A stretch of DNA of 64,000 bases, taken from assembly GCF_024700885.2 (NCBI RefSeq), contig NZ_CP117016.1. One strand, 5' to 3'. The notes beneath the pieces are model-generated. The model had not been told where the DNA came from. It was given only the letters and a program-made list of their open reading frames with translations, and searched no databases. Of this stretch, positions 1 to 64,000 are shown piece by piece. Every line of letters begins with the position of its first letter. The stretch's first letter is position 1. A program made the translations under genes and the position numbers. Source of the DNA: Escherichia coli. Lineage in GTDB: Bacteria > Pseudomonadota > Gammaproteobacteria > Enterobacterales > Enterobacteriaceae.

Positions 1-63
1 CATCAGAGCAAAAAAGAAGCTCAGCAATCCACACTCTCCGTCGAATCACCGGTACAACGTTAG
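1..63 (+). CDS. yfgG: C-terminal 20 codons of a small protein gene entering from upstream of the window
   Basis: Open from base 1 in frame 1 (HQSKKEAQQSTLSVESPVQR, TAG at 61-63). Matches my recollection of the YfgG C-terminus and the yfgG-yfgH-yfgI order. Confidence 0.5.
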   Translation, partial: HQSKKEAQQSTLSVESPVQR

Positions 64-373
64 CGGTTACCTTCTCCACTTTTACAGAACATAACGGCAC
101 CTCGCTGTCGGATGCTTTTGCTCTTTGGGATTATCAAAGCGGCAGATATTCTTTCATCTTAAATTTTACGTCTTTGTCCTGACTGATGTTTATCCTGTTT
201 GGCTGCGAAATAAATATAAAATTAATACATATGTTTTAATGATGTATTTTTATAAATTATTTTCCACATGAATTTTAATAAATTTAATCTATTCCTTTAT
301 ACGCAATACATTTACTTTCCTCTTTTGATGATCTTAAATGTCTTATTTTTCGTAATGTGTATAACAAGGAATA

Positions 374-892
374 GTGATGAAATTTAAAAAATGTCTTCTG
401 CCTGTGGCAATGTTAGCGTCATTCACTCTGGCAGGATGCCAGTCAAATGCTGATGATCATGCCGCCGATGTTTATCAAACCGATCAACTGAATACCAAAC
501 AAGAAACTAAAACCGTTAATATTATTTCCATTCTTCCCGCAAAAGTTGCCGTAGACAACTCCCAAAATAAACGAAACGCACAAGCCTTCGGCGCGCTTAT
601 TGGTGCAGTCGCTGGCGGTGTTATTGGCCACAACGTCGGGTCTGGCAGCAATTCCGGAACGACGGCAGGTGCAGTTGGCGGCGGAGCTGTTGGCGCGGCA
701 GCGGGTTCTATGGTGAATGATAAAACCTTAGTGGAAGGTGTTTCTCTAACGTATAAGGAAGGCACCAAAGTGTATACCTCCACCCAGGTGGGTAAAGAGT
801 GCCAGTTTACGACAGGTTTAGCCGTTGTTATTACCACGACGTATAACGAAACGCGTATTCAGCCAAATACCAAATGTCCTGAAAAGAGCTAA
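374..892 (+). CDS. yfgH: outer-membrane lipoprotein with glycine-zipper segment
   Basis: 172-aa ORF with signal peptide and lipobox LAGC, plus a Gly/Ala zipper (GALIGAVAGGVIGHNVG). AAGGA at 366-370. The ORF-track start is GTG 374; ATG 377 is an equally good start. Confidence 0.85.
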   Translation: MMKFKKCLLPVAMLASFTLAGCQSNADDHAADVYQTDQLNTKQETKTVNIISILPAKVAVDNSQNKRNAQAFGALIGAVAGGVIGHNVGSGSNSGTTAGAVGGGAVGAAAGSMVNDKTLVEGVSLTYKEGTKVYTSTQVGKECQFTTGLAVVITTTYNETRIQPNTKCPEKS

Positions 893-907
893 TGATCAGG
901 AGGAGTC

Positions 908-1447
908 ATGAAGAAAGTTTTTCTTTGCGCCATCTTAGCCTCCTTAAGCTATCCGGCTATCGCCTCATCATTGCAGGATCAACTCTCTGCTGTCGCAGAA
1001 GCGGAACAGCAAGGTAAAAATGAAGAGCAAAGGCAGCATGACGAATGGGTCGCGGAGCGCAACAGGGAAATCCAGCAAGAGAAGCAACGTCGCGCAAACG
1101 CCCAGGCCGCCGCTAACAAAAGAGCGGCAACGGCAGCGGCAAATAAGAAAGCTCGTCAGGATAAACTGGACGCCGAAGCCTCTGCGGACAAAAAACGCGA
1201 TCAAAGTTATGAAGATGAGCTACGCAGCTTAGAGATTCAGAAACAAAAACTGGCGCTGGCGAAAGAAGAAGCCCGCGTTAAGCGAGAAAACGAATTTATC
1301 GATCAGGAACTGAAGCACAAAGCTGCGCAAACCGATGTGGTGCAATCTGAAGCTGACGCAAACAGGAATATGACTGAGGGCGGTCGAGATCTGATGAAAA
1401 GCGTGGGCAAAGCAGAAGAGAACAAATCGGACAGCTGGTTTAATTAA
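908..1447 (+). CDS. yfgI: periplasmic/secreted charged coiled-coil protein YfgI
   Basis: 179 aa with N-terminal signal peptide (AIASS) and a Lys/Glu/Ala/Gln-rich body. GGAGGAG RBS directly upstream. Synteny with yfgH. Confidence 0.85.
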   Translation: MKKVFLCAILASLSYPAIASSLQDQLSAVAEAEQQGKNEEQRQHDEWVAERNREIQQEKQRRANAQAAANKRAATAAANKKARQDKLDAEASADKKRDQSYEDELRSLEIQKQKLALAKEEARVKRENEFIDQELKHKAAQTDVVQSEADANRNMTEGGRDLMKSVGKAEENKSDSWFN

Positions 1448-1485
1448 TCGATGTAAGTAACTTCAAGCCTATAATTCTTGAAGAT

Positions 1486-1516
1486 AAAAAACCCTCTGTA
1501 GTAACAGAGGGTTTTG
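1486..1516. terminator. bidirectional rho-independent terminator (yfgI on +, originally guaA on -)
   Basis: AAAAA-CCCTCTG-tagtaa-CAGAGGG-TTTT: perfect 7-bp stem flanked by an A-run and a T-run. Confidence 0.7.
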
Positions 1517-1538
1517 TTCATTCATAGTGCAGGGATCA

Positions 1539-1555
1539 AATCACTCCCACTCAAT
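1539..1555. repeat. attL core (aatcaCtcccactcaat)
   Basis: Identical to 40555-40571 except C/T at position 6. Corresponds to the last codons plus stop of guaA read on the minus strand. Confidence 0.7.
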
Positions 1556-1665
1556 TATTTACGACAAGCATAACCAATTGAGTGACAACATTTTTCCAAA
1601 ACTTAATTATTACCGTACCGTTTTATATACCGTCACCGAAAATCAGTACCATGAAAAATGCCATG

Positions 1666-2148
1666 CTATCTGGTCAAAGTGTCGTACTGTTTTTCGCAGA
1701 CTCTTCCGGCTTCGGCTGCCCGGTCAGCATACTCTGCCAGTTGTCTGTTTCTCTCGAGAGATTTGCTGAACACGTCGGCAAGCAAAACTCCGGTGTCTGC
1801 GGCTGACGACCCAGCGCCGACAATGGCGTTATACTGCCTGAGCTGCTCACGGATGGCAACGAGCTGTTGCTGCAACCGGCCAGCGCGAGCGGCAGCATCA
1901 AGAGCATCATTGCGCGCCTGGTCGATCCTCTGCTGAGCTTCACGTTCATTGGTCGCTTTCTCCTGTTCGTAGTGCTGACGAACTATCTCATCTTCAGCTT
2001 TGCGGTCTTCCTTCGCCTGCGCATACCCGGCGTCGTACTGACGACTGCCGTGTGCATTCCAGGCTACAACTCCTGATATGACCAGAACAGCAAGCATCGC
2101 CATGATAACCAACTGTTTCCAGTATGCTTTTGCGAATGCCAAGATCAT
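1666..2148 (-). CDS. Rz-like inner-membrane spanin (i-spanin)
   Basis: 160 aa with an N-terminal TM helix ([18 protein letters not shown]) followed by a long charged coiled coil. Last gene of the lysis cassette; start overlaps the endolysin stop. Confidence 0.75.
1674..1910 (-). CDS. Rz1-like outer-membrane lipoprotein spanin (o-spanin) embedded in the Rz frame
   Basis: Alternative frame inside 1666-2148. [14 protein letters not shown] lipobox followed by a Pro/Ser-rich mature part. Start chosen at the Met preceding the signal peptide. Confidence 0.55.
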   Translation of the reverse strand: MMLLMLPLALAGCSNSSLPSVSSSGSITPLSALGRQPQTPEFCLPTCSANLSRETDNWQSMLTGQPKPEESAKNSTTL

Positions 2149-2774
2149 ACCGCCAGCACCTTACTGGCAGTGATGTACCGCGCGCGCCGGTCGTCGATGC
2201 CGTTCCGGCCACCATTGATAATCAGAGTTACACGTGCAATATCGCCGGTATACTTCATGCATCCTTTGCTGGCGAAGAACCACGCCGCGCTACGAGCCGC
2301 ATATTCGTCCTGCGCCAGCAGTTCAGGGCTCTCCAGCAGGTCAACCTTCAGACCGTTTCCGCAATCACGATAGTTATTCAAACCGGTAATCTGGATAAGT
2401 CCGCGCCCTCGGTAATTCCAGCCATCACCAGGGGCATTGTTCCCCATGCGTTTGCTGTATACCAGATTTGCGATCGCGCGCTGGCGCTCAAGTGGCAATG
2501 GTGGTTCACCAGCACGGCGCCCCAGTGCATTAGCCTGTCCCTGGGTGAGGCGTCCAGTCCTGACAAAGCTCGCCAGTCCGGTAACGCTGTAGTTGAAATT
2601 CTCCTGCAACCTGGTGAAGCCACCAGACTCATGCCCGACTTGAGCAATAAACATTGCCTGATCTTCGGGCTTGCTGATACCAAACTCTTTCATCGCAGAA
2701 GTGATATGCGAGAACCAGCGTGCGGCCAGCGCCTCGCTGATACTAGCAGCTCGCTGGAATTGTTTAATCTCCAT
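2145..2774 (-). CDS. endolysin, glycoside hydrolase family 19 (chitinase-like) type
   Basis: Motifs QVGHESGGF and [15 protein letters not shown] are typical of GH19 phage lysozymes. Start moved to ATG 2774 (MEIKQFQ) because GAGG lies 7 nt upstream. Confidence 0.85.
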
Positions 2775-3072
2775 GTTTAGACCTCGATACTTTGAAAATT
2801 TGAACGACGTTACCGCGCGTTTTAATAACCGCAGCAAGCATGACAGCGTTGATAATGACCTCAGATAAATCAGCTACCATTGGCGTACGAAACCAGATTG
2901 CATAGGCGACGCGAACAGGAATACTTGCCGCAGCAACAATCAGGAAATAAGCAAGCCACCCACCCCATCTTCGGTGTTGGGAGCCGTTACGCCGGAATGT
3001 AACAACGCGAACTGCAATGCCAGTACAAATAACTGCATTGGTGATAAGCAAAAAAAGCTCATGAGTTACCAT
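2764..3072 (-). CDS. holin (three predicted TM helices)
   Basis: 102 aa, three hydrophobic segments and a charged C-terminus (KVSRSKHGD). Immediately upstream of the endolysin and overlapping it. Confidence 0.6.
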
Positions 3073-3463
3073 CGTCTTTTCTCCCCGGAATTAAGTCGCG
3101 TGGATTATCGGAGCGGTGATAGAGCCATATTCCAATACGCACTGCTACAATCGCTGACACGAATGCGCCAGCAGAGAAGACAACCCCTTTCTCGAAAGAA
3201 TCCTGCGTAATGGTGGGGATTAGACTGGCTATGCCTATAAGAATTGATGCTGTTGGTTTGTAAAAGAGAAGACCACAAAGAAAGCTGAGTATCGACAAGA
3301 GTACACGACGACGAACAGGATACTCTACAGCAGAGGTAACAAAAATTACCGAACCAGAGAGTGAACCCAATGCAACTTCAGGTGGAACACCAGCAAGTAC
3401 CGATACAAGCGAACACGCACTAAGATATTGATTTAAAGAAAAACTTGTAAATTGCAATGACAT
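3059..3463 (-). CDS. multi-pass membrane protein of the lysis cassette (holin/antiholin-like)
   Basis: Four hydrophobic segments; overlaps the holin start. The ORF-track start 3484 is TTG; ATG 3463 is preceded by GGTGA and was preferred. Confidence 0.45.
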   Translation of the reverse strand: MSLQFTSFSLNQYLSACSLVSVLAGVPPEVALGSLSGSVIFVTSAVEYPVRRRVLLSILSFLCGLLFYKPTASILIGIASLIPTITQDSFEKGVVFSAGAFVSAIVAVRIGIWLYHRSDNPRDLIPGRKDDGNS

Positions 3464-3643
3464 AAAAGTCACCATTTTTATCAATCAAACACAAATTCAA
3501 TTCATGAATTCACCGCCTCAATTAAACCATATTTGGTTTGCTCTTGCCTAGTGTCATTATTATTTATATAGTGACATACCAACTTTCAAATTATAATTTA
3601 TATATTTTAGGACCAAACCCAATACATTTTAAAAGGTGTAACA

Positions 3644-4768
3644 ATGGAATCTAATGCACTAAAAAAAGCACGACTATTTATAAATGACATAAAATATTGT
3701 GTTGAAAACTTTAATATCGATTCAACTTTATATACCGCTTTCAAGCCAAGTGATATTGGTGTTAAAGGAGATGAAAGCAATACAATATATGTTGCTGACG
3801 GTAAGCTTCCGGAAAAACTGATAATTGCTTTTGGAGAAAAGGCAAAAGACAGTAAAATATTTATTGGAAAAAATGTAAAATGCAGGGGATCGAGAATTGT
3901 AATAACTCACGGTGAAAGCCTTTGTTACATCGGAAATAACTCACAACTAAATAATGTAACTATGCATATATGGTGCAAATGGGATTTTGTAGTGGTTGGA
4001 GAAGGTGTATCAGTTACCTCAACAAGTAATTGGACTACTGGAATAAACCCTGGCAATCCTTGTAACGGCATTATTATTGGTGATCACTGCCTTATGAGCC
4101 AAGAAATATCTATTAGACCTGCAGATGGACACCAAATTATCGAACTCACCACGCGAAAAGTAGTCAACGCTGCAACATCACCTATTATAATCGAACCATA
4201 TTGCTGGATCGGACAGCGCACAGCAATACTAAAAAATGTAAGAATTGGTGCATGCTCCATCGTTTCACTTGGTGCTGTAGTTACAAAATCATGTAAAAAA
4301 TTCAGCGCGCTAAGTGGCGTACCAGCAAAAGCAAGATGCATTGAAGGAAAAATGTGGCTAAGAAACAATGGGGAAGAAGCCAAGAGAATAATGCTTATGT
4401 ATGAAAAAAGATTTGCAGGCACAGCAGCACAGCAGCACAGCAGCACAGCAGCACAGCAGCACAGCAGCACAGCAGCACAGCAGCACAGCAGCACAGCAGC
4501 ACAGCAGCACAGCAGCACAGCAGCACAGCAGCACAGCAGCACAGCAGCACAGCAGCACAGCAGCACAGCAGCACAGCAGCACAGCAGCACAGCAGCACAG
4601 CAGCACAGCAGCACAGCAGCACAGCAGCACAGCAGCACAGCAGCACAGCAGCACAGCAGCACAGCAGCACAGCAGCACAGCAGCACAGCAGCACAGCAGC
4701 ACAGCAGCACAGCAGCACAGCAGCACAGCAGCACAGCAGCACAGCAGCACAGCAGCACAGTGATATAA
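3644..4768 (+). CDS. hexapeptide-repeat (left-handed beta-helix) acetyltransferase with a C-terminal (AAQQHSST)x14 tail
   Basis: LbH signature runs (IIIGDHCLMSQEISI; IIIEPYCWIGQRTAILKNVRIGACSIVSLGAVV). AGGTG RBS. AT-rich, and 7 of 11 Arg codons are AGA. Opposite strand to all neighbours. Sits where, as I recall, related phages carry serotype-conversion genes. Confidence 0.8.
   Translation: MESNALKKARLFINDIKYCVENFNIDSTLYTAFKPSDIGVKGDESNTIYVADGKLPEKLIIAFGEKAKDSKIFIGKNVKCRGSRIVITHGESLCYIGNNSQLNNVTMHIWCKWDFVVVGEGVSVTSTSNWTTGINPGNPCNGIIIGDHCLMSQEISIRPADGHQIIELTTRKVVNAATSPIIIEPYCWIGQRTAILKNVRIGACSIVSLGAVVTKSCKKFSALSGVPAKARCIEGKMWLRNNGEEAKRIMLMYEKRFAGTAAQQHSSTAAQQHSSTAAQQHSSTAAQQHSSTAAQQHSSTAAQQHSSTAAQQHSSTAAQQHSSTAAQQHSSTAAQQHSSTAAQQHSSTAAQQHSSTAAQQHSSTAAQQHSSTVI
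4421..4760. repeat. perfect tandem repeat, ACAGCAGC x 42.5 (340 bp)
   Basis: Read directly: every 8-nt unit from 4421 to 4756 is identical, plus a partial acag at 4757-4760. Confidence 0.98.
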
Positions 4769-4776
4769 TTATAATA

Positions 4777-4797
4777 ATGGCCGTAATGCGCGGCCAT
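4777..4797. terminator. hairpin between the convergent acetyltransferase and tailspike genes
   Basis: ATGGCCG-taatgcg-CGGCCAT in an AT-rich context. No clean U-run on either side. Confidence 0.4.
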
Positions 4798-4818
4798 TAC
4801 ATATTATTCATTATAGCA

Positions 4819-7800
4819 TTAACTTATTAGATCCGCTATTTTCTTTTCTTGATATGCCATCCTTATTATTTCAAATTCATCCATACGCATCATGTAAATA
4901 GATCTTGTCAATACCAAATTTCCATGTTTATCTTCTTTAATTTCATCTGCACCTTCTATTAATTTAATAATCCCAAATTCATTAACTGGAATTGGACAAG
5001 ACTCAATATCAATAGGATAAAAATCACCAGATTCGTTTTCTCTTACCAAAACACTGGTTTCTTCATACGTAATAAGACCATACTTCTTCCAATCAAGACC
5101 AGCTTTTGTAATTGCATCCTTAACTTGCTGCGCTACAACTCCAAAATGATATCTGGCATGTTCACTTCCTTTTCGTAATATTTCATCCTTCATCTTCCAC
5201 ATTTGAAATTTTACACTACCCACGGCTTCAATAAGTTCAGTCGGTATATCCGAGAATTCATCTTTGTAATTAACATCTGAAACAACAGTGACAGCATTCT
5301 TGCTATATATGTTATTCCAGTATGCTGTCGTTGTACCATTATTAACTGTTCCTATCTGCCCTGTGGGAGCAAAATAAGGATTATCATTAACTGGATTAGC
5401 TATCTCGACAAGAACTTGAGTACCGCCAAAGCTCCCGCCAGGGAACATACGAAACCTGTTTGGTAAGCGATAGTCATTAGAACCATAAGCATTCCAGCCA
5501 GCCCCATTTTCTACAGTACCACGACACCTAAATTCAACAACTTCTTGTATCTGCGGTGTTACATCATATCCACCACGTATAGACCAGTACTTATTATTGT
5601 CAGATTCTCTGCGGGAATCATGAACACGAAAAGCACCATTACTAGCATACTGAATGGCTTTTTTATATTCTGAAGTATTTTCTGAATACCCCCCCAATAT
5701 CCAGTTCTCTCCTAATTTAAAGGAAACATCAAAAGCAGAACTTATAGAAGAAAGTGGTGAGTTATTAACACGAGTTGTCAAGGCGGAATTCAATGGTAGT
5801 TCATTAGCAACCCCACGCGATTGTGAAATAAGAAATATCTGTTTTCCTCGTTTCGAATACACTCCATCGCTGTACTTTTTATCATTCGAGTATTCCCCAC
5901 CACTAACTTTATTTGTTATCGCCCACATTCTAAATCCATCGGGATCATCCGGAGCAATACCAGAAGCAGTAGAAAAAGCGGAATAATTCTTTCCTTTGTA
6001 AGTTATAATAGATGCTCCAGAATCCCAATTATCCATAGTTAGAATAATAAGGTCTCCTTCATACATATCTATACCTTCAGGTTCAAATGAATGGGGGGTC
6101 CCATACTTTGGATTATCCATAAGATTTTTGTATCCATAAAGAGAACGAGCCCCCTCAAATGAAAATTCAGCAAGAATATTACCAGAATAATCAAACTTCT
6201 GAATAATATGCAACATGAACGGATGTGTATATCCCCTTAATATATAGATGTACTTACCATCACTGGCAACATCTTGAATAACATGAGTATCAGTTCCGCG
6301 CTGCGGATGTGGAATCCTGAAATAATACAATGGTCTTGCGTCCAAACTATTGTCAAGGGATTCTACGTGTATCCTGCTGTAAACAAATACATACCAGGCA
6401 TCATCATCTGCTGTGCTATCAGTTGCAACAAGAACAACATACCTTCCATCTGAAGATACACACGGGGTTGCTGAATTATAATTCTGATAAGGATGACCAG
6501 AACCAGAATATCCAAAAAGCTGATAAGTAATCACATCAGATTCAGATGTGCTGCTCCCTTTCCAAATTAATTTTGAATAACCTTTTCCTCCATCATTTCC
6601 TCGATATGTAGGCTGGGTAACCATTTGGGTATAAATAAAAAGGTCATCATCAATAACTATCGTAGATATTCCCTGATGGTTATTTAATATTGGTGCAGTG
6701 TAAGTAGTATTTTGCACTACTGAACCATCATCAGAAAACGAGTATTCAACCAGCCTGCGCTTCTCTAAAGCAGCTGCTGTTCCTGTACCAACCCCTGGAC
6801 CATTCGCCGTAAATCGTACACCAATATTATTTTCAGCAGCCCCTATAGTTGTAAAATCAGTTGAACCTATACTTACTATTTCATATTCAATTCCGGTTAT
6901 GAAGTCACCAGCTGATGTTACTTTAGAGTTGAAGTTTCCACTACCTTCAGCACTGCCAACAACCGTTTGTAAAATAAATAATTTTTTACCATTATAATTC
7001 GCATAAGCACACCCTTGACTTGTAGCCTCACCATTTGGAAAAACTTGGGACTCACCAAAACCCATAAATGCTTCCATTAAATGGCGTTGCACCAATGTAT
7101 TACTGATATTATTACGAAGAGAAAGTAGATGACCAGTTTTGGAAAGAATCATCCCTTCCCCTGTCATTTTGCTTACATCTACTTTCAACGTATCAACAAG
7201 ATATACTCCAGGTGGAACATAAGCATTTTCAGGAGCCAGAATAAAAGAATTCGTATCATCAGTTATACCATCTCCAACAGCAGCATAATCTTTCACACTT
7301 ACTGTATCACGCATCTTATCCTGGAACGTTCTGTATACAGCTCCAGCACCATACTGGATAAACCATCCGAAACCACCGACAACACCAGCAATTGCAGCAT
7401 CCACATACTTACGCATTGAACGATTATTTACAGCGTCCTGCTCAAGTGATGGATCTGCAAGGTTAGAAATTTTGTTTTGCTTTGCATCGTAATATTTTGC
7501 AAGCAGCGAGGGCTTCATCAATGCACGTCTGAACCACCCAAAACATCGCTGGATCAGCATCGTCAGGTAGTCGAATGCATCCTCATGAACTTCGGGGAAA
7601 AATTTTCCCTGATTGCGAAGATCAGTCTCCTGCACCACATCAAGCACACGCTCTATCGTAATTCGCCAGCCAGCAGCAAGCGGCGACGGAAGAACCACTT
7701 CACCGCCACTATAAGTGCCCGCTCCAGTTACCTTATAACCGGTATCAAGCACCAATTCTGTTACGTTCCCGTTCAGATCAGACACCTGAACAACCAGGTC

Positions 7801-7893
7801 GGATTTTTTGAAAATACGGAAGGTATACGGAAATGATGTCGTAACTCCGTTACCGGTGTATTCGTTGTGGTCAACTTCGGTTGAGACCGTCAT
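4819..7893 (-). CDS. tailspike / receptor-binding depolymerase with C-terminal intramolecular-chaperone (peptidase S74-like) domain
   Basis: 1024 aa. The N-terminus MTVSTEVDHNEYTGNGVTTSFPYTFRIFKKSDLVVQV matches the conserved particle-binding domain I recall for epsilon15/phiV10 tailspikes. The C-terminal 153 aa begin SDVNYKDEF, the S74 auto-cleavage pattern. Confidence 0.85.
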   Translation of the reverse strand: MTVSTEVDHNEYTGNGVTTSFPYTFRIFKKSDLVVQVSDLNGNVTELVLDTGYKVTGAGTYSGGEVVLPSPLAAGWRITIERVLDVVQETDLRNQGKFFPEVHEDAFDYLTMLIQRCFGWFRRALMKPSLLAKYYDAKQNKISNLADPSLEQDAVNNRSMRKYVDAAIAGVVGGFGWFIQYGAGAVYRTFQDKMRDTVSVKDYAAVGDGITDDTNSFILAPENAYVPPGVYLVDTLKVDVSKMTGEGMILSKTGHLLSLRNNISNTLVQRHLMEAFMGFGESQVFPNGEATSQGCAYANYNGKKLFILQTVVGSAEGSGNFNSKVTSAGDFITGIEYEIVSIGSTDFTTIGAAENNIGVRFTANGPGVGTGTAAALEKRRLVEYSFSDDGSVVQNTTYTAPILNNHQGISTIVIDDDLFIYTQMVTQPTYRGNDGGKGYSKLIWKGSSTSESDVITYQLFGYSGSGHPYQNYNSATPCVSSDGRYVVLVATDSTADDDAWYVFVYSRIHVESLDNSLDARPLYYFRIPHPQRGTDTHVIQDVASDGKYIYILRGYTHPFMLHIIQKFDYSGNILAEFSFEGARSLYGYKNLMDNPKYGTPHSFEPEGIDMYEGDLIILTMDNWDSGASIITYKGKNYSAFSTASGIAPDDPDGFRMWAITNKVSGGEYSNDKKYSDGVYSKRGKQIFLISQSRGVANELPLNSALTTRVNNSPLSSISSAFDVSFKLGENWILGGYSENTSEYKKAIQYASNGAFRVHDSRRESDNNKYWSIRGGYDVTPQIQEVVEFRCRGTVENGAGWNAYGSNDYRLPNRFRMFPGGSFGGTQVLVEIANPVNDNPYFAPTGQIGTVNNGTTTAYWNNIYSKNAVTVVSDVNYKDEFSDIPTELIEAVGSVKFQMWKMKDEILRKGSEHARYHFGVVAQQVKDAITKAGLDWKKYGLITYEETSVLVRENESGDFYPIDIESCPIPVNEFGIIKLIEGADEIKEDKHGNLVLTRSIYMMRMDEFEIIRMAYQEKKIADLIS

Positions 7894-7997
7894 GTTAAAT
7901 CTCCAGATAGTCGCAGCACCCGTTGCGCCGCATATCTGGTCATTCTATTACCTAAAAAACCACATATGGATAGACAACCCATAAATACGAACAGATA

Positions 7998-8012
7998 TTA
8001 CCTTTCAGGTAA
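7998..8012. promoter_or_regulatory. operator TTACCTTTCAGGTAA
   Basis: Perfect TTACC-N5-GGTAA palindrome. Overlaps a +strand TAGACA(7971)-N17-GATATT(7994) promoter-like pair. Confidence 0.55.
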
Positions 8013-8088
8013 TTCGCAAAACGTGCTGGATAGCAAACAAATTATTTGGTACTGTATAAATATACAGTTATTGCATGGAGAAGATAAG

Positions 8089-8346
8089 ATGCAGCAGTAT
8101 CACTATCCACTGGAAGACGGATTTACCGAAAGGATTCACACGCCGGGAGGCGTCAGGTCACTGGTGGATGGATCGCACTTGATGAAATTACTCCGGGATC
8201 TCGATAAGGATGGATTTAATGTCGATGGCCCACTTGCCGAACTGACTGCACTGATTAACTACGTCACCAGCTCACAGATGTCTATGCAGGATCTGCAAAC
8301 ACATCTCGACTATTGTGCCGAACAATTACGAAAACAAACTACATAA
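8089..8346 (+). CDS. hypothetical protein (opposite-strand moron, 85 aa)
   Basis: ATG 8089 is preceded by GGAGAAG. The ORF-track start 7966 lies inside the regulatory region and was rejected. No recognisable motifs. Confidence 0.5.
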   Translation: MQQYHYPLEDGFTERIHTPGGVRSLVDGSHLMKLLRDLDKDGFNVDGPLAELTALINYVTSSQMSMQDLQTHLDYCAEQLRKQTT

Positions 8347-8351
8347 AGAAA

Positions 8352-8369
8352 AGGCCGCGAAAGCGGCCT
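8352..8369 (-). terminator. rho-independent terminator ending the ejection-protein operon
   Basis: AGGCCGC-gaaa-GCGGCCT, followed on the minus strand by TTTTCTTT. Confidence 0.6.
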
Positions 8370-8377
8370 GTGACATG

Positions 8378-8674
8378 TCACGTTCCTTTTCTGAATGATA
8401 GCCATTCGAAAAATGATGACATTCCACCGCAGACAATAGCAAAGATGATCCCACCAAAGAAGAGAAGGCCAGCCTGCCACCACTCCCACCGCCATACATC
8501 CACAGCGCCAACCATACCAACAATCGCTCCAACAAATGGAATATAGCTCACGATGAAAGCGATGGGGGCTGCAATTATCCAGTGCAATCCCCACCATGAT
8601 TCAAGCCCAGCCATAATTGCTGCCAACTGAAAAAGACCAACGACGATATAAACAATGAATCCTATAGCTTGCAT
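8378..8674 (-). CDS. small integral membrane protein (3 TM, Trp-rich)
   Basis: 98 aa, almost entirely hydrophobic. AGGTGA RBS. Last gene of the leftward virion operon. Confidence 0.6.
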   Translation of the reverse strand: MQAIGFIVYIVVGLFQLAAIMAGLESWWGLHWIIAAPIAFIVSYIPFVGAIVGMVGAVDVWRWEWWQAGLLFFGGIIFAIVCGGMSSFFEWLSFRKGT

Positions 8675-8686
8675 GTAGTCACCTAT

Positions 8687-8860
8687 TTACCCAGTAAAAA
8701 TAAGAGGCCTCCCCTCAATAAGGCTTGCAACAAGAACTACTCCCTGCACAACAAAGATGAACCAGCAAATAGCTTGAGTCTGAGGGTTAAGAAAATATTT
8801 GTAGCGGTCAATAAATAACAATCCACCAGAAATTATCACACTCAAAATAATTAAAAACAC
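8687..8860 (-). CDS. small membrane protein (57 aa, GTG start), not in the ORF track
   Basis: Hand translation: (M)FLIILSVIISGGLLFIDRYKYFLNPQTQAICWFIFVVQGVVLVASLIEGRPLIFTG. AAGGAAG lies 4 nt upstream of the GTG. It fills the gap between two genes. Confidence 0.4.
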   Translation of the reverse strand: MFLIILSVIISGGLLFIDRYKYFLNPQTQAICWFIFVVQGVVLVASLIEGRPLIFTG

Positions 8861-8869
8861 AACACTTCC

Positions 8870-11344
8870 TTATTGCGGAGTGACATCCTGAGGTCGCCAC
8901 CAGTATGTCTGGTTAAACTCTTTCTTCGAACGTTGCTCCATTTTACGCAAATAGCCTGGTGAAAAATACTCCTGCATCTGGTTAAAGATCATGTGATCGA
9001 GAGCCGCCTTCAAGTACCAGAGATTCGCACCAGGCATCAAACCTTTCCCCAGCTTCACCAGATCACCACCAGTCTGCTCACTCTTCCCTTCCACAGCATT
9101 TAACGGTATGCCCTGAGCAATCTTCACTACGTCATCAACCAGACCAGCTACCGGGCCAAGCATCGACGCCAGCGCGCCGCTTCCGTACCTAGTGTGATCT
9201 GACAATAAAAAGTCACCGTACAGGCCAAGACCACCACCTTTCAGTAGAGCACCAAGCCAGAATTTTGCGGCATCTTCTCCTGTCATCTCTCGAGGATTAC
9301 GACCAGACGCAAGGTCGTTAAGTTGCTGCGACAAAGCGCCAAGAATGGTCGTACTGGCAATAAACGTCGCAATATATGCCGCACGCCCACCAGCAGACGG
9401 CATACCCATAGCGCGTGACCAGTGACGCATAACAACCGAGATAGGGAACGATTTAAACAGGAAAACACTTCTCGTTAATTCACCTTTCCATGTTCCACGC
9501 TGAATACCAGAACCGGTTATCAGTTGCTCACGTGCTCCCGGTGTAATAACAGCCATATCAACTTCTTCAGTTACGGCACCGAGCAGTTTACGCATTGCCT
9601 CAAATTTCACGCGTTCAGGCTCACCAAGATGTTTAACTGCTGAATCAGGGATACGCATAATGCTTTCCGGCGTCAGCATCGTATTATTACCGTTCCCCCA
9701 GTCCTCCTGTTGCGCCAACTTCCATACGCTCCAGTCTGTGTCAGTAATCCCTTTGCTTTTCAGGATACGAAAATCAGAGTCATCAAGGCTACGAAGGTCT
9801 GGTGTCCGTGACACTACTTCTCCCAGGCTTCCCATCATGGTTACGCCATAGGCGCGCTTGTGCGCATCTGACCATGCTGTAAGCCCACTGGCACGCATTA
9901 CCGCCGTTGCCGCCCAACGAGACACTGACGGCCCCATATTATCCATCGCCCAGCGGTTAACGCTGCCAAGTAGAGATTCCATCGCCAGACCAGCGCGGCG
10001 CGCCCGCACAAGTTCTGTACGGTTCGTTGGGTCCATAGCTTCAAGCTGGTTGCGGAATAACTGGTTCATTGGAAGGTTGGTAACCTTCGCAGACAGATAC
10101 ATGGTTCCAAGATCAGAGAACGATGACAGCAACGCGGATCCGAGCCTGCTGGCAACCAGCCAGTTGCGGATATTGTCAGACCATCGCGCGATGTGCGGAT
10201 TCGCTACAGGCTGTGTCTTTCCGGAAATAAAGTTGTACAGATTCTCTGTGTTGTTCGCCAGCCGCTCGACTTTACCGGTTTTACTCGGGTTAGCTGTTGC
10301 CGTTTCTGCCTTAACCTGATCAAGAAGGGAGCGGAAAACATGATCGGGGTTTGGACCATATGTTTCCACCAGAGCAATATCTTTACTGATACCTTCCAGG
10401 TGACCGACCATGATTTCCCATAGAGAGCGATCGCCATAAAGTTGTTGATATTGGAGATAGGAATCTGCATCTTTGAAATGTATCTGTCGTGATGCATTAC
10501 CACGGTTAGCACGTGCGCCGGAAATTCGCATTCCGGTATCAGTAAGCTTATTCAGCCCACCAGTAGCGATCGTGTTATAAGCCTCTCCAAGAAATGCAGA
10601 CAACTCGGCATCGTTCATCAGTTGTCCATCGGCTCTGGTATAATATTTGCGATCCAGCTTACCTATAACATCGCTAACCCACTTATCCTTTGATACCGCC
10701 CCAACCTTTTCCATAGAATGATGTTGAGGGATCCCCCAGTTTTCGAGATAGCCAATGTCCCCACCAGCATCATTAAACCGGCGGCGCAGCAGCTCTGCAA
10801 CTTCTCTCCACGCTTTAGCACCTTTTCTTGCTTTAGCATTGCCAGTATTTTGCCCCCGCATTTCATATACCAGGTCACGTACGCCCGCTTCATCTTCAAA
10901 CAGGCCAAAAAAGCGAGGATCAACTGCTTCAAATGCCTCCTGCAATTGACTCAATGCATAATCACGAGTGGCTTTTGTTCTGGATTCAACAGAGAGGAAA
11001 TTCGATTTACCGTCTGCATTAAAAGCAATAGTACGGTTAAGAGCGCCAAGTTTCCCATCAGCCCCTTGATAGCTATTGATAAATTTATCCAATCTCTGAC
11101 GTGCGGCTATAGTGAGAGCCACACGACGTTTCTTTAATGCCGCTTCTCGCTGTAATTCTTCAGATGCCAATTGTGCTGCACGATACAACCGTTCTGATTC
11201 GGAAAGTTGTCGCCACGACATCGGGTCATCACGAGCAATGGAGCGCATATTTCGATAAATGCGGTCTTCAATGTTCTGTATTTCTCGCGCCGTTAACGTG
11301 CGCTGCGCCGCCTGCTGGACCGCTTGTATACATTCCTGTCTCAT
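8870..11344 (-). CDS. large internal virion (ejection) protein
   Basis: 824 aa. Position and size fit the third of three large proteins downstream of the tail-tube genes in this phage group. Hydrophobic Gly/Ala-rich C-terminal segments. Confidence 0.6.
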   Translation of the reverse strand: MRQECIQAVQQAAQRTLTAREIQNIEDRIYRNMRSIARDDPMSWRQLSESERLYRAAQLASEELQREAALKKRRVALTIAARQRLDKFINSYQGADGKLGALNRTIAFNADGKSNFLSVESRTKATRDYALSQLQEAFEAVDPRFFGLFEDEAGVRDLVYEMRGQNTGNAKARKGAKAWREVAELLRRRFNDAGGDIGYLENWGIPQHHSMEKVGAVSKDKWVSDVIGKLDRKYYTRADGQLMNDAELSAFLGEAYNTIATGGLNKLTDTGMRISGARANRGNASRQIHFKDADSYLQYQQLYGDRSLWEIMVGHLEGISKDIALVETYGPNPDHVFRSLLDQVKAETATANPSKTGKVERLANNTENLYNFISGKTQPVANPHIARWSDNIRNWLVASRLGSALLSSFSDLGTMYLSAKVTNLPMNQLFRNQLEAMDPTNRTELVRARRAGLAMESLLGSVNRWAMDNMGPSVSRWAATAVMRASGLTAWSDAHKRAYGVTMMGSLGEVVSRTPDLRSLDDSDFRILKSKGITDTDWSVWKLAQQEDWGNGNNTMLTPESIMRIPDSAVKHLGEPERVKFEAMRKLLGAVTEEVDMAVITPGAREQLITGSGIQRGTWKGELTRSVFLFKSFPISVVMRHWSRAMGMPSAGGRAAYIATFIASTTILGALSQQLNDLASGRNPREMTGEDAAKFWLGALLKGGGLGLYGDFLLSDHTRYGSGALASMLGPVAGLVDDVVKIAQGIPLNAVEGKSEQTGGDLVKLGKGLMPGANLWYLKAALDHMIFNQMQEYFSPGYLRKMEQRSKKEFNQTYWWRPQDVTPQ

Positions 11345-11349
11345 TTAAT

Positions 11350-13152
11350 TTAACCTCTCAAGAAACACGCCACAGCAACATCAAACAGGCTGGAATCCTG
11401 TATTGCCTGCTCACTTTCCCTGTTCGCTTCATCCAGTACTTCTCGCGCGCTGCGCGATTGTGGATTACCATCATCATCCAGCACGGTGATTATCATGTCA
11501 GGTGATTCAAGCAGCGAGTCTTCAGCTATGCGAAGATCAATACCTCCCGCCTGATCCGCCATCATTTTTTGTTCTGCCTGTTGCAATATTTTACCAGGCT
11601 CAAAAGGAGCTACTTCGTCTGGCGTCCTGACCTCTGCTGTTTTATAGAATGAAACAGCCTGAGCATTAAGTTCACTTTCTGCCTGCTGTCTCCGAGCCAG
11701 TTCTGCTCGAGCTTCAAAAAACTGACCGCCAGGCTCGTGCGGTGCCAACGCGTTACGGGAAAATTCCAGGCGTTCTTGTGCCTGCCGGATTCGTTGATCA
11801 ATATCGCGAAGTCTGGCCTGTTTATCTGATCGAGCACGAGACAAAGCTTTACCGCTACCGGTTGGCTCTTCTGCAAGAATTTGTGCCCGCTGTTCAGTGA
11901 GATTTTCAATAATTCGTTGGCTATTAGCGATTTCAGACTGGTAAACCTGTCTATCGCCACGCGGCAAAAGCTGCGCGGCCTGTTCTTCAAGCAACCGATT
12001 TTCTATAGCGCGCGCCGTTACTCCATCATCTACAGATGACAGAGCCTCATTAACTGCCTGAGACAGCAGACTCTTGCGCCCAGGAATTTCACTGAAAGAT
12101 GCAGACTCAACAATGCTGGCAACGTCTACAGGTCTCCCCTGGCTAACATCAGACATAGCTTTTCGCAGAGCCTGAATGTGAGAATTGCGCGAAAGCACGT
12201 TGATCGGCACGCCGGGCGCAATATCAATTTCAGCATGATGAGCGGCATTCGCCGCCAGTGCAGCATCGATATCAACTGGTGAAAAATTTGGTGCGTTTGT
12301 AGACTCGCCGCGAGAGTTAATAAATCTGCCGACACCACCAAACGCCACCCCAAGAACAGCATCAATAGCAATTGACTGTCGATCCAACACATCATACTGG
12401 TTAGCCATTTCGCTATAGCCACCATCACGAAGCGTTTTTGCAGTAAGCCCACGCTGTGCCATACCGAACGCAATATTTGTACCTGCGGCATAGGCAATAT
12501 CTGGCGTTGCACGTACTGCTGTTGCTGCGGCGCGTCGCACTGAACTCTCACCCGTCCGCGCAAGCTGAGCCGCCACACCTTCCGCCAGCGCACCACCAGC
12601 ACGTAACCCGAGGCTCATAGGGATCAGTGTTCCGACACCAGCAGTAATGCCCTGCACTAATCCCGCTTCCTGCGCCGTCCTGAAATCAACACCCTGTGCT
12701 GTCAGCCGTTCAAACTCAGAAAAACCCTGTAGCGAAGTTACCGCCGCTGCACCTCCGACAGGACCACCGAGCGTTGTACCGACAACAGCCTGCCCGCCCA
12801 TATCGAACAACCCATAAAGAACCTGCCCGGCGGTTCCGGTTGTCGCGGCATCAGGCGTCAGCCGCTTAACCTGCTGCTCTGCTAGTTTTCTCTGCTCGGC
12901 AATGTATGAAACTGAAGTGTCATTGAGCGAGGTGTTTTCGTTAACAAACTGAGCAATCGGGGATACGATTTTATCCATCCCTGCCCAGAGCAACTGATCT
13001 GGCTTTGCCACCAGCCCGGAGTACAAACCAGACAATGCCGCTCCTACAGCATTGTCGAAAAAACCAACATCGCTGTTAAAGCCAGCTGGATTTGATGCTG
13101 CTTCGTCAAGCTGCTGATTCTGGTTTACTGGATTAAGGCCAAAGTAACTCAT
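11350..13152 (-). CDS. internal virion (ejection) protein, Gly/Ala-rich
   Basis: 600 aa. N-terminal half has TM-like Gly/Ala stretches; C-terminal half is a charged coiled coil. Confidence 0.6.
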
Positions 13153-15956
13153 TGCGGAATATCTCCGGAGAATCTCTGACGCTTCTGTGTCAGATTAAGA
13201 ACAACGGGAGAACCATCATCTTTCAGCAGATAACCAGTACCAAGTTTCACCAGGTACTGACTATCGCCGTAACTTTGCAAACCATACTGACCAGGCGGTG
13301 TTTTTATCCCGGAGCCGACAACTTGTTCATTCCAAGCCTGATTAACCTGCTTATCGAATTGCTCTGCAGACATTCCCCACGGCAAAAGGACATTCCCCAT
13401 TCCGTTATAGTCATGCACGCCACCTGTAGCTACGTTAACAGCCTGTTTCCAGATATCATTGTCAATTTCGCCTGATACCACGCCTTTTTTCGCCATCACA
13501 CCAGCGTAATAATCCTTTGCGATCTCGTATGCCATTGATGCCCCCTGAGCGTCACCAGCAAATGCATCCTTCACCATGTCAGAAAACTCAAGGCGAAGAT
13601 CAGCATCTTTAGGCATCGGAATACCTTTCGCATCATCAGTACCTTTACGAGCCGCCGCGCCAGCAAGAATTGTCTGCGCAGCGGTTTCAGGAGACACGGA
13701 AACATCCGGATTAAACCAGTTTTTTTCTGCCAAAATACCACCAGGCTTATCCATCAGTATCCCGGCAACGGCAGCAGATGGAGCGTTGGCACTGATCTGC
13801 TGTAGTGCTGACATATACACCTGCCCACCACCAGTGCTCTGCCTGATGGTATCGAGATATGCTGCCTGTTGGGAAACTGGAGCATCACGAAAGAAAACAC
13901 CGATCTGATTGGCCTCGTCTTTGGAAAAGAACGTCAGTGGAGTGCCATATGACTTAGCAAGGTCACTGACCTGAGCGGCACGCAAGGCAACGCTCTGTCC
14001 AAAGTTATCCTTATTGCTCATGTCGATAGGCTTTGCCTGTCCGGAGGCAAGAGAGAACTGCACAGGATCCGACTGCCGCTGCTTTATCACCTGATTTGCA
14101 GCCGAAACAACGTTGTCATAAAGAGCTGCTCGTGCCGCATAGCCCTCCCCTGTATCACCAGTATCCGGGCGTAATTGCTCAACATATGCTGTAATGCTGC
14201 TTGTCGGCATGTTGCGGAAAGAGCCTATATACTGTCCAGCGATCTGCGTATTCTTAAACTCGGTATATCGCAGGTTTCCTTCTCTGACTCCATAAGCTGC
14301 AATAAAATCATCCTCACCAGGTGGGTTAGGAAATTCAACGCCACGCATATATGCAGCTGTCGCATCGCGAACCTGGCTGTCAATCATCGTTTTATATTCA
14401 GCCTGCTGCTGCCGACGCAGTTGATCCGCCTGTCGCATAAAACTTGCCTGCGCCTCAGGAGATGCCGCATCGAATGCTGCATTACCGGTATAGCGTTTGG
14501 TGTTGGTTGGAATTGTTGATAAACCAAGTGCTGCACTGACACCAGCAGTTAACTGCTGATCACTGTATGGCTGGCTACCGTTCTCATGATGGATAATGGC
14601 TGCACAAAGCGCCTTCAGGGTATCAGGATTTGATGCATCGAGAGGCTCATCAGCAGAAACGCCAAGTTGTTCGCACACTGCTTTGATATATGACATAGTG
14701 TCATTTTTATCAGTAGGCGGTGCCCAGCGATTAATTATCTCGCTGACTGTATCAATACCCTGCCGCTGATACGACATCAGGTTCCGCCCTAATGCACGAA
14801 TCCCGTGTTCAGGTGTTTCGAATTTAGCAAATCGACCATCATCACCGGTCTGGCCTACCCACGGATTAGTTTTGCTGTATTCGAGATTTCCTGGGTTGTT
14901 ATTACGGATACCGCGAGCACCACCTTTTACGTAATACTGATCCTGCTGTTCGTGAAGTTTCTCAGCATAGGCGGTCGCATTCTCAGGGTTATCGAATATT
15001 CCAAGGTGTTTTCCAGTTTTTTCATACAGAGCAATAGCTTCGTCATCGGAAAGCAATTTTCCATCATCACTGACGGTGGGAATGAGAACTTCTCCAGCTT
15101 CCGTGCCTATAGAAATTGTTCGAACGGTACTGATAGTCCCATCTTCATTTTTGACAGATGGGCGGTTGAAGAGATTAATATTTCCTTGAACAACCATTCC
15201 CTTTGTGGACTTTGGCTCTCCACCATAAGGATTAACAATAGCCCGCTTTGATCCAGCAGCAGTATCGCTTAGCTCGCCATTACTTTGGATAAATGAGATC
15301 GCATTGTTTGCCGACCACTGGGACAATGCTGCATCAGCAACCTTCTCTTTAAACTCGATTTTCTTGGCCTGTATTTGCTCGTCGCTCCAGCCATGTGCAG
15401 CACCGTACTCCTCAATTTGCTGGAAAGTTTGCTTATTAGCCAATATGTATGCGGCATTGTCGCCATACAATGCTGCGGCATTTTTACCATTGTTCAGCAG
15501 CGTCGCCTGAAACTGACCTTCTTCGTAGGCATTAATTTGCCCTATCTCGTGCCGCCCGGCCTGCGTAGTGAACTGAATGCGCTGCTGCTGTGCCTGCTGC
15601 ATGAAAGCATTACGAGTCTGTTCATCCGGCAGCGACATAGCCAGTTGTTCGACCTGAGCATCAAACTGCTGCGTATACTCCTGACCTTTTCCAATAGCAT
15701 TTTTCCCTTTCAGGTTAAGCAATCCTGTTTCAGTATTATTCAGCAGATCACTGCTTATCTGACTGAGGTTAAGAGATGCCTCCTGAGCCAGAGCGATATT
15801 GGCACGCTGTTTTGCCTGCCCCAAAACATCAATTGCCTCTGTCCCTGCCCGAACAAAAGCATCACTAATACCTGGCTGAGAAAACGTCTGCAAGCCTGCT
15901 GACTGAACTCCACGACTCTCAACCTGACGTCCGGATACTGTTGGTACGACTGGCAT
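13149..15956 (-). CDS. large internal virion protein with conserved central RNNNPGN domain (possible cell-wall-degrading function)
   Basis: Start set at ATG 15956 (MPVVPTVSG), overlapping the upstream stop as TAATG. Central motif [12 protein letters not shown]...GIRALGRNL...WAP. The enzymatic assignment is unverified. Confidence 0.6.
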
Positions 15957-16501
15957 TATAATCCTCCGGGTAATCTGGTTCCTGCTGCTGCCCCGATTGG
16001 CGCAGGGGTGCTTTGAGTAAACGGACTCCACGTCCCACCAAACATCTGGTACGCACCGTATGCCTTCAGAGGCGCAGTGAGCAATGTTGTTGCTGCTCCC
16101 ACATTCCCCTGTTTACGGGCTGAACTGGCTTCTGCTTTATAGTTGGCAGCCTGAACCTGATAACCGTAAGCCTCGCGTTGCGCGTTATTCACCGTCGTCA
16201 GCGAATCAAGAGCGCCAAACTGGGCAGTGTCGCCAAATATATCCAGCGCGTTACCGGTAGATAAATCGGCGCCGGTCGCCCCCATTGTCGCCGCCTGTGT
16301 ACCAAGCCGCTGTCGGGTCTCTCTGCGCCGTTGCTCAGCTTCAGCGTTACCTCTGTTTATTGCATCATTTGCCTGAGCTGTGGCTATATCTGCGTTCGCT
16401 TCTGCAACCTTCGAGGCATACTTTCCCTGTTGGTACTGGGTGTATGCCTGAATGCCACTCATGGCGAGCATTGCGCCACCAGCAATAACCGGATCGCACA
16501 T
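15956..16501 (-). CDS. virion internal protein (Ala/Gly/Gln-rich)
   Basis: 181 aa; translationally coupled on both sides within the tail/ejection operon. Confidence 0.5.
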
Positions 16502-16965
16502 TATTTTCTCTCCATGTGAAATCTGTGGAAATTAAGACCAAGAGCACCATAAGGCGCGGCTTCTTCAAGCCTGAATCCAAGCCAGTGCAGCCATGCTTTG
16601 GCAACATGGTTTCGCTCGTCGACGTAGTTTTCCAGGCGTGGATAAACTGCCAGCATCTGCTGCAATACAGGGCGGCAGTGGCGAAGAAATGTCTTCTGAT
16701 ATTTTTCAATACGGCTGGTTCCTACCAGCCAGGGCGTACCATTGCCACCGATCATTGACGCCGGAGATACGCCAAACATGGTTACCAGTTCTCCGTTCGC
16801 AAATCCTGACCAGGCCATAGTCGCAGTGCGAAGACCAACACGCAGCGCATCTTCGGTAGTCATCAGCGATACCGCATACAGTTCGTCAATATCAGCCTGA
16901 CGAACATCCGGAAAAATCATCTGAAGATGCTCTTCGGTAGCGGGAACAATTCGAACATCGATCAT
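16501..16965 (-). CDS. conserved podovirus morphogenesis protein (acetyltransferase-fold-like?)
   Basis: 154 aa. C-terminal ...ENYVDERNHVAKAWLHWLGFRLEE resembles a GNAT-type beta-alpha-beta element. Resemblance by eye only. Confidence 0.4.
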   Translation of the reverse strand: MIDVRIVPATEEHLQMIFPDVRQADIDELYAVSLMTTEDALRVGLRTATMAWSGFANGELVTMFGVSPASMIGGNGTPWLVGTSRIEKYQKTFLRHCRPVLQQMLAVYPRLENYVDERNHVAKAWLHWLGFRLEEAAPYGALGLNFHRFHMERK

Positions 16966-19436
16966 CAGAATCCCCCAACAGTAAGGCGAGGAATAACGGC
17001 AAGAACAGACAGCGGCAACGGGTCAAGCTGACGGATTCTTACACGTCCGTTTTTGCCCCAGTTACTGTCCAGTTTCACTTCTACTTTTCCGGTAGCGTCA
17101 TCAACAGGATCATCGTAGAACTCGAATTCACGCTGTGGATATTCGTACCATTTACCGCCGGGCGTAGTCGCCCAGATGCCGCGGCTGGCATTCACAACCA
17201 GAGTAACGGATGGGATCACCTGTTTTTTGTCCAGCAGCGTTTCCTGTCCGTTAATGTTGATATCCAGTGTTTCGAATTCAGCAGTTATTGGCAGGCCGAT
17301 GTGCACTACAGCCCCCGGTGATTCCAGCGTGACGGCGCCTCCGGAAACTACTTTCTGTGGTTCCACGTTCGCATCAGAGAGGATGTTTACGGTCTGACCT
17401 TCAAGATGAGACAAGCCGCCAAATGCCCGGCGCGCCATCTGCCAGTTCGTGGTGGCCACATTCCTGAGGGATGGCGGGACGTTCCTGTTAGCACGAACCA
17501 CTACAGCGGTGTTGCTGGTTACAGAAATAATGTCGCAACGTAATTCTTTTGACACTTCATCGCCAGTATCAGGATCAGTTCCGGTATAAGGGAACTGTAG
17601 TTGCGCACCGACATCACTACTGGTGAAGTACGCACCGCCAGAAATACTGATTGTATATTCCGCGCGGTAATCCCATTCGCCAGAACCACCAGTGATGGTC
17701 ATCGTTCTGTCAGACGTATTTCTTCCATCATAGCTAAGGCCAGAATCAACAAAGAAAGCATCTTCATCGCTGGTAAATAAACGGCTGGACAGTCTCTCGA
17801 TGTATCTCACTGTTTGCCCGTTAACGGTTCGGTTAACGACGAAATACACCGCATCTTCATTTCCTTCGCTGATACTGCATGTGCTTTCATATTTTCCGGT
17901 ACTGGATTGTGGTGCCCATGCAAAAACCTGCTGATCACGCAAATAGGTCATCACCAGTAATTTACCGTCATCACGAATGCAGAAGGCGCTGGAGTAAGGG
18001 ACAATAGAGAAGCACCAGTCAACAATGCTGTGCTTCTGAAAAAGATGATTGGCAAGGATGGTCAGGTCGTTCCCCTGATAGCCGTCAACATCGAATGAGT
18101 AGGCCAGATCACGGACAACACTGCCTTTCTCCTGGACGAACAGAGCAATATTCGCCACGGCAATTGGTGGGACATTGCTCGAGCCATTTGATCCCTGAGA
18201 GCTGAATGCAAATGATGATGGGGTTAACACTTTGTTCTGGTCGCCGGTGATGACGTACTCACCTCCGGAAGTCAGTGCCACCAGCGAACCGACATCAATC
18301 AGGTGGCGGATCTCATTAACCTGACGCCCGGCATAGGTGTAGATAATTCTGTCGTTATCCTGCGTAGGATTGCTTTTGCCAAAATCCTTATAATCCCCAG
18401 TACGGCTGGCCCAGATAGTCTGAGGGAACGCAGTCGATGCGGCGAAGTAAAGACGTTGTTGATAATAAACAACAGTGCCAGGATAACCATTAACACTGTT
18501 CCAGGCATATTTAGCCCATTTATAGCTGGCATTATCCTCGCCAACGACCTGCGAAGGGATATAGGAAATCACCTCGGCAGTTGCAGTAGTGCCGTTTACA
18601 GCAGTGATACGGGCAATGCCAAACCCACTGTGCAGATACTCCCACTCAATGCCAGTATTATCATCACCGGATCCGCCCCAGCCATCCCATGATGTGCCTT
18701 CTGTATGCGAAGGGCGCAAAGTACCAGTTTTGCCTGCTGTAACGGCGCGATAGTAGTTACTGTCTGCACGGCGAATATCACCAATCGACGTACTCTTACT
18801 GGTTTCCCATACCGGCACTGAATCCACTGCTGGCTGTTCCAGATAGAACAATTTGCCTACCTGCTCCGCGCCAAAAATAGAGGCGCTTGCCGTTAACGTA
18901 ATTGTCCCGGTGCTGGCGCTGGCATAAACCGTCACTGACTCGTCAATATTGATATCTTCAAATGGCCCGTTCTTCGTTACCACATCAACCAGTTGCCAGT
19001 TGTCATGCGCATAGCGGCGCAACTCTTTCGGCGGGTATGCCGGATGAACCAGCGTAAGCACGTCTGCGCTTTGCGTGAATTTAATTCTGAACAGATCGGC
19101 TTCAGTATATGGCGTGGCAATTTCATAAATAACATTGCTGCTGTTCAGCACCAACGCACCATCTTTGATAACGCGCATGTACTGGTGTCCGAACTCCAGA
19201 GCATAAGTCTGAACCGTCGAGAACTGGAACGGGATCAGGCGGCATTTCCGATTTGGGTATTTGGCGGCACCGACAAAACGCGTACCAGGTCGATTCTCAA
19301 CGCCGCCATACTGCCGCACGATAAAGTTATCGCACTTGCGCAATGCCACCTGGTACTTCGCCATGTCGATACGACCGTACAACGACGGTCCAATCTCACC
19401 ACCGGCAAAGCTGGGCTGGATCCAACTGATAGCCAT
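16965..19436 (-). CDS. tail tubular protein B-like (nozzle)
   Basis: 823 aa. N-terminus MAISWIQPSFAGGEIGPSLYGRIDMAKYQVALRKCDNFIV is characteristic of T7 gp12-class proteins. Confidence 0.7.
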   Translation of the reverse strand: MAISWIQPSFAGGEIGPSLYGRIDMAKYQVALRKCDNFIVRQYGGVENRPGTRFVGAAKYPNRKCRLIPFQFSTVQTYALEFGHQYMRVIKDGALVLNSSNVIYEIATPYTEADLFRIKFTQSADVLTLVHPAYPPKELRRYAHDNWQLVDVVTKNGPFEDINIDESVTVYASASTGTITLTASASIFGAEQVGKLFYLEQPAVDSVPVWETSKSTSIGDIRRADSNYYRAVTAGKTGTLRPSHTEGTSWDGWGGSGDDNTGIEWEYLHSGFGIARITAVNGTTATAEVISYIPSQVVGEDNASYKWAKYAWNSVNGYPGTVVYYQQRLYFAASTAFPQTIWASRTGDYKDFGKSNPTQDNDRIIYTYAGRQVNEIRHLIDVGSLVALTSGGEYVITGDQNKVLTPSSFAFSSQGSNGSSNVPPIAVANIALFVQEKGSVVRDLAYSFDVDGYQGNDLTILANHLFQKHSIVDWCFSIVPYSSAFCIRDDGKLLVMTYLRDQQVFAWAPQSSTGKYESTCSISEGNEDAVYFVVNRTVNGQTVRYIERLSSRLFTSDEDAFFVDSGLSYDGRNTSDRTMTITGGSGEWDYRAEYTISISGGAYFTSSDVGAQLQFPYTGTDPDTGDEVSKELRCDIISVTSNTAVVVRANRNVPPSLRNVATTNWQMARRAFGGLSHLEGQTVNILSDANVEPQKVVSGGAVTLESPGAVVHIGLPITAEFETLDININGQETLLDKKQVIPSVTLVVNASRGIWATTPGGKWYEYPQREFEFYDDPVDDATGKVEVKLDSNWGKNGRVRIRQLDPLPLSVLAVIPRLTVGGF

Positions 19437-20041
19437 CAGGACAACCTCGCAATGGTAAACTCGTCAACCGGTGGCTGTGGTTCCTGTGATTCATTCTGGC
19501 TATGCGAGCCAGCACTAAGAATCACGCGATTGTACATATTGAGGGCAAACGTACCGAGGTCTGCATTCCCAGTCAGCGCCATGTTAATAGCTGCCGCAAG
19601 ACGCCAGGCCAACGCCTCCATAAAAATGGCATCAAACATGTTCACATCTGTAACACGAGAGACATACTTGAGCCATGCCTGAGGCTGGTCTGTGTAGATC
19701 AACTTTCCTGTTCCGTTGGTGTCTACACCTACTTCGTACTGAACGCGCATTGCTGCTGTTGGATTGCGTACACCAGGAAGCATAATTTCAGTAATGCGCA
19801 GACAATCGGACGGGTACTGATACGCATATTCCCAGTCAGGCGGTAGATTGCTCGTATCTGCAAGCGCCACGCGTTTGGTAGCAAAGTTCCAGTCAAAATC
19901 AGAAAGCACAGCATCACGGCAGGCCTCAAAGTGCAGCGAACATTCCCCCGCTTCCTTGCTGGCTTCCGTCAGGCTGTTAATGCTGCGGCTATTGCCAATA
20001 TTGGACAGCGCACGATTGCAGATCTCTACTACAGAGGCCAT
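19436..20041 (-). CDS. tail tubular protein A-like (adaptor/gatekeeper)
   Basis: 201 aa. N-terminus MASVVEICNRALSNIG...FDWNFA is typical of T7 gp11-class proteins. ATGA-type coupling with the neighbouring gene. Confidence 0.65.
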   Translation of the reverse strand: MASVVEICNRALSNIGNSRSINSLTEASKEAGECSLHFEACRDAVLSDFDWNFATKRVALADTSNLPPDWEYAYQYPSDCLRITEIMLPGVRNPTAAMRVQYEVGVDTNGTGKLIYTDQPQAWLKYVSRVTDVNMFDAIFMEALAWRLAAAINMALTGNADLGTFALNMYNRVILSAGSHSQNESQEPQPPVDEFTIARLS

Positions 20042-20370
20042 TACTCACCCCCATTGCCGTACAGGGTTTCAGCCGCTGATTTTTCTACATCCCCGGAAAC
20101 AGGAGCGATCGCCATATCAGTGATCTGCAGATCGGCACTGCGATTAACACCATCGTCAGTTTCTCTGGCAGACAGGCCTCGAATAACAGCCTTTGCAGTT
20201 ATCATCACTTCTGTTCCGACGCCCTGAGGTTGCGCCTTCAGCTTATTCAATGTGTCGTTATTAAGAGTGATGCACAGCCCCCACGGGTATTCATCGCGAG
20301 TTCTGGTTTCTCCGCTCTCATCCTGGTAGCTGTCAGTGCCGGTTTTGAGGTTTACGAGTTCCATATACAC
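20041..20370 (-). CDS. hypothetical head/tail-joining protein
   Basis: 109-aa ORF in the structural operon. Confidence 0.45.
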   Translation of the reverse strand: MYMELVNLKTGTDSYQDESGETRTRDEYPWGLCITLNNDTLNKLKAQPQGVGTEVMITAKAVIRGLSARETDDGVNRSADLQITDMAIAPVSGDVEKSAAETLYGNGGE

Positions 20371-20414
20371 TCCTGCAATAAAGGGGCCGAAGCCCCTTGT
20401 CTGATCCGCGAGGC

Positions 20415-20759
20415 TTACACGCCCAGTTCTTTACGCTTATCTGCGATCTTCTCGCGGAGCGTTTCGGCTTTGGCGTTATGGTGTGGCTTCTCGTTAAAGA
20501 GCAATTCGTACTCTTCACGGAGCTTATCCAGTTCACCATCATCTGACACATCGTTGATGATTTTGGTGCTGGTTGCTGCCATTGACACCTTTCCTGCAAC
20601 TTTTGCTTTTGCCTGTCTGGCTGCATCGTTAACAGGTTCCAGTGCGCTACCAGGCTCACCTTCGTATTCGATTTCTGCCCCCTCCGGCCACAGTGTGTTA
20701 TGGATATGAGAGAGGCGCAGAACGCGGTATCTTGGTTTCTCACCTGACATCGATATCAC
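20415..20759 (-). CDS. hypothetical structural-module protein
   Basis: 114-aa ORF, preferred over the overlapping alternative frame 20333-20743 for its acidic, coding-like composition. Confidence 0.45.
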   Translation of the reverse strand: MISMSGEKPRYRVLRLSHIHNTLWPEGAEIEYEGEPGSALEPVNDAARQAKAKVAGKVSMAATSTKIINDVSDDGELDKLREEYELLFNEKPHHNAKAETLREKIADKRKELGV

Positions 20760-20760
20760 C

Positions 20761-21198
20761 TTAACCAGTTACTTTTGAGCGGATCGGGTACGGCGTATTG
20801 GCATCAACATCCAGACTGATACCAGCAGTGAATTTGCCATCCGTTAGTGGGCCAGTTGCGACGGAGTAGTTAACACGCAGATATCGCTGAACACCGGCTG
20901 GCACCTTTGCAGAAACAACTCGCTTACCTGCTGTCAGGGTGGCCTTTGCCAGTGCGCCACTATCATAAATAGTGGTCCAAGAGCTGTTATTCTCACTCGT
21001 CTGCAACTGGATGTTTACAGTTGCCTCACCACTTGCCGTGGCGGCTTCGTTAACCAGCGCCCAAAACTCAAGCGGGTAACCCACGTCGATATCGCGACGG
21101 TTTCCATCAATTGGACCGAGATCGATTACGTCAGTAGAAGCCGCGGTATCAGTTACCGCCTGTGCTTCGGAGAACATCAACAGTTTGTCGGTGATCAT
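20761..21198 (-). CDS. capsid accessory/decoration-like protein
   Basis: 145 aa, directly downstream of the major capsid gene, with beta-rich composition. Confidence 0.5.
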   Translation of the reverse strand: MITDKLLMFSEAQAVTDTAASTDVIDLGPIDGNRRDIDVGYPLEFWALVNEAATASGEATVNIQLQTSENNSSWTTIYDSGALAKATLTAGKRVVSAKVPAGVQRYLRVNYSVATGPLTDGKFTAGISLDVDANTPYPIRSKVTG

Positions 21199-21249
21199 CT
21201 TCTTTCTCCATTAGTGGGTCTGTTACGACCCACAGGTTAATAACAGGCG

Positions 21250-22242
21250 TTACACCACGCGGGCTTCTGTTTCCAGAAGCGCATCAGTTTCACGGATTGG
21301 TACACCACGGAATGACGTCCACCACTCGCCTTCTGTCTCTTTTACGCTGATAGCCAGAGATGTTTTCTCCAGAGACTGCAGATCAAGAGCCTGGCCTACA
21401 GTGCGGTTCATGTAGAACACCGGGCGGCCCATGCCACGGTTTGGAATGCGATGTAGTGCTTTAACCATCAACTTCGCAATATTTGCGGCAGAGGAAGGTT
21501 CTGAAAGATTGCTGACATCGATGTTTGCAATGCGAACAACATAACGCCAGTCACGCAGAGCAAGCCCGTTGTCCCATTTGTAATGGGTACGGTAGCCTTC
21601 GTACTTGCCGCCATTCGCATCTTCCAGTGTCACCTGGCCTTTATCTTCCATCTGGATGCCAGCCTTCTGCCCTTTCGGGAAGATGCCATGCACGGTGTTT
21701 TCACCCCACACCACTAACCAGATTGAGGTGTTATCTGTACCCGTGCCACCAGCATCAATGATGTTCTGAGCATTACCCGCAGACAGGCTGGAATAGCGGG
21801 AGGACAGTCCCATAAACTGCTGAGGGTTAACGCTGGAATCACCATAAAACAACGTCTGCGCCATCTGCTGATTCATCGCTTCAATAAATGCGCGGTCTTC
21901 AGACAGGCGGAACTCGGCGGTATTGCCGTTCAGATCAGCCAGTGACTTATCGACTTCAGCATAGGTTTCCAGCATGCCAACGGAATCGGTTACCTGCACT
22001 GTGGTTGATTTGCTTGGCTGTACGCCATAGTTCAGCAAACGCCAGGTAGCTGAAGGTAAACCAGAACGAATGGTGGTTCGGTGTCCGGTAGGAAGGTTCC
22101 CTTCGACAAAAGGCATATCCTGAAGGATCGGGTTAGTTTGACCGAGAAGCTCGATAATCTTATCGACTTTCCCGTTTGGATCGACGCGCTTACCCCAGTC
22201 AGCCAGCGTTAGCGCAGTTAAGCCTTTAACAGCCATTGTCAT
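21250..22242 (-). CDS. major capsid protein
   Basis: 330 aa. Lies between the scaffold and decoration genes; size and position fit the epsilon15-type capsid gene. Confidence 0.8.
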   Translation of the reverse strand: MTMAVKGLTALTLADWGKRVDPNGKVDKIIELLGQTNPILQDMPFVEGNLPTGHRTTIRSGLPSATWRLLNYGVQPSKSTTVQVTDSVGMLETYAEVDKSLADLNGNTAEFRLSEDRAFIEAMNQQMAQTLFYGDSSVNPQQFMGLSSRYSSLSAGNAQNIIDAGGTGTDNTSIWLVVWGENTVHGIFPKGQKAGIQMEDKGQVTLEDANGGKYEGYRTHYKWDNGLALRDWRYVVRIANIDVSNLSEPSSAANIAKLMVKALHRIPNRGMGRPVFYMNRTVGQALDLQSLEKTSLAISVKETEGEWWTSFRGVPIRETDALLETEARVV

Positions 22243-22250
22243 TTCCTCTC

Positions 22251-22952
22251 TTATTTGCCATAGAGCACTTCGGCCGCACTACGCTGGCCTTCATTACCAC
22301 CGGTGACCATGCCATCTTCAGACATCGCCTTTCCGATTTTCACGAACGTTTTGACCAGATCAGGGTGATTACCCAGCCCGGTGGTGTTCAGATATTCTTT
22401 GAGTTCAGGTGTCCCGAACTGGTCAAGCGCACGCTGTGCGGCGCTAAGGTTAGAAATCAACTTGTCGCCACCGATTTCTTTGTCAGCTTTTACATCCGCA
22501 GCCCACTGCTCGGTTGTTTTCTGCCAGGCTTCTGCCTGGCGCTGCTGAACACCTGCCAGAATCTTCGGATAAGCATCAACCAGCTTTTGCGCTTGCTCGT
22601 TGGTCAGGTTAAGTTCTCGCGCCACTGGCTCGAATTCCTTCAACGCTTCTGTATCCAGCTCTACGCCTTCGGCAGCATGAAATTCGTACTTCTCCGGCGC
22701 ACCCTCTGGTTTATCGCCGTCCTTTTTTTCACCCTGCTTATCGTTTTCAGATTTTTTTTCATCATCAGGTTTATCGACATCAACAACAGGTTGTGGCTTA
22801 TCACCTTCCTGTTGTGATGGATCACCAGCTGGAGCAGGGTTATCACCTGCATGCGCTGACGGTTCTGACGCAGCCGGAGCTGCCCCACCATCGACTTGTT
22901 GCTCATTGCAAAGACGGCGATACAGCAAACGCTCAAATAAACTCATGATCAC
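22251..22952 (-). CDS. scaffolding protein
   Basis: 233 aa, acidic, Pro/Ala/Glu/Lys-rich N-terminal half. Lies between portal and capsid genes. Confidence 0.65.
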   Translation of the reverse strand: MIMSLFERLLYRRLCNEQQVDGGAAPAASEPSAHAGDNPAPAGDPSQQEGDKPQPVVDVDKPDDEKKSENDKQGEKKDGDKPEGAPEKYEFHAAEGVELDTEALKEFEPVARELNLTNEQAQKLVDAYPKILAGVQQRQAEAWQKTTEQWAADVKADKEIGGDKLISNLSAAQRALDQFGTPELKEYLNTTGLGNHPDLVKTFVKIGKAMSEDGMVTGGNEGQRSAAEVLYGK

Positions 22953-23245
22953 TCCTGTTCACTGGCCTCTTTGGCCATCTTCAAATACTGTTCAGGGCAA
23001 TGCGCCATAACGCGCTGAAACAGTTCCAGCGCCAGATTGCGTTGCCCCTCATTAAATGCCATTGCCATAGCATCCATCGGAGAGATAGCGGAAAACACCC
23101 GGCCTTTCTCCAGCACCGACCAGACAACGCGACGCCCCTGTTCACTGCTCATGACAAAGCGAATGTCATCAATTTCACGCTGTGCCATGTCACGTTGCTT
23201 ACGGGCGTTTTCTTCTTTCAGTTGATCGTCTTCGTAATCTGTCAT
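22949..23245 (-). CDS. small conserved head-module protein
   Basis: 98 aa, coupled to the portal stop and the scaffold start. Confidence 0.5.
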   Translation of the reverse strand: MTDYEDDQLKEENARKQRDMAQREIDDIRFVMSSEQGRRVVWSVLEKGRVFSAISPMDAMAMAFNEGQRNLALELFQRVMAHCPEQYLKMAKEASEQE

Positions 23246-24921
23246 TGTGATTGCCCACCCTGACCACTAACTGCATTCGCCATAGCTGACAAAACACTCG
23301 GATCCGAAGTTTTAGCTTCGCTTAGCGTCTTGGCACCCTGTGCCGCCGCCATCCCCATCGCCATCATTTGTTGCTGCTGTTGTTGCTGTGCCCGTTGCTG
23401 GCGAGCCTGCTCAACCTGTTCCTGCGGAACAATGACGGTTGGAGACACTCCGGACATATCAGCGAATGCATCGATCGCCTGATCAACGTTGAGTTTGTCG
23501 AGAGCTTCTGGTTTCGCTTGCGCAAGTTGACCAATAAAGTTGACCGTGGATGCCAGACTGGACAGGCCGATAGACTTCTGCGCCTGAGCCATGACGGAAA
23601 TGTATTCGACCTTCAGGGGCATACCTTCCATCGCGTCAGGCGGTGGCGGCAGCATGTTTTTACGCACCATCATCGAGAAAGCGCGGTCAATGAGAGGATT
23701 AAGACATTCGTCGTTCAGACGCTCCAGAACCGGCCCCAACATCAGAAGTTTTTCTTCTTTCATTTCGATCACCGCTTCAACAGGCATCGAGCGGGTATTG
23801 ATGTTCTGCAACATCATGAACAGATCGACAAAGTAGGCGCTGTTAATGATTTGACGAGTGTCCTGAATGTCTGCCACCAAATCTGCTGTACTGGGGTTAA
23901 CCAGATAAGCAGGCCTGAAACCATCCTGACCAGTAATCTGATCGATATACGTGATGTCGCCAGGAAGAAGGGAGGCACGCTGATTCTTGAGGGAAATCGG
24001 AGCAACCATCGGCGGATTGGTGGCTTTATCAATCAACTGCGACTTGCGCTTCTGGAGAAGCTGCAATGCCTTAACAGGTCCAAGCGCCAGCATACCCGGG
24101 CATGATGATCCATAAACATCTTCGCCGTTAACTTCCCAGCGCGGAGCCATAATTGGAAACTCATCGAATCCGGACTCACGCAACAACTTGTCGTTATCGC
24201 CACCAACCTCGTAATAAACCGATTTGAATGGCTTGTTCTTGCTATCCAGCTTCGATGTATCGCGGTCAATGTTCGGGTAAACCGAATGCATCACTTCAAT
24301 CCACTTCTCGTAGGTGCCGCTTTCCCACATGCTTTTTACGGATTCGCTGACGTTATTTAGCCCGAACTCCTGAACAAGCTGACGAACAGTCATAGAGAAC
24401 TTGCGAAAACAGGTGTCAACACTGCCACGAGGTGAGTTAGCCAGGTAGTAACTTCCTATCGGGAATGGCATTGTACGAATGATGTCCTCGTCATCCTCCA
24501 GCACCGCCATTGCGCCAGTGCTGTATGTGCCGAGGCTTCCGTATAACTGCGGCAGCGACTGATAGAGATTCGACTTATTGAACATATCGTTCATGCGGTT
24601 CTGCACCGCCTCAAGCCACAACTTAACAGGGCCATAATCCATCATTTCAGGATCTGGCGTAGCCAGGCGAAACCACGGACGCGCTGGGCTTGTGATGCCT
24701 GACATCATGCCGCTGGCGAGAGTGCGCGCCGCCATAGTCCCGGTCGAATCAATAATGCGTGTATTGCGTCGATCGTTACGGTTGACCTCAGAAGTCAGAA
24801 AGCGGGAACCACGCGGGTTGATGTAATCACTCAACTCGCGCCAGTGCGGCTCGAACGACTGACGCTCGCTTTCAAGTTGTGCGAACTGTTTGTTCAATCG
24901 CTCTTTAGTTGTTTCCGCCAT
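23242..24921 (-). CDS. portal protein
   Basis: 559 aa. Near the start of the leftward head operon, with a Gln/Ala-rich C-terminus; size and position are typical of portals. Confidence 0.85.
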   Translation of the reverse strand: MAETTKERLNKQFAQLESERQSFEPHWRELSDYINPRGSRFLTSEVNRNDRRNTRIIDSTGTMAARTLASGMMSGITSPARPWFRLATPDPEMMDYGPVKLWLEAVQNRMNDMFNKSNLYQSLPQLYGSLGTYSTGAMAVLEDDEDIIRTMPFPIGSYYLANSPRGSVDTCFRKFSMTVRQLVQEFGLNNVSESVKSMWESGTYEKWIEVMHSVYPNIDRDTSKLDSKNKPFKSVYYEVGGDNDKLLRESGFDEFPIMAPRWEVNGEDVYGSSCPGMLALGPVKALQLLQKRKSQLIDKATNPPMVAPISLKNQRASLLPGDITYIDQITGQDGFRPAYLVNPSTADLVADIQDTRQIINSAYFVDLFMMLQNINTRSMPVEAVIEMKEEKLLMLGPVLERLNDECLNPLIDRAFSMMVRKNMLPPPPDAMEGMPLKVEYISVMAQAQKSIGLSSLASTVNFIGQLAQAKPEALDKLNVDQAIDAFADMSGVSPTVIVPQEQVEQARQQRAQQQQQQQMMAMGMAAAQGAKTLSEAKTSDPSVLSAMANAVSGQGGQSQ

Positions 24922-24935
24922 TTCAATGACTCCGG

Positions 24936-25142
24936 TTACTGACCAAGCAGCGTTTTACCGCTGGTATTAGCGGTTGATGTGTCGCCCTGAGAACCGGTAA
25001 GCAGCGTAGAACTACGACCAGCAGCAGCGCGACGGCGACGAGTTTCTTCGTCGCGGGCATCAACAACGGCGGCATCCTGCTCCTGTGGTGCTGCCTGAAC
25101 TTCTGGTGTTGCAGGCACTGATGGTGAGCTACCCATGCACAT
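24936..25142 (-). CDS. small Ala/Arg-rich protein preceding the portal
   Basis: 68 aa with ACGGAG RBS. The overlapping frame 24923-25162 was rejected. Confidence 0.45.
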   Translation of the reverse strand: MCMGSSPSVPATPEVQAAPQEQDAAVVDARDEETRRRRAAAGRSSTLLTGSQGDTSTANTSGKTLLGQ

Positions 25143-25232
25143 ATCAATGACTCCGTACGCAATTAAATTATTACCAATTTAACCACATATGATTTATTTA
25201 TCGTAGATAGTTGACATTTAACGCACAAATTA

Positions 25233-25247
25233 TTACCTTTAAGGTAA
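25233..25247. promoter_or_regulatory. operator TTACCTTTAAGGTAA with adjacent TTGACA (25211-25216)
   Basis: Perfect TTACC-N5-GGTAA. A consensus -35 lies 17 nt upstream on the + strand. Confidence 0.55.
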
Positions 25248-25569
25248 CTAAAGAGTTCATTCCGGTTACTAACCTGACTGGCTTGTCGTTAAATTGAACA
25301 GGTGGAGTGAGCTTTTATTTTGAGCAGTACGGCGTATGGCACATGCGCCGATAGCGGTCTGGATACGTTTAAGGGGCACCCTCCCTTGCTCGGGCAAACG
25401 AACCAGGTAGCCGGAATGTGCAAGTCGAGCGGTTTTATTCCGCGCACGGGGATTCACCATCCCGGCTATTCGGTGTGACGCCTCGGAATAGACGAGGGTA
25501 CAACGATGAGAGCATTTATGGAGCTGCGACAAAGTGTGGCGCATTAACAGGCTAAGTGCTCTCAGCGTT

Positions 25570-25646
25570 GTGGCATTAGCTCAGCTGGACAGAGCAACCG
25601 CCTTCTAAGCGGTTGGTCGCAGGTTCGAATCCTGCATGCCACGCCA
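25570..25646 (+). tRNA. tRNA-Arg (anticodon UCU, reads AGA)
   Basis: Hand-folded cloverleaf: acceptor GTGGCAT/ATGCCAC, D-arm GCTC/GAGC, anticodon arm ACCGC-CTTCTAA-GCGGT, T-arm GCAGG-TTCGAAT-CCTGC, discriminator G, encoded CCA. Confidence 0.9.
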
Positions 25647-25689
25647 GAATCACGCCTAAGGACCGTGATGCCAGAAGTTCCAGGTGCTT

Positions 25690-25732
25690 GGCGGTGATGG
25701 TTTCCCTTGAAGGACTATCACCGCCCTTTTTT
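25690..25732 (+). terminator. rho-independent terminator after the tRNA
   Basis: GGCGGTGAT...ATCACCGCC followed by CTTTTTT. Confidence 0.7.
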
Positions 25733-25810
25733 ACAGCAGGACGCCATTGCGATGACTTCATGCTGTAAACCCGTACAGCCACGGAAGGCATAACTCATTG
25801 CTTCCAGTTC

Positions 25811-25834
25811 GCCCGGTTCGCCGGGCATTTTTTT
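25811..25834 (+). terminator. second rho-independent terminator
   Basis: GCCCGG-ttcg-CCGGGC followed by ATTTTTTT. Confidence 0.65.
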
Positions 25835-25942
25835 GGCGTGATACGTCACAATTATGATATCGATGCAGATTACGACATACATGAAAAACATGTCATAGTA
25901 TCTCCTGAGGTTAATCTCGATTCAAAAAGAGGATGATTTATA

Positions 25943-26290
25943 ATGATTAAAATCAATAACGTACGTGGTGCTAACGTTAGCGTCAACGGAGAAGACTTCA
26001 CTGGTCATCATATTACGATTAACAATGGAAAAGTGATCGTTGATGGTGTCGAAAAAAATAGCAATCTTGACGGACAGATTAACGTAACAATTAATGGAAG
26101 CGTGGAAGGCGTTGAGATTGAAAATGGATCAGTGACTGTAAGCGGTGATGCACATTATGTGAAAACTATGTCTGGTGATGTCCATTGTTCCAATGTATTG
26201 GGAAATGTAAACACCATGTCTGGAGATGTAATCTGCGAAACTGTTGGTGGAAACGCCAGCACAATGTCTGGAAATATTATCAAGAAATAA
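25943..26290 (+). CDS. beta-strand-repeat protein with three 16-aa TMSG(D/N)(V/I) repeats (function unknown)
   Basis: 115 aa with AAGAGGA RBS. Alternating V/I-x-V/I-x-G pattern; 48-bp DNA periodicity (ATG of TMSG at 26168, 26216, 26264). A hairpin-like GC-rich element and TTTGTTTT follow the stop. Confidence 0.6.
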   Translation: MIKINNVRGANVSVNGEDFTGHHITINNGKVIVDGVEKNSNLDGQINVTINGSVEGVEIENGSVTVSGDAHYVKTMSGDVHCSNVLGNVNTMSGDVICETVGGNASTMSGNIIKK

Positions 26291-26375
26291 TTATTTAAAA
26301 ATAAAGCCCGCCAAATGCGCGCGCTTTGTTTTATCCTCACCAGAGGATATCAACGACATTATCCCCACCAGCGGA

Positions 26376-27851
26376 TTAAGCATAGGGATCGTAATCTGTA
26401 ATGGCCTTGCCTTGCTGGTTCTGCTGACCTGGAATTCGCAGACGCTTCGACACAGGGAACGCAAACGTCAGCAGTAGCGCATCGCCTTTACCCGGCGAAC
26501 GCCCAAGCCGCTCCTTGATATCCTCCTTCGGTTCGATAACGATTTTACCGTCCACGCGAACTTTGTACTCTGCCGCCGACAGGTCGTCTGCAGTTTCCTG
26601 GTCATCCAGCATGCCGCCCAGCCTCAGCCATGTCTTGCATGAGTTGAACATCTCCCCGCGCTTGTTGAGCATCTGAGGGTCAGTTGACGCGCCACCGAAC
26701 GGAACAAGTTGCCATGTGCGCCCCCAGCCGTCACCGATTGACTTCAGGCCAGTACCGTAACCGAAGTCGATGAACACCGCGTCGGCCTGATACTGGTCTT
26801 CAAAGTCAGCGATACGCTTCGCCATAATCAGATCGTCGGTGGTCTTGTTGCCAGTCCACAGCACCTTACTGTGCAGCCCCTGCCGCAGGTATATCACCGC
26901 GTCATCAACGCCGGAGTATGCCGGGTCAACTCCGATTATCACCGGAGCATGTGCCACCTGCGCAGCGGTTACCACCCGTTTCATTGCCTCGTCAGTAAGA
27001 CCGGTAGGGATAAACTGCAATTCAGATGCATCAGGGAATATGCCACGCACACGGATTTTAACGAAGTCGCTGTCTTCCCCGTAGTCATCAACCCATTTCT
27101 GCAACTGCTGTTTGTTAGTGCCTTCCACCGTCCGGCTGTCAATCTGCGCAGTTTTCCAGCGGTGTTTATATTTGCGGAAACATTCTCGGAAACGTCCGGT
27201 ATTACGCGTCGGGTTTCCGAACGCCACCCAGATAATCTCAGTGTCTTCGTCCGTAAGCGCACCCTCGGCAACTTCCCACACCAGATCCGCAATGTTCGAC
27301 GCTTCATCGAATACCACGATGATACGTTTGCGCTCGTTGTGTAGTCCGGCGAACGCCTCAGTATTGTGCTCAGACCAGGGGATTGCGTCAGCTCGCCACC
27401 GCTTGTCGTGCCCAGGATCATTGCTGTACATCGCGGTAGCGGTACAGGTGAACCAGTCTTTCGTGATAGCAAGGTTCGACCACTTGATAATTTCCGGCCA
27501 GGTCTTCGTTCGTAGCTGGTTGTCGGTGTTGGCGGTCACCACGATCTTACAATCCTCGCAAGTGGACATGCCCCAGTTGATCAGCATTGAGATGAATGCG
27601 GATTTACCAATACCGTGACCAGAAGCGCGTGCCAGCATAAGCGGCTGATAGCGCGTCTCTGGATTCTGCAGGTGATCACGTATCTCTCGGAACGCATCAG
27701 CCTGCCACTGACGTGGGCCGGTGGCATGTGCCAGTTCAGTCCCCTCTTCCCCCCACGGGAACGCATAGAGGGCATAGCCAAGCGGATCGTGAGTGAACCC
27801 TGCAATATCCTCGATCAACTGCTCTTCAGGAGATAACGCTGTATCTGTCAC
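26376..27851 (-). CDS. terminase large subunit
   Basis: 491 aa with Walker A-like ASGHGIGKS. Overlaps the terS stop. Confidence 0.9.
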   Translation of the reverse strand: MTDTALSPEEQLIEDIAGFTHDPLGYALYAFPWGEEGTELAHATGPRQWQADAFREIRDHLQNPETRYQPLMLARASGHGIGKSAFISMLINWGMSTCEDCKIVVTANTDNQLRTKTWPEIIKWSNLAITKDWFTCTATAMYSNDPGHDKRWRADAIPWSEHNTEAFAGLHNERKRIIVVFDEASNIADLVWEVAEGALTDEDTEIIWVAFGNPTRNTGRFRECFRKYKHRWKTAQIDSRTVEGTNKQQLQKWVDDYGEDSDFVKIRVRGIFPDASELQFIPTGLTDEAMKRVVTAAQVAHAPVIIGVDPAYSGVDDAVIYLRQGLHSKVLWTGNKTTDDLIMAKRIADFEDQYQADAVFIDFGYGTGLKSIGDGWGRTWQLVPFGGASTDPQMLNKRGEMFNSCKTWLRLGGMLDDQETADDLSAAEYKVRVDGKIVIEPKEDIKERLGRSPGKGDALLLTFAFPVSKRLRIPGQQNQQGKAITDYDPYA

Positions 27852-28444
27852 TGATTACCATCCTGACGTTCTTTGAGTCGCTTCCTGGCTGCTGCTATGC
27901 GATCAGCAATTGTCACATTCACATTAACATCCAGACGTTCTTTGAACGCGTTGACATCAACATGCTTACCAATCAGCTCAAGGTTCTTCACCTTGTCAGG
28001 CCATTTAATTTTTTTGAGGATTGTCTCTATCGAATCCTCGTTCATGTTCATGATGGTCGATGACAGATCAAAGCCACTAAGCGTAGTGCGCCAGATTTTC
28101 GGCCACTCGCGGATTGGCTTAAGGCTCCCATCGTCGTTGAGGATGTCGATCACATCCATCTGGTCGATCTCCACCAGGCGCATAAGAACGTAATCGGCAC
28201 TGACGCGCATTCGTTTGTTGCGCTCCTCCATCAGCTCGGCAATCCGTTTTTGAATGCGTTCATCGCGCATCATGACACTGGCTTTAACTGCCGCTGTATT
28301 TGGGGAGAATCCTGCGTTAATCGCTGCCTGAGTCTGGTTTTCAGGCGTTTTGATGTATGACTGGCAATAAGCCTCCTGCATTGCTGTTAGTGGCTTAAAT
28401 TGCGTTGATTTGCGTTTATAGGTTTTAGGTTCAGCAGGCATCAT
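27848..28444 (-). CDS. terminase small subunit
   Basis: N-terminal HTH-like region (AMQEAYCQSYIKTPENQTQAAINAGFSPNTAAVKA). Start moved to ATG 28444 (MMPAEPK), which has GGTGG upstream. Confidence 0.75.
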   Translation of the reverse strand: MMPAEPKTYKRKSTQFKPLTAMQEAYCQSYIKTPENQTQAAINAGFSPNTAAVKASVMMRDERIQKRIAELMEERNKRMRVSADYVLMRLVEIDQMDVIDILNDDGSLKPIREWPKIWRTTLSGFDLSSTIMNMNEDSIETILKKIKWPDKVKNLELIGKHVDVNAFKERLDVNVNVTIADRIAAARKRLKERQDGNQ

Positions 28445-28452
28445 AACCACCG

Positions 28453-28483
28453 TGGTAATAGTTACCGTTTTGGTAATAGTACC
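28453..28483. repeat. two direct copies of tGGTAATAGT(T)ACC, each an inverted pair of operator half-sites
   Basis: 28453-28466 and 28471-28483, between a terminator and the terS start. Confidence 0.6.
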
Positions 28484-28484
28484 A

Positions 28485-28513
28485 TGCAAAACAAAGCCGC
28501 CATAGTTGGCGGC
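28485..28513 (-). terminator. rho-independent terminator between the regulator-like gene and terS
   Basis: Minus strand reads GCCGCC-aactat-GGCGGC-TTTGTTTTG. Confidence 0.55.
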
Positions 28514-28562
28514 AGTATTCAAAACCCATCAAATTCATCATGCATAATCTACTCGTGACATG

Positions 28563-28904
28563 TCACACTATTAATTTCGTTTCATGCCAGCCTTTAGTCA
28601 CCCAGCATTGCGAGTCACCATTACACGGGCATGAATTAACTGGAACTCTCCCGCCGCACTTACCGCAACGTTTTCTGCTGATCGATTTTATACGCCCGCG
28701 CACGCGTGCATCATCCTGGCGGATCAGTAACGCTATATACTCACCAAATTCGTAAGGCGCACGCCCGGGGCGACGCGTGGCACAGTTACGCTCCAGCATT
28801 TCAATTTCCTGAGCATCAAGCACAATTTCCAGCTTACGCACACCAGATGCAGCTTGTCTGGCTCTCTGAGCGGCTTTGCGCTCTGCTGCTGATTTAGCCA
28901 TCAA
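28563..28904 (-). CDS. putative DNA-binding regulator (basic N-terminus plus C-terminal Cys cluster), candidate late-gene regulator
   Basis: 113 aa: MMAKSAAERKAAQRARQAASGVRKLEIVLDAQEIEMLE..., then CGKCGG-x8-CPC-x5-C. It is the last early-operon gene before the packaging genes. Confidence 0.45.
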   Translation of the reverse strand: MMAKSAAERKAAQRARQAASGVRKLEIVLDAQEIEMLERNCATRRPGRAPYEFGEYIALLIRQDDARVRGRIKSISRKRCGKCGGRVPVNSCPCNGDSQCWVTKGWHETKLIV

Positions 28905-28936
28905 TATTTACCTTTATCGCGAACACCTTTACCGGT

Positions 28937-29179
28937 TTATCTCCTTTGCATGGCACGTAATTTTTTCAGATGGTTCTCCTGTTCTGTTTCAGCCAGGATC
29001 TGGTGATATTCTCTGTGATCAATGTGTTCGAATAAATTATTGAATTTTCTGATGCACACCCTTCCAGGATAGCCATCCATCCTCTTGAAGAACACTGAGT
29101 GATCAGTACTACGAATGATTTTTACTGGATAGCCGGCGCTATCGGTGTATATCTGACCACGTTGAATCAGAGAGAACAT
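28937..29179 (-). CDS. hypothetical early protein
   Basis: 80-aa ORF in the leftward early operon. Confidence 0.5.
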   Translation of the reverse strand: MFSLIQRGQIYTDSAGYPVKIIRSTDHSVFFKRMDGYPGRVCIRKFNNLFEHIDHREYHQILAETEQENHLKKLRAMQRR

Positions 29180-29240
29180 TCGCTTATCCCCAGATAAAAA
29201 TATAGCAATACCAATTACATAAAATACTTCAGGCCAAGCA

Positions 29241-30026
29241 TCATTTCACCTCCTGCGGCGGTTCTGGTAGAGGCATCCAGTGTGACGGTTTCCACGACGC
29301 ACCAGGAATTATCCACCCATCATTAGCGTCAGGATGCCCGGGGATGTAAGTAGCCCATTTCATTCGCCAGTCACCTTTCCTGTCAAACTCCACGGCAACA
29401 AGAACGGCTGTTTTGGTATTCGGCATTCGCTCACTACAGCTTATCCAACCATCCGGAGTTACCGGAGAGTTGACAGCCAGTCTGCGCAAAACAGCCTTAA
29501 CAGCCTCAATACGGTCATCATCGCAATTTTCCAGCGTATCTATGCGGTCGAGCATGATGATGGCGTTATCAATATCAGGATTGCCAGTCCACTCATTACT
29601 GCGATTGGATTCGGCAGCCTGGTTGCCAGATGCTGGTTGATTGTCGGCTTGGCTATAGCTAACAGCACGGCAGGCATCCTCTACGCCTTTAACTGCATCT
29701 GCGCAGTAGTTATAGCGATTGCATTCCACTAACTTCTGCTTGAGGTTTTCAATTGCTTGCGCGACATTAGCCTGTGTTACCGGCACAGGTGGAGCGGCGA
29801 ATAGATATCCTCCAAAGTCAGGAAGCTCTCCAATGGCCTGTACGAACTTTTGTTTGCCTACGTCAATTCCTAATGGGTAGTGAGCTATAATTTTTGCCAC
29901 TGGCTCTGCCTCCAGCGATGCCAGAGCAATTTCATAAGCACGGCGCTCAATATTGTCTCGCACGTCCAGGCTGCCGATTCGCTCTTTGATTTCTTTAATC
30001 AGTTCTTTGTCGGTTAAAGTGGTCAT
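29241..30026 (-). CDS. early protein with C-terminal DUF551-like domain
   Basis: C-terminus WISCSERMPN...VLVAV...W...SHWMPLPEPP matches the DUF551 pattern I recall from lambdoid prophages. Confidence 0.6.
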   Translation of the reverse strand: MTTLTDKELIKEIKERIGSLDVRDNIERRAYEIALASLEAEPVAKIIAHYPLGIDVGKQKFVQAIGELPDFGGYLFAAPPVPVTQANVAQAIENLKQKLVECNRYNYCADAVKGVEDACRAVSYSQADNQPASGNQAAESNRSNEWTGNPDIDNAIIMLDRIDTLENCDDDRIEAVKAVLRRLAVNSPVTPDGWISCSERMPNTKTAVLVAVEFDRKGDWRMKWATYIPGHPDANDGWIIPGASWKPSHWMPLPEPPQEVK

Positions 30027-30232
30027 TTGTTAATCCTCAAAACTTTATGCCCGGGCGCAAAAGCACGCGTTTTGTCTTTGCTTATTCGCCACCCGTCTTT
30101 ACGGGCCTCTTTTGCACAACCAGACCATGACGTACCGATATACTCACCGAAGTTTGGCACTGGATATACACCTTCCGTACACTGGCGACAATCACAATAG
30201 AGATGCATGGTGTAACTTGCGGCAATAGCCAT
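30023..30232 (-). CDS. hypothetical small Cys-rich early protein
   Basis: Start set at ATG 30232 (MAIAASYTMHLYCDCRQC). Confidence 0.45.
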   Translation of the reverse strand: MAIAASYTMHLYCDCRQCTEGVYPVPNFGEYIGTSWSGCAKEARKDGWRISKDKTRAFAPGHKVLRINK

Positions 30233-30233
30233 A

Positions 30234-30422
30234 TCACTCTCCTTTAGTACGCAAGTGGTTTTTCCAGCGGTTTTGCGCCGCGCTGGGCTTTTTGCAAAAA
30301 CCACAATCCATCATCCCGTAATGTTTCATTAACCCCATCCGTCGGTTGCTGAGTCTCACCCACTGCCAGACGCCAGGACCGTTTCTGCGAACTAATAGGA
30401 TTTTTGCTTTACGGTTTTTCAT
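30234..30422 (-). CDS. hypothetical small basic protein
   Basis: 62 aa from the internal Met of ORF 30234-30587 (MKNRKAKILLVRRNG). Begins 5 nt after the upstream stop. Confidence 0.35.
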   Translation of the reverse strand: MKNRKAKILLVRRNGPGVWQWVRLSNRRMGLMKHYGMMDCGFCKKPSAAQNRWKNHLRTKGE

Positions 30423-30426
30423 CGCT

Positions 30427-31158
30427 TTACTCTTCTTCCTCACGCCCAAGATATGAAAGAGATGTGACTGCTGTTGCATGGAAACAACAAACCTTGCTAA
30501 GTGCGCTTTTAAACTCTTCAAGGTCGGATTGCGATTTGATTCTGAAAGGTGACTGCGCAATCCCGGACATGGTAATGCCGCTAACATTGCTCACTGCGCT
30601 GTAGTGATATACGTGCCTATTAGCTGATTGAGCCACGTGTTCCTGTTGGCTGTTTATATTGGCGTCCTGTCTTGTGTTGGCCTGCTCCAACTCTTCGATA
30701 CGTTCAGCCATCGCAGCACACTCTTCAAAGTTGCTTAATGCTTTTCGCTCCGATTCAGCGCATTGTTTTTCCAGTTCTGCTATGCGCTTACCTCCATCCA
30801 CGATTACTCCCTCGTAATGCTCGCGCTGCTCGTTGAGTTTTGATTTTGCCGACTCCAGTTGTTTTGTTAGTTCCGCAATACGGCAAACATCGTTGATACG
30901 CGTTTCCTCTAATGCGTTGATCTCATCCAGTAGTGCCAGCGCAACTTTTGGTGGGATAGCCGCGATATAACGGGCATTAGCACCAGCATTCCTTTGCCCA
31001 TCAATGCCAGGCCAGTCAATAAAGTATCCGCAATGCCTACCCTCAGACGTGCGCGCAGGATAAATGCCGTTATGACCCGGCAAAATATATGCTACCCATT
31101 CATCTTGCGTTGCCTGTTCCGCCGCCTCGCGCAGTGCCTGATAATTAATCTTGCTCAC
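30427..31158 (-). CDS. Ea22-like coiled-coil early protein
   Basis: 243 aa. The N-terminal YQALREAAEQATQDEW... and central coiled coil resemble the ead/Ea22-like family. Confidence 0.5.
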   Translation of the reverse strand: MSKINYQALREAAEQATQDEWVAYILPGHNGIYPARTSEGRHCGYFIDWPGIDGQRNAGANARYIAAIPPKVALALLDEINALEETRINDVCRIAELTKQLESAKSKLNEQREHYEGVIVDGGKRIAELEKQCAESERKALSNFEECAAMAERIEELEQANTRQDANINSQQEHVAQSANRHVYHYSAVSNVSGITMSGIAQSPFRIKSQSDLEEFKSALSKVCCFHATAVTSLSYLGREEEE

Positions 31159-31808
31159 TGGCTGCCTCCTTTGCGAAGCTGTTCAGCGATATCTTCGAGA
31201 ACGCCATCAGAGAATGAGCGGTCAAAATCGCCTTCCCGCGCATTAGCCATAAACTCAGTAGAGGTAAGAATCATCCGGGCAATATCCGCGGCGTTCTTCG
31301 CAGTATCATCAATAAAACCAGCTTCCCAAGCAGCCAGCATTCTGTTCGCCACAAAGTAAGCGCCCTCCTTGCGTGCTTCAGTCTTCACTTCATCCAGGAA
31401 AGTGTCGGTCGCAGGAGTGGTTTTTTGTGGTGATAGGGCGATACGAATTGTTTCAAGAGCTGGATCTATTTCCACTGTTGGCACTTTGATAAAACCAAGC
31501 TGCACGCCATTCATAATGAACGTGCGGCGATCCTCACATATCGCCTTCAGCGCCGCATTCTCCGCTGCCAGCGCCGAAAACTTCTCATGTGCCAACTTAA
31601 CAGCCGAATCAGCCTGCTTAATTGACTCAATCGCTCTCTGGTGGTCTTCGGCCAGCGCATTAGCACGCACCAGTTGCACTTCAAGTTGCGTTGCCAAATC
31701 GCTGATCAGCTTTGCCACACTGCGCATATCAACGGCACCACATTCTGCTTTCAGTTCCGAAGCCATCTCATGCCCGGTGGAAACTAACCCTTTGATATTA
31801 CTTTCCAT
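31155..31808 (-). CDS. coiled-coil early protein
   Basis: 217-aa ORF with GAGGG RBS. Confidence 0.5.
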   Translation of the reverse strand: MESNIKGLVSTGHEMASELKAECGAVDMRSVAKLISDLATQLEVQLVRANALAEDHQRAIESIKQADSAVKLAHEKFSALAAENAALKAICEDRRTFIMNGVQLGFIKVPTVEIDPALETIRIALSPQKTTPATDTFLDEVKTEARKEGAYFVANRMLAAWEAGFIDDTAKNAADIARMILTSTEFMANAREGDFDRSFSDGVLEDIAEQLRKGGSQ

Positions 31809-31869
31809 CTTTACCCTCGCTTATCCACATAACTTATTGATAACATTGATAACTAAAAAGATCGTCGAT

Positions 31870-32214
31870 TCAGAACTCTTCGATTTTCCATCCGCCACCT
31901 GCTTTCTTTGGCTTAACCGTTACCCCGATGATTCGGAACGGATACTGATCTGCGGCGATTTTGGTTTTCACCCTGGCGTCGTCTGTCCAGAAACCTTTCA
32001 CTTCGTGCAGTTCCATCTCTCCGGTGGCGAGCATCACAGCAAAATCTGGCGTATAGAACGTGTTGTCAGCTAACCGCAGCTTGATACCCTCGAATCGATA
32101 CCAGGCGATTTCCCCTGCACGTTTACGCTGCTCAAGGTGCTGGCAATACGCAGATTCTGTTTTGTTCATCTGGCCTGTTTTGAGTCGACCAAGAGCCTGC
32201 ATCTGTTTTCTCAT
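31870..32214 (-). CDS. DUF1064-like protein (RecU/resolvase-like fold family)
   Basis: 114 aa. The pattern SAYCQHLE...YTPDF...ELHEVKG... fits my recollection of DUF1064. Confidence 0.55.
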   Translation of the reverse strand: MRKQMQALGRLKTGQMNKTESAYCQHLEQRKRAGEIAWYRFEGIKLRLADNTFYTPDFAVMLATGEMELHEVKGFWTDDARVKTKIAADQYPFRIIGVTVKPKKAGGGWKIEEF

Positions 32215-32217
32215 GAT

Positions 32218-32232
32218 TTACCTCTGAGGTAA
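32218..32232. promoter_or_regulatory. operator TTACCTCTGAGGTAA
   Basis: Perfect TTACC-N5-GGTAA, 4 nt upstream of start codon 32214. It contains that gene's GAGG RBS. Confidence 0.5.
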
Positions 32233-32279
32233 TTAAAAACCACATAAGACACGAAATCAATAGAGTTTAGAATATTTTA

Positions 32280-32294
32280 TTACCTGATGGGTAA
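32280..32294. promoter_or_regulatory. operator TTACCTGATGGGTAA
   Basis: Perfect TTACC-N5-GGTAA. A minus-strand TTGATT-N17-TTTAAT promoter-like pair lies between it and 32218-32232. Confidence 0.5.
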
Positions 32295-32331
32295 TTATTT
32301 GAGCGTAAAAAAATGCGCTATCGCGCTGGTA

Positions 32332-33117
32332 TTACTTGATAAATCCTGCCGCCTTTCCCCGCCTGTATTCCTCCATCAGCCACTGCGCCGGTGTTATTCC
32401 CCCAAGGGTGGCGGCGTTAGGCATGCATCCGAAACTTCGCCCTGGTGGATGGTAAACGTCTCTCCCTGTGTCCGGAGGTGTACTCATGGGCTCTGGCTTT
32501 GCCTGTATGCTGATCACCGGATCGGGTATCTGCTGTCCGGAAGCCACCTTTTTCGCCCAATCATCGAGCAGCCTGCGCGCGTGTTTCTCAACCTCAATCT
32601 CGCTAAGCTGGCGCTGATACATTGCACGGCGGGTATCACATACGACCCAGTACATAACCGGATGTCGCCACGGGAATCTTTCGGGACCACCAGGATATAA
32701 ACTTTTTTCCTTGCTGTACCGGTGAAACTCCGCCATCACATCGTCAATGGTGACGCCAAGAACCATCTTGCTGTCTTTACACCACTTGATGAATTGCCCA
32801 GGCGACGGCCAGAACGGAGATTCACTGGCGCGGGCGTGGCGCATACCAGCAGAAACCTGTTCACGGGTTCGGATCCCCCCTTCGGCAAACGCAGCAATCC
32901 ACTGCTGTTTTGCAGCTACTTCCTGCCCTGGCGTCTTCAGGTTGGTTACCACTGCCGCCGGAAACAGTTGTTTCAGCTGTTTGAAAAGGGCATCAACAAG
33001 CCTCTCTGCTGACATGTTAACCACATTGTCATTGTTGACGTACTGATGCTCATAACCTGACATGCGAGAAAGGGCTTCTCCGTCACGGTTTTGTATCGCG
33101 GTAAAAACGTTGTTCAC
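32332..33117 (-). CDS. lambda P-like replication (helicase loader) protein
   Basis: Alignable by eye to lambda P (QWI.AF.E.GI.T.EQV.AGMR.AR....PF.PSPGQF..WC). GTG 33117 overlaps the O-like stop as GTGA, with GGAGGA upstream. Confidence 0.75.
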   Translation of the reverse strand: MNNVFTAIQNRDGEALSRMSGYEHQYVNNDNVVNMSAERLVDALFKQLKQLFPAAVVTNLKTPGQEVAAKQQWIAAFAEGGIRTREQVSAGMRHARASESPFWPSPGQFIKWCKDSKMVLGVTIDDVMAEFHRYSKEKSLYPGGPERFPWRHPVMYWVVCDTRRAMYQRQLSEIEVEKHARRLLDDWAKKVASGQQIPDPVISIQAKPEPMSTPPDTGRDVYHPPGRSFGCMPNAATLGGITPAQWLMEEYRRGKAAGFIK

Positions 33118-33929
33118 AAGAAATCCTCCCATGCTTCAGGGCTGTTCCAGTGCGGAACGTTGTTATCAGGTAATGTTGATTGCTTCTGTCTGCTAATCTG
33201 CAGCCGCCTTGCCAGCTTCTGCTCCCACTGTGCCTGATGGTATGCCTTACCCTCAGCCATCCAGTAAATTCTGAACTCTGCAAGTTCCTGTGCCGTTGGC
33301 AGACTGTCCAGGTAGATCCCCTGCAATGAGCTTTTCCGAAGAAAGTCATCTGATGGCTGCCATTGTTCATGCATGACAAATTTTCCTAATTGCCCTGGTC
33401 CACCAGGAGGAACAAAGTTATTCATCACGGCGTTGTTTGCTCCGGGGTCATGAGGCACAGAATCCCCGCTTTTTGTCCTGCTCTCCCTCTCTTGGTTAAA
33501 TGACTGGTTATATGACTGGTTCTGGATCCCGTTTTTGGGATCATTCAACATCCCGTTTTTGGGATCATTCAACATCCCGTTTTTGGGTATATTCCCGTTT
33601 TCGGGAACATTACCGTTTTCGGGTTCATTACGTCCTTCTAGGTTGCCTTTAATGTTCCCTTTTTTGGTTATATTAAGAGAGAAAACCCGCACTCTTTTCG
33701 TCGCTCCCTTTCTCTCTCCGGTATCTGAAATAAGCCCCATTTTCATGAGCGATATAAGCCCGGCCTGCACGGTTTTTTTATTCAGGCAAGTGTCTTTAAC
33801 GAGGCGTTCTATGCTGGGGTAGCAGAGGTTATATTCATCGGCTCTGTCAGCCATCGAGAGCAGTATGAGCTTTAATGACGAGCTACCTGGATCTGTCTCC
33901 CAGGCCCAATCTGTTGCATGTCTGCTCAT
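33114..33929 (-). CDS. lambda O-like replication initiator (N-terminal winged-HTH), contains the origin iterons
   Basis: 271 aa. N-terminal DNA-binding-like region and an internal NG-rich repeat encoded by the iterons. Immediately upstream of the P-like gene. Confidence 0.7.
   Translation of the reverse strand: MSRHATDWAWETDPGSSSLKLILLSMADRADEYNLCYPSIERLVKDTCLNKKTVQAGLISLMKMGLISDTGERKGATKRVRVFSLNITKKGNIKGNLEGRNEPENGNVPENGNIPKNGMLNDPKNGMLNDPKNGIQNQSYNQSFNQERESRTKSGDSVPHDPGANNAVMNNFVPPGGPGQLGKFVMHEQWQPSDDFLRKSSLQGIYLDSLPTAQELAEFRIYWMAEGKAYHQAQWEQKLARRLQISRQKQSTLPDNNVPHWNSPEAWEDFL
33528..33623. repeat. origin iterons: five copies of (C/A)CCGTTTT(T/C)GGG spaced 24, 24, 18, 18 bp
   Basis: Cores at 33528, 33552, 33576, 33594 and 33612, inside the O-like gene as in ori-lambda. 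Confidence 0.7.
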
Positions 33930-33944
33930 GATTAATCTCCGCTA

Positions 33945-34145
33945 TCAGCTTGAATGTTGTGGGGAGGAATTAATCATGATCTGCTTAATCTCAGCCCTGA
34001 TGCGACGGTTTGATTCCATGGTGCACTCAACACAGTGTCCGTTGTAAACCCAGCGTTCACTGTCATGTCCGTGCTTACATGGTTTTCCGGTGTAGTAGCG
34101 TTTAAGTCCGCGCTTTGCGGCATCAATACGTGTAATGATTTCCAT
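33945..34145 (-). CDS. small zinc-ribbon-like protein
   Basis: MEIITRIDAAKRGLKRYYTGKPCKHGH...NGHCVEC. The ORF-track start 34214 falls inside a regulatory box, so ATG 34145 was preferred. Confidence 0.45.
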   Translation of the reverse strand: MEIITRIDAAKRGLKRYYTGKPCKHGHDSERWVYNGHCVECTMESNRRIRAEIKQIMINSSPQHSS

Positions 34146-34225
34146 GGTAAGCCCTGTTATTAGTATTGGGATTACGGTCATTTTGTGCTGACACAAAAAA
34201 AAGATCAACCACATTTGGTTTTTTA

Positions 34226-34240
34226 TTACCCTTAAGGTGC
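34226..34240. promoter_or_regulatory. imperfect operator TTACCCTTAAGGTGC
   Basis: One half-site degenerate. Adjacent to the AACCACATTTGGTT box at 34207-34220. Confidence 0.4.
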
Positions 34241-34295
34241 GAATAGATATGAAAAGACCGCCGGATGGCGGTCTACAGAGGGTTGTGGCTGGATA

Positions 34296-34526
34296 TCATG
34301 AGTAGAAGAAGTATGCCAATTCTGCTTTTGAGCGCAGCCATTGTCTTGTTTTACAGGCTTTAAAAAGCCCATTCATCAATACCTTACCTGGCATTTTGCG
34401 CTTACCTGTTAAGTGAGTCTGGATATAGTGACTCGTCGTTCCGGCTTCCTGTGCGAAGGCTTCACGCTCATCCGGAGTAAGTGCAAGCCAGTGCTTTTTG
34501 AAATCGAAATGTCCGTTATCGCTCAT
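34296..34526 (-). CDS. Cro-like HTH regulator, first gene of the leftward early operon
   Basis: 76 aa with HTH candidate AQEAGTTSHYIQTHLTG. Divergent from the repressor gene across the tripartite operator. Confidence 0.6.
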   Translation of the reverse strand: MSDNGHFDFKKHWLALTPDEREAFAQEAGTTSHYIQTHLTGKRKMPGKVLMNGLFKACKTRQWLRSKAELAYFFYS

Positions 34527-34562
34527 AGCTATTGCCTGATATTTATTTCAGATAATAAATAT

Positions 34563-34625
34563 TCACCCATAAGGTAACAAAAATCAAGGATAGTTACCCA
34601 TGAGGTGCATTTACCTGTTGGGTAA
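34563..34625. promoter_or_regulatory. tripartite operator region between the cro-like and repressor genes
   Basis: Three sites: TCACCCATAAGGTAA (34563), TTACCCATGAGGTGC (34594), TTACCTGTTGGGTAA (34611). A minus-strand TTGATT(34587-34582)-N17-GAATAT overlaps the first site. Confidence 0.65.
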
Positions 34626-34680
34626 TATTGCTTTAAATTGAATCATCTTCTGATTCATATATGAGGCGATTTTCCAGAAA

Positions 34681-35265
34681 ATGAAAAGTATCCAAGACGT
34701 CCGCAGGCAAAATCTCAACGACTTGATCGACCGTGAATTCAATGGTGTTCAGACGCGGATGGCTGAAAAACTTGGAACTCAGGCAAATCTGGTAAACCGC
34801 TGGGCTCTTGGCAAGAAGGTTATCGGCGACCAGGTTGCGCGAAAAATTGAAGCTGCCGCCAATAAACCACGTAACTGGCTTGATATCGATCGCTCGCTTT
34901 CTCAGGAGGGTTTTCAGCCTGTCGGACCAAGCGACATTGGTCAGCTGGCGGCTCACAACCTGGAACGCTGGATGAGCGAAAGCCGCGACCTTTCAACACA
35001 GGGAAAACTTCACCGCGCATCCGGCGTCGCCCAAGTGACAATCAGCCGCCTGTTAAACAATGAGGTCAGCGTTTCCATTTCCACCCTGGAGAATGTTGCA
35101 TCTGCATTCGGACGTCACGGATATGAACTACTGATTCACCCGCACGACCCTGCAACTATCAACTATGACCGCTCGCGCTACGCATTGTTACCTGAAACCG
35201 AGAAAGCAAAGATCGAAAGTTACATTGAATTTGTCATCAACCAGAACGAAAAAAACAAACAATAA
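34681..35265 (+). CDS. prophage repressor with two tandem XRE-type HTH domains, no S24 peptidase domain
   Basis: 194 aa. HTH1 is TRMAEKLGTQANLVNRWALGKK; HTH2 is KLHRASGVAQVTISRLLNNE. No Ala-Gly / Ser-Lys autocleavage module is visible. Confidence 0.75.
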   Translation: MKSIQDVRRQNLNDLIDREFNGVQTRMAEKLGTQANLVNRWALGKKVIGDQVARKIEAAANKPRNWLDIDRSLSQEGFQPVGPSDIGQLAAHNLERWMSESRDLSTQGKLHRASGVAQVTISRLLNNEVSVSISTLENVASAFGRHGYELLIHPHDPATINYDRSRYALLPETEKAKIESYIEFVINQNEKNKQ

Positions 35266-35286
35266 AATCATATTTTTCAGTAAGTA

Positions 35287-35309
35287 AGCCGCCAAATGGC
35301 GGCTTTTTT
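35287..35309 (+). terminator. rho-independent terminator after the repressor gene
   Basis: AGCCGCC-aaat-GGCGGCT-TTTTT. Confidence 0.7.
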
Positions 35310-35322
35310 ATTGTCTATTTAA

Positions 35323-35399
35323 TTACCTTGCAGGTAATTTTTTCAACTCATACCTATTGACATCAAACCAAATACGCATAATCATTACCTCAACGGTAA
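35323..35399 (+). promoter_or_regulatory. rightward early promoter flanked by two operators
   Basis: TTACCTTGCAGGTAA (35323-35337); TTGACA (35357-35362)-N17-AATCAT (35380-35385); TTACCTCAACGGTAA (35385-35399). Confidence 0.55.
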
Positions 35400-35418
35400 C
35401 AAGCTGAGGTAACAAGTT

Positions 35419-35571
35419 ATGCAGTGGAAAATCATCAACGGTTGGTACTGCGTTACTGCATGCGGATTCATGAGCTGGAAGTTCCGCACCTTACAGGAAG
35501 GCATTAAGTGGGCTTTCGTCAGCAAAGAAGCTCGCGATGTGGCCAACGATAACGAGATATGGGAGGGCTGA
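35419..35571 (+). CDS. possible 50-aa ORF (not in the ORF track)
   Basis: Hand translation MQWKIINGWYCVTACGFMSWKFRTLQEGIKWAFVSKEARDVANDNEIWEG. It is the first ORF after the rightward promoter. No clear RBS. Confidence 0.3.
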   Translation: MQWKIINGWYCVTACGFMSWKFRTLQEGIKWAFVSKEARDVANDNEIWEG

Positions 35572-35573
35572 TA

Positions 35574-35873
35574 ATGAACGTTAATCAGCAGCAAAATCTT
35601 CAAAAAATCATGCTGGCATTCGACAAGGACTACCGCCTGTCAGAACAGCTATATGACCGACAAGTTGAACTGATCGAAAGCATCCGGCTTCATCAACTAG
35701 CCTCAACTTTCGACGCTGTAACAGGTAAAGGCGTTCGCCAGGAAGTACTGGAGGCCGCTAAAGACAGTCCAGAGTTCGAAGAACTGATGGATTCCTACCG
35801 GCGCGAGGCAATGGCAATTATCGCCCGCTGGGATCTGGCTGATCAGCTTGATGGGCAGAGGGACGCGGCATGA
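35574..35873 (+). CDS. hypothetical protein at the Gam-equivalent position
   Basis: ATG 35574 is preceded by GGGAGGG. 99 aa, acidic and helical. No similarity to lambda Gam is visible. Confidence 0.5.
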   Translation: MNVNQQQNLQKIMLAFDKDYRLSEQLYDRQVELIESIRLHQLASTFDAVTGKGVRQEVLEAAKDSPEFEELMDSYRREAMAIIARWDLADQLDGQRDAA

Positions 35874-36691
35874 AGCCGGGAATTTATTTCGACATCAGCA
35901 ACGAAGACTACCACGCCGGGGACGGCGTGAGTAAGTCGCAACTGGACATGGTTGCCAAGAATCCGGCGCTTCTTAAATGGGTTCAGGCAGCACCAGAAGA
36001 CGAAGAGAAAAAGTCTGCACTGGATATGGGAACCGCATTGCACTGTCTGCTTCTGGAGCCTGGAGAATTCAACAAACGCTTCATTGTTTCACCGAAATTC
36101 GATCGTCGGACGAAACAAGGTAAAGCTGACGAAGAAGCATTTCTTCGTGATGTAGCGGATATGGGGATTACGGTACTTGATGCCGAGCAGTGGCGGAAAC
36201 TGGAGCTGATGCGTGATAGCGCAATGGCTCACCCGGCGGCACGCTGGATGCTGGAAGCACCTGGTTACTGCGAAGCATCAATGTACTGGAATGATGAAGA
36301 GACTGGTGAGTTGTGCCGCATTCGTCCAGACAAATGGCTGAACGAGCACAACGTGATCGTCGACGTGAAAAAGGTTGCAGATATGGACCGTTTTGCACGC
36401 CACATCGAGGAATTCCGCTACCACGTGCAGGACGCAATGTACCGCGAAGGAGCGATGAGGGTTACTGGTCAGTCGCATGGTTTTTTCTTTCTTGCCGTGA
36501 GCGAAAGCATTGATTGTGGTCGGTATCCGGTACGCGTGTTCGAGCTGGATGCGCCGGATGTCGATGCCGGGCACGCTCTGTTCCGCCGGGATCTGAATAC
36601 CTATCACGAATGCCGCATCAATGATGAATGGGGCGGCGTGGAAATTATTAAACGCCCTGACTGGGCACGTAAACAGGATATGTACGTATGA
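35870..36691 (+). CDS. PD-(D/E)XK recombination exonuclease (RecE C-terminal / DUF3799-like)
   Basis: N-terminal GIYFDISNEDYH and a D...(D/E)xK-like IVDVKKV. Directly upstream of, and overlapping, recT. Confidence 0.7.
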   Translation: MKPGIYFDISNEDYHAGDGVSKSQLDMVAKNPALLKWVQAAPEDEEKKSALDMGTALHCLLLEPGEFNKRFIVSPKFDRRTKQGKADEEAFLRDVADMGITVLDAEQWRKLELMRDSAMAHPAARWMLEAPGYCEASMYWNDEETGELCRIRPDKWLNEHNVIVDVKKVADMDRFARHIEEFRYHVQDAMYREGAMRVTGQSHGFFFLAVSESIDCGRYPVRVFELDAPDVDAGHALFRRDLNTYHECRINDEWGGVEIIKRPDWARKQDMYV

Positions 36692-37569
36692 GCAATGATA
36701 TCGCAATCACATCACAACCAGGCGCAACTGTAGGTACTGCTGCGGCAATCTTCAGCCCGGAGGGCATGAATCAACTGGTGCGTTTCGCGGAGTTGATGTC
36801 ACAAAGCAAAGCGACTGTACCGAAACATCTTGAAGGCAAACCTGCCGATTGTCTGGCGGTGACCATGCAGGCGGCACAGTGGGGAATGAACCCTTTCGCC
36901 GTGGCGCAGAAAACGCATGTGGTAAACGGAACGTTAGGCTACGAAGCACAGTTGGTAAACGCGGTCGTATCCTCTTCCAGCCTGCTAGCGACACGCCTGA
37001 ATTATCGCTGGAGCGGTGACTGGTCGAATGTTAACGGCAAAACAGATAAATCACCGAATCTGACGGTAACTGTGTCAGCAGTTCTTAAAGGAGAAGCAGA
37101 ACCCCGTGAGCTTACCATCAGTATGGCGCAAGCCGGAGTGCGTAACTCTCCATTGTGGGAACAGGATCCGCGCCAGCAGCTTGCCTATCTTTGCACGAAA
37201 CGATGGGCTCGCCTGCACGCTCCTGATGTACTTCTCGGTGTTTACACCCCTGACGAATTACAGGAAACGGCACCGCGCGTTGAGCGAGACATTACTCCGC
37301 AAACGACTACTGCTGCGGGAATGAACAGTCTGATCAACGCTAAACCAGTGAAAAAGCCTGATGAGCAAACGCGTAAAGCGGATAGCCGTGATCCAGAAGA
37401 AATGCTGATGGCCTTTACCAGCGCAGCGATGAATTACAGCACTGTCTCCGAACTGGATAAGGCTTACAAATACATTGCACAAAAACTTTCAGATGATGAC
37501 GAACTGCTGGCAAAAGCCACCGACGTTTACAGCGTTCGTCGGGAAGAATTAAACGAAACATCTATGTAA
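36688..37569 (+). CDS. recT: RecT-family single-strand annealing protein
   Basis: 293 aa. QLVRFAELMSQSKATVPKHLEGKPADCLAVTMQAAQWGMNPFAVAQKTHVVNGTLGYEAQL is typical of RecT. Confidence 0.85.
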   Translation: MSNDIAITSQPGATVGTAAAIFSPEGMNQLVRFAELMSQSKATVPKHLEGKPADCLAVTMQAAQWGMNPFAVAQKTHVVNGTLGYEAQLVNAVVSSSSLLATRLNYRWSGDWSNVNGKTDKSPNLTVTVSAVLKGEAEPRELTISMAQAGVRNSPLWEQDPRQQLAYLCTKRWARLHAPDVLLGVYTPDELQETAPRVERDITPQTTTAAGMNSLINAKPVKKPDEQTRKADSRDPEEMLMAFTSAAMNYSTVSELDKAYKYIAQKLSDDDELLAKATDVYSVRREELNETSM

Positions 37570-37618
37570 CCACCACCGCGGCGCCACGCGCGCCGCACTG
37601 CAACCAAGAGAGGTATTT

Positions 37619-37867
37619 ATGAAAGGTGCATTAGGTAAGAAGGAACTCCTGGCGGTGGTGCCACTGTCATGGAGCACTATCGACCGTATGGAGCGCGCAG
37701 GGGAATTTCCTAAACGCTGGTATATCACCGATAAACGCTGCGCATGGAACCGTGATGAAGTTGAGCGTTGGCTTGATGAACGTCAGGCAGCAAGCCCGGC
37801 AGAGTTCCAGGGTAAAAAACCTCCTGTTCAGCAACGTGTATATCGTCCTGTGAGCAACGCGGCATGA
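37619..37867 (+). CDS. AlpA-family HTH protein (excisionase/regulator)
   Basis: 82 aa; the pattern ...STIDRMERAGEFPKR...W...EVERWL fits AlpA/Xis-type MerR-like HTH. Confidence 0.65.
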   Translation: MKGALGKKELLAVVPLSWSTIDRMERAGEFPKRWYITDKRCAWNRDEVERWLDERQAASPAEFQGKKPPVQQRVYRPVSNAA

Positions 37868-38009
37868 GTGTGCTGCTAAGGCACTGGAGCAAATGGTCAG
37901 GATGGTACTTATTCCTGGCCTCTGTTTCAGCATGGCTTTATCTGCTGGCATTAATTTTCAGAGAGGGTTGGATTAAGTGAGAAAGTTAAGCCGACTTGAA
38001 AAATATCAC

Positions 38010-38276
38010 ATGAACAAGGTTTCAATGCGCAGCCCTTCAAAGGTTGTTGCCGTTACTCCTGCGGCGATAGAGATCGAAAAACGCGCGATTGAAAGAGAGA
38101 AAAAAGGGCAGTTCCGCATTGCCGCCCACCTTTGGCTTCAGTGTATGGATGTTGCTTCTGGTGATGTTGAACGTGCAAGGATCGCGGTTCGCAGGGACCA
38201 ATGTATCACAAAAGGTAACGGCCTTCGCCGTGGCGACTATAGCGGCATAGGATGTTGTGGGGTGGTTTATGACTAA
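38010..38276 (+). CDS. PerC/ANR-like small regulator
   Basis: IEKRAIEREKKGQFRIAAHLWLQCMDV...ERARIAVRRDQCI follows the LE..G..R.AA..W...ER..I..RR.QC pattern I recall for PerC/Pch proteins. Start uncertain (GTG 37977 or ATG 38010). Confidence 0.4.
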   Translation: MNKVSMRSPSKVVAVTPAAIEIEKRAIEREKKGQFRIAAHLWLQCMDVASGDVERARIAVRRDQCITKGNGLRRGDYSGIGCCGVVYD

Positions 38277-38919
38277 GAAATACACACTAATCTATGCAGA
38301 TCCACCCTGGGCATACCGGGACAAAGCCACAGATGGTAATCGCGGTGCCGGTTTTAAATATCCGGTTATGAGTGTGCTGGATATCTGCCGCCTTCCTGTG
38401 TGGGATTTGGCCGGTGAAAACTGTCTGTTGGCCATGTGGTGGGTGCCAACACAACCACTCGAAGCACTAAAAGTTGTTGAAGCCTGGGGATTCCGTCTGA
38501 TGACCATGAAGGGCTTCACGTGGATAAAATGTGGTAGTCGACAACCAGATAAACTGGTTATGGGGATGGGACACATGACTCGCGCCAACAGTGAAGATTG
38601 CCTGTTTGCGGTAAAGGGAAAACTACCTCCGCGCATTAATGCAGGTATCGTTCAGTCATTTACCGCACCGCGGCTTGAGCATTCAAGAAAACCAGATGTC
38701 GTTCGTGAAAAACTTGTGCAATTGTTAGGCGATGTTTCTCGCATTGAACTGTTCGCCCGCCAGTCGTCTCATGGCTTCGATGTTTGGGGTAATCAGTGCG
38801 AAGACCCGGCAGTGCAACTACACCCAGGATACGCGTTGGATATTGCCGGATTAACAAATGCATTCAGCAATGCTCCGCTGTCACCAACAGACAACCAGGG
38901 GCGGGAGCGTGCAGCATGA
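38269..38919 (+). CDS. MT-A70-family N6-adenine DNA methyltransferase (orphan)
   Basis: DPPW catalytic motif (IYADPPWAY). ATG 38269 is preceded by GGGGTGG. Confidence 0.8.
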   Translation: MTKKYTLIYADPPWAYRDKATDGNRGAGFKYPVMSVLDICRLPVWDLAGENCLLAMWWVPTQPLEALKVVEAWGFRLMTMKGFTWIKCGSRQPDKLVMGMGHMTRANSEDCLFAVKGKLPPRINAGIVQSFTAPRLEHSRKPDVVREKLVQLLGDVSRIELFARQSSHGFDVWGNQCEDPAVQLHPGYALDIAGLTNAFSNAPLSPTDNQGRERAA

Positions 38920-39110
38920 ACAGGGCATCACCAGCAGATTTAAGGAAATGCCTTGAAACTGCAAACATGCTTGCACACAGCGGGATCAGGTTTGTTCCAA
39001 TTCCCGCTGTCACTGATGCTGAATTTGCAACACTGTCAGCAATATTCACAGATAAAATTGAATCACTGGCAGCAGAAGCCGAGATGGAAGAAAATCAGCA
39101 GAACTATTAA
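38916..39110 (+). CDS. hypothetical small protein
   Basis: 64 aa from ATG 38916, which overlaps the methylase stop (ATGA). Confidence 0.5.
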   Translation: MNRASPADLRKCLETANMLAHSGIRFVPIPAVTDAEFATLSAIFTDKIESLAAEAEMEENQQNY

Positions 39111-39113
39111 ACG

Positions 39114-40364
39114 TTATTCCCCCGCCATCCACTTCTCAAACTTCGACGGGGAGAACGGAATCAGATCCGTATGCTCCCCGTTAATCCAGGAATCAATCAT
39201 ATCGGCCCACTGCTGCAACATGTAGGCGCGCTGTCTGGCGTATTCCGCTTTGTTATATACGGCGCGCACACCTTTCTGCTCATGTGCCAGAGCCTTTTCA
39301 ATCCAGTCTGAAGGATAACCAGCCTCATGCAACAACGTACTGGCTGTACGGCGCATATCGTGTACGGTGAAGTCCTGAATATGCTCACCATCTTCATTTA
39401 TTATTTTCACCGTTCTGTCGATCAGAGAGTTCAGCGCGGCATTAGATAATGGCTTCCGGAAATTGTAACGACCAGGAACCAGATATTCACTTCCACCAGC
39501 GCACATCTGCAACCCGACCAATATATCCTGAACCTGTTTAGGCAGGTAAATAACATGCGCCCGGCTTCCCTTCATGCGGTCTGAAGGAATTGTCCATGTC
39601 CATTTTTTAAAATCTATTTCATCCCACGTTGCATTGGTGAATTCGCCCTTACGAACCATAGTGATAAGCACCAGTTTTAAAGCCATTTTCATAGTGCCCA
39701 TAGCACCAATGGCATCCAACGTGCGGAAGAACAGGCCAATTTCTTCTGGTGTCAGTGTTCGCTCTCGTGGTTTAAATATGGCGATAGACGAAGGTTTAAT
39801 GTCAGCCGCAGGATTAAACAAACCATGACCACGGTCATTGGCGTGACGGTATACGCTGCTGATGATCTCCCTGGCCTGTACTGCTGTTGCCCGACCACCG
39901 CGTTCGACAATCCGGTCACACAAATCACGAACCATCGATGTGGTAATTTCAGCCATCATTTTGTTGCCAAGAACCGGAAGTATGTCACGGTCGATCACCG
40001 CCTGCTTCATTGCGCGGGTACTGTCAGCCAGGATGACGTGTTTCATATAACTGTCGGTATGTACCGCAAACGTCTCGGCACCACGAATTTTTTTGATACC
40101 GTCACGTTTAGCCGCAGCCGGCGACTGGCCTGCTTTAAGCAGCTTCTTTGCAGCAATCAGTTCTTCTCGCGCTTCTGCCAGGCTGATACCGTCACGCCCA
40201 TACTGCCCGATTACCAGTGTTTCGCGGCGACCGTTGATACGGTAGTCATAGCGAAACGAGACCGTGCCTGACGTAAGCACAGCTACATACAGCCCGTCAC
40301 GATCGGAGACCTTGTACAGTTTGTCCTGCGGCTTGAGGTTTTTTAATTTTGTATCGGTAAGCAC
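39114..40364 (-). CDS. int: tyrosine integrase, P4-like
   Basis: 416 aa. N-terminal MLTDTKLKNLKP..LYKVSD..GLYV arm-binding-type domain. C-terminal catalytic residues R...HDMRRT...H...Y. Confidence 0.9.
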   Translation of the reverse strand: MLTDTKLKNLKPQDKLYKVSDRDGLYVAVLTSGTVSFRYDYRINGRRETLVIGQYGRDGISLAEAREELIAAKKLLKAGQSPAAAKRDGIKKIRGAETFAVHTDSYMKHVILADSTRAMKQAVIDRDILPVLGNKMMAEITTSMVRDLCDRIVERGGRATAVQAREIISSVYRHANDRGHGLFNPAADIKPSSIAIFKPRERTLTPEEIGLFFRTLDAIGAMGTMKMALKLVLITMVRKGEFTNATWDEIDFKKWTWTIPSDRMKGSRAHVIYLPKQVQDILVGLQMCAGGSEYLVPGRYNFRKPLSNAALNSLIDRTVKIINEDGEHIQDFTVHDMRRTASTLLHEAGYPSDWIEKALAHEQKGVRAVYNKAEYARQRAYMLQQWADMIDSWINGEHTDLIPFSPSKFEKWMAGE

Positions 40365-40406
40365 AATTCACCCGTATAGAAACCATTTTCATGACGGTAT
40401 GAGAGT

Positions 40407-40421
40407 ATACCTTTAAGGTAA
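40407..40421. promoter_or_regulatory. imperfect operator ATACCTTTAAGGTAA nested in a larger palindrome upstream of int
   Basis: Flanked by TGACGGTAT (40392-40400) and ATACCGTCA (40421-40429). Confidence 0.4.
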
Positions 40422-40477
40422 TACCGTCACCTGTACCGCCGAAAAATATGGTGTAGAGTGAATAGAAATGAATACAT

Positions 40478-40510
40478 AAAAACAAAAACCCCCTGCAAAA
40501 ACAGAGGGTT
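40478..40510 (-). terminator. phage-supplied rho-independent terminator for guaA
   Basis: Minus strand reads CCCTCTG-tttttg-CAGGGGG-TTTTTGTTTTT, about 50 nt after the guaA stop. Confidence 0.55.
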
Positions 40511-40554
40511 GAGTTGGCATCTGAATAGGAATGATTTGCTATGAGTTAGCTGTT

Positions 40555-40571
40555 AATCATTCCCACTCAAT
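40555..40571. repeat. attR core (aatcaTtcccactcaat)
   Basis: Direct repeat of 1539-1555. Contains the guaA stop codon and last four codons. Confidence 0.7.
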
Positions 40572-42134
40572 GGTAGCTGGCGGCTTGCCGCTGATGTCAT
40601 ACACCACGCGGGAAATACCGTTCACTTCATTGATAATGCGGTTGGAAACGCGACCGAGGAAATCGTACGGCAGATGCGCCCAGTGTGCGGTCATAAAGTC
40701 GATGGTTTCGACAGCACGCAGAGAAACAACCCAGTCATACTTACGACCATCGCCCATTACACCAACGGAACGTACCGGCAGGAAGACGGTGAACGCCTGG
40801 CTGACTTTGTCGTACAGGTCCGCTTTACGCAGTTCTTCAATAAAGATGGCGTCAGCACGGCGCAGCAGGTCGCAGTACTCTTTCTTCACTTCGCCCAGTA
40901 CACGAACGCCGAGGCCTGGTCCCGGGAACGGGTGACGGTACAGCATGTCGTACGGCAGGCCCAGCTCCAGACCAATCTTACGCACTTCGTCTTTGAACAG
41001 CTCTTTCAGCGGTTCAACCAGCCCCATCTTCATCTCTTTCGGCAGGCCGCCCACGTTGTGGTGAGATTTGATGACGTGTGCTTTACCGGTTGCAGACGCC
41101 GCAGATTCGATAACGTCAGGGTAGATAGTACCCTGCGCCAGCCACTTCACGTCTTCCAGTTTCAGCGCTTCTTCATCGAATACTTCAACGAAAACGCGCC
41201 CGATGATTTTACGTTTTGCTTCCGGATCGTTTTCGCCGGCCAACGCTGACAGGAAGCGATCTTCTGCCGGAACGTGAACAATGTTCAGACCAAAGTGATC
41301 GCCAAACATATCCAGAACCTGCTCTGCTTCGTTGAGACGCAGCAGGCCGTTGTCGACGAATACGCAAGTCAGGTTTTTACCGATAGCGCGGTGCAGCAGC
41401 ATTGCGGTTACGGAGGAATCCACACCACCAGAGAGGCCGAGGATGACTTTATCGTCGCCTACCTGCTCGCGGATGCGAGCTACAGCATCGTCGATAATTT
41501 TCGCTGGCGTCCACAGGGCTTCACACTGGCAGATATCTCGCACAAAGCGCTCCAGCATGCGCATACCCTGGCGGGTGTGAGTCACTTCCGGGTGGAACTG
41601 TACGCCATAGAAGCGTTTTTCTTCGTTAGCCATAATGGCAAACGGGCAGCTTTCGGTGCTGGCTACGGTGACGAAGTCGGACGGGATAGCGGTAACTTTA
41701 TCGCCGTGGCTCATCCAGACATCGAGCAGAGGTTTACCGTCTGCGGTCAGAGCATCTTCAATACCGCGAACCAGTGCGCTGTCGTTTACGACTTCAACCT
41801 GCGCGTAGCCAAATTCACGTTCGTTAGAGGCTTCAACGTGACCGCCCAACTGCATTGCCATGGTCTGCATGCCATAGCAAACGCCGAATACCGGTACGCC
41901 TGCTTCAAAAACATACTGCGGCGCACGCGGGCTGTTTTCTTCGGTGGTGCTTTCCGGGCCGCCGGAAAGAATAATGCCGCTTGGGTTGAAGTCACGAATT
42001 TGTGCTTCTGTCACATCCCACGCCCACAGTTCGCAGTAAACGCCCAGCTCACGCACGCGGCGCGCAACCAGTTGAGTATACTGGGAACCGAAGTCCAGAA
42101 TGAGGATGCGATGCTTATGAATGTTTTCCGTCAT
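40557..42134 (-). CDS. guaA: GMP synthase (glutamine-hydrolysing)
   Basis: 525 aa with an N-terminal class-I amidotransferase domain and the SGGVDSS ATP-pyrophosphatase motif. Ends ...PATIEWE. Confidence 0.95.
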
Positions 42135-42202
42135 TGACGCTTATTCCGAGGCAAGTGAAACAGATAATATAAATCGCCCGACATGAAGTCGGGCGAAGAG
42201 AA

Positions 42203-43669
42203 TCAGGAGCCCAGACGGTAGTTCGGGGACTCTTTAGTAATGGTCACGTCGTGAACGTGGCTTTCCTGAATGCCCGCACCGCTGATACGTACAAACTCCG
42301 CTTTAGTACGCAGTTCGTCGATAGTACCACAGCCGGTCAGGCCCATACAGGAGCGCAGGCCGCCCATCTGCTGGTGAATGATCTCTTTCAGGCGACCTTT
42401 ATAAGCTACGCGACCTTCGATACCTTCCGGCACCAGTTTGTCGGCAGCGTTATCGCTCTGGAAATAACGGTCAGAAGAACCTTTGGACATCGCGCCCAGG
42501 GAACCCATACCACGGTAAGATTTGTAAGAACGGCCCTGGTAGAGTTCAATTTCTCCCGGAGATTCTTCAGTACCTGCCAGCATGGAACCCACCATTACCG
42601 CGCTTGCGCCAGCGGCGATAGCTTTGGCGATATCGCCTGAGAAACGGATACCACCGTCAGCGATAACCGGAATACCGGTGCCTTCCAGGGCTTCTACTGC
42701 ATCAGCAACGGCGGTGATCTGCGGAACACCTACGCCAGTCACGATACGAGTCGTACAGATAGAGCCAGGGCCGATACCGACTTTAACCGCGCTGCAACCA
42801 GCTTCTGCCAGAGCGCGTGCCCCCGCAGCTGTTGCCACGTTGCCGCCGATGATTTGCAGATCCGGATATTTAGCACGAGTTTCACGGATACGCTGCAGAA
42901 CGCCTTCAGAGTGACCGTGAGAGGAGTCGATCAGCAGAACGTCAACGCCTGCGGCAACCAGCGCATCAACACGTTCTTCGTTACCCGCACCTGCGCCAAC
43001 CGCTGCACCAACACGCAGACGACCTTGTTCGTCTTTACAGGCGTTCGGTTTACGTTCTGCTTTCTGGAAATCTTTCACGGTGATCATGCCGATCAGGTGG
43101 AATTCGTCATCAACCACCAGCGCCTTTTCAACGCGTTTTTCGTGCATTTTTGCCAGCACCACTTCACGGGCTTCGCCTTCACGCACGGTGACCAGACGCT
43201 CTTTCGGCGTCATGTAAACGCTAACCGGTTGATTCAGATCGGTCACAAAACGCACGTCACGACCGGTGATGATGCCGACCAGTTCGTTTTCTTCGGTAAC
43301 GACCGGGTAACCCGCAAAGCCGTTACGTTCAGTCAGTTCTTTCACTTCGCGCAGCGTCGTGGTTGGCAAAACAGTCTGCGGGTCAGTTACCACGCCAGAT
43401 TCGTGTTTTTTCACACGGCGAACTTCTTCTGCCTGGCGTTCAATGGACATGTTTTTGTGGATAAAGCCGATACCGCCTTCCTGAGCCAGAGCAATAGCCA
43501 GGCGCGCTTCCGTTACGGTATCCATTGCTGCGGAAAGCATAGGGATATTCAGACGAATAGTTTTCGTCAGCTGGGTGCTGAGGTCAGCAGTATTCGGCAG
43601 AACGGTAGAATGAGCAGGAACGAGGAGAACGTCGTCAAACGTCAGAGCTTCTTTAGCGATACGTAGCAT
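42203..43669 (-). CDS. guaB: IMP dehydrogenase
   Basis: Start at [18 protein letters not shown] (488 aa). CBS pair and catalytic loop [11 protein letters not shown]. Confidence 0.95.
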
Positions 43670-43800
43670 GGGCAATATCTCGACCAGAGTGGTTAATAAA
43701 TATTGCCGCGGCATTATACAGAGCGTAACCGATTGCATCTACCCCTTTTTGCAAAAAATGCTTGCTATCCCCGGAGGGCGGGTTACTATCGACTGAATAA

Positions 43801-45413
<1,613 letters not shown>

Positions 45414-45482
45414 ATGAATTCCTCCGGTAGCCATTCCCTCTACATTTATAGAGGGAATGGCAGATAAAATACTTACGGATAA

Positions 45483-46955
45483 TTATTTATTTTTCTTGAT
45501 ATGCTTCATCAGGCGCTTACGCTTGCGCATCTGGGTTGGCGTCAGGGTATTACGCTTGTTCGCATACGGGTTTTCCCCTTCTTTGAACTGAATACGAATC
45601 GGCGATCCCATTACGTCCAGCGATTTGCGGAAGTAGTTCATCAGGTAACGCTTGTAGGAATCAGGCAGGTCTTTCACCTGGTTACCGTGAATCACCACAA
45701 TCGGCGGGTTATAACCACCGGCGTGGGCATATTTCAGCTTCACACGACGACCGCGTACCAGCGGCGGTTGGTGATCTTCAACAGCCATCGTCATGATGCG
45801 CGTCAGCATAGAGGTCCCCACACGACGGGTGGAGCTGTCATACGCTTCACGTACTGATTCAAACAGGTTACCAACACCACTGCCGTGCAAGGCTGAGATA
45901 AAATGCACACGAGCAAAATCGATAAAGCCCAGACGGAAGTCCAGCGTTTCTTTCACCTGCTCTTTCACTTCCTGGCTCAGGCCATCCCACTTATTCACCA
46001 CAATGACAAGTGAGCGCCCACTATTGAGAATAAAGCCCAGCAGGGAGAGATCCTGATCGGAAATACCTTCGCGCGCATCAATCACCAACATCACCACGTT
46101 GGCATCTTCAATGGCCTGCAACGTTTTGATTACCGAGAATTTCTCTACAGCATCGGTGATTTTGCCGCGTTTACGTACGCCTGCGGTGTCAATGAGCACA
46201 TACTCACGTCCATCGCGCTCCATTGGAATGTAGATACTGTCACGCGTCGTGCCAGGCATGTCGTAAACAACAACGCGCTCTTCACCAAGAATACGGTTAG
46301 TGAGTGTAGACTTACCTACGTTCGGACGACCCACAATCGCCAGTTTGATCGGCAGACTTTGCGGGTCGAAGTCATCTTCCTCTTCTTCTTCGCCGTTTTC
46401 TTCTGCTTCAAATTGCGCCCAGTATTCAGCATCTTCGTCGACTTCTTCTTGCGGTGCGAGATCTTCCATCCACGGCAGCAGCACGTGCTCCAGCAGACTT
46501 AATACGCCACGACCGTGAGACGCGGCGATCGGGTAGATTTCCCCTAAACCAAGCGAGTAGAAATCAACCACTGCCTGATCGGGATCCAGACCGTCAGTTT
46601 TGTTTGCCACCAGGAAGGTCGGTTTTTCACGGGAGCGCAGATGTTTAGCAATCGCTTCATCCGCCGGCATCAGGCCCGCGCGCGCATCCACCATAAACAG
46701 TACGACGTCCGCTTCTTCAATCGCCAGCAGCGACTGTTCCGCCATGCGGGTTTCTACACCGTCTTCTGTGCCATCAATCCCGCCGGTATCAATGCAGATA
46801 AACTCACGGCCTTCAATTTCTGCACGACCGTACTTACGGTCACGAGTCAGACCCGGGAAATCCGCAACCAGCGCATCTCGGGTGCGAGTTAGACGGTTAA
46901 ATAACGTGGATTTTCCTACGTTAGGGCGCCCGACAAGCGCGACCACAGGTACCAT
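45483..46955 (-). CDS. der: ribosome-associated GTPase Der (EngA)
   Basis: 490 aa from [16 protein letters not shown]. Second G-domain at [10 protein letters not shown]. Lys-rich C-terminus. Confidence 0.95.
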
Positions 46956-47072
46956 GTTTAAAGCCTCATTTTTATAAATCATCAGACAACGCACGCTATA
47001 TTCGTGTCGTTGTTAAAAACAGGAAAACGGCCCCTGTCCAGGAGCCGTTTTCAAAGTGAACGACAGAGACGA

Positions 47073-48251
47073 TTAACGTGTAATAGAGTACACGGTTCCG
47101 TCTTTTGCCTGGATCAGCAGTTTGCCGTCAGCGGCAACCGGTTCAGTCTGGAAACCGGAACTATCAACTTTTTGCTGGGCAACGAAACGACCATCTTCGA
47201 CGTTAATCCAGTGCAGATAACCTTCACTGTCACCTACCACCAGGTTGCCATTATACAGCACCGGAGAAGTCAGCAGGCGATGCAACAGATCGCTTTGTGT
47301 CCACAGCGTAACGCCGCCATCAATGGTCAACGCCATCACCCGGTCATTTTGATCGACCAGATAGATGCGATTGCCGTCGACGATGAAATCATTCACCGAA
47401 CCCAGTTCGCGTTTCCACATAATCTGACCACTGCGCAGATCAAGCGCCGTCAGGTTACCATTATAGGCCAGCGCGAAAACAACGCCGTTAACAACGACGG
47501 GAGTCGTGTCAACATCGCTCAGACGGTCAATTTCGGTAGAACCGGTCGCCTGGGAAATACGCTGCTGCCAAATCATCTGGCCCTGTTCCATCAGCACTGC
47601 GCTGACGCGACCATTATCGCCACCCACGACAGCCGCACCAAAAGCCGTTGCCGGCGCAGACTCGCCACGCAAAGAGAGCGAAGGCATATCGAGGTTAACT
47701 GTCCATTTGACAGCGCCGTCAGCTTCGTTCAGCGCTTGTAACTGACCGTTACTGGTGTGGATTAACACCAGACCGTCGCTGACCACCGGGCGAGAAAGAG
47801 CTTCACCCGCGACTTTAGTTTGCCATGCCACAGTACCATCGCTGGTATTCAGCGCGTAAACCTGCGCCTTTTCACTGCCAATGTAGACATGCCCGCCAGA
47901 CACGGTCACGCCGCCAGAAAGTAATGCAGGCTCTTTAGAGAACCAGCCATCTTTCTCGGCCAGGCTGACAGACCAGATTTCTTTGCCATCATCCGCATTC
48001 AGCGCTTTTACTAAACCAGCGCGGTCCGCTGCATAGACAACGTTGTCCGCCAGTGCCGGATGAAGATTGGAATAGAAGTTGCCAATGCCGCTACCAACGG
48101 AAGTACTCCACGCCGTGGTCGGCGTAAACTGGTTTTCAACGGTCGGCAATGGGGACATCTTTACCACATCTTCTTCGCTGTTAAACAGCGAACAGCCGCT
48201 TAAAAGGGTAACGGAAAGCAGTCCTGGCAGCAGTAATTTACGCAATTGCAT
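47073..48251 (-). CDS. bamB: BAM complex lipoprotein BamB
   Basis: 392 aa with lipobox LLSGCS and PQQ-like beta-propeller repeats. Confidence 0.95.
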   Translation of the reverse strand: MQLRKLLLPGLLSVTLLSGCSLFNSEEDVVKMSPLPTVENQFTPTTAWSTSVGSGIGNFYSNLHPALADNVVYAADRAGLVKALNADDGKEIWSVSLAEKDGWFSKEPALLSGGVTVSGGHVYIGSEKAQVYALNTSDGTVAWQTKVAGEALSRPVVSDGLVLIHTSNGQLQALNEADGAVKWTVNLDMPSLSLRGESAPATAFGAAVVGGDNGRVSAVLMEQGQMIWQQRISQATGSTEIDRLSDVDTTPVVVNGVVFALAYNGNLTALDLRSGQIMWKRELGSVNDFIVDGNRIYLVDQNDRVMALTIDGGVTLWTQSDLLHRLLTSPVLYNGNLVVGDSEGYLHWINVEDGRFVAQQKVDSSGFQTEPVAADGKLLIQAKDGTVYSITR

Positions 48252-48261
48252 CGGGTCCCTC

Positions 48262-48882
48262 TCAGATGGACAAATTATTAATTTTCATCTGCATCATTTC
48301 GCTCAGTGCCGGGGTAACATCGCTTTTCACGCCTGCTTCCCATGCACTACGCGCACCTTGCTTATCACCTTTGCTCAGCAATGCTTCACCACGCAGGTCG
48401 GCAACAATGGCAGCCCACCCTTCACCTTTGATGGTATCAAGGGTTTTCAGCGCGGCATCAGCCTGCTTGAGCTGAACCTGAACGCGAGCAAGACGCAGAT
48501 TTATCACGGCTTTGAGATTTTCATCGCTCGTGTCTGCCAGCCCCTGTTGTAACTGGGCGGCAGCTTTCTCTAGTTCATTTTTGTCAACAAATTGCTGCGC
48601 AAGTTCCAAAGAAGCCAGCGCACCATAAGTATTTTTATTTTCAGCAGCAAATTTTTCCGCCGCCGGGATGCTATCCGGTTTGCCTTCGCTCACTGCGGTA
48701 ACCGCATTTTGATAGGCAAGAGAAGCGGAGCGTGCAGAATCAACCTGATGGCTGTTCCAGTAGCGCCAGCCAATTAGTGCGCCAACGCCCAAAATCACCC
48801 CAACAGCCAGTGCTTTGCCATTTTCAGCAAAAAAGCGTTTAACCGCTTCTACCTGGTCGTTTTCGTTCTCGTAAATTTCCAC
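48262..48882 (-). CDS. yfgM: membrane-anchored TPR-like ancillary SecYEG protein YfgM
   Basis: 206 aa, single N-terminal TM, helical-repeat periplasmic domain. Synteny with bamB and hisS. Confidence 0.9.
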   Translation of the reverse strand: MEIYENENDQVEAVKRFFAENGKALAVGVILGVGALIGWRYWNSHQVDSARSASLAYQNAVTAVSEGKPDSIPAAEKFAAENKNTYGALASLELAQQFVDKNELEKAAAQLQQGLADTSDENLKAVINLRLARVQVQLKQADAALKTLDTIKGEGWAAIVADLRGEALLSKGDKQGARSAWEAGVKSDVTPALSEMMQMKINNLSI

Positions 48883-48899
48883 GCTGTCCTTCTCCTTCC

Positions 48900-50174
48900 T
48901 TAACCCAGTAACGTGCGCAAATGCGCGGCTACGCTATCCTGCGCAACTGCTGTTTGCTCACCAGAGCGCAAATCCTTCACTACTGCTGTGCCGTTAGCCA
49001 CTTCAGACTCACCCAGCACCACAGCAACGCGGGCACCCCATTTATCAGCACGGGCAAACTGTTTCTTAAAGTTGCCGCCGCCGTGGTTGGTCATCAATTT
49101 CACGCCCGGTAATTCATCACGCAGACGCTCAGCTAATGCCATAGCCGCAGATTGTGTATCAGCACCTGAAGCCACCAGGTATATATCGACAACAGGATCG
49201 GCTTTAAATTCCGGATTAACGGCCTGTACTAACAATACAAGACGTTCGAGGCCCATCGCAAAACCGACAGCCGGTGTTGCACGACCGCCCAGTTGTTCCA
49301 CCAGACCGTCATAACGACCGCCTGCACACACGGTGCCCTGGGAGCCGAGACTGTTAGTCACCCACTCGAAAACGGTACGGTTATAGTAATCCAGACCACG
49401 CACCAGACGCTGGTTTACGGTGTAAGCGATCCCCGCGCTCTCCAGCAGTTTGCACAGACCGGCAAAATGCTCACGAGATTCCTCGTCCAGATAATCGCCT
49501 AATGCCGGAGCGTCGTTGAGAAGCGCCTGCACTTCCGGATTTTTTGAATCCAGCACGCGCAGCGGGTTAGTGTACATGCGGCGTTTGCAGTCTTCGTCCA
49601 GCTTTTCTTTATGCTGCTCAAGGAATGCCACCAGCGCATCGCGGTAATTGGCTCGTGCTTCCAGCGAACCGATAGAGTTCAGCTCAAGAGTTACGTGCTC
49701 GGAGATACCCAGCGCGCGCCACCAGCGGGCGGTGAGCATAATCAGTTCAGCGTCGATATCCGGACCTTGCAGACCGAAAACTTCGCAGCCCAACTGATGG
49801 AACTGACGATAACGCCCTTTCTGCGGACGCTCGTGACGGAACATCGGCCCGATATACCACAGACGCTGTTCCTGATTGTACAGAAGACCATGCTCGATGC
49901 CGGCGCGTACACAGCCCGCCGTCCCTTCAGGGCGCAGAGTCAGGCTGTCGCCATTGCGATCCTCAAAGGTGTACATCTCTTTTTCAACCACGTCGGTGAC
50001 TTCACCAATCGCACGTTTGAATAGCGGGGTCTGCTCTACAATCGGCAAGCGGATTTCACTGTAACCGTAGCTGCCGAGCACGTTTTTCAGTGTGCCTTCA
50101 ATGCGCTGCCAGATGGCCGTTTCGCCAGGCAGGTAATCGTTCATGCCGCGAATGGCTTGAATGTTTTTTGCCAC
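48900..50174 (-). CDS. hisS: histidine--tRNA ligase
   Basis: 424 aa with class II motifs ([24 protein letters not shown]). Confidence 0.95.
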
Positions 50175-50284
50175 GTTTATTCTCTTTCTGAATATAAAAA
50201 TGAACCCTCAACGCTTCCCTCAATGTTTCGGGAGCCATGCGGGTTCAATCATACACGGGAAGCGAGGCGCTTCCCATCACGTTA

Positions 50285-51403
50285 TTATTTTTCAACCTGC
50301 TGAACGTCAATTCGACGCGCTTCGTCCAGCTGACTGGCTTTCGCACGAATGCGCGCTTCCAGCTGGTCGATCATATCGTTGTTGTCCAGACGGTCTTTGC
50401 GCACGCCATCTTCATAGAGGCCGCTTTTCTTGTTACCGCCGGTGACGCCGAGTGTAGAAACCAGCGCCTCACCTGGGCCATTCACCACACAGCCGATAAT
50501 CGAAACGTCCATCGGAGTGATGATATCTTCCAGGCGTTGCTCCAGCGCGTTAACCGTACCGATAACATCAAACTCCTGACGCGAACAGGTTGGACAGGCG
50601 ATGAAGTTGATCCCGCGCGAACGGATACGCAGCGATTTCAAAATATCGAAACCGACTTTGATCTCTTCGACCGGATCAGCCGCCAGCGATACGCGCAGCG
50701 TGTCGCCGATGCCTTCAGACAGCAGCAGACCTAAACCAATGGAGGATTTAACCGCCCCGCTGCGCGCACCACCCGCTTCGGTGATCCCCAGATGCAGCGG
50801 CTGATCGATCTGTTTTGCCAGCAAACGATAAGACTCAACAGCGAGGAATACGTCTGACGCTTTCACGCTGACTTTGAACTGATCGAAGTTCAGGCGATCG
50901 AGATGATCAACATGACGCATGGCGGATTCCAGCAACGCCTGCGGCGTCGGTTCGCCATACTTTTCTTGCAGATCTTTTTCCAGCGATCCGGCGTTAACGC
51001 CAATACGGATCGGAATGTTTTTATCGCGCGCACAGTCAACCACCATGCGAATACGCTCTTCATTACCGATATTGCCAGGGTTAATACGCAGACAATCGAC
51101 GCCGTATTCCGCTACTTTCAGCGCAATGCGATAGTCGAAATGGATGTCAGCCACCAGCGGCACGTTAACCTGCTGTTTGATGAGTTTGAACGCTTCTGCC
51201 GCGTCCATCGTCGGTACTGAGACACGAACGATATCAGCGCCAACGCGTTCCAGCGCCTTGATTTGATTGACCGTTGCTTCGACATCTGTCGTGCGCGTAT
51301 TGGTCATGGACTGTACGGCGATGGGAGCACCATCGCCAATCGGCACATTCCCAACGTAAATACGTGTTGATTTTCTACGTTGAATTGGAGCCTGGTTATG
51401 CAT
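50285..51403 (-). CDS. ispG: 4-hydroxy-3-methylbut-2-enyl diphosphate synthase
   Basis: 372 aa, GcpE family, with Cys ligands in ACPTCSR and [11 protein letters not shown]. Confidence 0.95.
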
Positions 51404-51429
51404 GAAAAATCTCCCGCGTTACCCGTCTG

Positions 51430-52443
51430 TTACTGCGCCGGTGATTGTTCGGCATTGAGGGTCAGACGCGCAACCTGGTTAGTTCTGATAAAACGACTCA
51501 GATCGACAGGTTTCCCTTGATACTGGATCTGTACTGCGGCTGGCGCACCAATTTTCAGTTTGTACGGTGCCTGGCCGGTTAAGTTCAAATTACCGTCTTT
51601 ACGTTGCATACCGCTAAACAATTTTTTACCGGTAGCATCAGTGACCTCCAGCCAGCAATCGGCAGTAAAGTTCATCACCAGCGCATTCGGATCAGCCGCC
51701 GGCGTAGTCACGCCTGCCTGATCGGTTGGCAACGGCGCAGCGCCATCTGGCGTTGTTGTTGCCGTTGGTGCCGGGGTCGCGGCGGTATCCACATTTGCCT
51801 GCGAAGGCGAAACAACCGCATTCTGTTGCGGATCAACAGCTGGTGCTGGCGCAGTTACGGCAGGTGTTTGCGTGTTGGTTGCGGTAGTATCCACAGACGC
51901 TGGCGGCGTGGACGTTGTAGCCGGGTCTGTAGTTGTCGACGTATTTAACGGAACACTCTGCCCCTGCTCACTATTACTGCTTAGTTCCGCCGAAGATTGA
52001 TCGGCCATAGTGGTGATCTCTTCCTGCTGAGCCTTGTGGTCTTGCCACCACCAGGCACCGCTCAGGCCAATGACAACAAACAACACCAGCCAGGTGAAGG
52101 TCATCAGCCAGCCGTCGCGTTTTTTGCGGCGTTTACCGAGGGAAAAACTCTGCATCGGCGCAACTTTTGCAGCCCGTAGTGGAGCCTGCTTTTCCAGCCC
52201 TGGCAGCAGTTCTTCTTCTGGAATATGTACCAGACGCGCATAAGAGCGGATATATCCGCGCAGGAATGTTGAAGCAAGATCGGCGGGGGCCTTATCTTCT
52301 TCAATGTCGCGTACCGTGGAAACCTTCAGGCAAAGTCGCTCGGCAACGGCCTGCTGACTAAGTCCTAGTTGTTCGCGAGCATTACGCAGGCGAGCGCCGG
52401 TAGTAAGTGCTTCATTTTGGTCGTGCGTGGCTTCAGTATTCAT
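51430..52443 (-). CDS. rodZ: cytoskeleton protein RodZ
   Basis: 337 aa: N-terminal HTH, central TM helix, Thr/Pro/Ala-rich linker. Confidence 0.9.
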
Positions 52444-52687
52444 TCGCTGCAGGTACGTTTAAATGAGAATTGAGATGCCGGTGAACCATCATGCTCACCC
52501 ACACCGCGAAACATCCGTTAAGTTAACCGTTATCATACAGTATAAGACCGTCTGTGTGCTCGTGACAAAGCCCACATTCACTAAGGCTAACTTACTGTTG
52601 CATCGTTACATACTGCCTTAAAGTCAGCAAAAACGCACCGTTAATATTGACCAGACAATTGCAACTTAATACTTCATTCATAAAAGA

Positions 52688-52721
52688 TTACGCCACGGTA
52701 CATAAAGTAACCGTGGCGTAA
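52688..52721 (-). terminator. terminator downstream of rlmN
   Basis: 12-bp stem TTACGCCACGGT / ACCGTGGCGTAA, with a T-rich tract on the minus strand. Confidence 0.65.
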
Positions 52722-52727
52722 TGGCTA

Positions 52728-53882
52728 TCAGACCGCTTTAATGTCGATGGCTTCACCCTGCATCCGTTTACGCAGAGTACGTTTCGTACGGTCGATAACA
52801 TCGCCCGCCAACTGTCCACAGGCAGCATCGATATCATCACCACGAGTTTTACGCACAATAGTGGTGAAACCGTAGCTCATCAGCACTTTTGAGAAACGGT
52901 CGATACGGCTGTTCGAACTGCGTCCATACGGCGCGCCAGGGAACGGGTTCCACGGGATCAGGTTGATCTTACACGGCGTATCTTTCAGTAGCTCCGCCAG
53001 TTGGTGCGCGTGTTCAGTGCCGTCGTTAACGTGGTCAAGCATCACGTATTCAATAGTGACTCGGCCCTGATTGGCGTTGGATTTCTCCAGATAACGGCGC
53101 ACCGCAGCAAGGAACGTTTCGATATTGTACTTTTTGTTGATCGGCACAATTTCGTCACGAATTTCATCGTTCGGCGCGTGCAGGGAAATTGCCAGTGCAA
53201 CGTCGATCATATCGCCCAGTTTATCCAGCGCCGGAACTACACCGGAAGTGGAAAGCGTCACGCGACGTTTAGACAGACCAAAGCCAAAGTCATCCAACAT
53301 GATTTCCATCGCCGGAACGACGTTGTTCAGGTTGAGCAGCGGCTCGCCCATGCCCATCATCACTACGTTAGTGATTGGGCGCTGACCGGTGACTTTTGCT
53401 GCGCCGACAATTTTCGCCGCACGCCACACCTGGCCGATAATTTCCGATACCCGCAGGTTGCGGTTAAAGCCCTGCTGGGCGGTGGAACAGAATTTACACT
53501 CCAGCGCACACCCTACCTGCGAAGAGACGCAGAGCGTGGCACGGTCGTCTTCCGGGATATACACCGTTTCAACGCGCTGATCGCCAACGGCGATCGCCCA
53601 TTTAATGGTGCCGTCAGATGAACGCTGTTCTTCAACCACTTCCGGTGCACGGATTTCCGCCACCTCTTTCAGTTTGCCGCGCAACACTTTATTGATGTCG
53701 GTCATCTCATCAAAGTTGTCGCAGCAATAGTGATACATCCACTTCATCACCTGATCGGCGCGGAAGGGTTTTTCACCTAAATCTTTAAAAAACTCCCGCA
53801 TCTGCTGACGGTTGAGATCCAGCAGGTTGATTTTTCCATCTTTCGTGGTGACGTTTTCAGGTGTGACTAATTGTTCAGACAT
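52728..53882 (-). CDS. rlmN: 23S rRNA/tRNA A2503/A37 C2-methyltransferase (radical SAM)
   Basis: 384 aa with radical-SAM cluster [10 protein letters not shown]. Confidence 0.95.
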
Positions 53883-54031
53883 ATGCTATTCCGGCCTCGT
53901 TATTACACGTTATGGCCCCTGGAGGGTTGAAAAAAGAAACGCCCCGGTGAGCGGCTGCTCGTCCGGGGGCGCTGCATTGTACAAATTCTGGCGCATGGAT
54001 GCCACGTTTGCACGCGGCATTTACGAAATTA

Positions 54032-54463
54032 TTAACGGGTGCGCGGGCACACTTCGCCTTCGCCGAAGAAATAAGCGATTTCGCGAGCGGCAGATTCGAC
54101 GGAATCAGAACCGTGGGTACCGTTTTCGGTCAGGCTGTCAGCGTAATCAGCGCGCAGAGTACCGGCCAGTGCATTTGCCGGATTGGTCGCGCCCAGCAGA
54201 TCGCGGTGACGCTGAACGGCGTTTTCACCTTCCAGCACGGAAACCACGATCGGGCCAGAGGTCATGAATTCAACCAGACCATCAAAGAACGGTTTTCCAT
54301 CGTGTTCAGCATAAAAGCCACGAGCCTGTTCAACGGTCAGGTGCAGCATTTTGGTGCCGACAATTTTGAACCCTGCAGCTTCAAAGCGCGCAAAGATATT
54401 ACCAATGACGTTTTTTGCTACCGCGTTCGGTTTGATGATGGAAAAAGTACGTTCAATAGCCAT
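54032..54463 (-). CDS. ndk: nucleoside diphosphate kinase
   Basis: 143 aa with active-site NGTHGSDS. Confidence 0.95.
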
Positions 54464-54611
54464 TTTTACCTCTGTAAATTGTTCTGTTGTTGTCTGTACC
54501 AGCGTACGAGATGGCGCGGATTATAATGAGCAACAGGGCCGTTGACTATTGATGAAGGTAACATTTTTTTAAAATAAACCTAGTTTAAGCAACAATCAGG
54601 GACAAAACAGA

Positions 54612-56924
54612 CTATTGCATGACAAATTTCACTGTCGCGATTTGCCCCACCTCATCCATCACCAGCAATTGATAATCGCCTTTATCCATCAAATGCAGGG
54701 TCACGTTGCGCCCGCGTTCAGTTAACGGTTCGCCATTCAGAAACCACCAGCGTTCACCTGCCCCTCCACTTGATTGCAACGGCAAAGTCGCTTCCGCTGC
54801 GCCCGGTAAACGTTTAATAATCGCGCCATCGCGAACACCTGTCAGCTGCAGTGGGAGTTGTGCATCGTGACCGTATGGCGGGCAAATTGTCGAGGCCGGT
54901 GGTAAGCGCACAGCGCGGCGTTCTGATGCGGGCAACCAGGGTTCCAGCGGTAGCGGCCAGACATTTATCATTTCTTGTCGCGCTTGCGGGCAATCAGCGG
55001 CAACACGTTTGCCATTTTCATCCAGCCAGATGGGGAAACGAATGCCATTAATGCCTTCCTGCTCCGGCAGTAATAGAGTTGGCGGCTGGCTCCCGTCCAG
55101 CAGCCAGGTTGCCAGGCGGCGGCGACAGTTACCGTCACCTTCCGGCAAAGACTGTCCGCCCGGCCAGCAGATAACACCACGACTTACAGAGTCAGGACGT
55201 GGGTCTTCCGGCAGATTCGCACTGCGCGACAGTAAGATATTATTAACCTGATTCAACAATGGTACGGCGCTGGCAAAGCCAAACTGACCAACAACGGGCG
55301 TGCCGTCCGGTCTGCCAGTCCAGATCCCAATAACATAGCGAGCGTTAACCCCAATCGCCCAGGCGTCACGATAGCCATAGCTGGTGCCCGTTTTCCATGC
55401 CAGTGGGGCGACGCGCGGCAAGGCACTATCCGGCAAGGGTTGCGCTTCATCAGCCATAATCCGGCGGATGATCCACGCAGCCCCCGACGACATTAAAGGC
55501 CGTTCAAGCAGCGGATCGTCAGGCTGTAAGCGCAATTTACCTGCCTTGCCGTGGCGAGCAAACGCGGTATACGCTGCCGCCATATCTTCCAGTTTTGCAC
55601 CAGCGCCGCCGAGAATGAGCGAAAGATTCGGTGCAGCACCGTTGGGCAAATATAGCGGCAATCCAACATTGCGTAACTTTGCCGCAAACCGTTTCGGTCC
55701 ATAGGCTTCCAGCACCTGCACAGCAGGTAAGTTCAGCGAGCGCACCAGCGCCTCACTCATGCTGATCGGGCCATGAAAACCGCTGTCAAAGTTGCCAGGT
55801 CGGTAATCACCGGTGCGCCGGGGTACGTCTTGCAACAGCGATGCCGGGTGGATCAAGCCTTCATCCAGCGCCAGACCATAAACAAACGGTTTGAGCACCG
55901 ATCCTGGCGATCGGATCGCATTGACCATATCAACATGACCAAAGCGTGAATCATCGTTGAGATCAACCGATCCCACCCAGCCGCGAACACGCATATCGGT
56001 ATGATCAACAACGATCATCGCCAGTGAGCTGCGCGGTGGTAATCGTCCTTTCCAGTTTTGCGCCAGTTCTTCCAGACGTCGTTGAAGACCGGCATCCAGC
56101 GTCGTAACGATTTTGTCGCTTTTGCTTTTACCGAGCATCATGCGCGAAAACAGCGGTGCCAGTTGCGGCATTTGTCGGGGTGCCAGCCAGATGGGTTCTT
56201 CCCTTGACTCTTTTACCTGCTCACGGGACCACACACCTTGCACGGCCATCCGTTCGAGCACTTTATTACGCGCGGCTTCGGCACGCTCCGGCCAACGATC
56301 CGGGCGTAGTCGGCTGGGTGCTTGCGGCAAAACCGCCAGCATTGCCGCCTCGGAATAGCTTAAATTCGCAGGCGACTTTCCGAGATAAGCCCAACTTGCC
56401 GCACCGATCCCCTGCAACGTACCGCCAAACGGAGCGCGGTTAAGATACAAGGTCAGAATTTCACGCTTAGGCAGATGCCATTCCAGTTGCAACGCGCGCC
56501 AGAGCTGGCGAATTTTGCCGCCAAATGTTTTGGGGTGAGGATCAAGCAGACGAGCAACCTGCATAGTGAGCGTGCTGCCACCGGAAATAACCCGTCCCGA
56601 AGTGAGATCTTGCCATGCTGCGCGCGCCACCGAGAATGGATTCACCCCCGGATGCTTCCAGAACCAGCGATCTTCATAATTGATCAGCGCTTCAAGGTAA
56701 CGTGGAGAAACATCTTCGATTGTTACCGGATAACGCCAGATGCCGTCAGCATCGGCGAAGCGCCAGAGCGGCGTCCCATCCTGAGCCACAACCACTCGTG
56801 CGGGATTGACTTCATGCAGCGGTAGAGGCCAGAGTTTATCTGCTCCCCACGCTGCAAGAAAAAGGAGAAAGGGCGCGGCTGCCAGCGTTATCCAGCAGCC
56901 GCGTTTGGTTAACAGGCGAGGCAT
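54612..56924 (-). CDS. pbpC: penicillin-binding protein 1C
   Basis: 770 aa with glycosyltransferase motif EDRWFWKHPGVNP and a transpeptidase module. Abuts the yfhM stop. Confidence 0.9.
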   Translation of the reverse strand: MPRLLTKRGCWITLAAAPFLLFLAAWGADKLWPLPLHEVNPARVVVAQDGTPLWRFADADGIWRYPVTIEDVSPRYLEALINYEDRWFWKHPGVNPFSVARAAWQDLTSGRVISGGSTLTMQVARLLDPHPKTFGGKIRQLWRALQLEWHLPKREILTLYLNRAPFGGTLQGIGAASWAYLGKSPANLSYSEAAMLAVLPQAPSRLRPDRWPERAEAARNKVLERMAVQGVWSREQVKESREEPIWLAPRQMPQLAPLFSRMMLGKSKSDKIVTTLDAGLQRRLEELAQNWKGRLPPRSSLAMIVVDHTDMRVRGWVGSVDLNDDSRFGHVDMVNAIRSPGSVLKPFVYGLALDEGLIHPASLLQDVPRRTGDYRPGNFDSGFHGPISMSEALVRSLNLPAVQVLEAYGPKRFAAKLRNVGLPLYLPNGAAPNLSLILGGAGAKLEDMAAAYTAFARHGKAGKLRLQPDDPLLERPLMSSGAAWIIRRIMADEAQPLPDSALPRVAPLAWKTGTSYGYRDAWAIGVNARYVIGIWTGRPDGTPVVGQFGFASAVPLLNQVNNILLSRSANLPEDPRPDSVSRGVICWPGGQSLPEGDGNCRRRLATWLLDGSQPPTLLLPEQEGINGIRFPIWLDENGKRVAADCPQARQEMINVWPLPLEPWLPASERRAVRLPPASTICPPYGHDAQLPLQLTGVRDGAIIKRLPGAAEATLPLQSSGGAGERWWFLNGEPLTERGRNVTLHLMDKGDYQLLVMDEVGQIATVKFVMQ

Positions 56925-59900
56925 TTACGGTCTGACAATCAGCAAATCTTCAGCCGCGCCGGTCGCCCGCCATTGGGGAACATACATTGATTCCACCATC
57001 GGTTGCGGTACCTGATACGTTCCCGGCGTCACCGCCCGCGCCAGATACACCAGCGTTACCGGTTGGTATTCATCAACGGCAACCGCCGCCACAAAGCGAT
57101 CGTCACGGAACTCAATGTGCTTAATGCTCGCCTGCTGCATCTGGTTCAGTAAGTTTTGCACTTCGCCACCACTTTGCTCCAGGCTGGCGCTACCGTTCGC
57201 CAGATTCTGGTTTTCCAGTTCCAGACCCGCAGGCAGCAGATCCACGACTAACGCATCCGGCACGCTGTTACTGGCTTTAACCTGCAACCAGACCAGCACC
57301 AGATCGCCGCTACGTAACGAGTCCAGCGATTTGCTCTTACCATCAGTACCAAGAATATGACGCTCGATTTGCAGCACATTGTTCGCCGGTAAAGGTGCGG
57401 ATTGCGGATAACCGTTGGCATCCACACGCAGCCATAACGGCTGATCGCCACTGTTGGTCACCTGCAAGGTGGCAAGTTGATCGCTATTCAGATTGCTGTT
57501 TTGCGCTTTCTCGCCTGTCAGCGGCTCAGCTGAGAAAGAGGTTTGCGCCTGCCATTTACCCGGTAAATCCTGGATCGTACGGGCAGCCATGAACAACGCG
57601 TTGCTTTCCTGCGTCGATAGCCAGCGTTCACCAAACGCCTGCTGCGAAAGCGTGTTCAGCAAAGTGTTTTGCTCATCGGGTAGCAGTTTATTTTCTTCCA
57701 GCAAGGAGAGCATTAACGCGTTGTCGCGCAGTGGGCTACCGTAATCACCCAGCCATTTCCGCTCATCATTACGCGGCGTTTTCAGCGCCAGCGCAATCGC
57801 TTCTTCACTACGCGTCGCATCCCCCATGGTTTTCAGCGCAACGCCAAGTTGCAGCAGCGGTAATCCAGACGCAGCATCTGCACGATGCTCCCAGATTTCA
57901 CGCAGCGCACCCAGTGGTGCTTTTTGCTGACGGGCCAGCACCAGCGCAGCGTAAGACTGTACGGCGAATTTACTGGCTTTGAGATTATCCGCGTACGGGA
58001 TCGACATCATGCCCGGATCTTGTAAATAGCGCAGCAGACGCTCATTTCCCCGGTTAATGACGTCTGTCGGCACGCTGTAACCCTGCTCACCTGCGCGGAC
58101 CAGGAAATCCATCACGTAAGCCGTCAGCCAGTACTCTTCGTCACCGTTTTTATCCCACAGCGCAAAGCCGCCGTTATCACGTTGCATTTGCAGCAAACGG
58201 GAAATGCCGATATCGACCGATGCACGGCGCTTCTCATCACTGTCGCCTTTGATGCCCAACGCCTGCAGTTGGGCTGCGTTGGTATAAAGTGACGGGAACA
58301 GGCCGCTGGCGGTTTGCTCAAGACAGCCGTACGGATACGCTTTTAACTCTTTGATATAACGTGCGATGTTCAGCGGTGGTTTGCCGCTCAACAACAATTG
58401 CCCTTCCAGTGTAACAGGCGAGAAGTTTTGCAATCCATCCGCCGGAATCGCCCATGTCTCACCAGGCTGCAACGCCGTACCGTAATTAACCGTTTGTGCC
58501 GGGAACGCCGGACGGACGCCGATTTTCCACTGCTTATGCTGATCGGCAACGGTTTCACCCGGTAACGCTAACCCGCTAATGGTGGCCTGAATTTCTCCAT
58601 CGCCATAACCCGGCAATGCTCGCACCGGGATAAACAGCGTAGTACGCACACCTGGCGCTAATTCAACGGCTGCGGGTGAAACGCTGACCAGTTCAAGCAA
58701 ACCACTGGCGGTCAGGGCAACGTTCAGTTTTTGCGGTTTATCGGTAAGATTAGTGATATCCAGCGTCAGACGCGAGGTATCGCCACTCGCCATAAAGCGC
58801 GGCATGTTCAGTTCAGCAATCACCGGTGCGGCAACTATCACTTTGCTTTCGTTGCTACCGAAGTCATCTGCCGTCCAGGCTTGCGCCATGACGCGTAGTT
58901 CACCGTTAAAATCGCCAATCGGCAGTGTAACCGAGCCTTCGCCCTGTTCGTTGAGCGTTACCGGCAGCGCCTGCTGCGCGACAATATTGACGTGATTGAC
59001 CGGCGGTTTACCACCACGTTTCAGCTCATCACCATCGCCACCAAAACGCAGAGCTGCCAGACGCCCCTGACCTTCAATGACCTGACCGTAAATATCGTAA
59101 ATGTCTGCACCATAGCGTTTCTGACCAAAGAACGCCTGCCACGGATCGGGGGTAACGTAATCAGTAATATTCAGCACACCGCTATCAACGGCAGACACCA
59201 GCACATTCACCTGTTTTGGCATCTCACCATTTTTATTGCTGGCTTTAATTTTCACGGTTAATGGCTGATTGGGGCGCATTTTGGTGGGGGTTTCCAGCGC
59301 CAGATCGAGACGACGGTTTTCATCGCCAAGCGGCAGATGCAACACCCCAACTGCGCGTTTTGGCGTCGCAGAGCGAGATTTATCGCCAGGACGTACCACC
59401 AGCGTACTTAAATACAAATCATGACGATTCCAGGTTTTATCGACCGGAATCGTCAGATCCAGCCCTTGAGCCGGAACATCAATCTCTTGCCACCACAGCG
59501 GCCCTTCACTGGACTCGACCATCGCATAACCTTTACCCGCCGTTGGCGCGGCGATATGCAACTTAATGGTGTCGCCAGGGCGATAACTGGCTTTATCCAG
59601 TTTCAGCGTGACACGGTCCGGACGCACTGCGCCGCTCCCGTCGCTGTTGTCCTGCCAGCTATAGCCAGCCCAGAAACGCACACTACTGACCGCTTCATTC
59701 GGCGCTTTGACTTCCAGACGATAAGCGCCCCACTCTACCGGGAAACTGACCTTGCCGGTTTCGTCCGCTTTCAGATCCAGAGTTTGTTCATTTTCAATCA
59801 GATCTTTTTGATCAAACTGTGATTGCCAGCCTTCATCTTCTGACCAGTTCCAGTAGTAATCGCGGCGTTCGCGAATCAGGCGCACCTGCAAGCCCGACAC

Positions 59901-61883
59901 GGCTTTTTTCACGCCTTGCGCATCGCTATAAACGATGTCAAAAGCGGCGTTACTGCCTTCATCAACAATGGGCTGTTTCACCGTGCTGTCAGTGCGATAA
60001 TCGTAAACCGATTTCGAGGCGAACTGCGGACGGATCCCCGGCAATGCATCGGCAGGCCAGATAGCCTGCTCAGCGCGGCGCGTCACCGGGCGACCGCCCG
60101 ATTCCAACAAACTACCCTGGAAAATAACCTGTAATGGGGAATGCGTTTCCTTCCACTGGCTTTCTGTAGAAACTTCGCCACGCCCTTTATCATCCAGCGT
60201 CAACTGAACTTCATCCAGCGTGCGGGAAAGATTTTCGGCAGCTATATCGCCGAATTCGAAACCAGGTAAGGCTGACACAGCTTCACGCAGTGGGCGCAGG
60301 AAAAGTTGCCCTTGCAAAGTATTACCATTAGCAGGCGCACCATACAGGTAGTACCCCACCACGGAAAATCTCACTTCATCTTTCGGCGTTAGCGGGGTTT
60401 TCTCACCAGTCAGATTCAGCGCCATGCGCTCTGGCATAAAATCTTCGACGTGGAAATCCCACATCCGGTACTGGTTATCGCCCGTGTTAGCGCGAATATG
60501 CCACATACCGGTTGCCGCATTGCTATCGAGTGGCCAGGTAAAGTGGTAGAGGCCATTCTCCGGCTGACTAACGACGCTCCTGAGTACCTGCCCGTCGGGT
60601 TTAATCACGTCTAACTTGATGGGTTGATCGGGCAATGCTTTACCATCTGCATCACGCAATAAACCATTGAGGATAACTGTTTCACCAGGGCGATAAAGAT
60701 CGCGCGGGCCAAACATGAAAAACTGTTTGCTATAGCCTGGCGCGCCAGCAATGATAAATTCTGCTAAGTCCAGCGCCGGAAGTTTTAAATCGAGTAGCGT
60801 TGTCTGACCGTCTTTACGCGCCAGCAGTAATGCCGCGTTTTTATCATTTTCCAGCTGCACATGCCCCTGAGCATCACTGGTTGCCTGAGTCAGAGTCTGC
60901 CCTTTCTCATTTAATAAAGAGACTTCTATTCCTTGCTGGGCCGCGCCGTTTTCCAGACTTTGGGTAAAGATATCCAGACGATTGTGATAACGGTGAGCTG
61001 AAACGCCGATATCACTTAACGTAAACAGCGTCGCGGGATTACTGTAATCGTAACGTCCAGCCTGATTCATCACAGCCAGGTACACGCCTGCCTGCTGAAG
61101 CGGTTTGATATCGCCCAACGGCAGCAATAATTTTTCACGGGTGTTACGCGCAGGATTGAGATCAAACCGTCCGGTGTAGACCAGATCCGCCATCTGCAGC
61201 AGTTTGTCAGACTGCCAGTTCGCCAGCGAATTGCGGTATTCCCATTGGCTAATGAATGCTGGCAGAGATTCTGGCTTAACACGGAAGAAGTTAACATCGA
61301 CATTATTAACATTGAGCGCCATTACCGGCAGCCCTTCAATAACTTTACCAGGTAACAACGAGCCACGGCTGGCAAAACCGACGCTGGGTTGGATATCGCG
61401 GGTAGTTATAGTTTTTTCGTAATCTTTACTGAAGGTTGCGTTGTTGAGTGCTTTGACCTCCTTGCCAATAGTGACGATCAAATCACGTTTCGGTTCGAGG
61501 TGGCGTAAACGCAACTCTTTAAGATTATCTGACAGCTCCCAGGCACCATCCACTTTGCCGCTTTTCTTATCGACGACATGGATAACGCGTGAGAAATCCT
61601 GATCCGGGTCGAGAGGGATGGAGAACGTCAGCACCAGCGTGGCTGCGCCATCAAGTTGAACTTCAGAGAGATCCAGCAATGTCAGCGCCTTACCGGCACT
61701 CTGTTGTGCCAGTTTTTGTCGCTCCGGCACGGAGAGTTTTGCTGAACTCGCGTTTTCTGAAGAGACCGCTTTAGTAACTTCAGAAGGCGCATCTTTTTTC
61801 ACCGCTGTTGGCGCGTTATCGTTGTTGTCGCACCCTGCCAGCGCCAGCATTAGCATGCAGGCGGCTACGCGTAACTTTTTCAT
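56925..61883 (-). CDS. yfhM: bacterial alpha-2-macroglobulin lipoprotein
   Basis: 1652 aa with lipobox LAGC and thioester motif GCLEQ (YPYGCLEQT). Confidence 0.9.
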   Translation of the reverse strand: MKKLRVAACMLMLALAGCDNNDNAPTAVKKDAPSEVTKAVSSENASSAKLSVPERQKLAQQSAGKALTLLDLSEVQLDGAATLVLTFSIPLDPDQDFSRVIHVVDKKSGKVDGAWELSDNLKELRLRHLEPKRDLIVTIGKEVKALNNATFSKDYEKTITTRDIQPSVGFASRGSLLPGKVIEGLPVMALNVNNVDVNFFRVKPESLPAFISQWEYRNSLANWQSDKLLQMADLVYTGRFDLNPARNTREKLLLPLGDIKPLQQAGVYLAVMNQAGRYDYSNPATLFTLSDIGVSAHRYHNRLDIFTQSLENGAAQQGIEVSLLNEKGQTLTQATSDAQGHVQLENDKNAALLLARKDGQTTLLDLKLPALDLAEFIIAGAPGYSKQFFMFGPRDLYRPGETVILNGLLRDADGKALPDQPIKLDVIKPDGQVLRSVVSQPENGLYHFTWPLDSNAATGMWHIRANTGDNQYRMWDFHVEDFMPERMALNLTGEKTPLTPKDEVRFSVVGYYLYGAPANGNTLQGQLFLRPLREAVSALPGFEFGDIAAENLSRTLDEVQLTLDDKGRGEVSTESQWKETHSPLQVIFQGSLLESGGRPVTRRAEQAIWPADALPGIRPQFASKSVYDYRTDSTVKQPIVDEGSNAAFDIVYSDAQGVKKAVSGLQVRLIRERRDYYWNWSEDEGWQSQFDQKDLIENEQTLDLKADETGKVSFPVEWGAYRLEVKAPNEAVSSVRFWAGYSWQDNSDGSGAVRPDRVTLKLDKASYRPGDTIKLHIAAPTAGKGYAMVESSEGPLWWQEIDVPAQGLDLTIPVDKTWNRHDLYLSTLVVRPGDKSRSATPKRAVGVLHLPLGDENRRLDLALETPTKMRPNQPLTVKIKASNKNGEMPKQVNVLVSAVDSGVLNITDYVTPDPWQAFFGQKRYGADIYDIYGQVIEGQGRLAALRFGGDGDELKRGGKPPVNHVNIVAQQALPVTLNEQGEGSVTLPIGDFNGELRVMAQAWTADDFGSNESKVIVAAPVIAELNMPRFMASGDTSRLTLDITNLTDKPQKLNVALTASGLLELVSVSPAAVELAPGVRTTLFIPVRALPGYGDGEIQATISGLALPGETVADQHKQWKIGVRPAFPAQTVNYGTALQPGETWAIPADGLQNFSPVTLEGQLLLSGKPPLNIARYIKELKAYPYGCLEQTASGLFPSLYTNAAQLQALGIKGDSDEKRRASVDIGISRLLQMQRDNGGFALWDKNGDEEYWLTAYVMDFLVRAGEQGYSVPTDVINRGNERLLRYLQDPGMMSIPYADNLKASKFAVQSYAALVLARQQKAPLGALREIWEHRADAASGLPLLQLGVALKTMGDATRSEEAIALALKTPRNDERKWLGDYGSPLRDNALMLSLLEENKLLPDEQNTLLNTLSQQAFGERWLSTQESNALFMAARTIQDLPGKWQAQTSFSAEPLTGEKAQNSNLNSDQLATLQVTNSGDQPLWLRVDANGYPQSAPLPANNVLQIERHILGTDGKSKSLDSLRSGDLVLVWLQVKASNSVPDALVVDLLPAGLELENQNLANGSASLEQSGGEVQNLLNQMQQASIKHIEFRDDRFVAAVAVDEYQPVTLVYLARAVTPGTYQVPQPMVESMYVPQWRATGAAEDLLIVRP

Positions 61884-62089
61884 TTTTCATCCCTGCCACA
61901 ATGGCCCGTTAGCAACGTCGAATAATTATTATGCGTGAGAATTTACGTTATGTAATTCAGTATCACGCCCATACAATCCGAATTTTAGTGAGAATTGTGG
62001 CTCAGACAGCCAAATCAGCCTCTTTTGCTTGTCGCTTTTCACTAAACATCCGACAATTTAGCCTAACCCCGGCAAAAATGGAGATGCCT

Positions 62090-62935
62090 ATGTCCACGAC
62101 ATGGTTTGTAGGAGCCGACTGGCTCGCCGAACATATTGATGACCCGGAAATTCAGATTATCGATGCCCGCATGGCGTCGCCTGGACAGGAAGATCGTAAC
62201 GTTGCTCAGGAGTATCTGAATGGACATATTCCCGGCGCAGTGTTTTTTGATATAGAAGCGCTTTCTGATCACACTTCCCCGCTTCCGCACATGCTGCCGC
62301 GCCCGGAAACGTTCGCCGTGGCGATGCGTGAATTAGGCGTTAACCAGGACAAGCACCTGATTGTCTATGACGAAGGTAATCTTTTCTCAGCCCCACGAGC
62401 ATGGTGGATGCTGCGCACCTTTGGTGTAGAGAAAGTGTCGATTCTGGGTGGTGGACTTGCAGGCTGGCAGCGCGATGATCTGCTGTTAGAAGAAGGTGCA
62501 GTAGAGCTGCCGGAAGGAGAGTTTAACGCCACGTTTAATCCTGAAGCCGTGGTGAAAGTCACCGATGTGTTATTGGCAAGCCATGAAAATACGGCGCAAA
62601 TTATTGATGCCCGCCCGGCTGCACGTTTTAACGCAGAAGTTGATGAACCTCGCCCAGGTTTACGTCGCGGACATATTCCCGGTGCATTGAACGTTCCGTG
62701 GACGGAACTGGTGCGCGAAGGCGAACTAAAAACGACCGATGAACTGGATGCTATATTTTTTGGTCGCGGCGTCAGCTATGACAAACCGATTATCGTCAGC
62801 TGCGGCTCTGGTGTAACGGCAGCCGTGGTTTTGTTGGCACTCGCGACGCTGGATGTGCCAAACGTGAAAATGTACGACGGCGCATGGAGTGAATGGGGCG
62901 CACGGGCAGATTTACCGGTTGAGCCAGTGAAATAA
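62090..62935 (+). CDS. sseA: 3-mercaptopyruvate sulfurtransferase
   Basis: 281 aa from MSTTWFVGADW (ATG 62090). Tandem rhodanese domains; catalytic CGSGVTA. Confidence 0.9.
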   Translation: MSTTWFVGADWLAEHIDDPEIQIIDARMASPGQEDRNVAQEYLNGHIPGAVFFDIEALSDHTSPLPHMLPRPETFAVAMRELGVNQDKHLIVYDEGNLFSAPRAWWMLRTFGVEKVSILGGGLAGWQRDDLLLEEGAVELPEGEFNATFNPEAVVKVTDVLLASHENTAQIIDARPAARFNAEVDEPRPGLRRGHIPGALNVPWTELVREGELKTTDELDAIFFGRGVSYDKPIIVSCGSGVTAAVVLLALATLDVPNVKMYDGAWSEWGARADLPVEPVK

Positions 62936-62951
62936 GCTTTTTACAGGCAAT

Positions 62952-62980
62952 AAAAAACCGCCGAATTTGGCGGTTTTTTA
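62952..62980 (+). terminator. sseA rho-independent terminator
   Basis: AAAAAACCGCC-gaattt-GGCGGTTTTTT. Confidence 0.7.
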
Positions 62981-62983
62981 TTG

Positions 62984-63695
62984 TGCACAGAAAACCCCCA
63001 GCTAGGCTGGGGGTTCCGGAAAGCTTTCAGCTTTGAGCCAGTTATTAAAACCCCTTTTGATTTGTTAAAACACCTTGCGGTCTGGCAACTGCAAGTGTCA
63101 AACAAGAAATCAAAAGGGGGTCCCAATGGGGGACGAAAAGAGCTTAGCGTACACCCGCTGGAACTGTAAATATCACATAGTTTTTGCGCCGAAATACCGA
63201 AGACTGGCGTTTTACGGAGAGAAGCGTAGGGCGATAGGCAGTATTTTGAGAAAGCTGTGTGAGTGGAAAAGCGTACGGATTCTGGAAGCAGAGTGCTGCG
63301 CAGATCATATCCATATGCTTGTGGAAATCCCACCCAAAATGAGCGTATCCGGCGTTATGGGATATCTGAAAGGGAAAAGCAGTCTGATGCTTTACGAGCA
63401 GTTTGGGGATTTGAAATTCAAATACAGAAACAGGGAGTTCTGGTGCCGAGGGTACTATGTCGATACGGTGGGTAAGAACACGGCGAAGATACAGGACTAC
63501 ATAAAGCACCAGCTTGAAGAGGATAAAATGGGGGAGCAGTTATCGATTCCATATCCGGGCAGCCCGTTTACGGGCCGTAAGTAACGAAGTTGAATGCAAA
63601 TGTCAGATCGTATGCGCCTGTTAGGGCGCGGCTGGTAACAGAGCCTTACAGGCGCATTTGAAAAACCTCCGGCTATGCCGGAGGATATTTATTTG
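62984..63695 (+). mobile_element. IS200 insertion sequence (~712 bp)
   Basis: Contains a Y1 transposase gene. Left-end hairpin CCCCCAGC-tag-GCTGGGGG (62995-63013) and right-end hairpin CCTCCGGC-tat-GCCGGAGG. Boundaries were inferred by comparison with the uninterrupted duplicate module at 63931-63993. Confidence 0.75.
63126..63584 (+). CDS. tnpA: IS200/IS605-family Y1 transposase TnpA
   Basis: 152 aa from MGDEKSLAYTRWNCKYHIVFAPKYRR, with the HUH motif (DHIHMLV) and catalytic Tyr region. Confidence 0.9.
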   Translation: MGDEKSLAYTRWNCKYHIVFAPKYRRLAFYGEKRRAIGSILRKLCEWKSVRILEAECCADHIHMLVEIPPKMSVSGVMGYLKGKSSLMLYEQFGDLKFKYRNREFWCRGYYVDTVGKNTAKIQDYIKHQLEEDKMGEQLSIPYPGSPFTGRK

Positions 63696-63726
63696 CTGGT
63701 CTGGTTCGCGGCCTTTCCAGCAGGTT
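63696..63726. repeat. 31-nt box ctggtCtggttcgcggcctttccagcaggtt, copy 1
   Basis: Repeated at 63963-63993 with one C/T difference. In both copies it follows an AAAACCGCC...GGCGGTTTTTT hairpin; in copy 1 the IS200 separates them. Confidence 0.8.
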
Positions 63727-63962
63727 GTATTACTGCAAGTGTATCTCGTCTACTCAATACTCGCTTTATGCATCAACGATGTCAAGTAGATAAAAAAGGA
63801 TAGATTTTGAATTCATTTGGCTTATCAGTCCGAATTCAGACAAATATAAACAAATCCCGCTTAATATTAAAATATACTAACTGGTAAAAGATATTACTTA
63901 AACGTGTAATTTCACTTTCTTTAAACAACAAAAAACCGCCAAAATCAGGCGGTTTTTTGTTG

Positions 63963-63993
63963 CTGGTTTGGTTCGCGGCCTTTCCAGCAGGTT
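63963..63993. repeat. 31-nt box, copy 2 (with its terminator-like hairpin at 63931-63958)
   Basis: Direct sequence comparison with 63696-63726. Confidence 0.8.
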
Positions 63994-64000
63994 CACTTGT

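What the first reader, a model, noticed from the sequence alone, without database searches (positions are those of the whole stretch)
28440..28904. Candidate late-switch architecture: regulator gene, palindrome, terminator, then paired inverted half-site repeats before terS
Reading the minus strand, the elements are as follows. First, a 113-aa basic protein with a C-terminal Cys cluster (CGKCGG...CPC...C). Second, the GTGACATGTCAC palindrome on its stop codon. Third, a GC hairpin followed by TTTGTTTTG (28513-28485). Fourth, two direct copies of GGTA(A)CTATTACCA (28483-28453). Each copy is the operator half-sites in inverted order (GGTAA-TAG-TTACC instead of TTACC-N5-GGTAA). Last, the terS start lies 9 nt after the second repeat. 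This resembles a lambda Q/tR'-type or Ogr-type gate, where packaging and head genes are reached only by antitermination or activator-dependent initiation. Alternatively, the repeats could be a TerS recognition (pac) or autoregulatory site.
Basis: inference. Interest (0 to 1): 0.5.

Follow-up and report, generated by a model that had tools for sequence, protein, structure and literature searches.

The report
Repressor-gated terminase promoter after a terminator
In this epsilon15/phiV10-type prophage of E. coli, the "repeats" before the DNA-packaging genes are copies of the phage's own repressor-binding site lying on a small promoter just past a transcription stop signal, an arrangement already annotated in phage epsilon15; the one fresh lead is that the 12-base palindrome on the upstream gene's stop codon follows that gene family across many unrelated phages.

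Summary
The repeats were mis-parsed, however. Their inner halves form one canonical copy of the phage's dispersed 15-bp operator TTACC-N5-GGTAA (28476..28462). A weaker second copy (28458..28444) overlaps the terS ribosome site. A conserved extended -10 element (TGgTACTAT, 28484..28476) lies immediately upstream.

The same operator sits at OR, at OL, at a mid-early promoter, and before the portal and tailspike operons: 8 exact copies against 0.18 expected. It does so in every relative examined. The epsilon15 GenBank record already labels the orthologous site "repressor" and the hairpin "terminator".

The best reading is therefore as follows. An intrinsic terminator ends the early-right operon. 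The terS-terL operon then has its own promoter, controlled directly by the immunity repressor. This is not a Q- or Ogr-type gate.

The 113-aa protein is probably a ribbon-helix-helix plus zinc-knuckle DNA binder. It also occurs in N15, which has its own Q, and in P2-like phages, so it is unlikely to be a dedicated late regulator.

The palindrome GTGAC-N2-GTCAC sits at or near the 3' end of this gene in at least 10 lineages. Its half-sites match those of E. coli matS. It is probably the protein's own binding site. Its function is unknown.

The parts
28563..28901 (-). Gene for a 112-aa protein (113 aa from the TTG at 28904). It is the orthologue of phiV10 gp55, epsilon15 gp49 and N15 gp46, and the last gene of the early-right ('mid-early') operon. 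It probably combines a ribbon-helix-helix-like N-terminal half with a Cys-rich zinc knuckle (C79, C82, C91, C93, C99).
28555..28566 (.). Perfect 12-bp palindrome GTGACATGTCAC that contains the gene's stop codon TGA. It is the candidate binding site of the 113-aa protein family. Its half-sites match E. coli matS, but the spacer is 2 bp rather than 3.
   Evidence: Two copies in the window against 0.06 expected. GTGAC-N2-GTCAC lies at or within about 50 nt of the 3' end of homologous genes in Uetakeviruses, N15, ZF40, P2-like phages of Yersinia and Xenorhabdus, Pantoea phages and other subfamilies. The matS consensus comes from PMC3603311.
28519..28545 (-). Remnant (ATGCATGATGAATTTGATGGGTTTTGA) of a small accessory gene. 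The gene is intact (70 aa) in about a third of close relatives and is replaced by other small genes in further relatives.
   Evidence: Class B IMG/VR loci carry a 70-aa ORF between the palindrome and the hairpin. Its last codons (…DEFDGL*) match this stretch.
28487..28513 (-). Intrinsic (rho-independent) terminator: a 7-bp G+C-rich stem, a 4-nt loop, then TTTGTTTTG. It ends the early-right transcription unit.
   Evidence: Terminator scan and RNA fold. Stem invariant, and only a loop base varies, in the 37 of 40 distinct upstream sequences that carry the hairpin, from E. coli, Salmonella, Enterobacter, Klebsiella, Citrobacter and Scandinavium relatives. Annotated as a terminator in epsilon15. 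Absent in three relatives that have a different upstream gene.
28476..28484 (-). Extended -10 promoter element TGgTACTAT (TG at 28484-28483, hexamer at 28481..28476), proposed as PterS. There is no -35 match; that position falls inside the terminator hairpin.
   Evidence: Read directly from the sequence. In 40 distinct upstream sequences TG, T1, A2, T4, A5 and T6 never vary. Only the 'n' (G/A/T) and hexamer position 3 (C/T/G) vary. The element is kept even where everything upstream of it is replaced (Kp4865-1, L089, L091). The composite TGnTAnnATTACC-N5-GGTAA occurs exactly once in each of the 120 loci that carry it. No transcription start data exist.
28462..28476 (.). Operator O1, TTACCAAAACGGTAA: a canonical copy of the phage's dispersed repressor operator. 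It would cover about -7 to +8 of PterS.
   Evidence: TTACC-N5-GGTAA occurs 8 times in the window against 0.18 expected. It is the top de novo palindrome in all the related genomes and genome segments scanned, at homologous places. Half-sites are invariant while the spacer varies, apart from one degenerate copy in L091. The orthologous site is annotated 'protein_bind: repressor' in epsilon15, AY150271.2 positions 12..27.
28444..28458 (.). Operator O2, TTACCACGGTGGTTA: a one-mismatch copy 18 bp from O1 that overlaps the terS Shine-Dalgarno sequence (GGTGG, 28451..28447) and the ATG.
   Evidence: The scan allowing up to 1 mismatch finds 12 sites against 1.0 expected. In epsilon15-type relatives the mismatch is on the other half (TTACTTCGGTGGTAA). 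The Erwinia relative has two degenerate sites. The site is lost in the Klebsiella type.
27848..28444 (-). terS (small terminase subunit), followed by terL (27851..26376).
   Evidence: Pfam Terminase_2 at E 1e-29; PHROG 51 for TerS and PHROG 2 for TerL. Annotated as terminase in TL-2011b, phiV10, Tyrion and epsilon15.

Best explanation
The window holds an epsilon15/phiV10-type (Uetakevirus) prophage inserted at guaA. Positions 28440-28904 are the junction between its early-right genes and its DNA-packaging operon.

Reading the minus strand, the elements are:
1. The last early gene, encoding a small protein that probably binds DNA through a ribbon-helix-helix fold and carries a zinc knuckle.
2. 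A 12-bp palindrome on its stop codon. This palindrome accompanies the gene family in many phages and is probably the protein's own binding site.
3. The stump of a deleted accessory gene.
4. A strong intrinsic terminator that ends early-right transcription.
5. Four nucleotides later, a sigma-70 extended -10 promoter (TGgTACTAT) for terS-terL.
6. Two adjacent copies of the phage's 15-bp operator (O1 perfect, O2 weak) covering the start region and leader of that promoter.

Proposed mechanism. In the lysogen the immunity repressor (the 194-aa two-HTH protein at 34681-35265) occupies O1/O2, just as it occupies the same motif at OR, OL, the mid-early promoter and the portal and tailspike operons. 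Every transcription unit is thus shut off directly, and the terminator stops any stray upstream transcription. When the repressor is inactivated, PterS fires. Any transcript that escapes the terminator is also no longer blocked.

What is shown: presence, enrichment, position and conservation of every element; the mosaic boundaries; and the existing epsilon15 annotation. What is inferred: that the 194-aa repressor is the binder, that TGgTACTAT is a working promoter, and that the 113-aa protein binds the palindrome.
For: - Operator enrichment: 8 exact copies against 0.18 expected, and 12 against 1.0 with up to one mismatch. All prophage copies are intergenic.
- Immunity-region layout: two to three copies lie between the divergent repressor and cro-like genes, over a TTGTTA-17-TATTAT promoter. 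Two copies 62 bp apart bracket a TTGACA-17-AATCAT promoter.
- Conservation across relatives: the same motif is the top palindrome at homologous places in Tyrion, VB_ST_E15, Kp4865-1, ST512-KPC3phi13.3 and six bacterial genomes. This holds although the repressor is only 41-73% identical in those relatives.
- terS-proximal site: half-sites are invariant and the spacer is free across 40 distinct sequences, apart from one degenerate copy in L091.
- Extended -10: it varies only at the two positions that sigma-70 tolerates. It stays attached to the operator when the upstream DNA is swapped.
- Terminator.
- Existing annotation: the epsilon15 GenBank record marks the orthologous site as a repressor-binding site and the hairpin as a terminator.
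Against: - No binding or transcript data exist for any of these phages in the searchable literature.
- The promoter has no -35 element, and its -10 overlaps the extended operator half-site ATTACC. Part of its conservation could therefore be due to the operator.
- One hybrid prophage (L059) has a lambdoid S24-type repressor, lacks the 194-aa repressor, and has no OR/OL copies, yet it keeps the terS and portal operators. The sites can therefore persist without that repressor, or something else also controls late genes.
- No canonical sigma-70 promoter was found before the portal or tailspike operons. A positive late factor may still exist.
- Three relatives lack the terminator.
Confidence: 0.6

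Rival explanations
1. Operators as roadblocks only, with no promoter. terS-terL would be transcribed by read-through from the mid-early promoter (operators at 32280 and 32218). O1/O2 would act like mycobacteriophage 'stoperators' that stop elongating polymerase in the lysogen. The hairpin would be a partial terminator that sets the terS level.
For: There is no -35 element. Three relatives have no terminator, and there a LexA-controlled upstream gene runs straight into the operator. A single operator also precedes the portal and tailspike operons, where no canonical promoter was found.
Against: TG-n-TA-n-TAT is conserved exactly as a promoter element would be. It is not part of the flank of the other operators. 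The hairpin with 7 U in 9 looks like an efficient terminator. The mosaic junction lies just upstream of the TG, as expected for a self-contained promoter-operator-terS module.
Confidence: 0.2
2. The 113-aa protein would be the late-gene switch: either a Q-like antiterminator that lets polymerase pass the hairpin at 28513-28496, or an Ogr-like activator. It would act through the palindrome and/or the repeats.
For: - The gene always lies directly upstream of the late region in Uetakeviruses. In some other phages it lies upstream of the holin, endolysin and terS genes.
- It is probably a DNA binder with a zinc knuckle, and its C-terminal half weakly resembles the polymerase-binding TraR/DksA finger.
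- Its palindrome often lies 0-25 nt before an intrinsic terminator.
- The L059 hybrid keeps this gene but not the 194-aa repressor.
- The late operons lack canonical promoters.
Against: - No Q-family or Ogr_Delta match, and the Cys spacing is unlike Ogr.
- N15 has both this gene (gene 46) and a separate Q (gene 40) with its own late promoter and terminator.
- P2-like phages carry it next to the portal and terminase genes (where P2 has cos), and Pantoea phages carry it next to xis/int.
- After terL the palindrome lies downstream of the hairpin in the late direction.
- The repeats are the OR/OL operator, not a private site.
Confidence: 0.15
3. The repeats or the palindrome would be the packaging initiation (pac) site recognised by TerS.
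For: They lie next to terS. Headful phages often have pac in or near terS. From memory, the epsilon15 genome is described as 'non-redundant', implying terminal redundancy; the paper could not be opened.
Against: TTACC-N5-GGTAA occurs 8-11 times per genome, mostly in the immunity region. The palindrome occurs 2-3 times per genome. It also follows a gene family found in phages whose context and annotation point to different packaging systems: P2-like, N15 and a Nu1-like terS (those TerS families were not scanned).
Confidence: 0.05

Closest known systems
Annotated repressor-binding sites and terminator of Salmonella phage epsilon15 (GenBank AY150271.2)
   Same: Orthologous. TTACCAAAACGGTAAT at positions 12..27, just before terS, is labelled 'protein_bind: repressor'. 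Further copies lie before the portal operon, the tailspike gene, OL and the mid-early gene. The hairpin after gp49 is labelled a rho-independent terminator.
   Different: That annotation is computational. It has no promoter, no second operator and no palindrome. The window's lineage has an extra stump of a deleted gene between the palindrome and the hairpin.
Genome-wide repressor control: phage P1 C1 operators and mycobacteriophage L5/Bxb1 'stoperators' (from general knowledge)
   Same: One immunity repressor has many sites spread over the genome, including in front of late or structural operons. Silencing is therefore direct rather than through a cascade.
   Different: Here the site is a symmetric 5-N5-5 palindrome. 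It is present about 8-11 times, at the heads of transcription units, often in pairs 62 bp or 17-18 bp apart. P1 and L5 sites are asymmetric and more numerous.
Lambda Q / PR' / tR' late gate
   Same: A regulator gene lies directly upstream of a terminator that precedes the late genes.
   Different: No Q-family protein and no promoter-proximal Q-binding or pause element were recognised. The terminator is upstream of the candidate promoter, not downstream. N15 carries both this gene family and a true Q.
P2 Ogr / P4 Delta zinc-finger late activators
   Same: A small Cys-containing phage protein encoded near late genes.
   Different: No Ogr_Delta match. The Cys pattern is CxxC-x8-CxC-x5-C, against CX2C-X22-CX4C in Ogr (Ogr spacing from memory). 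No TGT-N12-ACA sites were seen by eye in the regions read; the pattern was not scanned. P2-like phages carry this family in addition.
E. coli MatP / matS
TraR/DksA C4 zinc-finger proteins
   Same: Residues 49-110 align as long helix, CxxCG..(I/L)P...G...C, then a short helix. The PDB profile search ranks TraR and YbiI first (E 0.26). Pairwise hhalign gives 46% probability and P 2e-4.
   Different: Not significant database-wide. The fourth Cys position differs. The long helix is tethered to an N-terminal domain, so a TraR-like entry into the polymerase secondary channel is doubtful.

Membership tests
Uetakevirus immunity operator (TTACC-N5-GGTAA) | Inverted 5-bp half-sites TTACC/GGTAA separated by 5 bp, often extended to ATTACC…GGTAAT | tested here: met
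   O1 at 28476..28462 is an exact match with an A at -1. O2 at 28458..28444 has one mismatch.
Uetakevirus immunity operator (TTACC-N5-GGTAA) | The same motif clustered at the divergent repressor/cro region and at the leftward early promoter | tested here: met
   Sites at 34611 and 34563 plus one degenerate site at OR, and at 35323 and 35385 at OL bracketing TTGACA-17-AATCAT.
Uetakevirus immunity operator (TTACC-N5-GGTAA) | Orthologous position conserved in relatives and annotated as a repressor site | tested here: met
   One copy upstream of terS in each of the 120 loci that carry the composite. Labelled 'protein_bind repressor' in epsilon15 at 12..27.
Uetakevirus immunity operator (TTACC-N5-GGTAA) | Bound by the phage repressor | not testable with these tools
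   No binding data were found in the searchable literature. Needs EMSA, footprinting or ChIP.
Sigma-70 extended -10 promoter | TG at -15/-14, one base, then a hexamer with A at position 2 and T at position 6 | tested here: met
   TGgTACTAT at 28484..28476. Only the 'n' and hexamer position 3 vary across 40 distinct sequences.
Sigma-70 extended -10 promoter | A transcript start 6-8 nt downstream | not testable with these tools
   No transcript data. The consensus scan did not report it, since that scan requires a two-hexamer match and only a poor -35 match is visible by eye.
Intrinsic terminator | G+C-rich hairpin immediately followed by a U-rich tract | tested here: met
   7-bp stem (6 G-C pairs), 4-nt loop, then TTTGTTTTG. 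Conserved in 37 of 40 distinct upstream sequences.
Lambda-type Q antiterminator gate | A protein of a Q family (Q-lambda, Q82 or Q21) | tested here: not met
   No Pfam or NCBIfam hit for the window protein or for 39 family members. No PDB sequence hit to any Q protein.
Lambda-type Q antiterminator gate | A constitutive promoter with a Q-binding/pause element followed by the terminator | tested here: not met
   The only promoter-like match upstream of the hairpin is weak (GTGACA-18-CATGAT, 9 of 12) and is lost in relatives with other inserts. The candidate promoter lies downstream of the terminator.
Ogr/Delta late activators | Ogr_Delta zinc finger (CX2C-X22-CX4C) | tested here: not met
   No Pfam hit. 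The Cys pattern is C79-x2-C82-x8-C91-x-C93-x5-C99.
Ribbon-helix-helix DNA-binding superfamily | Beta-strand, helix, helix unit that pairs as a dimer | tested here: inconclusive
MatP/matS system | MatP protein family (Pfam MatP / MatP_C) | tested here: not met
   No Pfam hit. hhalign against MatP gives 0.2% probability.
MatP/matS system | 13-bp site GTGACRNYGTCAC | tested here: not met
   No 13-bp matS is present in the window. The phage site has the same half-sites with a 2-bp spacer.
TraR/DksA C4 zinc finger (PF01258) | CxxC-x17-CxxC finger after a long helix | tested here: inconclusive
   TraR and YbiI top the PDB profile search at E 0.26. hhalign gives 46% probability. The fourth Cys is not aligned, and no member reaches the Pfam threshold.
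pac site | A unique site at which TerS-directed cutting starts headful packaging | not testable with these tools
   No virion end data. The multi-copy distribution argues against it.

The most novel reading that the evidence does not exclude
PHROG 536 proteins (epsilon15 gp49, phiV10 gp55, N15 gp46 and relatives in P2-like, ZF40-like, Pantoea and Vibrio phages) would form a previously undescribed 'gene plus site' module. Each is a ribbon-helix-helix/zinc-knuckle protein that recognises a 12-bp matS-like palindrome (GTGAC-N2-GTCAC). The palindrome is carried on or next to the gene's own stop codon and, in Uetakeviruses, also at other operon ends next to intrinsic terminators. The protein would mark or control transcription-unit boundaries by strengthening or relieving termination, or by insulating accessory genes. 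Alternatively it would bridge these sites as MatP bridges matS.
Probability: 0.3. Interest if true: 0.6.

Novelty: new member of a known kind. Interest (0 to 1): 0.35.

Why it matters
The gate before terS illustrates a 'flat' control scheme, in which one immunity repressor sits at the head of every transcription unit of a temperate podovirus, the packaging and structural operons included. That scheme differs from the lambda cascade and bears on how these serotype-converting prophages of E. coli, Salmonella and Klebsiella stay silent and switch on. It is, however, already implied by the epsilon15 annotation. The more useful outcome is a testable lead. A widespread small phage protein of unknown role appears to have a fixed 12-bp target carried on its own gene's end, and that target shares its half-sites with the host's matS. 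If confirmed, this gives a new site-specific DNA-binding pair and a possible link between phage regulation and transcription termination or chromosome-organising machinery.

Tried and rejected
- Phage record boundaries. The phiV10 and Tyrion records begin or end inside the palindrome, which raised the idea of a physical genome end. The records simply end after the last gene's stop codon, and the epsilon15 record is opened elsewhere. Rejected as evidence for cos or pac.
- Literature on packaging, operators or late control in epsilon15-like phages. Nothing useful was found. The epsilon15 genome paper is not held.
- Covariation between operator and repressor across heteroimmune relatives. All relatives share the same half-sites even at 41% repressor identity, so no covariation test was possible. 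The only heteroimmune case is the L059 hybrid.
- Rfam search of 24800-29000. Only a tRNA was found.
- First structure model (30 close sequences): pLDDT 62, unusable. The second model reached pLDDT 77.
- PDB sequence searches found no significant hits.
- hhalign against a single MatP sequence was negative.
- A degenerate-pattern search with the alignment of distant homologues failed.
- The conserved block cATATGTGGTT-N5-GGTAATA before the portal and tailspike operons. I tried to read it as a standard promoter, an IHF site or a degenerate operator, and none fitted convincingly.
- Pfam on the small genes inserted between the palindrome and terS in relatives gave no hits.
Full report
**What the window is.** A megablast of 27800-29300 matches E. 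coli phages TL-2011b, phiV10, PAS61, ZX5 and relatives, and more distantly Tyrion, epsilon15-type Salmonella phages and Klebsiella phages. These belong to the genus Uetakevirus. The prophage genes run on the minus strand:
- the 113-aa gene, 28901..28563
- terS, 28444..27848 (Pfam Terminase_2)
- terL, 27851..26376
- the portal gene, 24921..23242.

The integrase lies at 39114-40364, next to guaA. That agrees with the attB reported for phage ZX5 (PMC9782041).

**The observation.**
- The palindrome GTGACATGTCAC occupies 28566..28555 and contains the stop codon TGA. GTGACNNGTCAC occurs twice in the window against 0.06 expected.
- The hairpin GCCGCCA-ACTA-TGGCGGC followed by TTTGTTTTG (28513..28487) is reported by the terminator scan and forms in the minimum-free-energy fold.
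- The two 'direct repeats' are at 28483..28472 and 28466..28454.
- terS starts 9 nt later, behind a GGTGG ribosome site.

**What the repeats really are.** TTACC-N5-GGTAA occurs eight times in the window against 0.18 expected. One copy, TTACCAAAACGGTAA (28476..28462), spans the junction between the two 'repeats'. Allowing one mismatch gives 12 sites against 1.0 expected. That adds TTACCACGGTGGTTA (28458..28444), which starts at the last TTACC and overlaps the ribosome site and the ATG. The region is therefore two adjacent canonical-order operators, O1 and O2, 18 bp apart. It is not a pair of half-sites in inverted order.

The other copies lie:
- between the divergent 194-aa HTH repressor gene (34681-35265, plus strand) and the cro-like side, over a TTGTTA-17-TATTAT promoter
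- as a pair 62 bp apart bracketing a plus-strand TTGACA-17-AATCAT promoter (35323 and 35385)
- as a pair 62 bp apart before the DUF1064 gene (32280 and 32218)
- singly before the portal operon (25233) and the tailspike operon (7998).

An unbiased count of all 5-N-5 palindromes puts TTACC-N5-GGTAA first in every case. This covered the complete genomes of Tyrion and VB_ST_E15, the Kp4865-1 and ST512-KPC3phi13.3 segments, and six prophage loci from other genera. The copies sit at the same relative places. The repressor in those relatives is only 41-73% identical.

Across 40 distinct terS-upstream sequences the half-sites of O1 never change, apart from one degenerate copy in the Erwinia relative (L091). 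The 5-bp spacer changes freely. The outer GGTA of 'repeat 1' (variants GATA, GTTA) and the last TTACC of 'repeat 2' (variants TTACT, TTTTC) are not conserved.

The GenBank record of epsilon15 labels the orthologous TTACCAAAACGGTAAT (positions 12..27) 'protein_bind: repressor'. It labels further copies before the portal operon, the tailspike gene, OL and the mid-early gene, and it labels the hairpin after gp49 a rho-independent terminator. This part of the finding is therefore real but already annotated, albeit only computationally.

**A promoter between terminator and operator.**
- Directly upstream of O1 lies TGgTACTAT (28484..28476), an extended -10 element.
- In all 40 distinct sequences TG, T1, A2, T4, A5 and T6 are invariant. 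Only the base after TG (G/A/T) and hexamer position 3 (C/T/G) vary. Those are the positions sigma-70 tolerates.
- Three relatives (Kp4865-1, Pseudocitrobacter L089, Erwinia L091) have a different upstream gene and no hairpin. They keep the TGnTAnTAT-operator-terS block, so the mosaic junction lies just upstream of the TG.
- The composite TGnTAnnATTACC-N5-GGTAA occurs exactly once in each of the 120 loci that carry it.
- The flanks of the other operators show no such element.
- I therefore propose a dedicated promoter, PterS. Its start region (about 28470-28466) and leader are covered by O1/O2.
- This step is inferred. There is no -35 element and there are no transcript data.

**The stretch between palindrome and hairpin.** About a third of the close relatives carry an intact 70-aa ORF here. 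The window keeps only its last codons (28545..28519). Other relatives carry, in the same slot, LexA-box promoters driving a UmuD'-like or an 85-aa gene. The terminator therefore belongs to the end of the operon rather than to the 113-aa gene itself.

**The 113-aa protein.**
- Family matches. It matches PHROG 536 ('transcriptional regulator') and no Pfam or NCBIfam family. All database names are 'hypothetical protein'.
- Family size. An exhaustive search finds about 150 clusters at 50% identity.
- Conserved features. These are an N-terminal basic stretch, a hydrophobic strand-like segment, two helices, and CxxC…C(x)C…C.
- Weak sequence support. A few family members give sub-threshold RHH_5, RHH_1 and RepB-RCR_reg hits.
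- C-terminal half. It aligns weakly with TraR and YbiI (E 0.26; hhalign 46% probability).
- Exclusions. No Q or Ogr relationship was found.

**Where the family lives.** In Uetakeviruses it is always the last early-right gene before terS, or before a small insert. Elsewhere:
- in N15 it is gene 46, in a phage that has its own Q (gene 40) and a separately annotated late promoter and terminator
- in P2-like phages of Xenorhabdus, Yersinia and others it is the last gene after gpA, facing the 3' end of the portal gene
- in Pantoea phages it lies before xis/int
- in some phages it precedes the holin, endolysin and terS genes.

This distribution argues against a dedicated late activator or antiterminator.

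**The palindrome travels with the gene.** GTGAC-N2-GTCAC lies on the stop codon (TGA inside GTGAC) in Uetakeviruses, N15, Pantoea phages, a Yersinia P2-like phage and the L095 type. Other positions are:
- 2-20 nt after the stop in ZF40, Xenorhabdus, L096, L168 and L206
- inside the C-terminal codons (V-T-G-H) in the L208-L227 type
- within 0.2-0.5 kb in Vibrio phages and in most of the other P2-like loci, and 1.5-3.4 kb away or absent in the rest of those loci.

The chance expectation is about 1e-4 per 120-nt neighbourhood, my estimate from 4^-10 per position, and at least ten lineages show it. The central two bases vary (AT, AG, GG, TT, CT, TG, CG, AC) while the half-sites do not.

In Uetakeviruses further copies lie next to the bidirectional hairpin after terL. 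Another lies immediately before the terminator at the end of the tail operon (window 8381..8370, again on a stop codon).

The half-sites equal those of E. coli matS, GTGAC[AG]N[TC]GTCAC (PMC3603311). The spacer is one base shorter, and no true matS is present in the window. The most economical inference is that the palindrome is the binding site of this protein family. What that binding does is unknown.

**Evidence that complicates the main model.**
- One IMG/VR hybrid (L059) has a lambdoid S24-type repressor and a different early region. It lacks the 194-aa repressor and the OR/OL sites, yet it keeps the 113-aa gene and the terS and portal operators.
- No canonical sigma-70 promoter was found before the portal or tailspike operons. 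Those carry a conserved block, cATATGTGGTT-N5-GGTAATA, of unknown role.
- A positive late factor therefore cannot be excluded.

**Verdict.** It is not supported as to mechanism (a Q/Ogr-type gate run by the upstream protein, or a pac site). The best-supported reading is a terminator followed by a repressor-controlled extended -10 promoter for terS-terL. This is orthologous to features already annotated in epsilon15. The new lead is the tight, cross-family linkage of PHROG 536 genes with a matS-like 12-bp palindrome.

Noticed in passing
window 8370-8381 with 8345-8369: A second exact GTGACATGTCAC. It again contains the TGA stop of an unrelated 98-aa ORF (8674..8378) and abuts a strong terminator hairpin at the end of the tail-gene operon. 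A convergent plus-strand gene (7966-8346) ends at the same hairpin.
   Followed up: partly
window 25163-25232 and 7928-7997 (minus strand); same places in Tyrion, VB_ST_E15, Kp4865-1 and ST512phi13.3: A conserved block, cATATGTGGTT-N5-GGTAATA, lies 31-43 nt downstream of the single operators before the portal and tailspike operons. A related T(A/T)T(G/A)nGG(T/A)T lies inside the spacer of the mid-early promoter. No canonical sigma-70 promoter was found in either late region. This is a possible late-promoter signature.
   Followed up: partly
window 40407-40421: A one-mismatch operator, ATACCTTTAAGGTAA, lies about 43 nt upstream of the integrase start (40364), close to the guaA attachment site.
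   Followed up: no
window 25570-25646 (+): A tRNA-Arg (anticodon TCT) lies between terL and the portal operon, on the opposite strand to the late genes. The same kind of tRNA is annotated at this place in Klebsiella phage ST512-KPC3phi13.3.
   Followed up: no
window 34681-35265 (+): The immunity repressor has two helix-turn-helix regions (YdaS-like at 21-61, HTH_3 at 106-147) and no S24 peptidase domain. This fits induction through an antirepressor rather than self-cleavage.
   Followed up: no
window 32218-32294 and 35323-35399: Operator pairs exactly 62 bp apart (about six helical turns) bracket the mid-early and leftward promoters. The same geometry appears in every relative (61-63 bp there), which suggests cooperative or looping repression.
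   Followed up: partly
L059 (IMGVR_UViG_2579778842_000017), 1-10400: A hybrid prophage. It has a lambdoid S24 CI-type repressor, SSB and other early genes joined to the Uetakevirus 113-aa gene, terS and the late region. It has no Q-like gene in the 10 kb read and none of the 194-aa repressor's OR/OL sites.
   Followed up: partly
L087 12697-13130, L088 13660-14040, L089-L091 (same place): In Klebsiella, Citrobacter, Pseudocitrobacter and Erwinia relatives the palindrome abuts a TTGACT-17-TATACT promoter overlapped by a consensus LexA box (TACTGT-N8-ACAGTA). That promoter drives either a 109-aa UmuD'-like protein (GFPSPAADYVEQ motif) or an 85-aa protein, inserted between the 113-aa gene and terS.
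   Followed up: partly
window 33536-33579 (+): Two identical 24-bp tandem copies (TGGGATCATTCAACATCCCGTTTT) lie inside the 271-aa replication-region gene. They may be origin iterons.
   Followed up: no
L098 4847-4930 and similar P2-like loci: A cluster of GTGACATGGCAC, GTGACATGTCAC and GTGACTGACAC lies within about 80 bp, just beyond the 3' end of the portal gene. In P2 the cos site is expected there.
   Followed up: no
window 25943-26290 (+): An opposite-strand accessory gene (115 aa, with repeated M-S-G-D/N-V/I segments) lies between terL and the tRNA. In this lineage it replaces the palindrome-bearing segment that most relatives have after terL.
   Followed up: no
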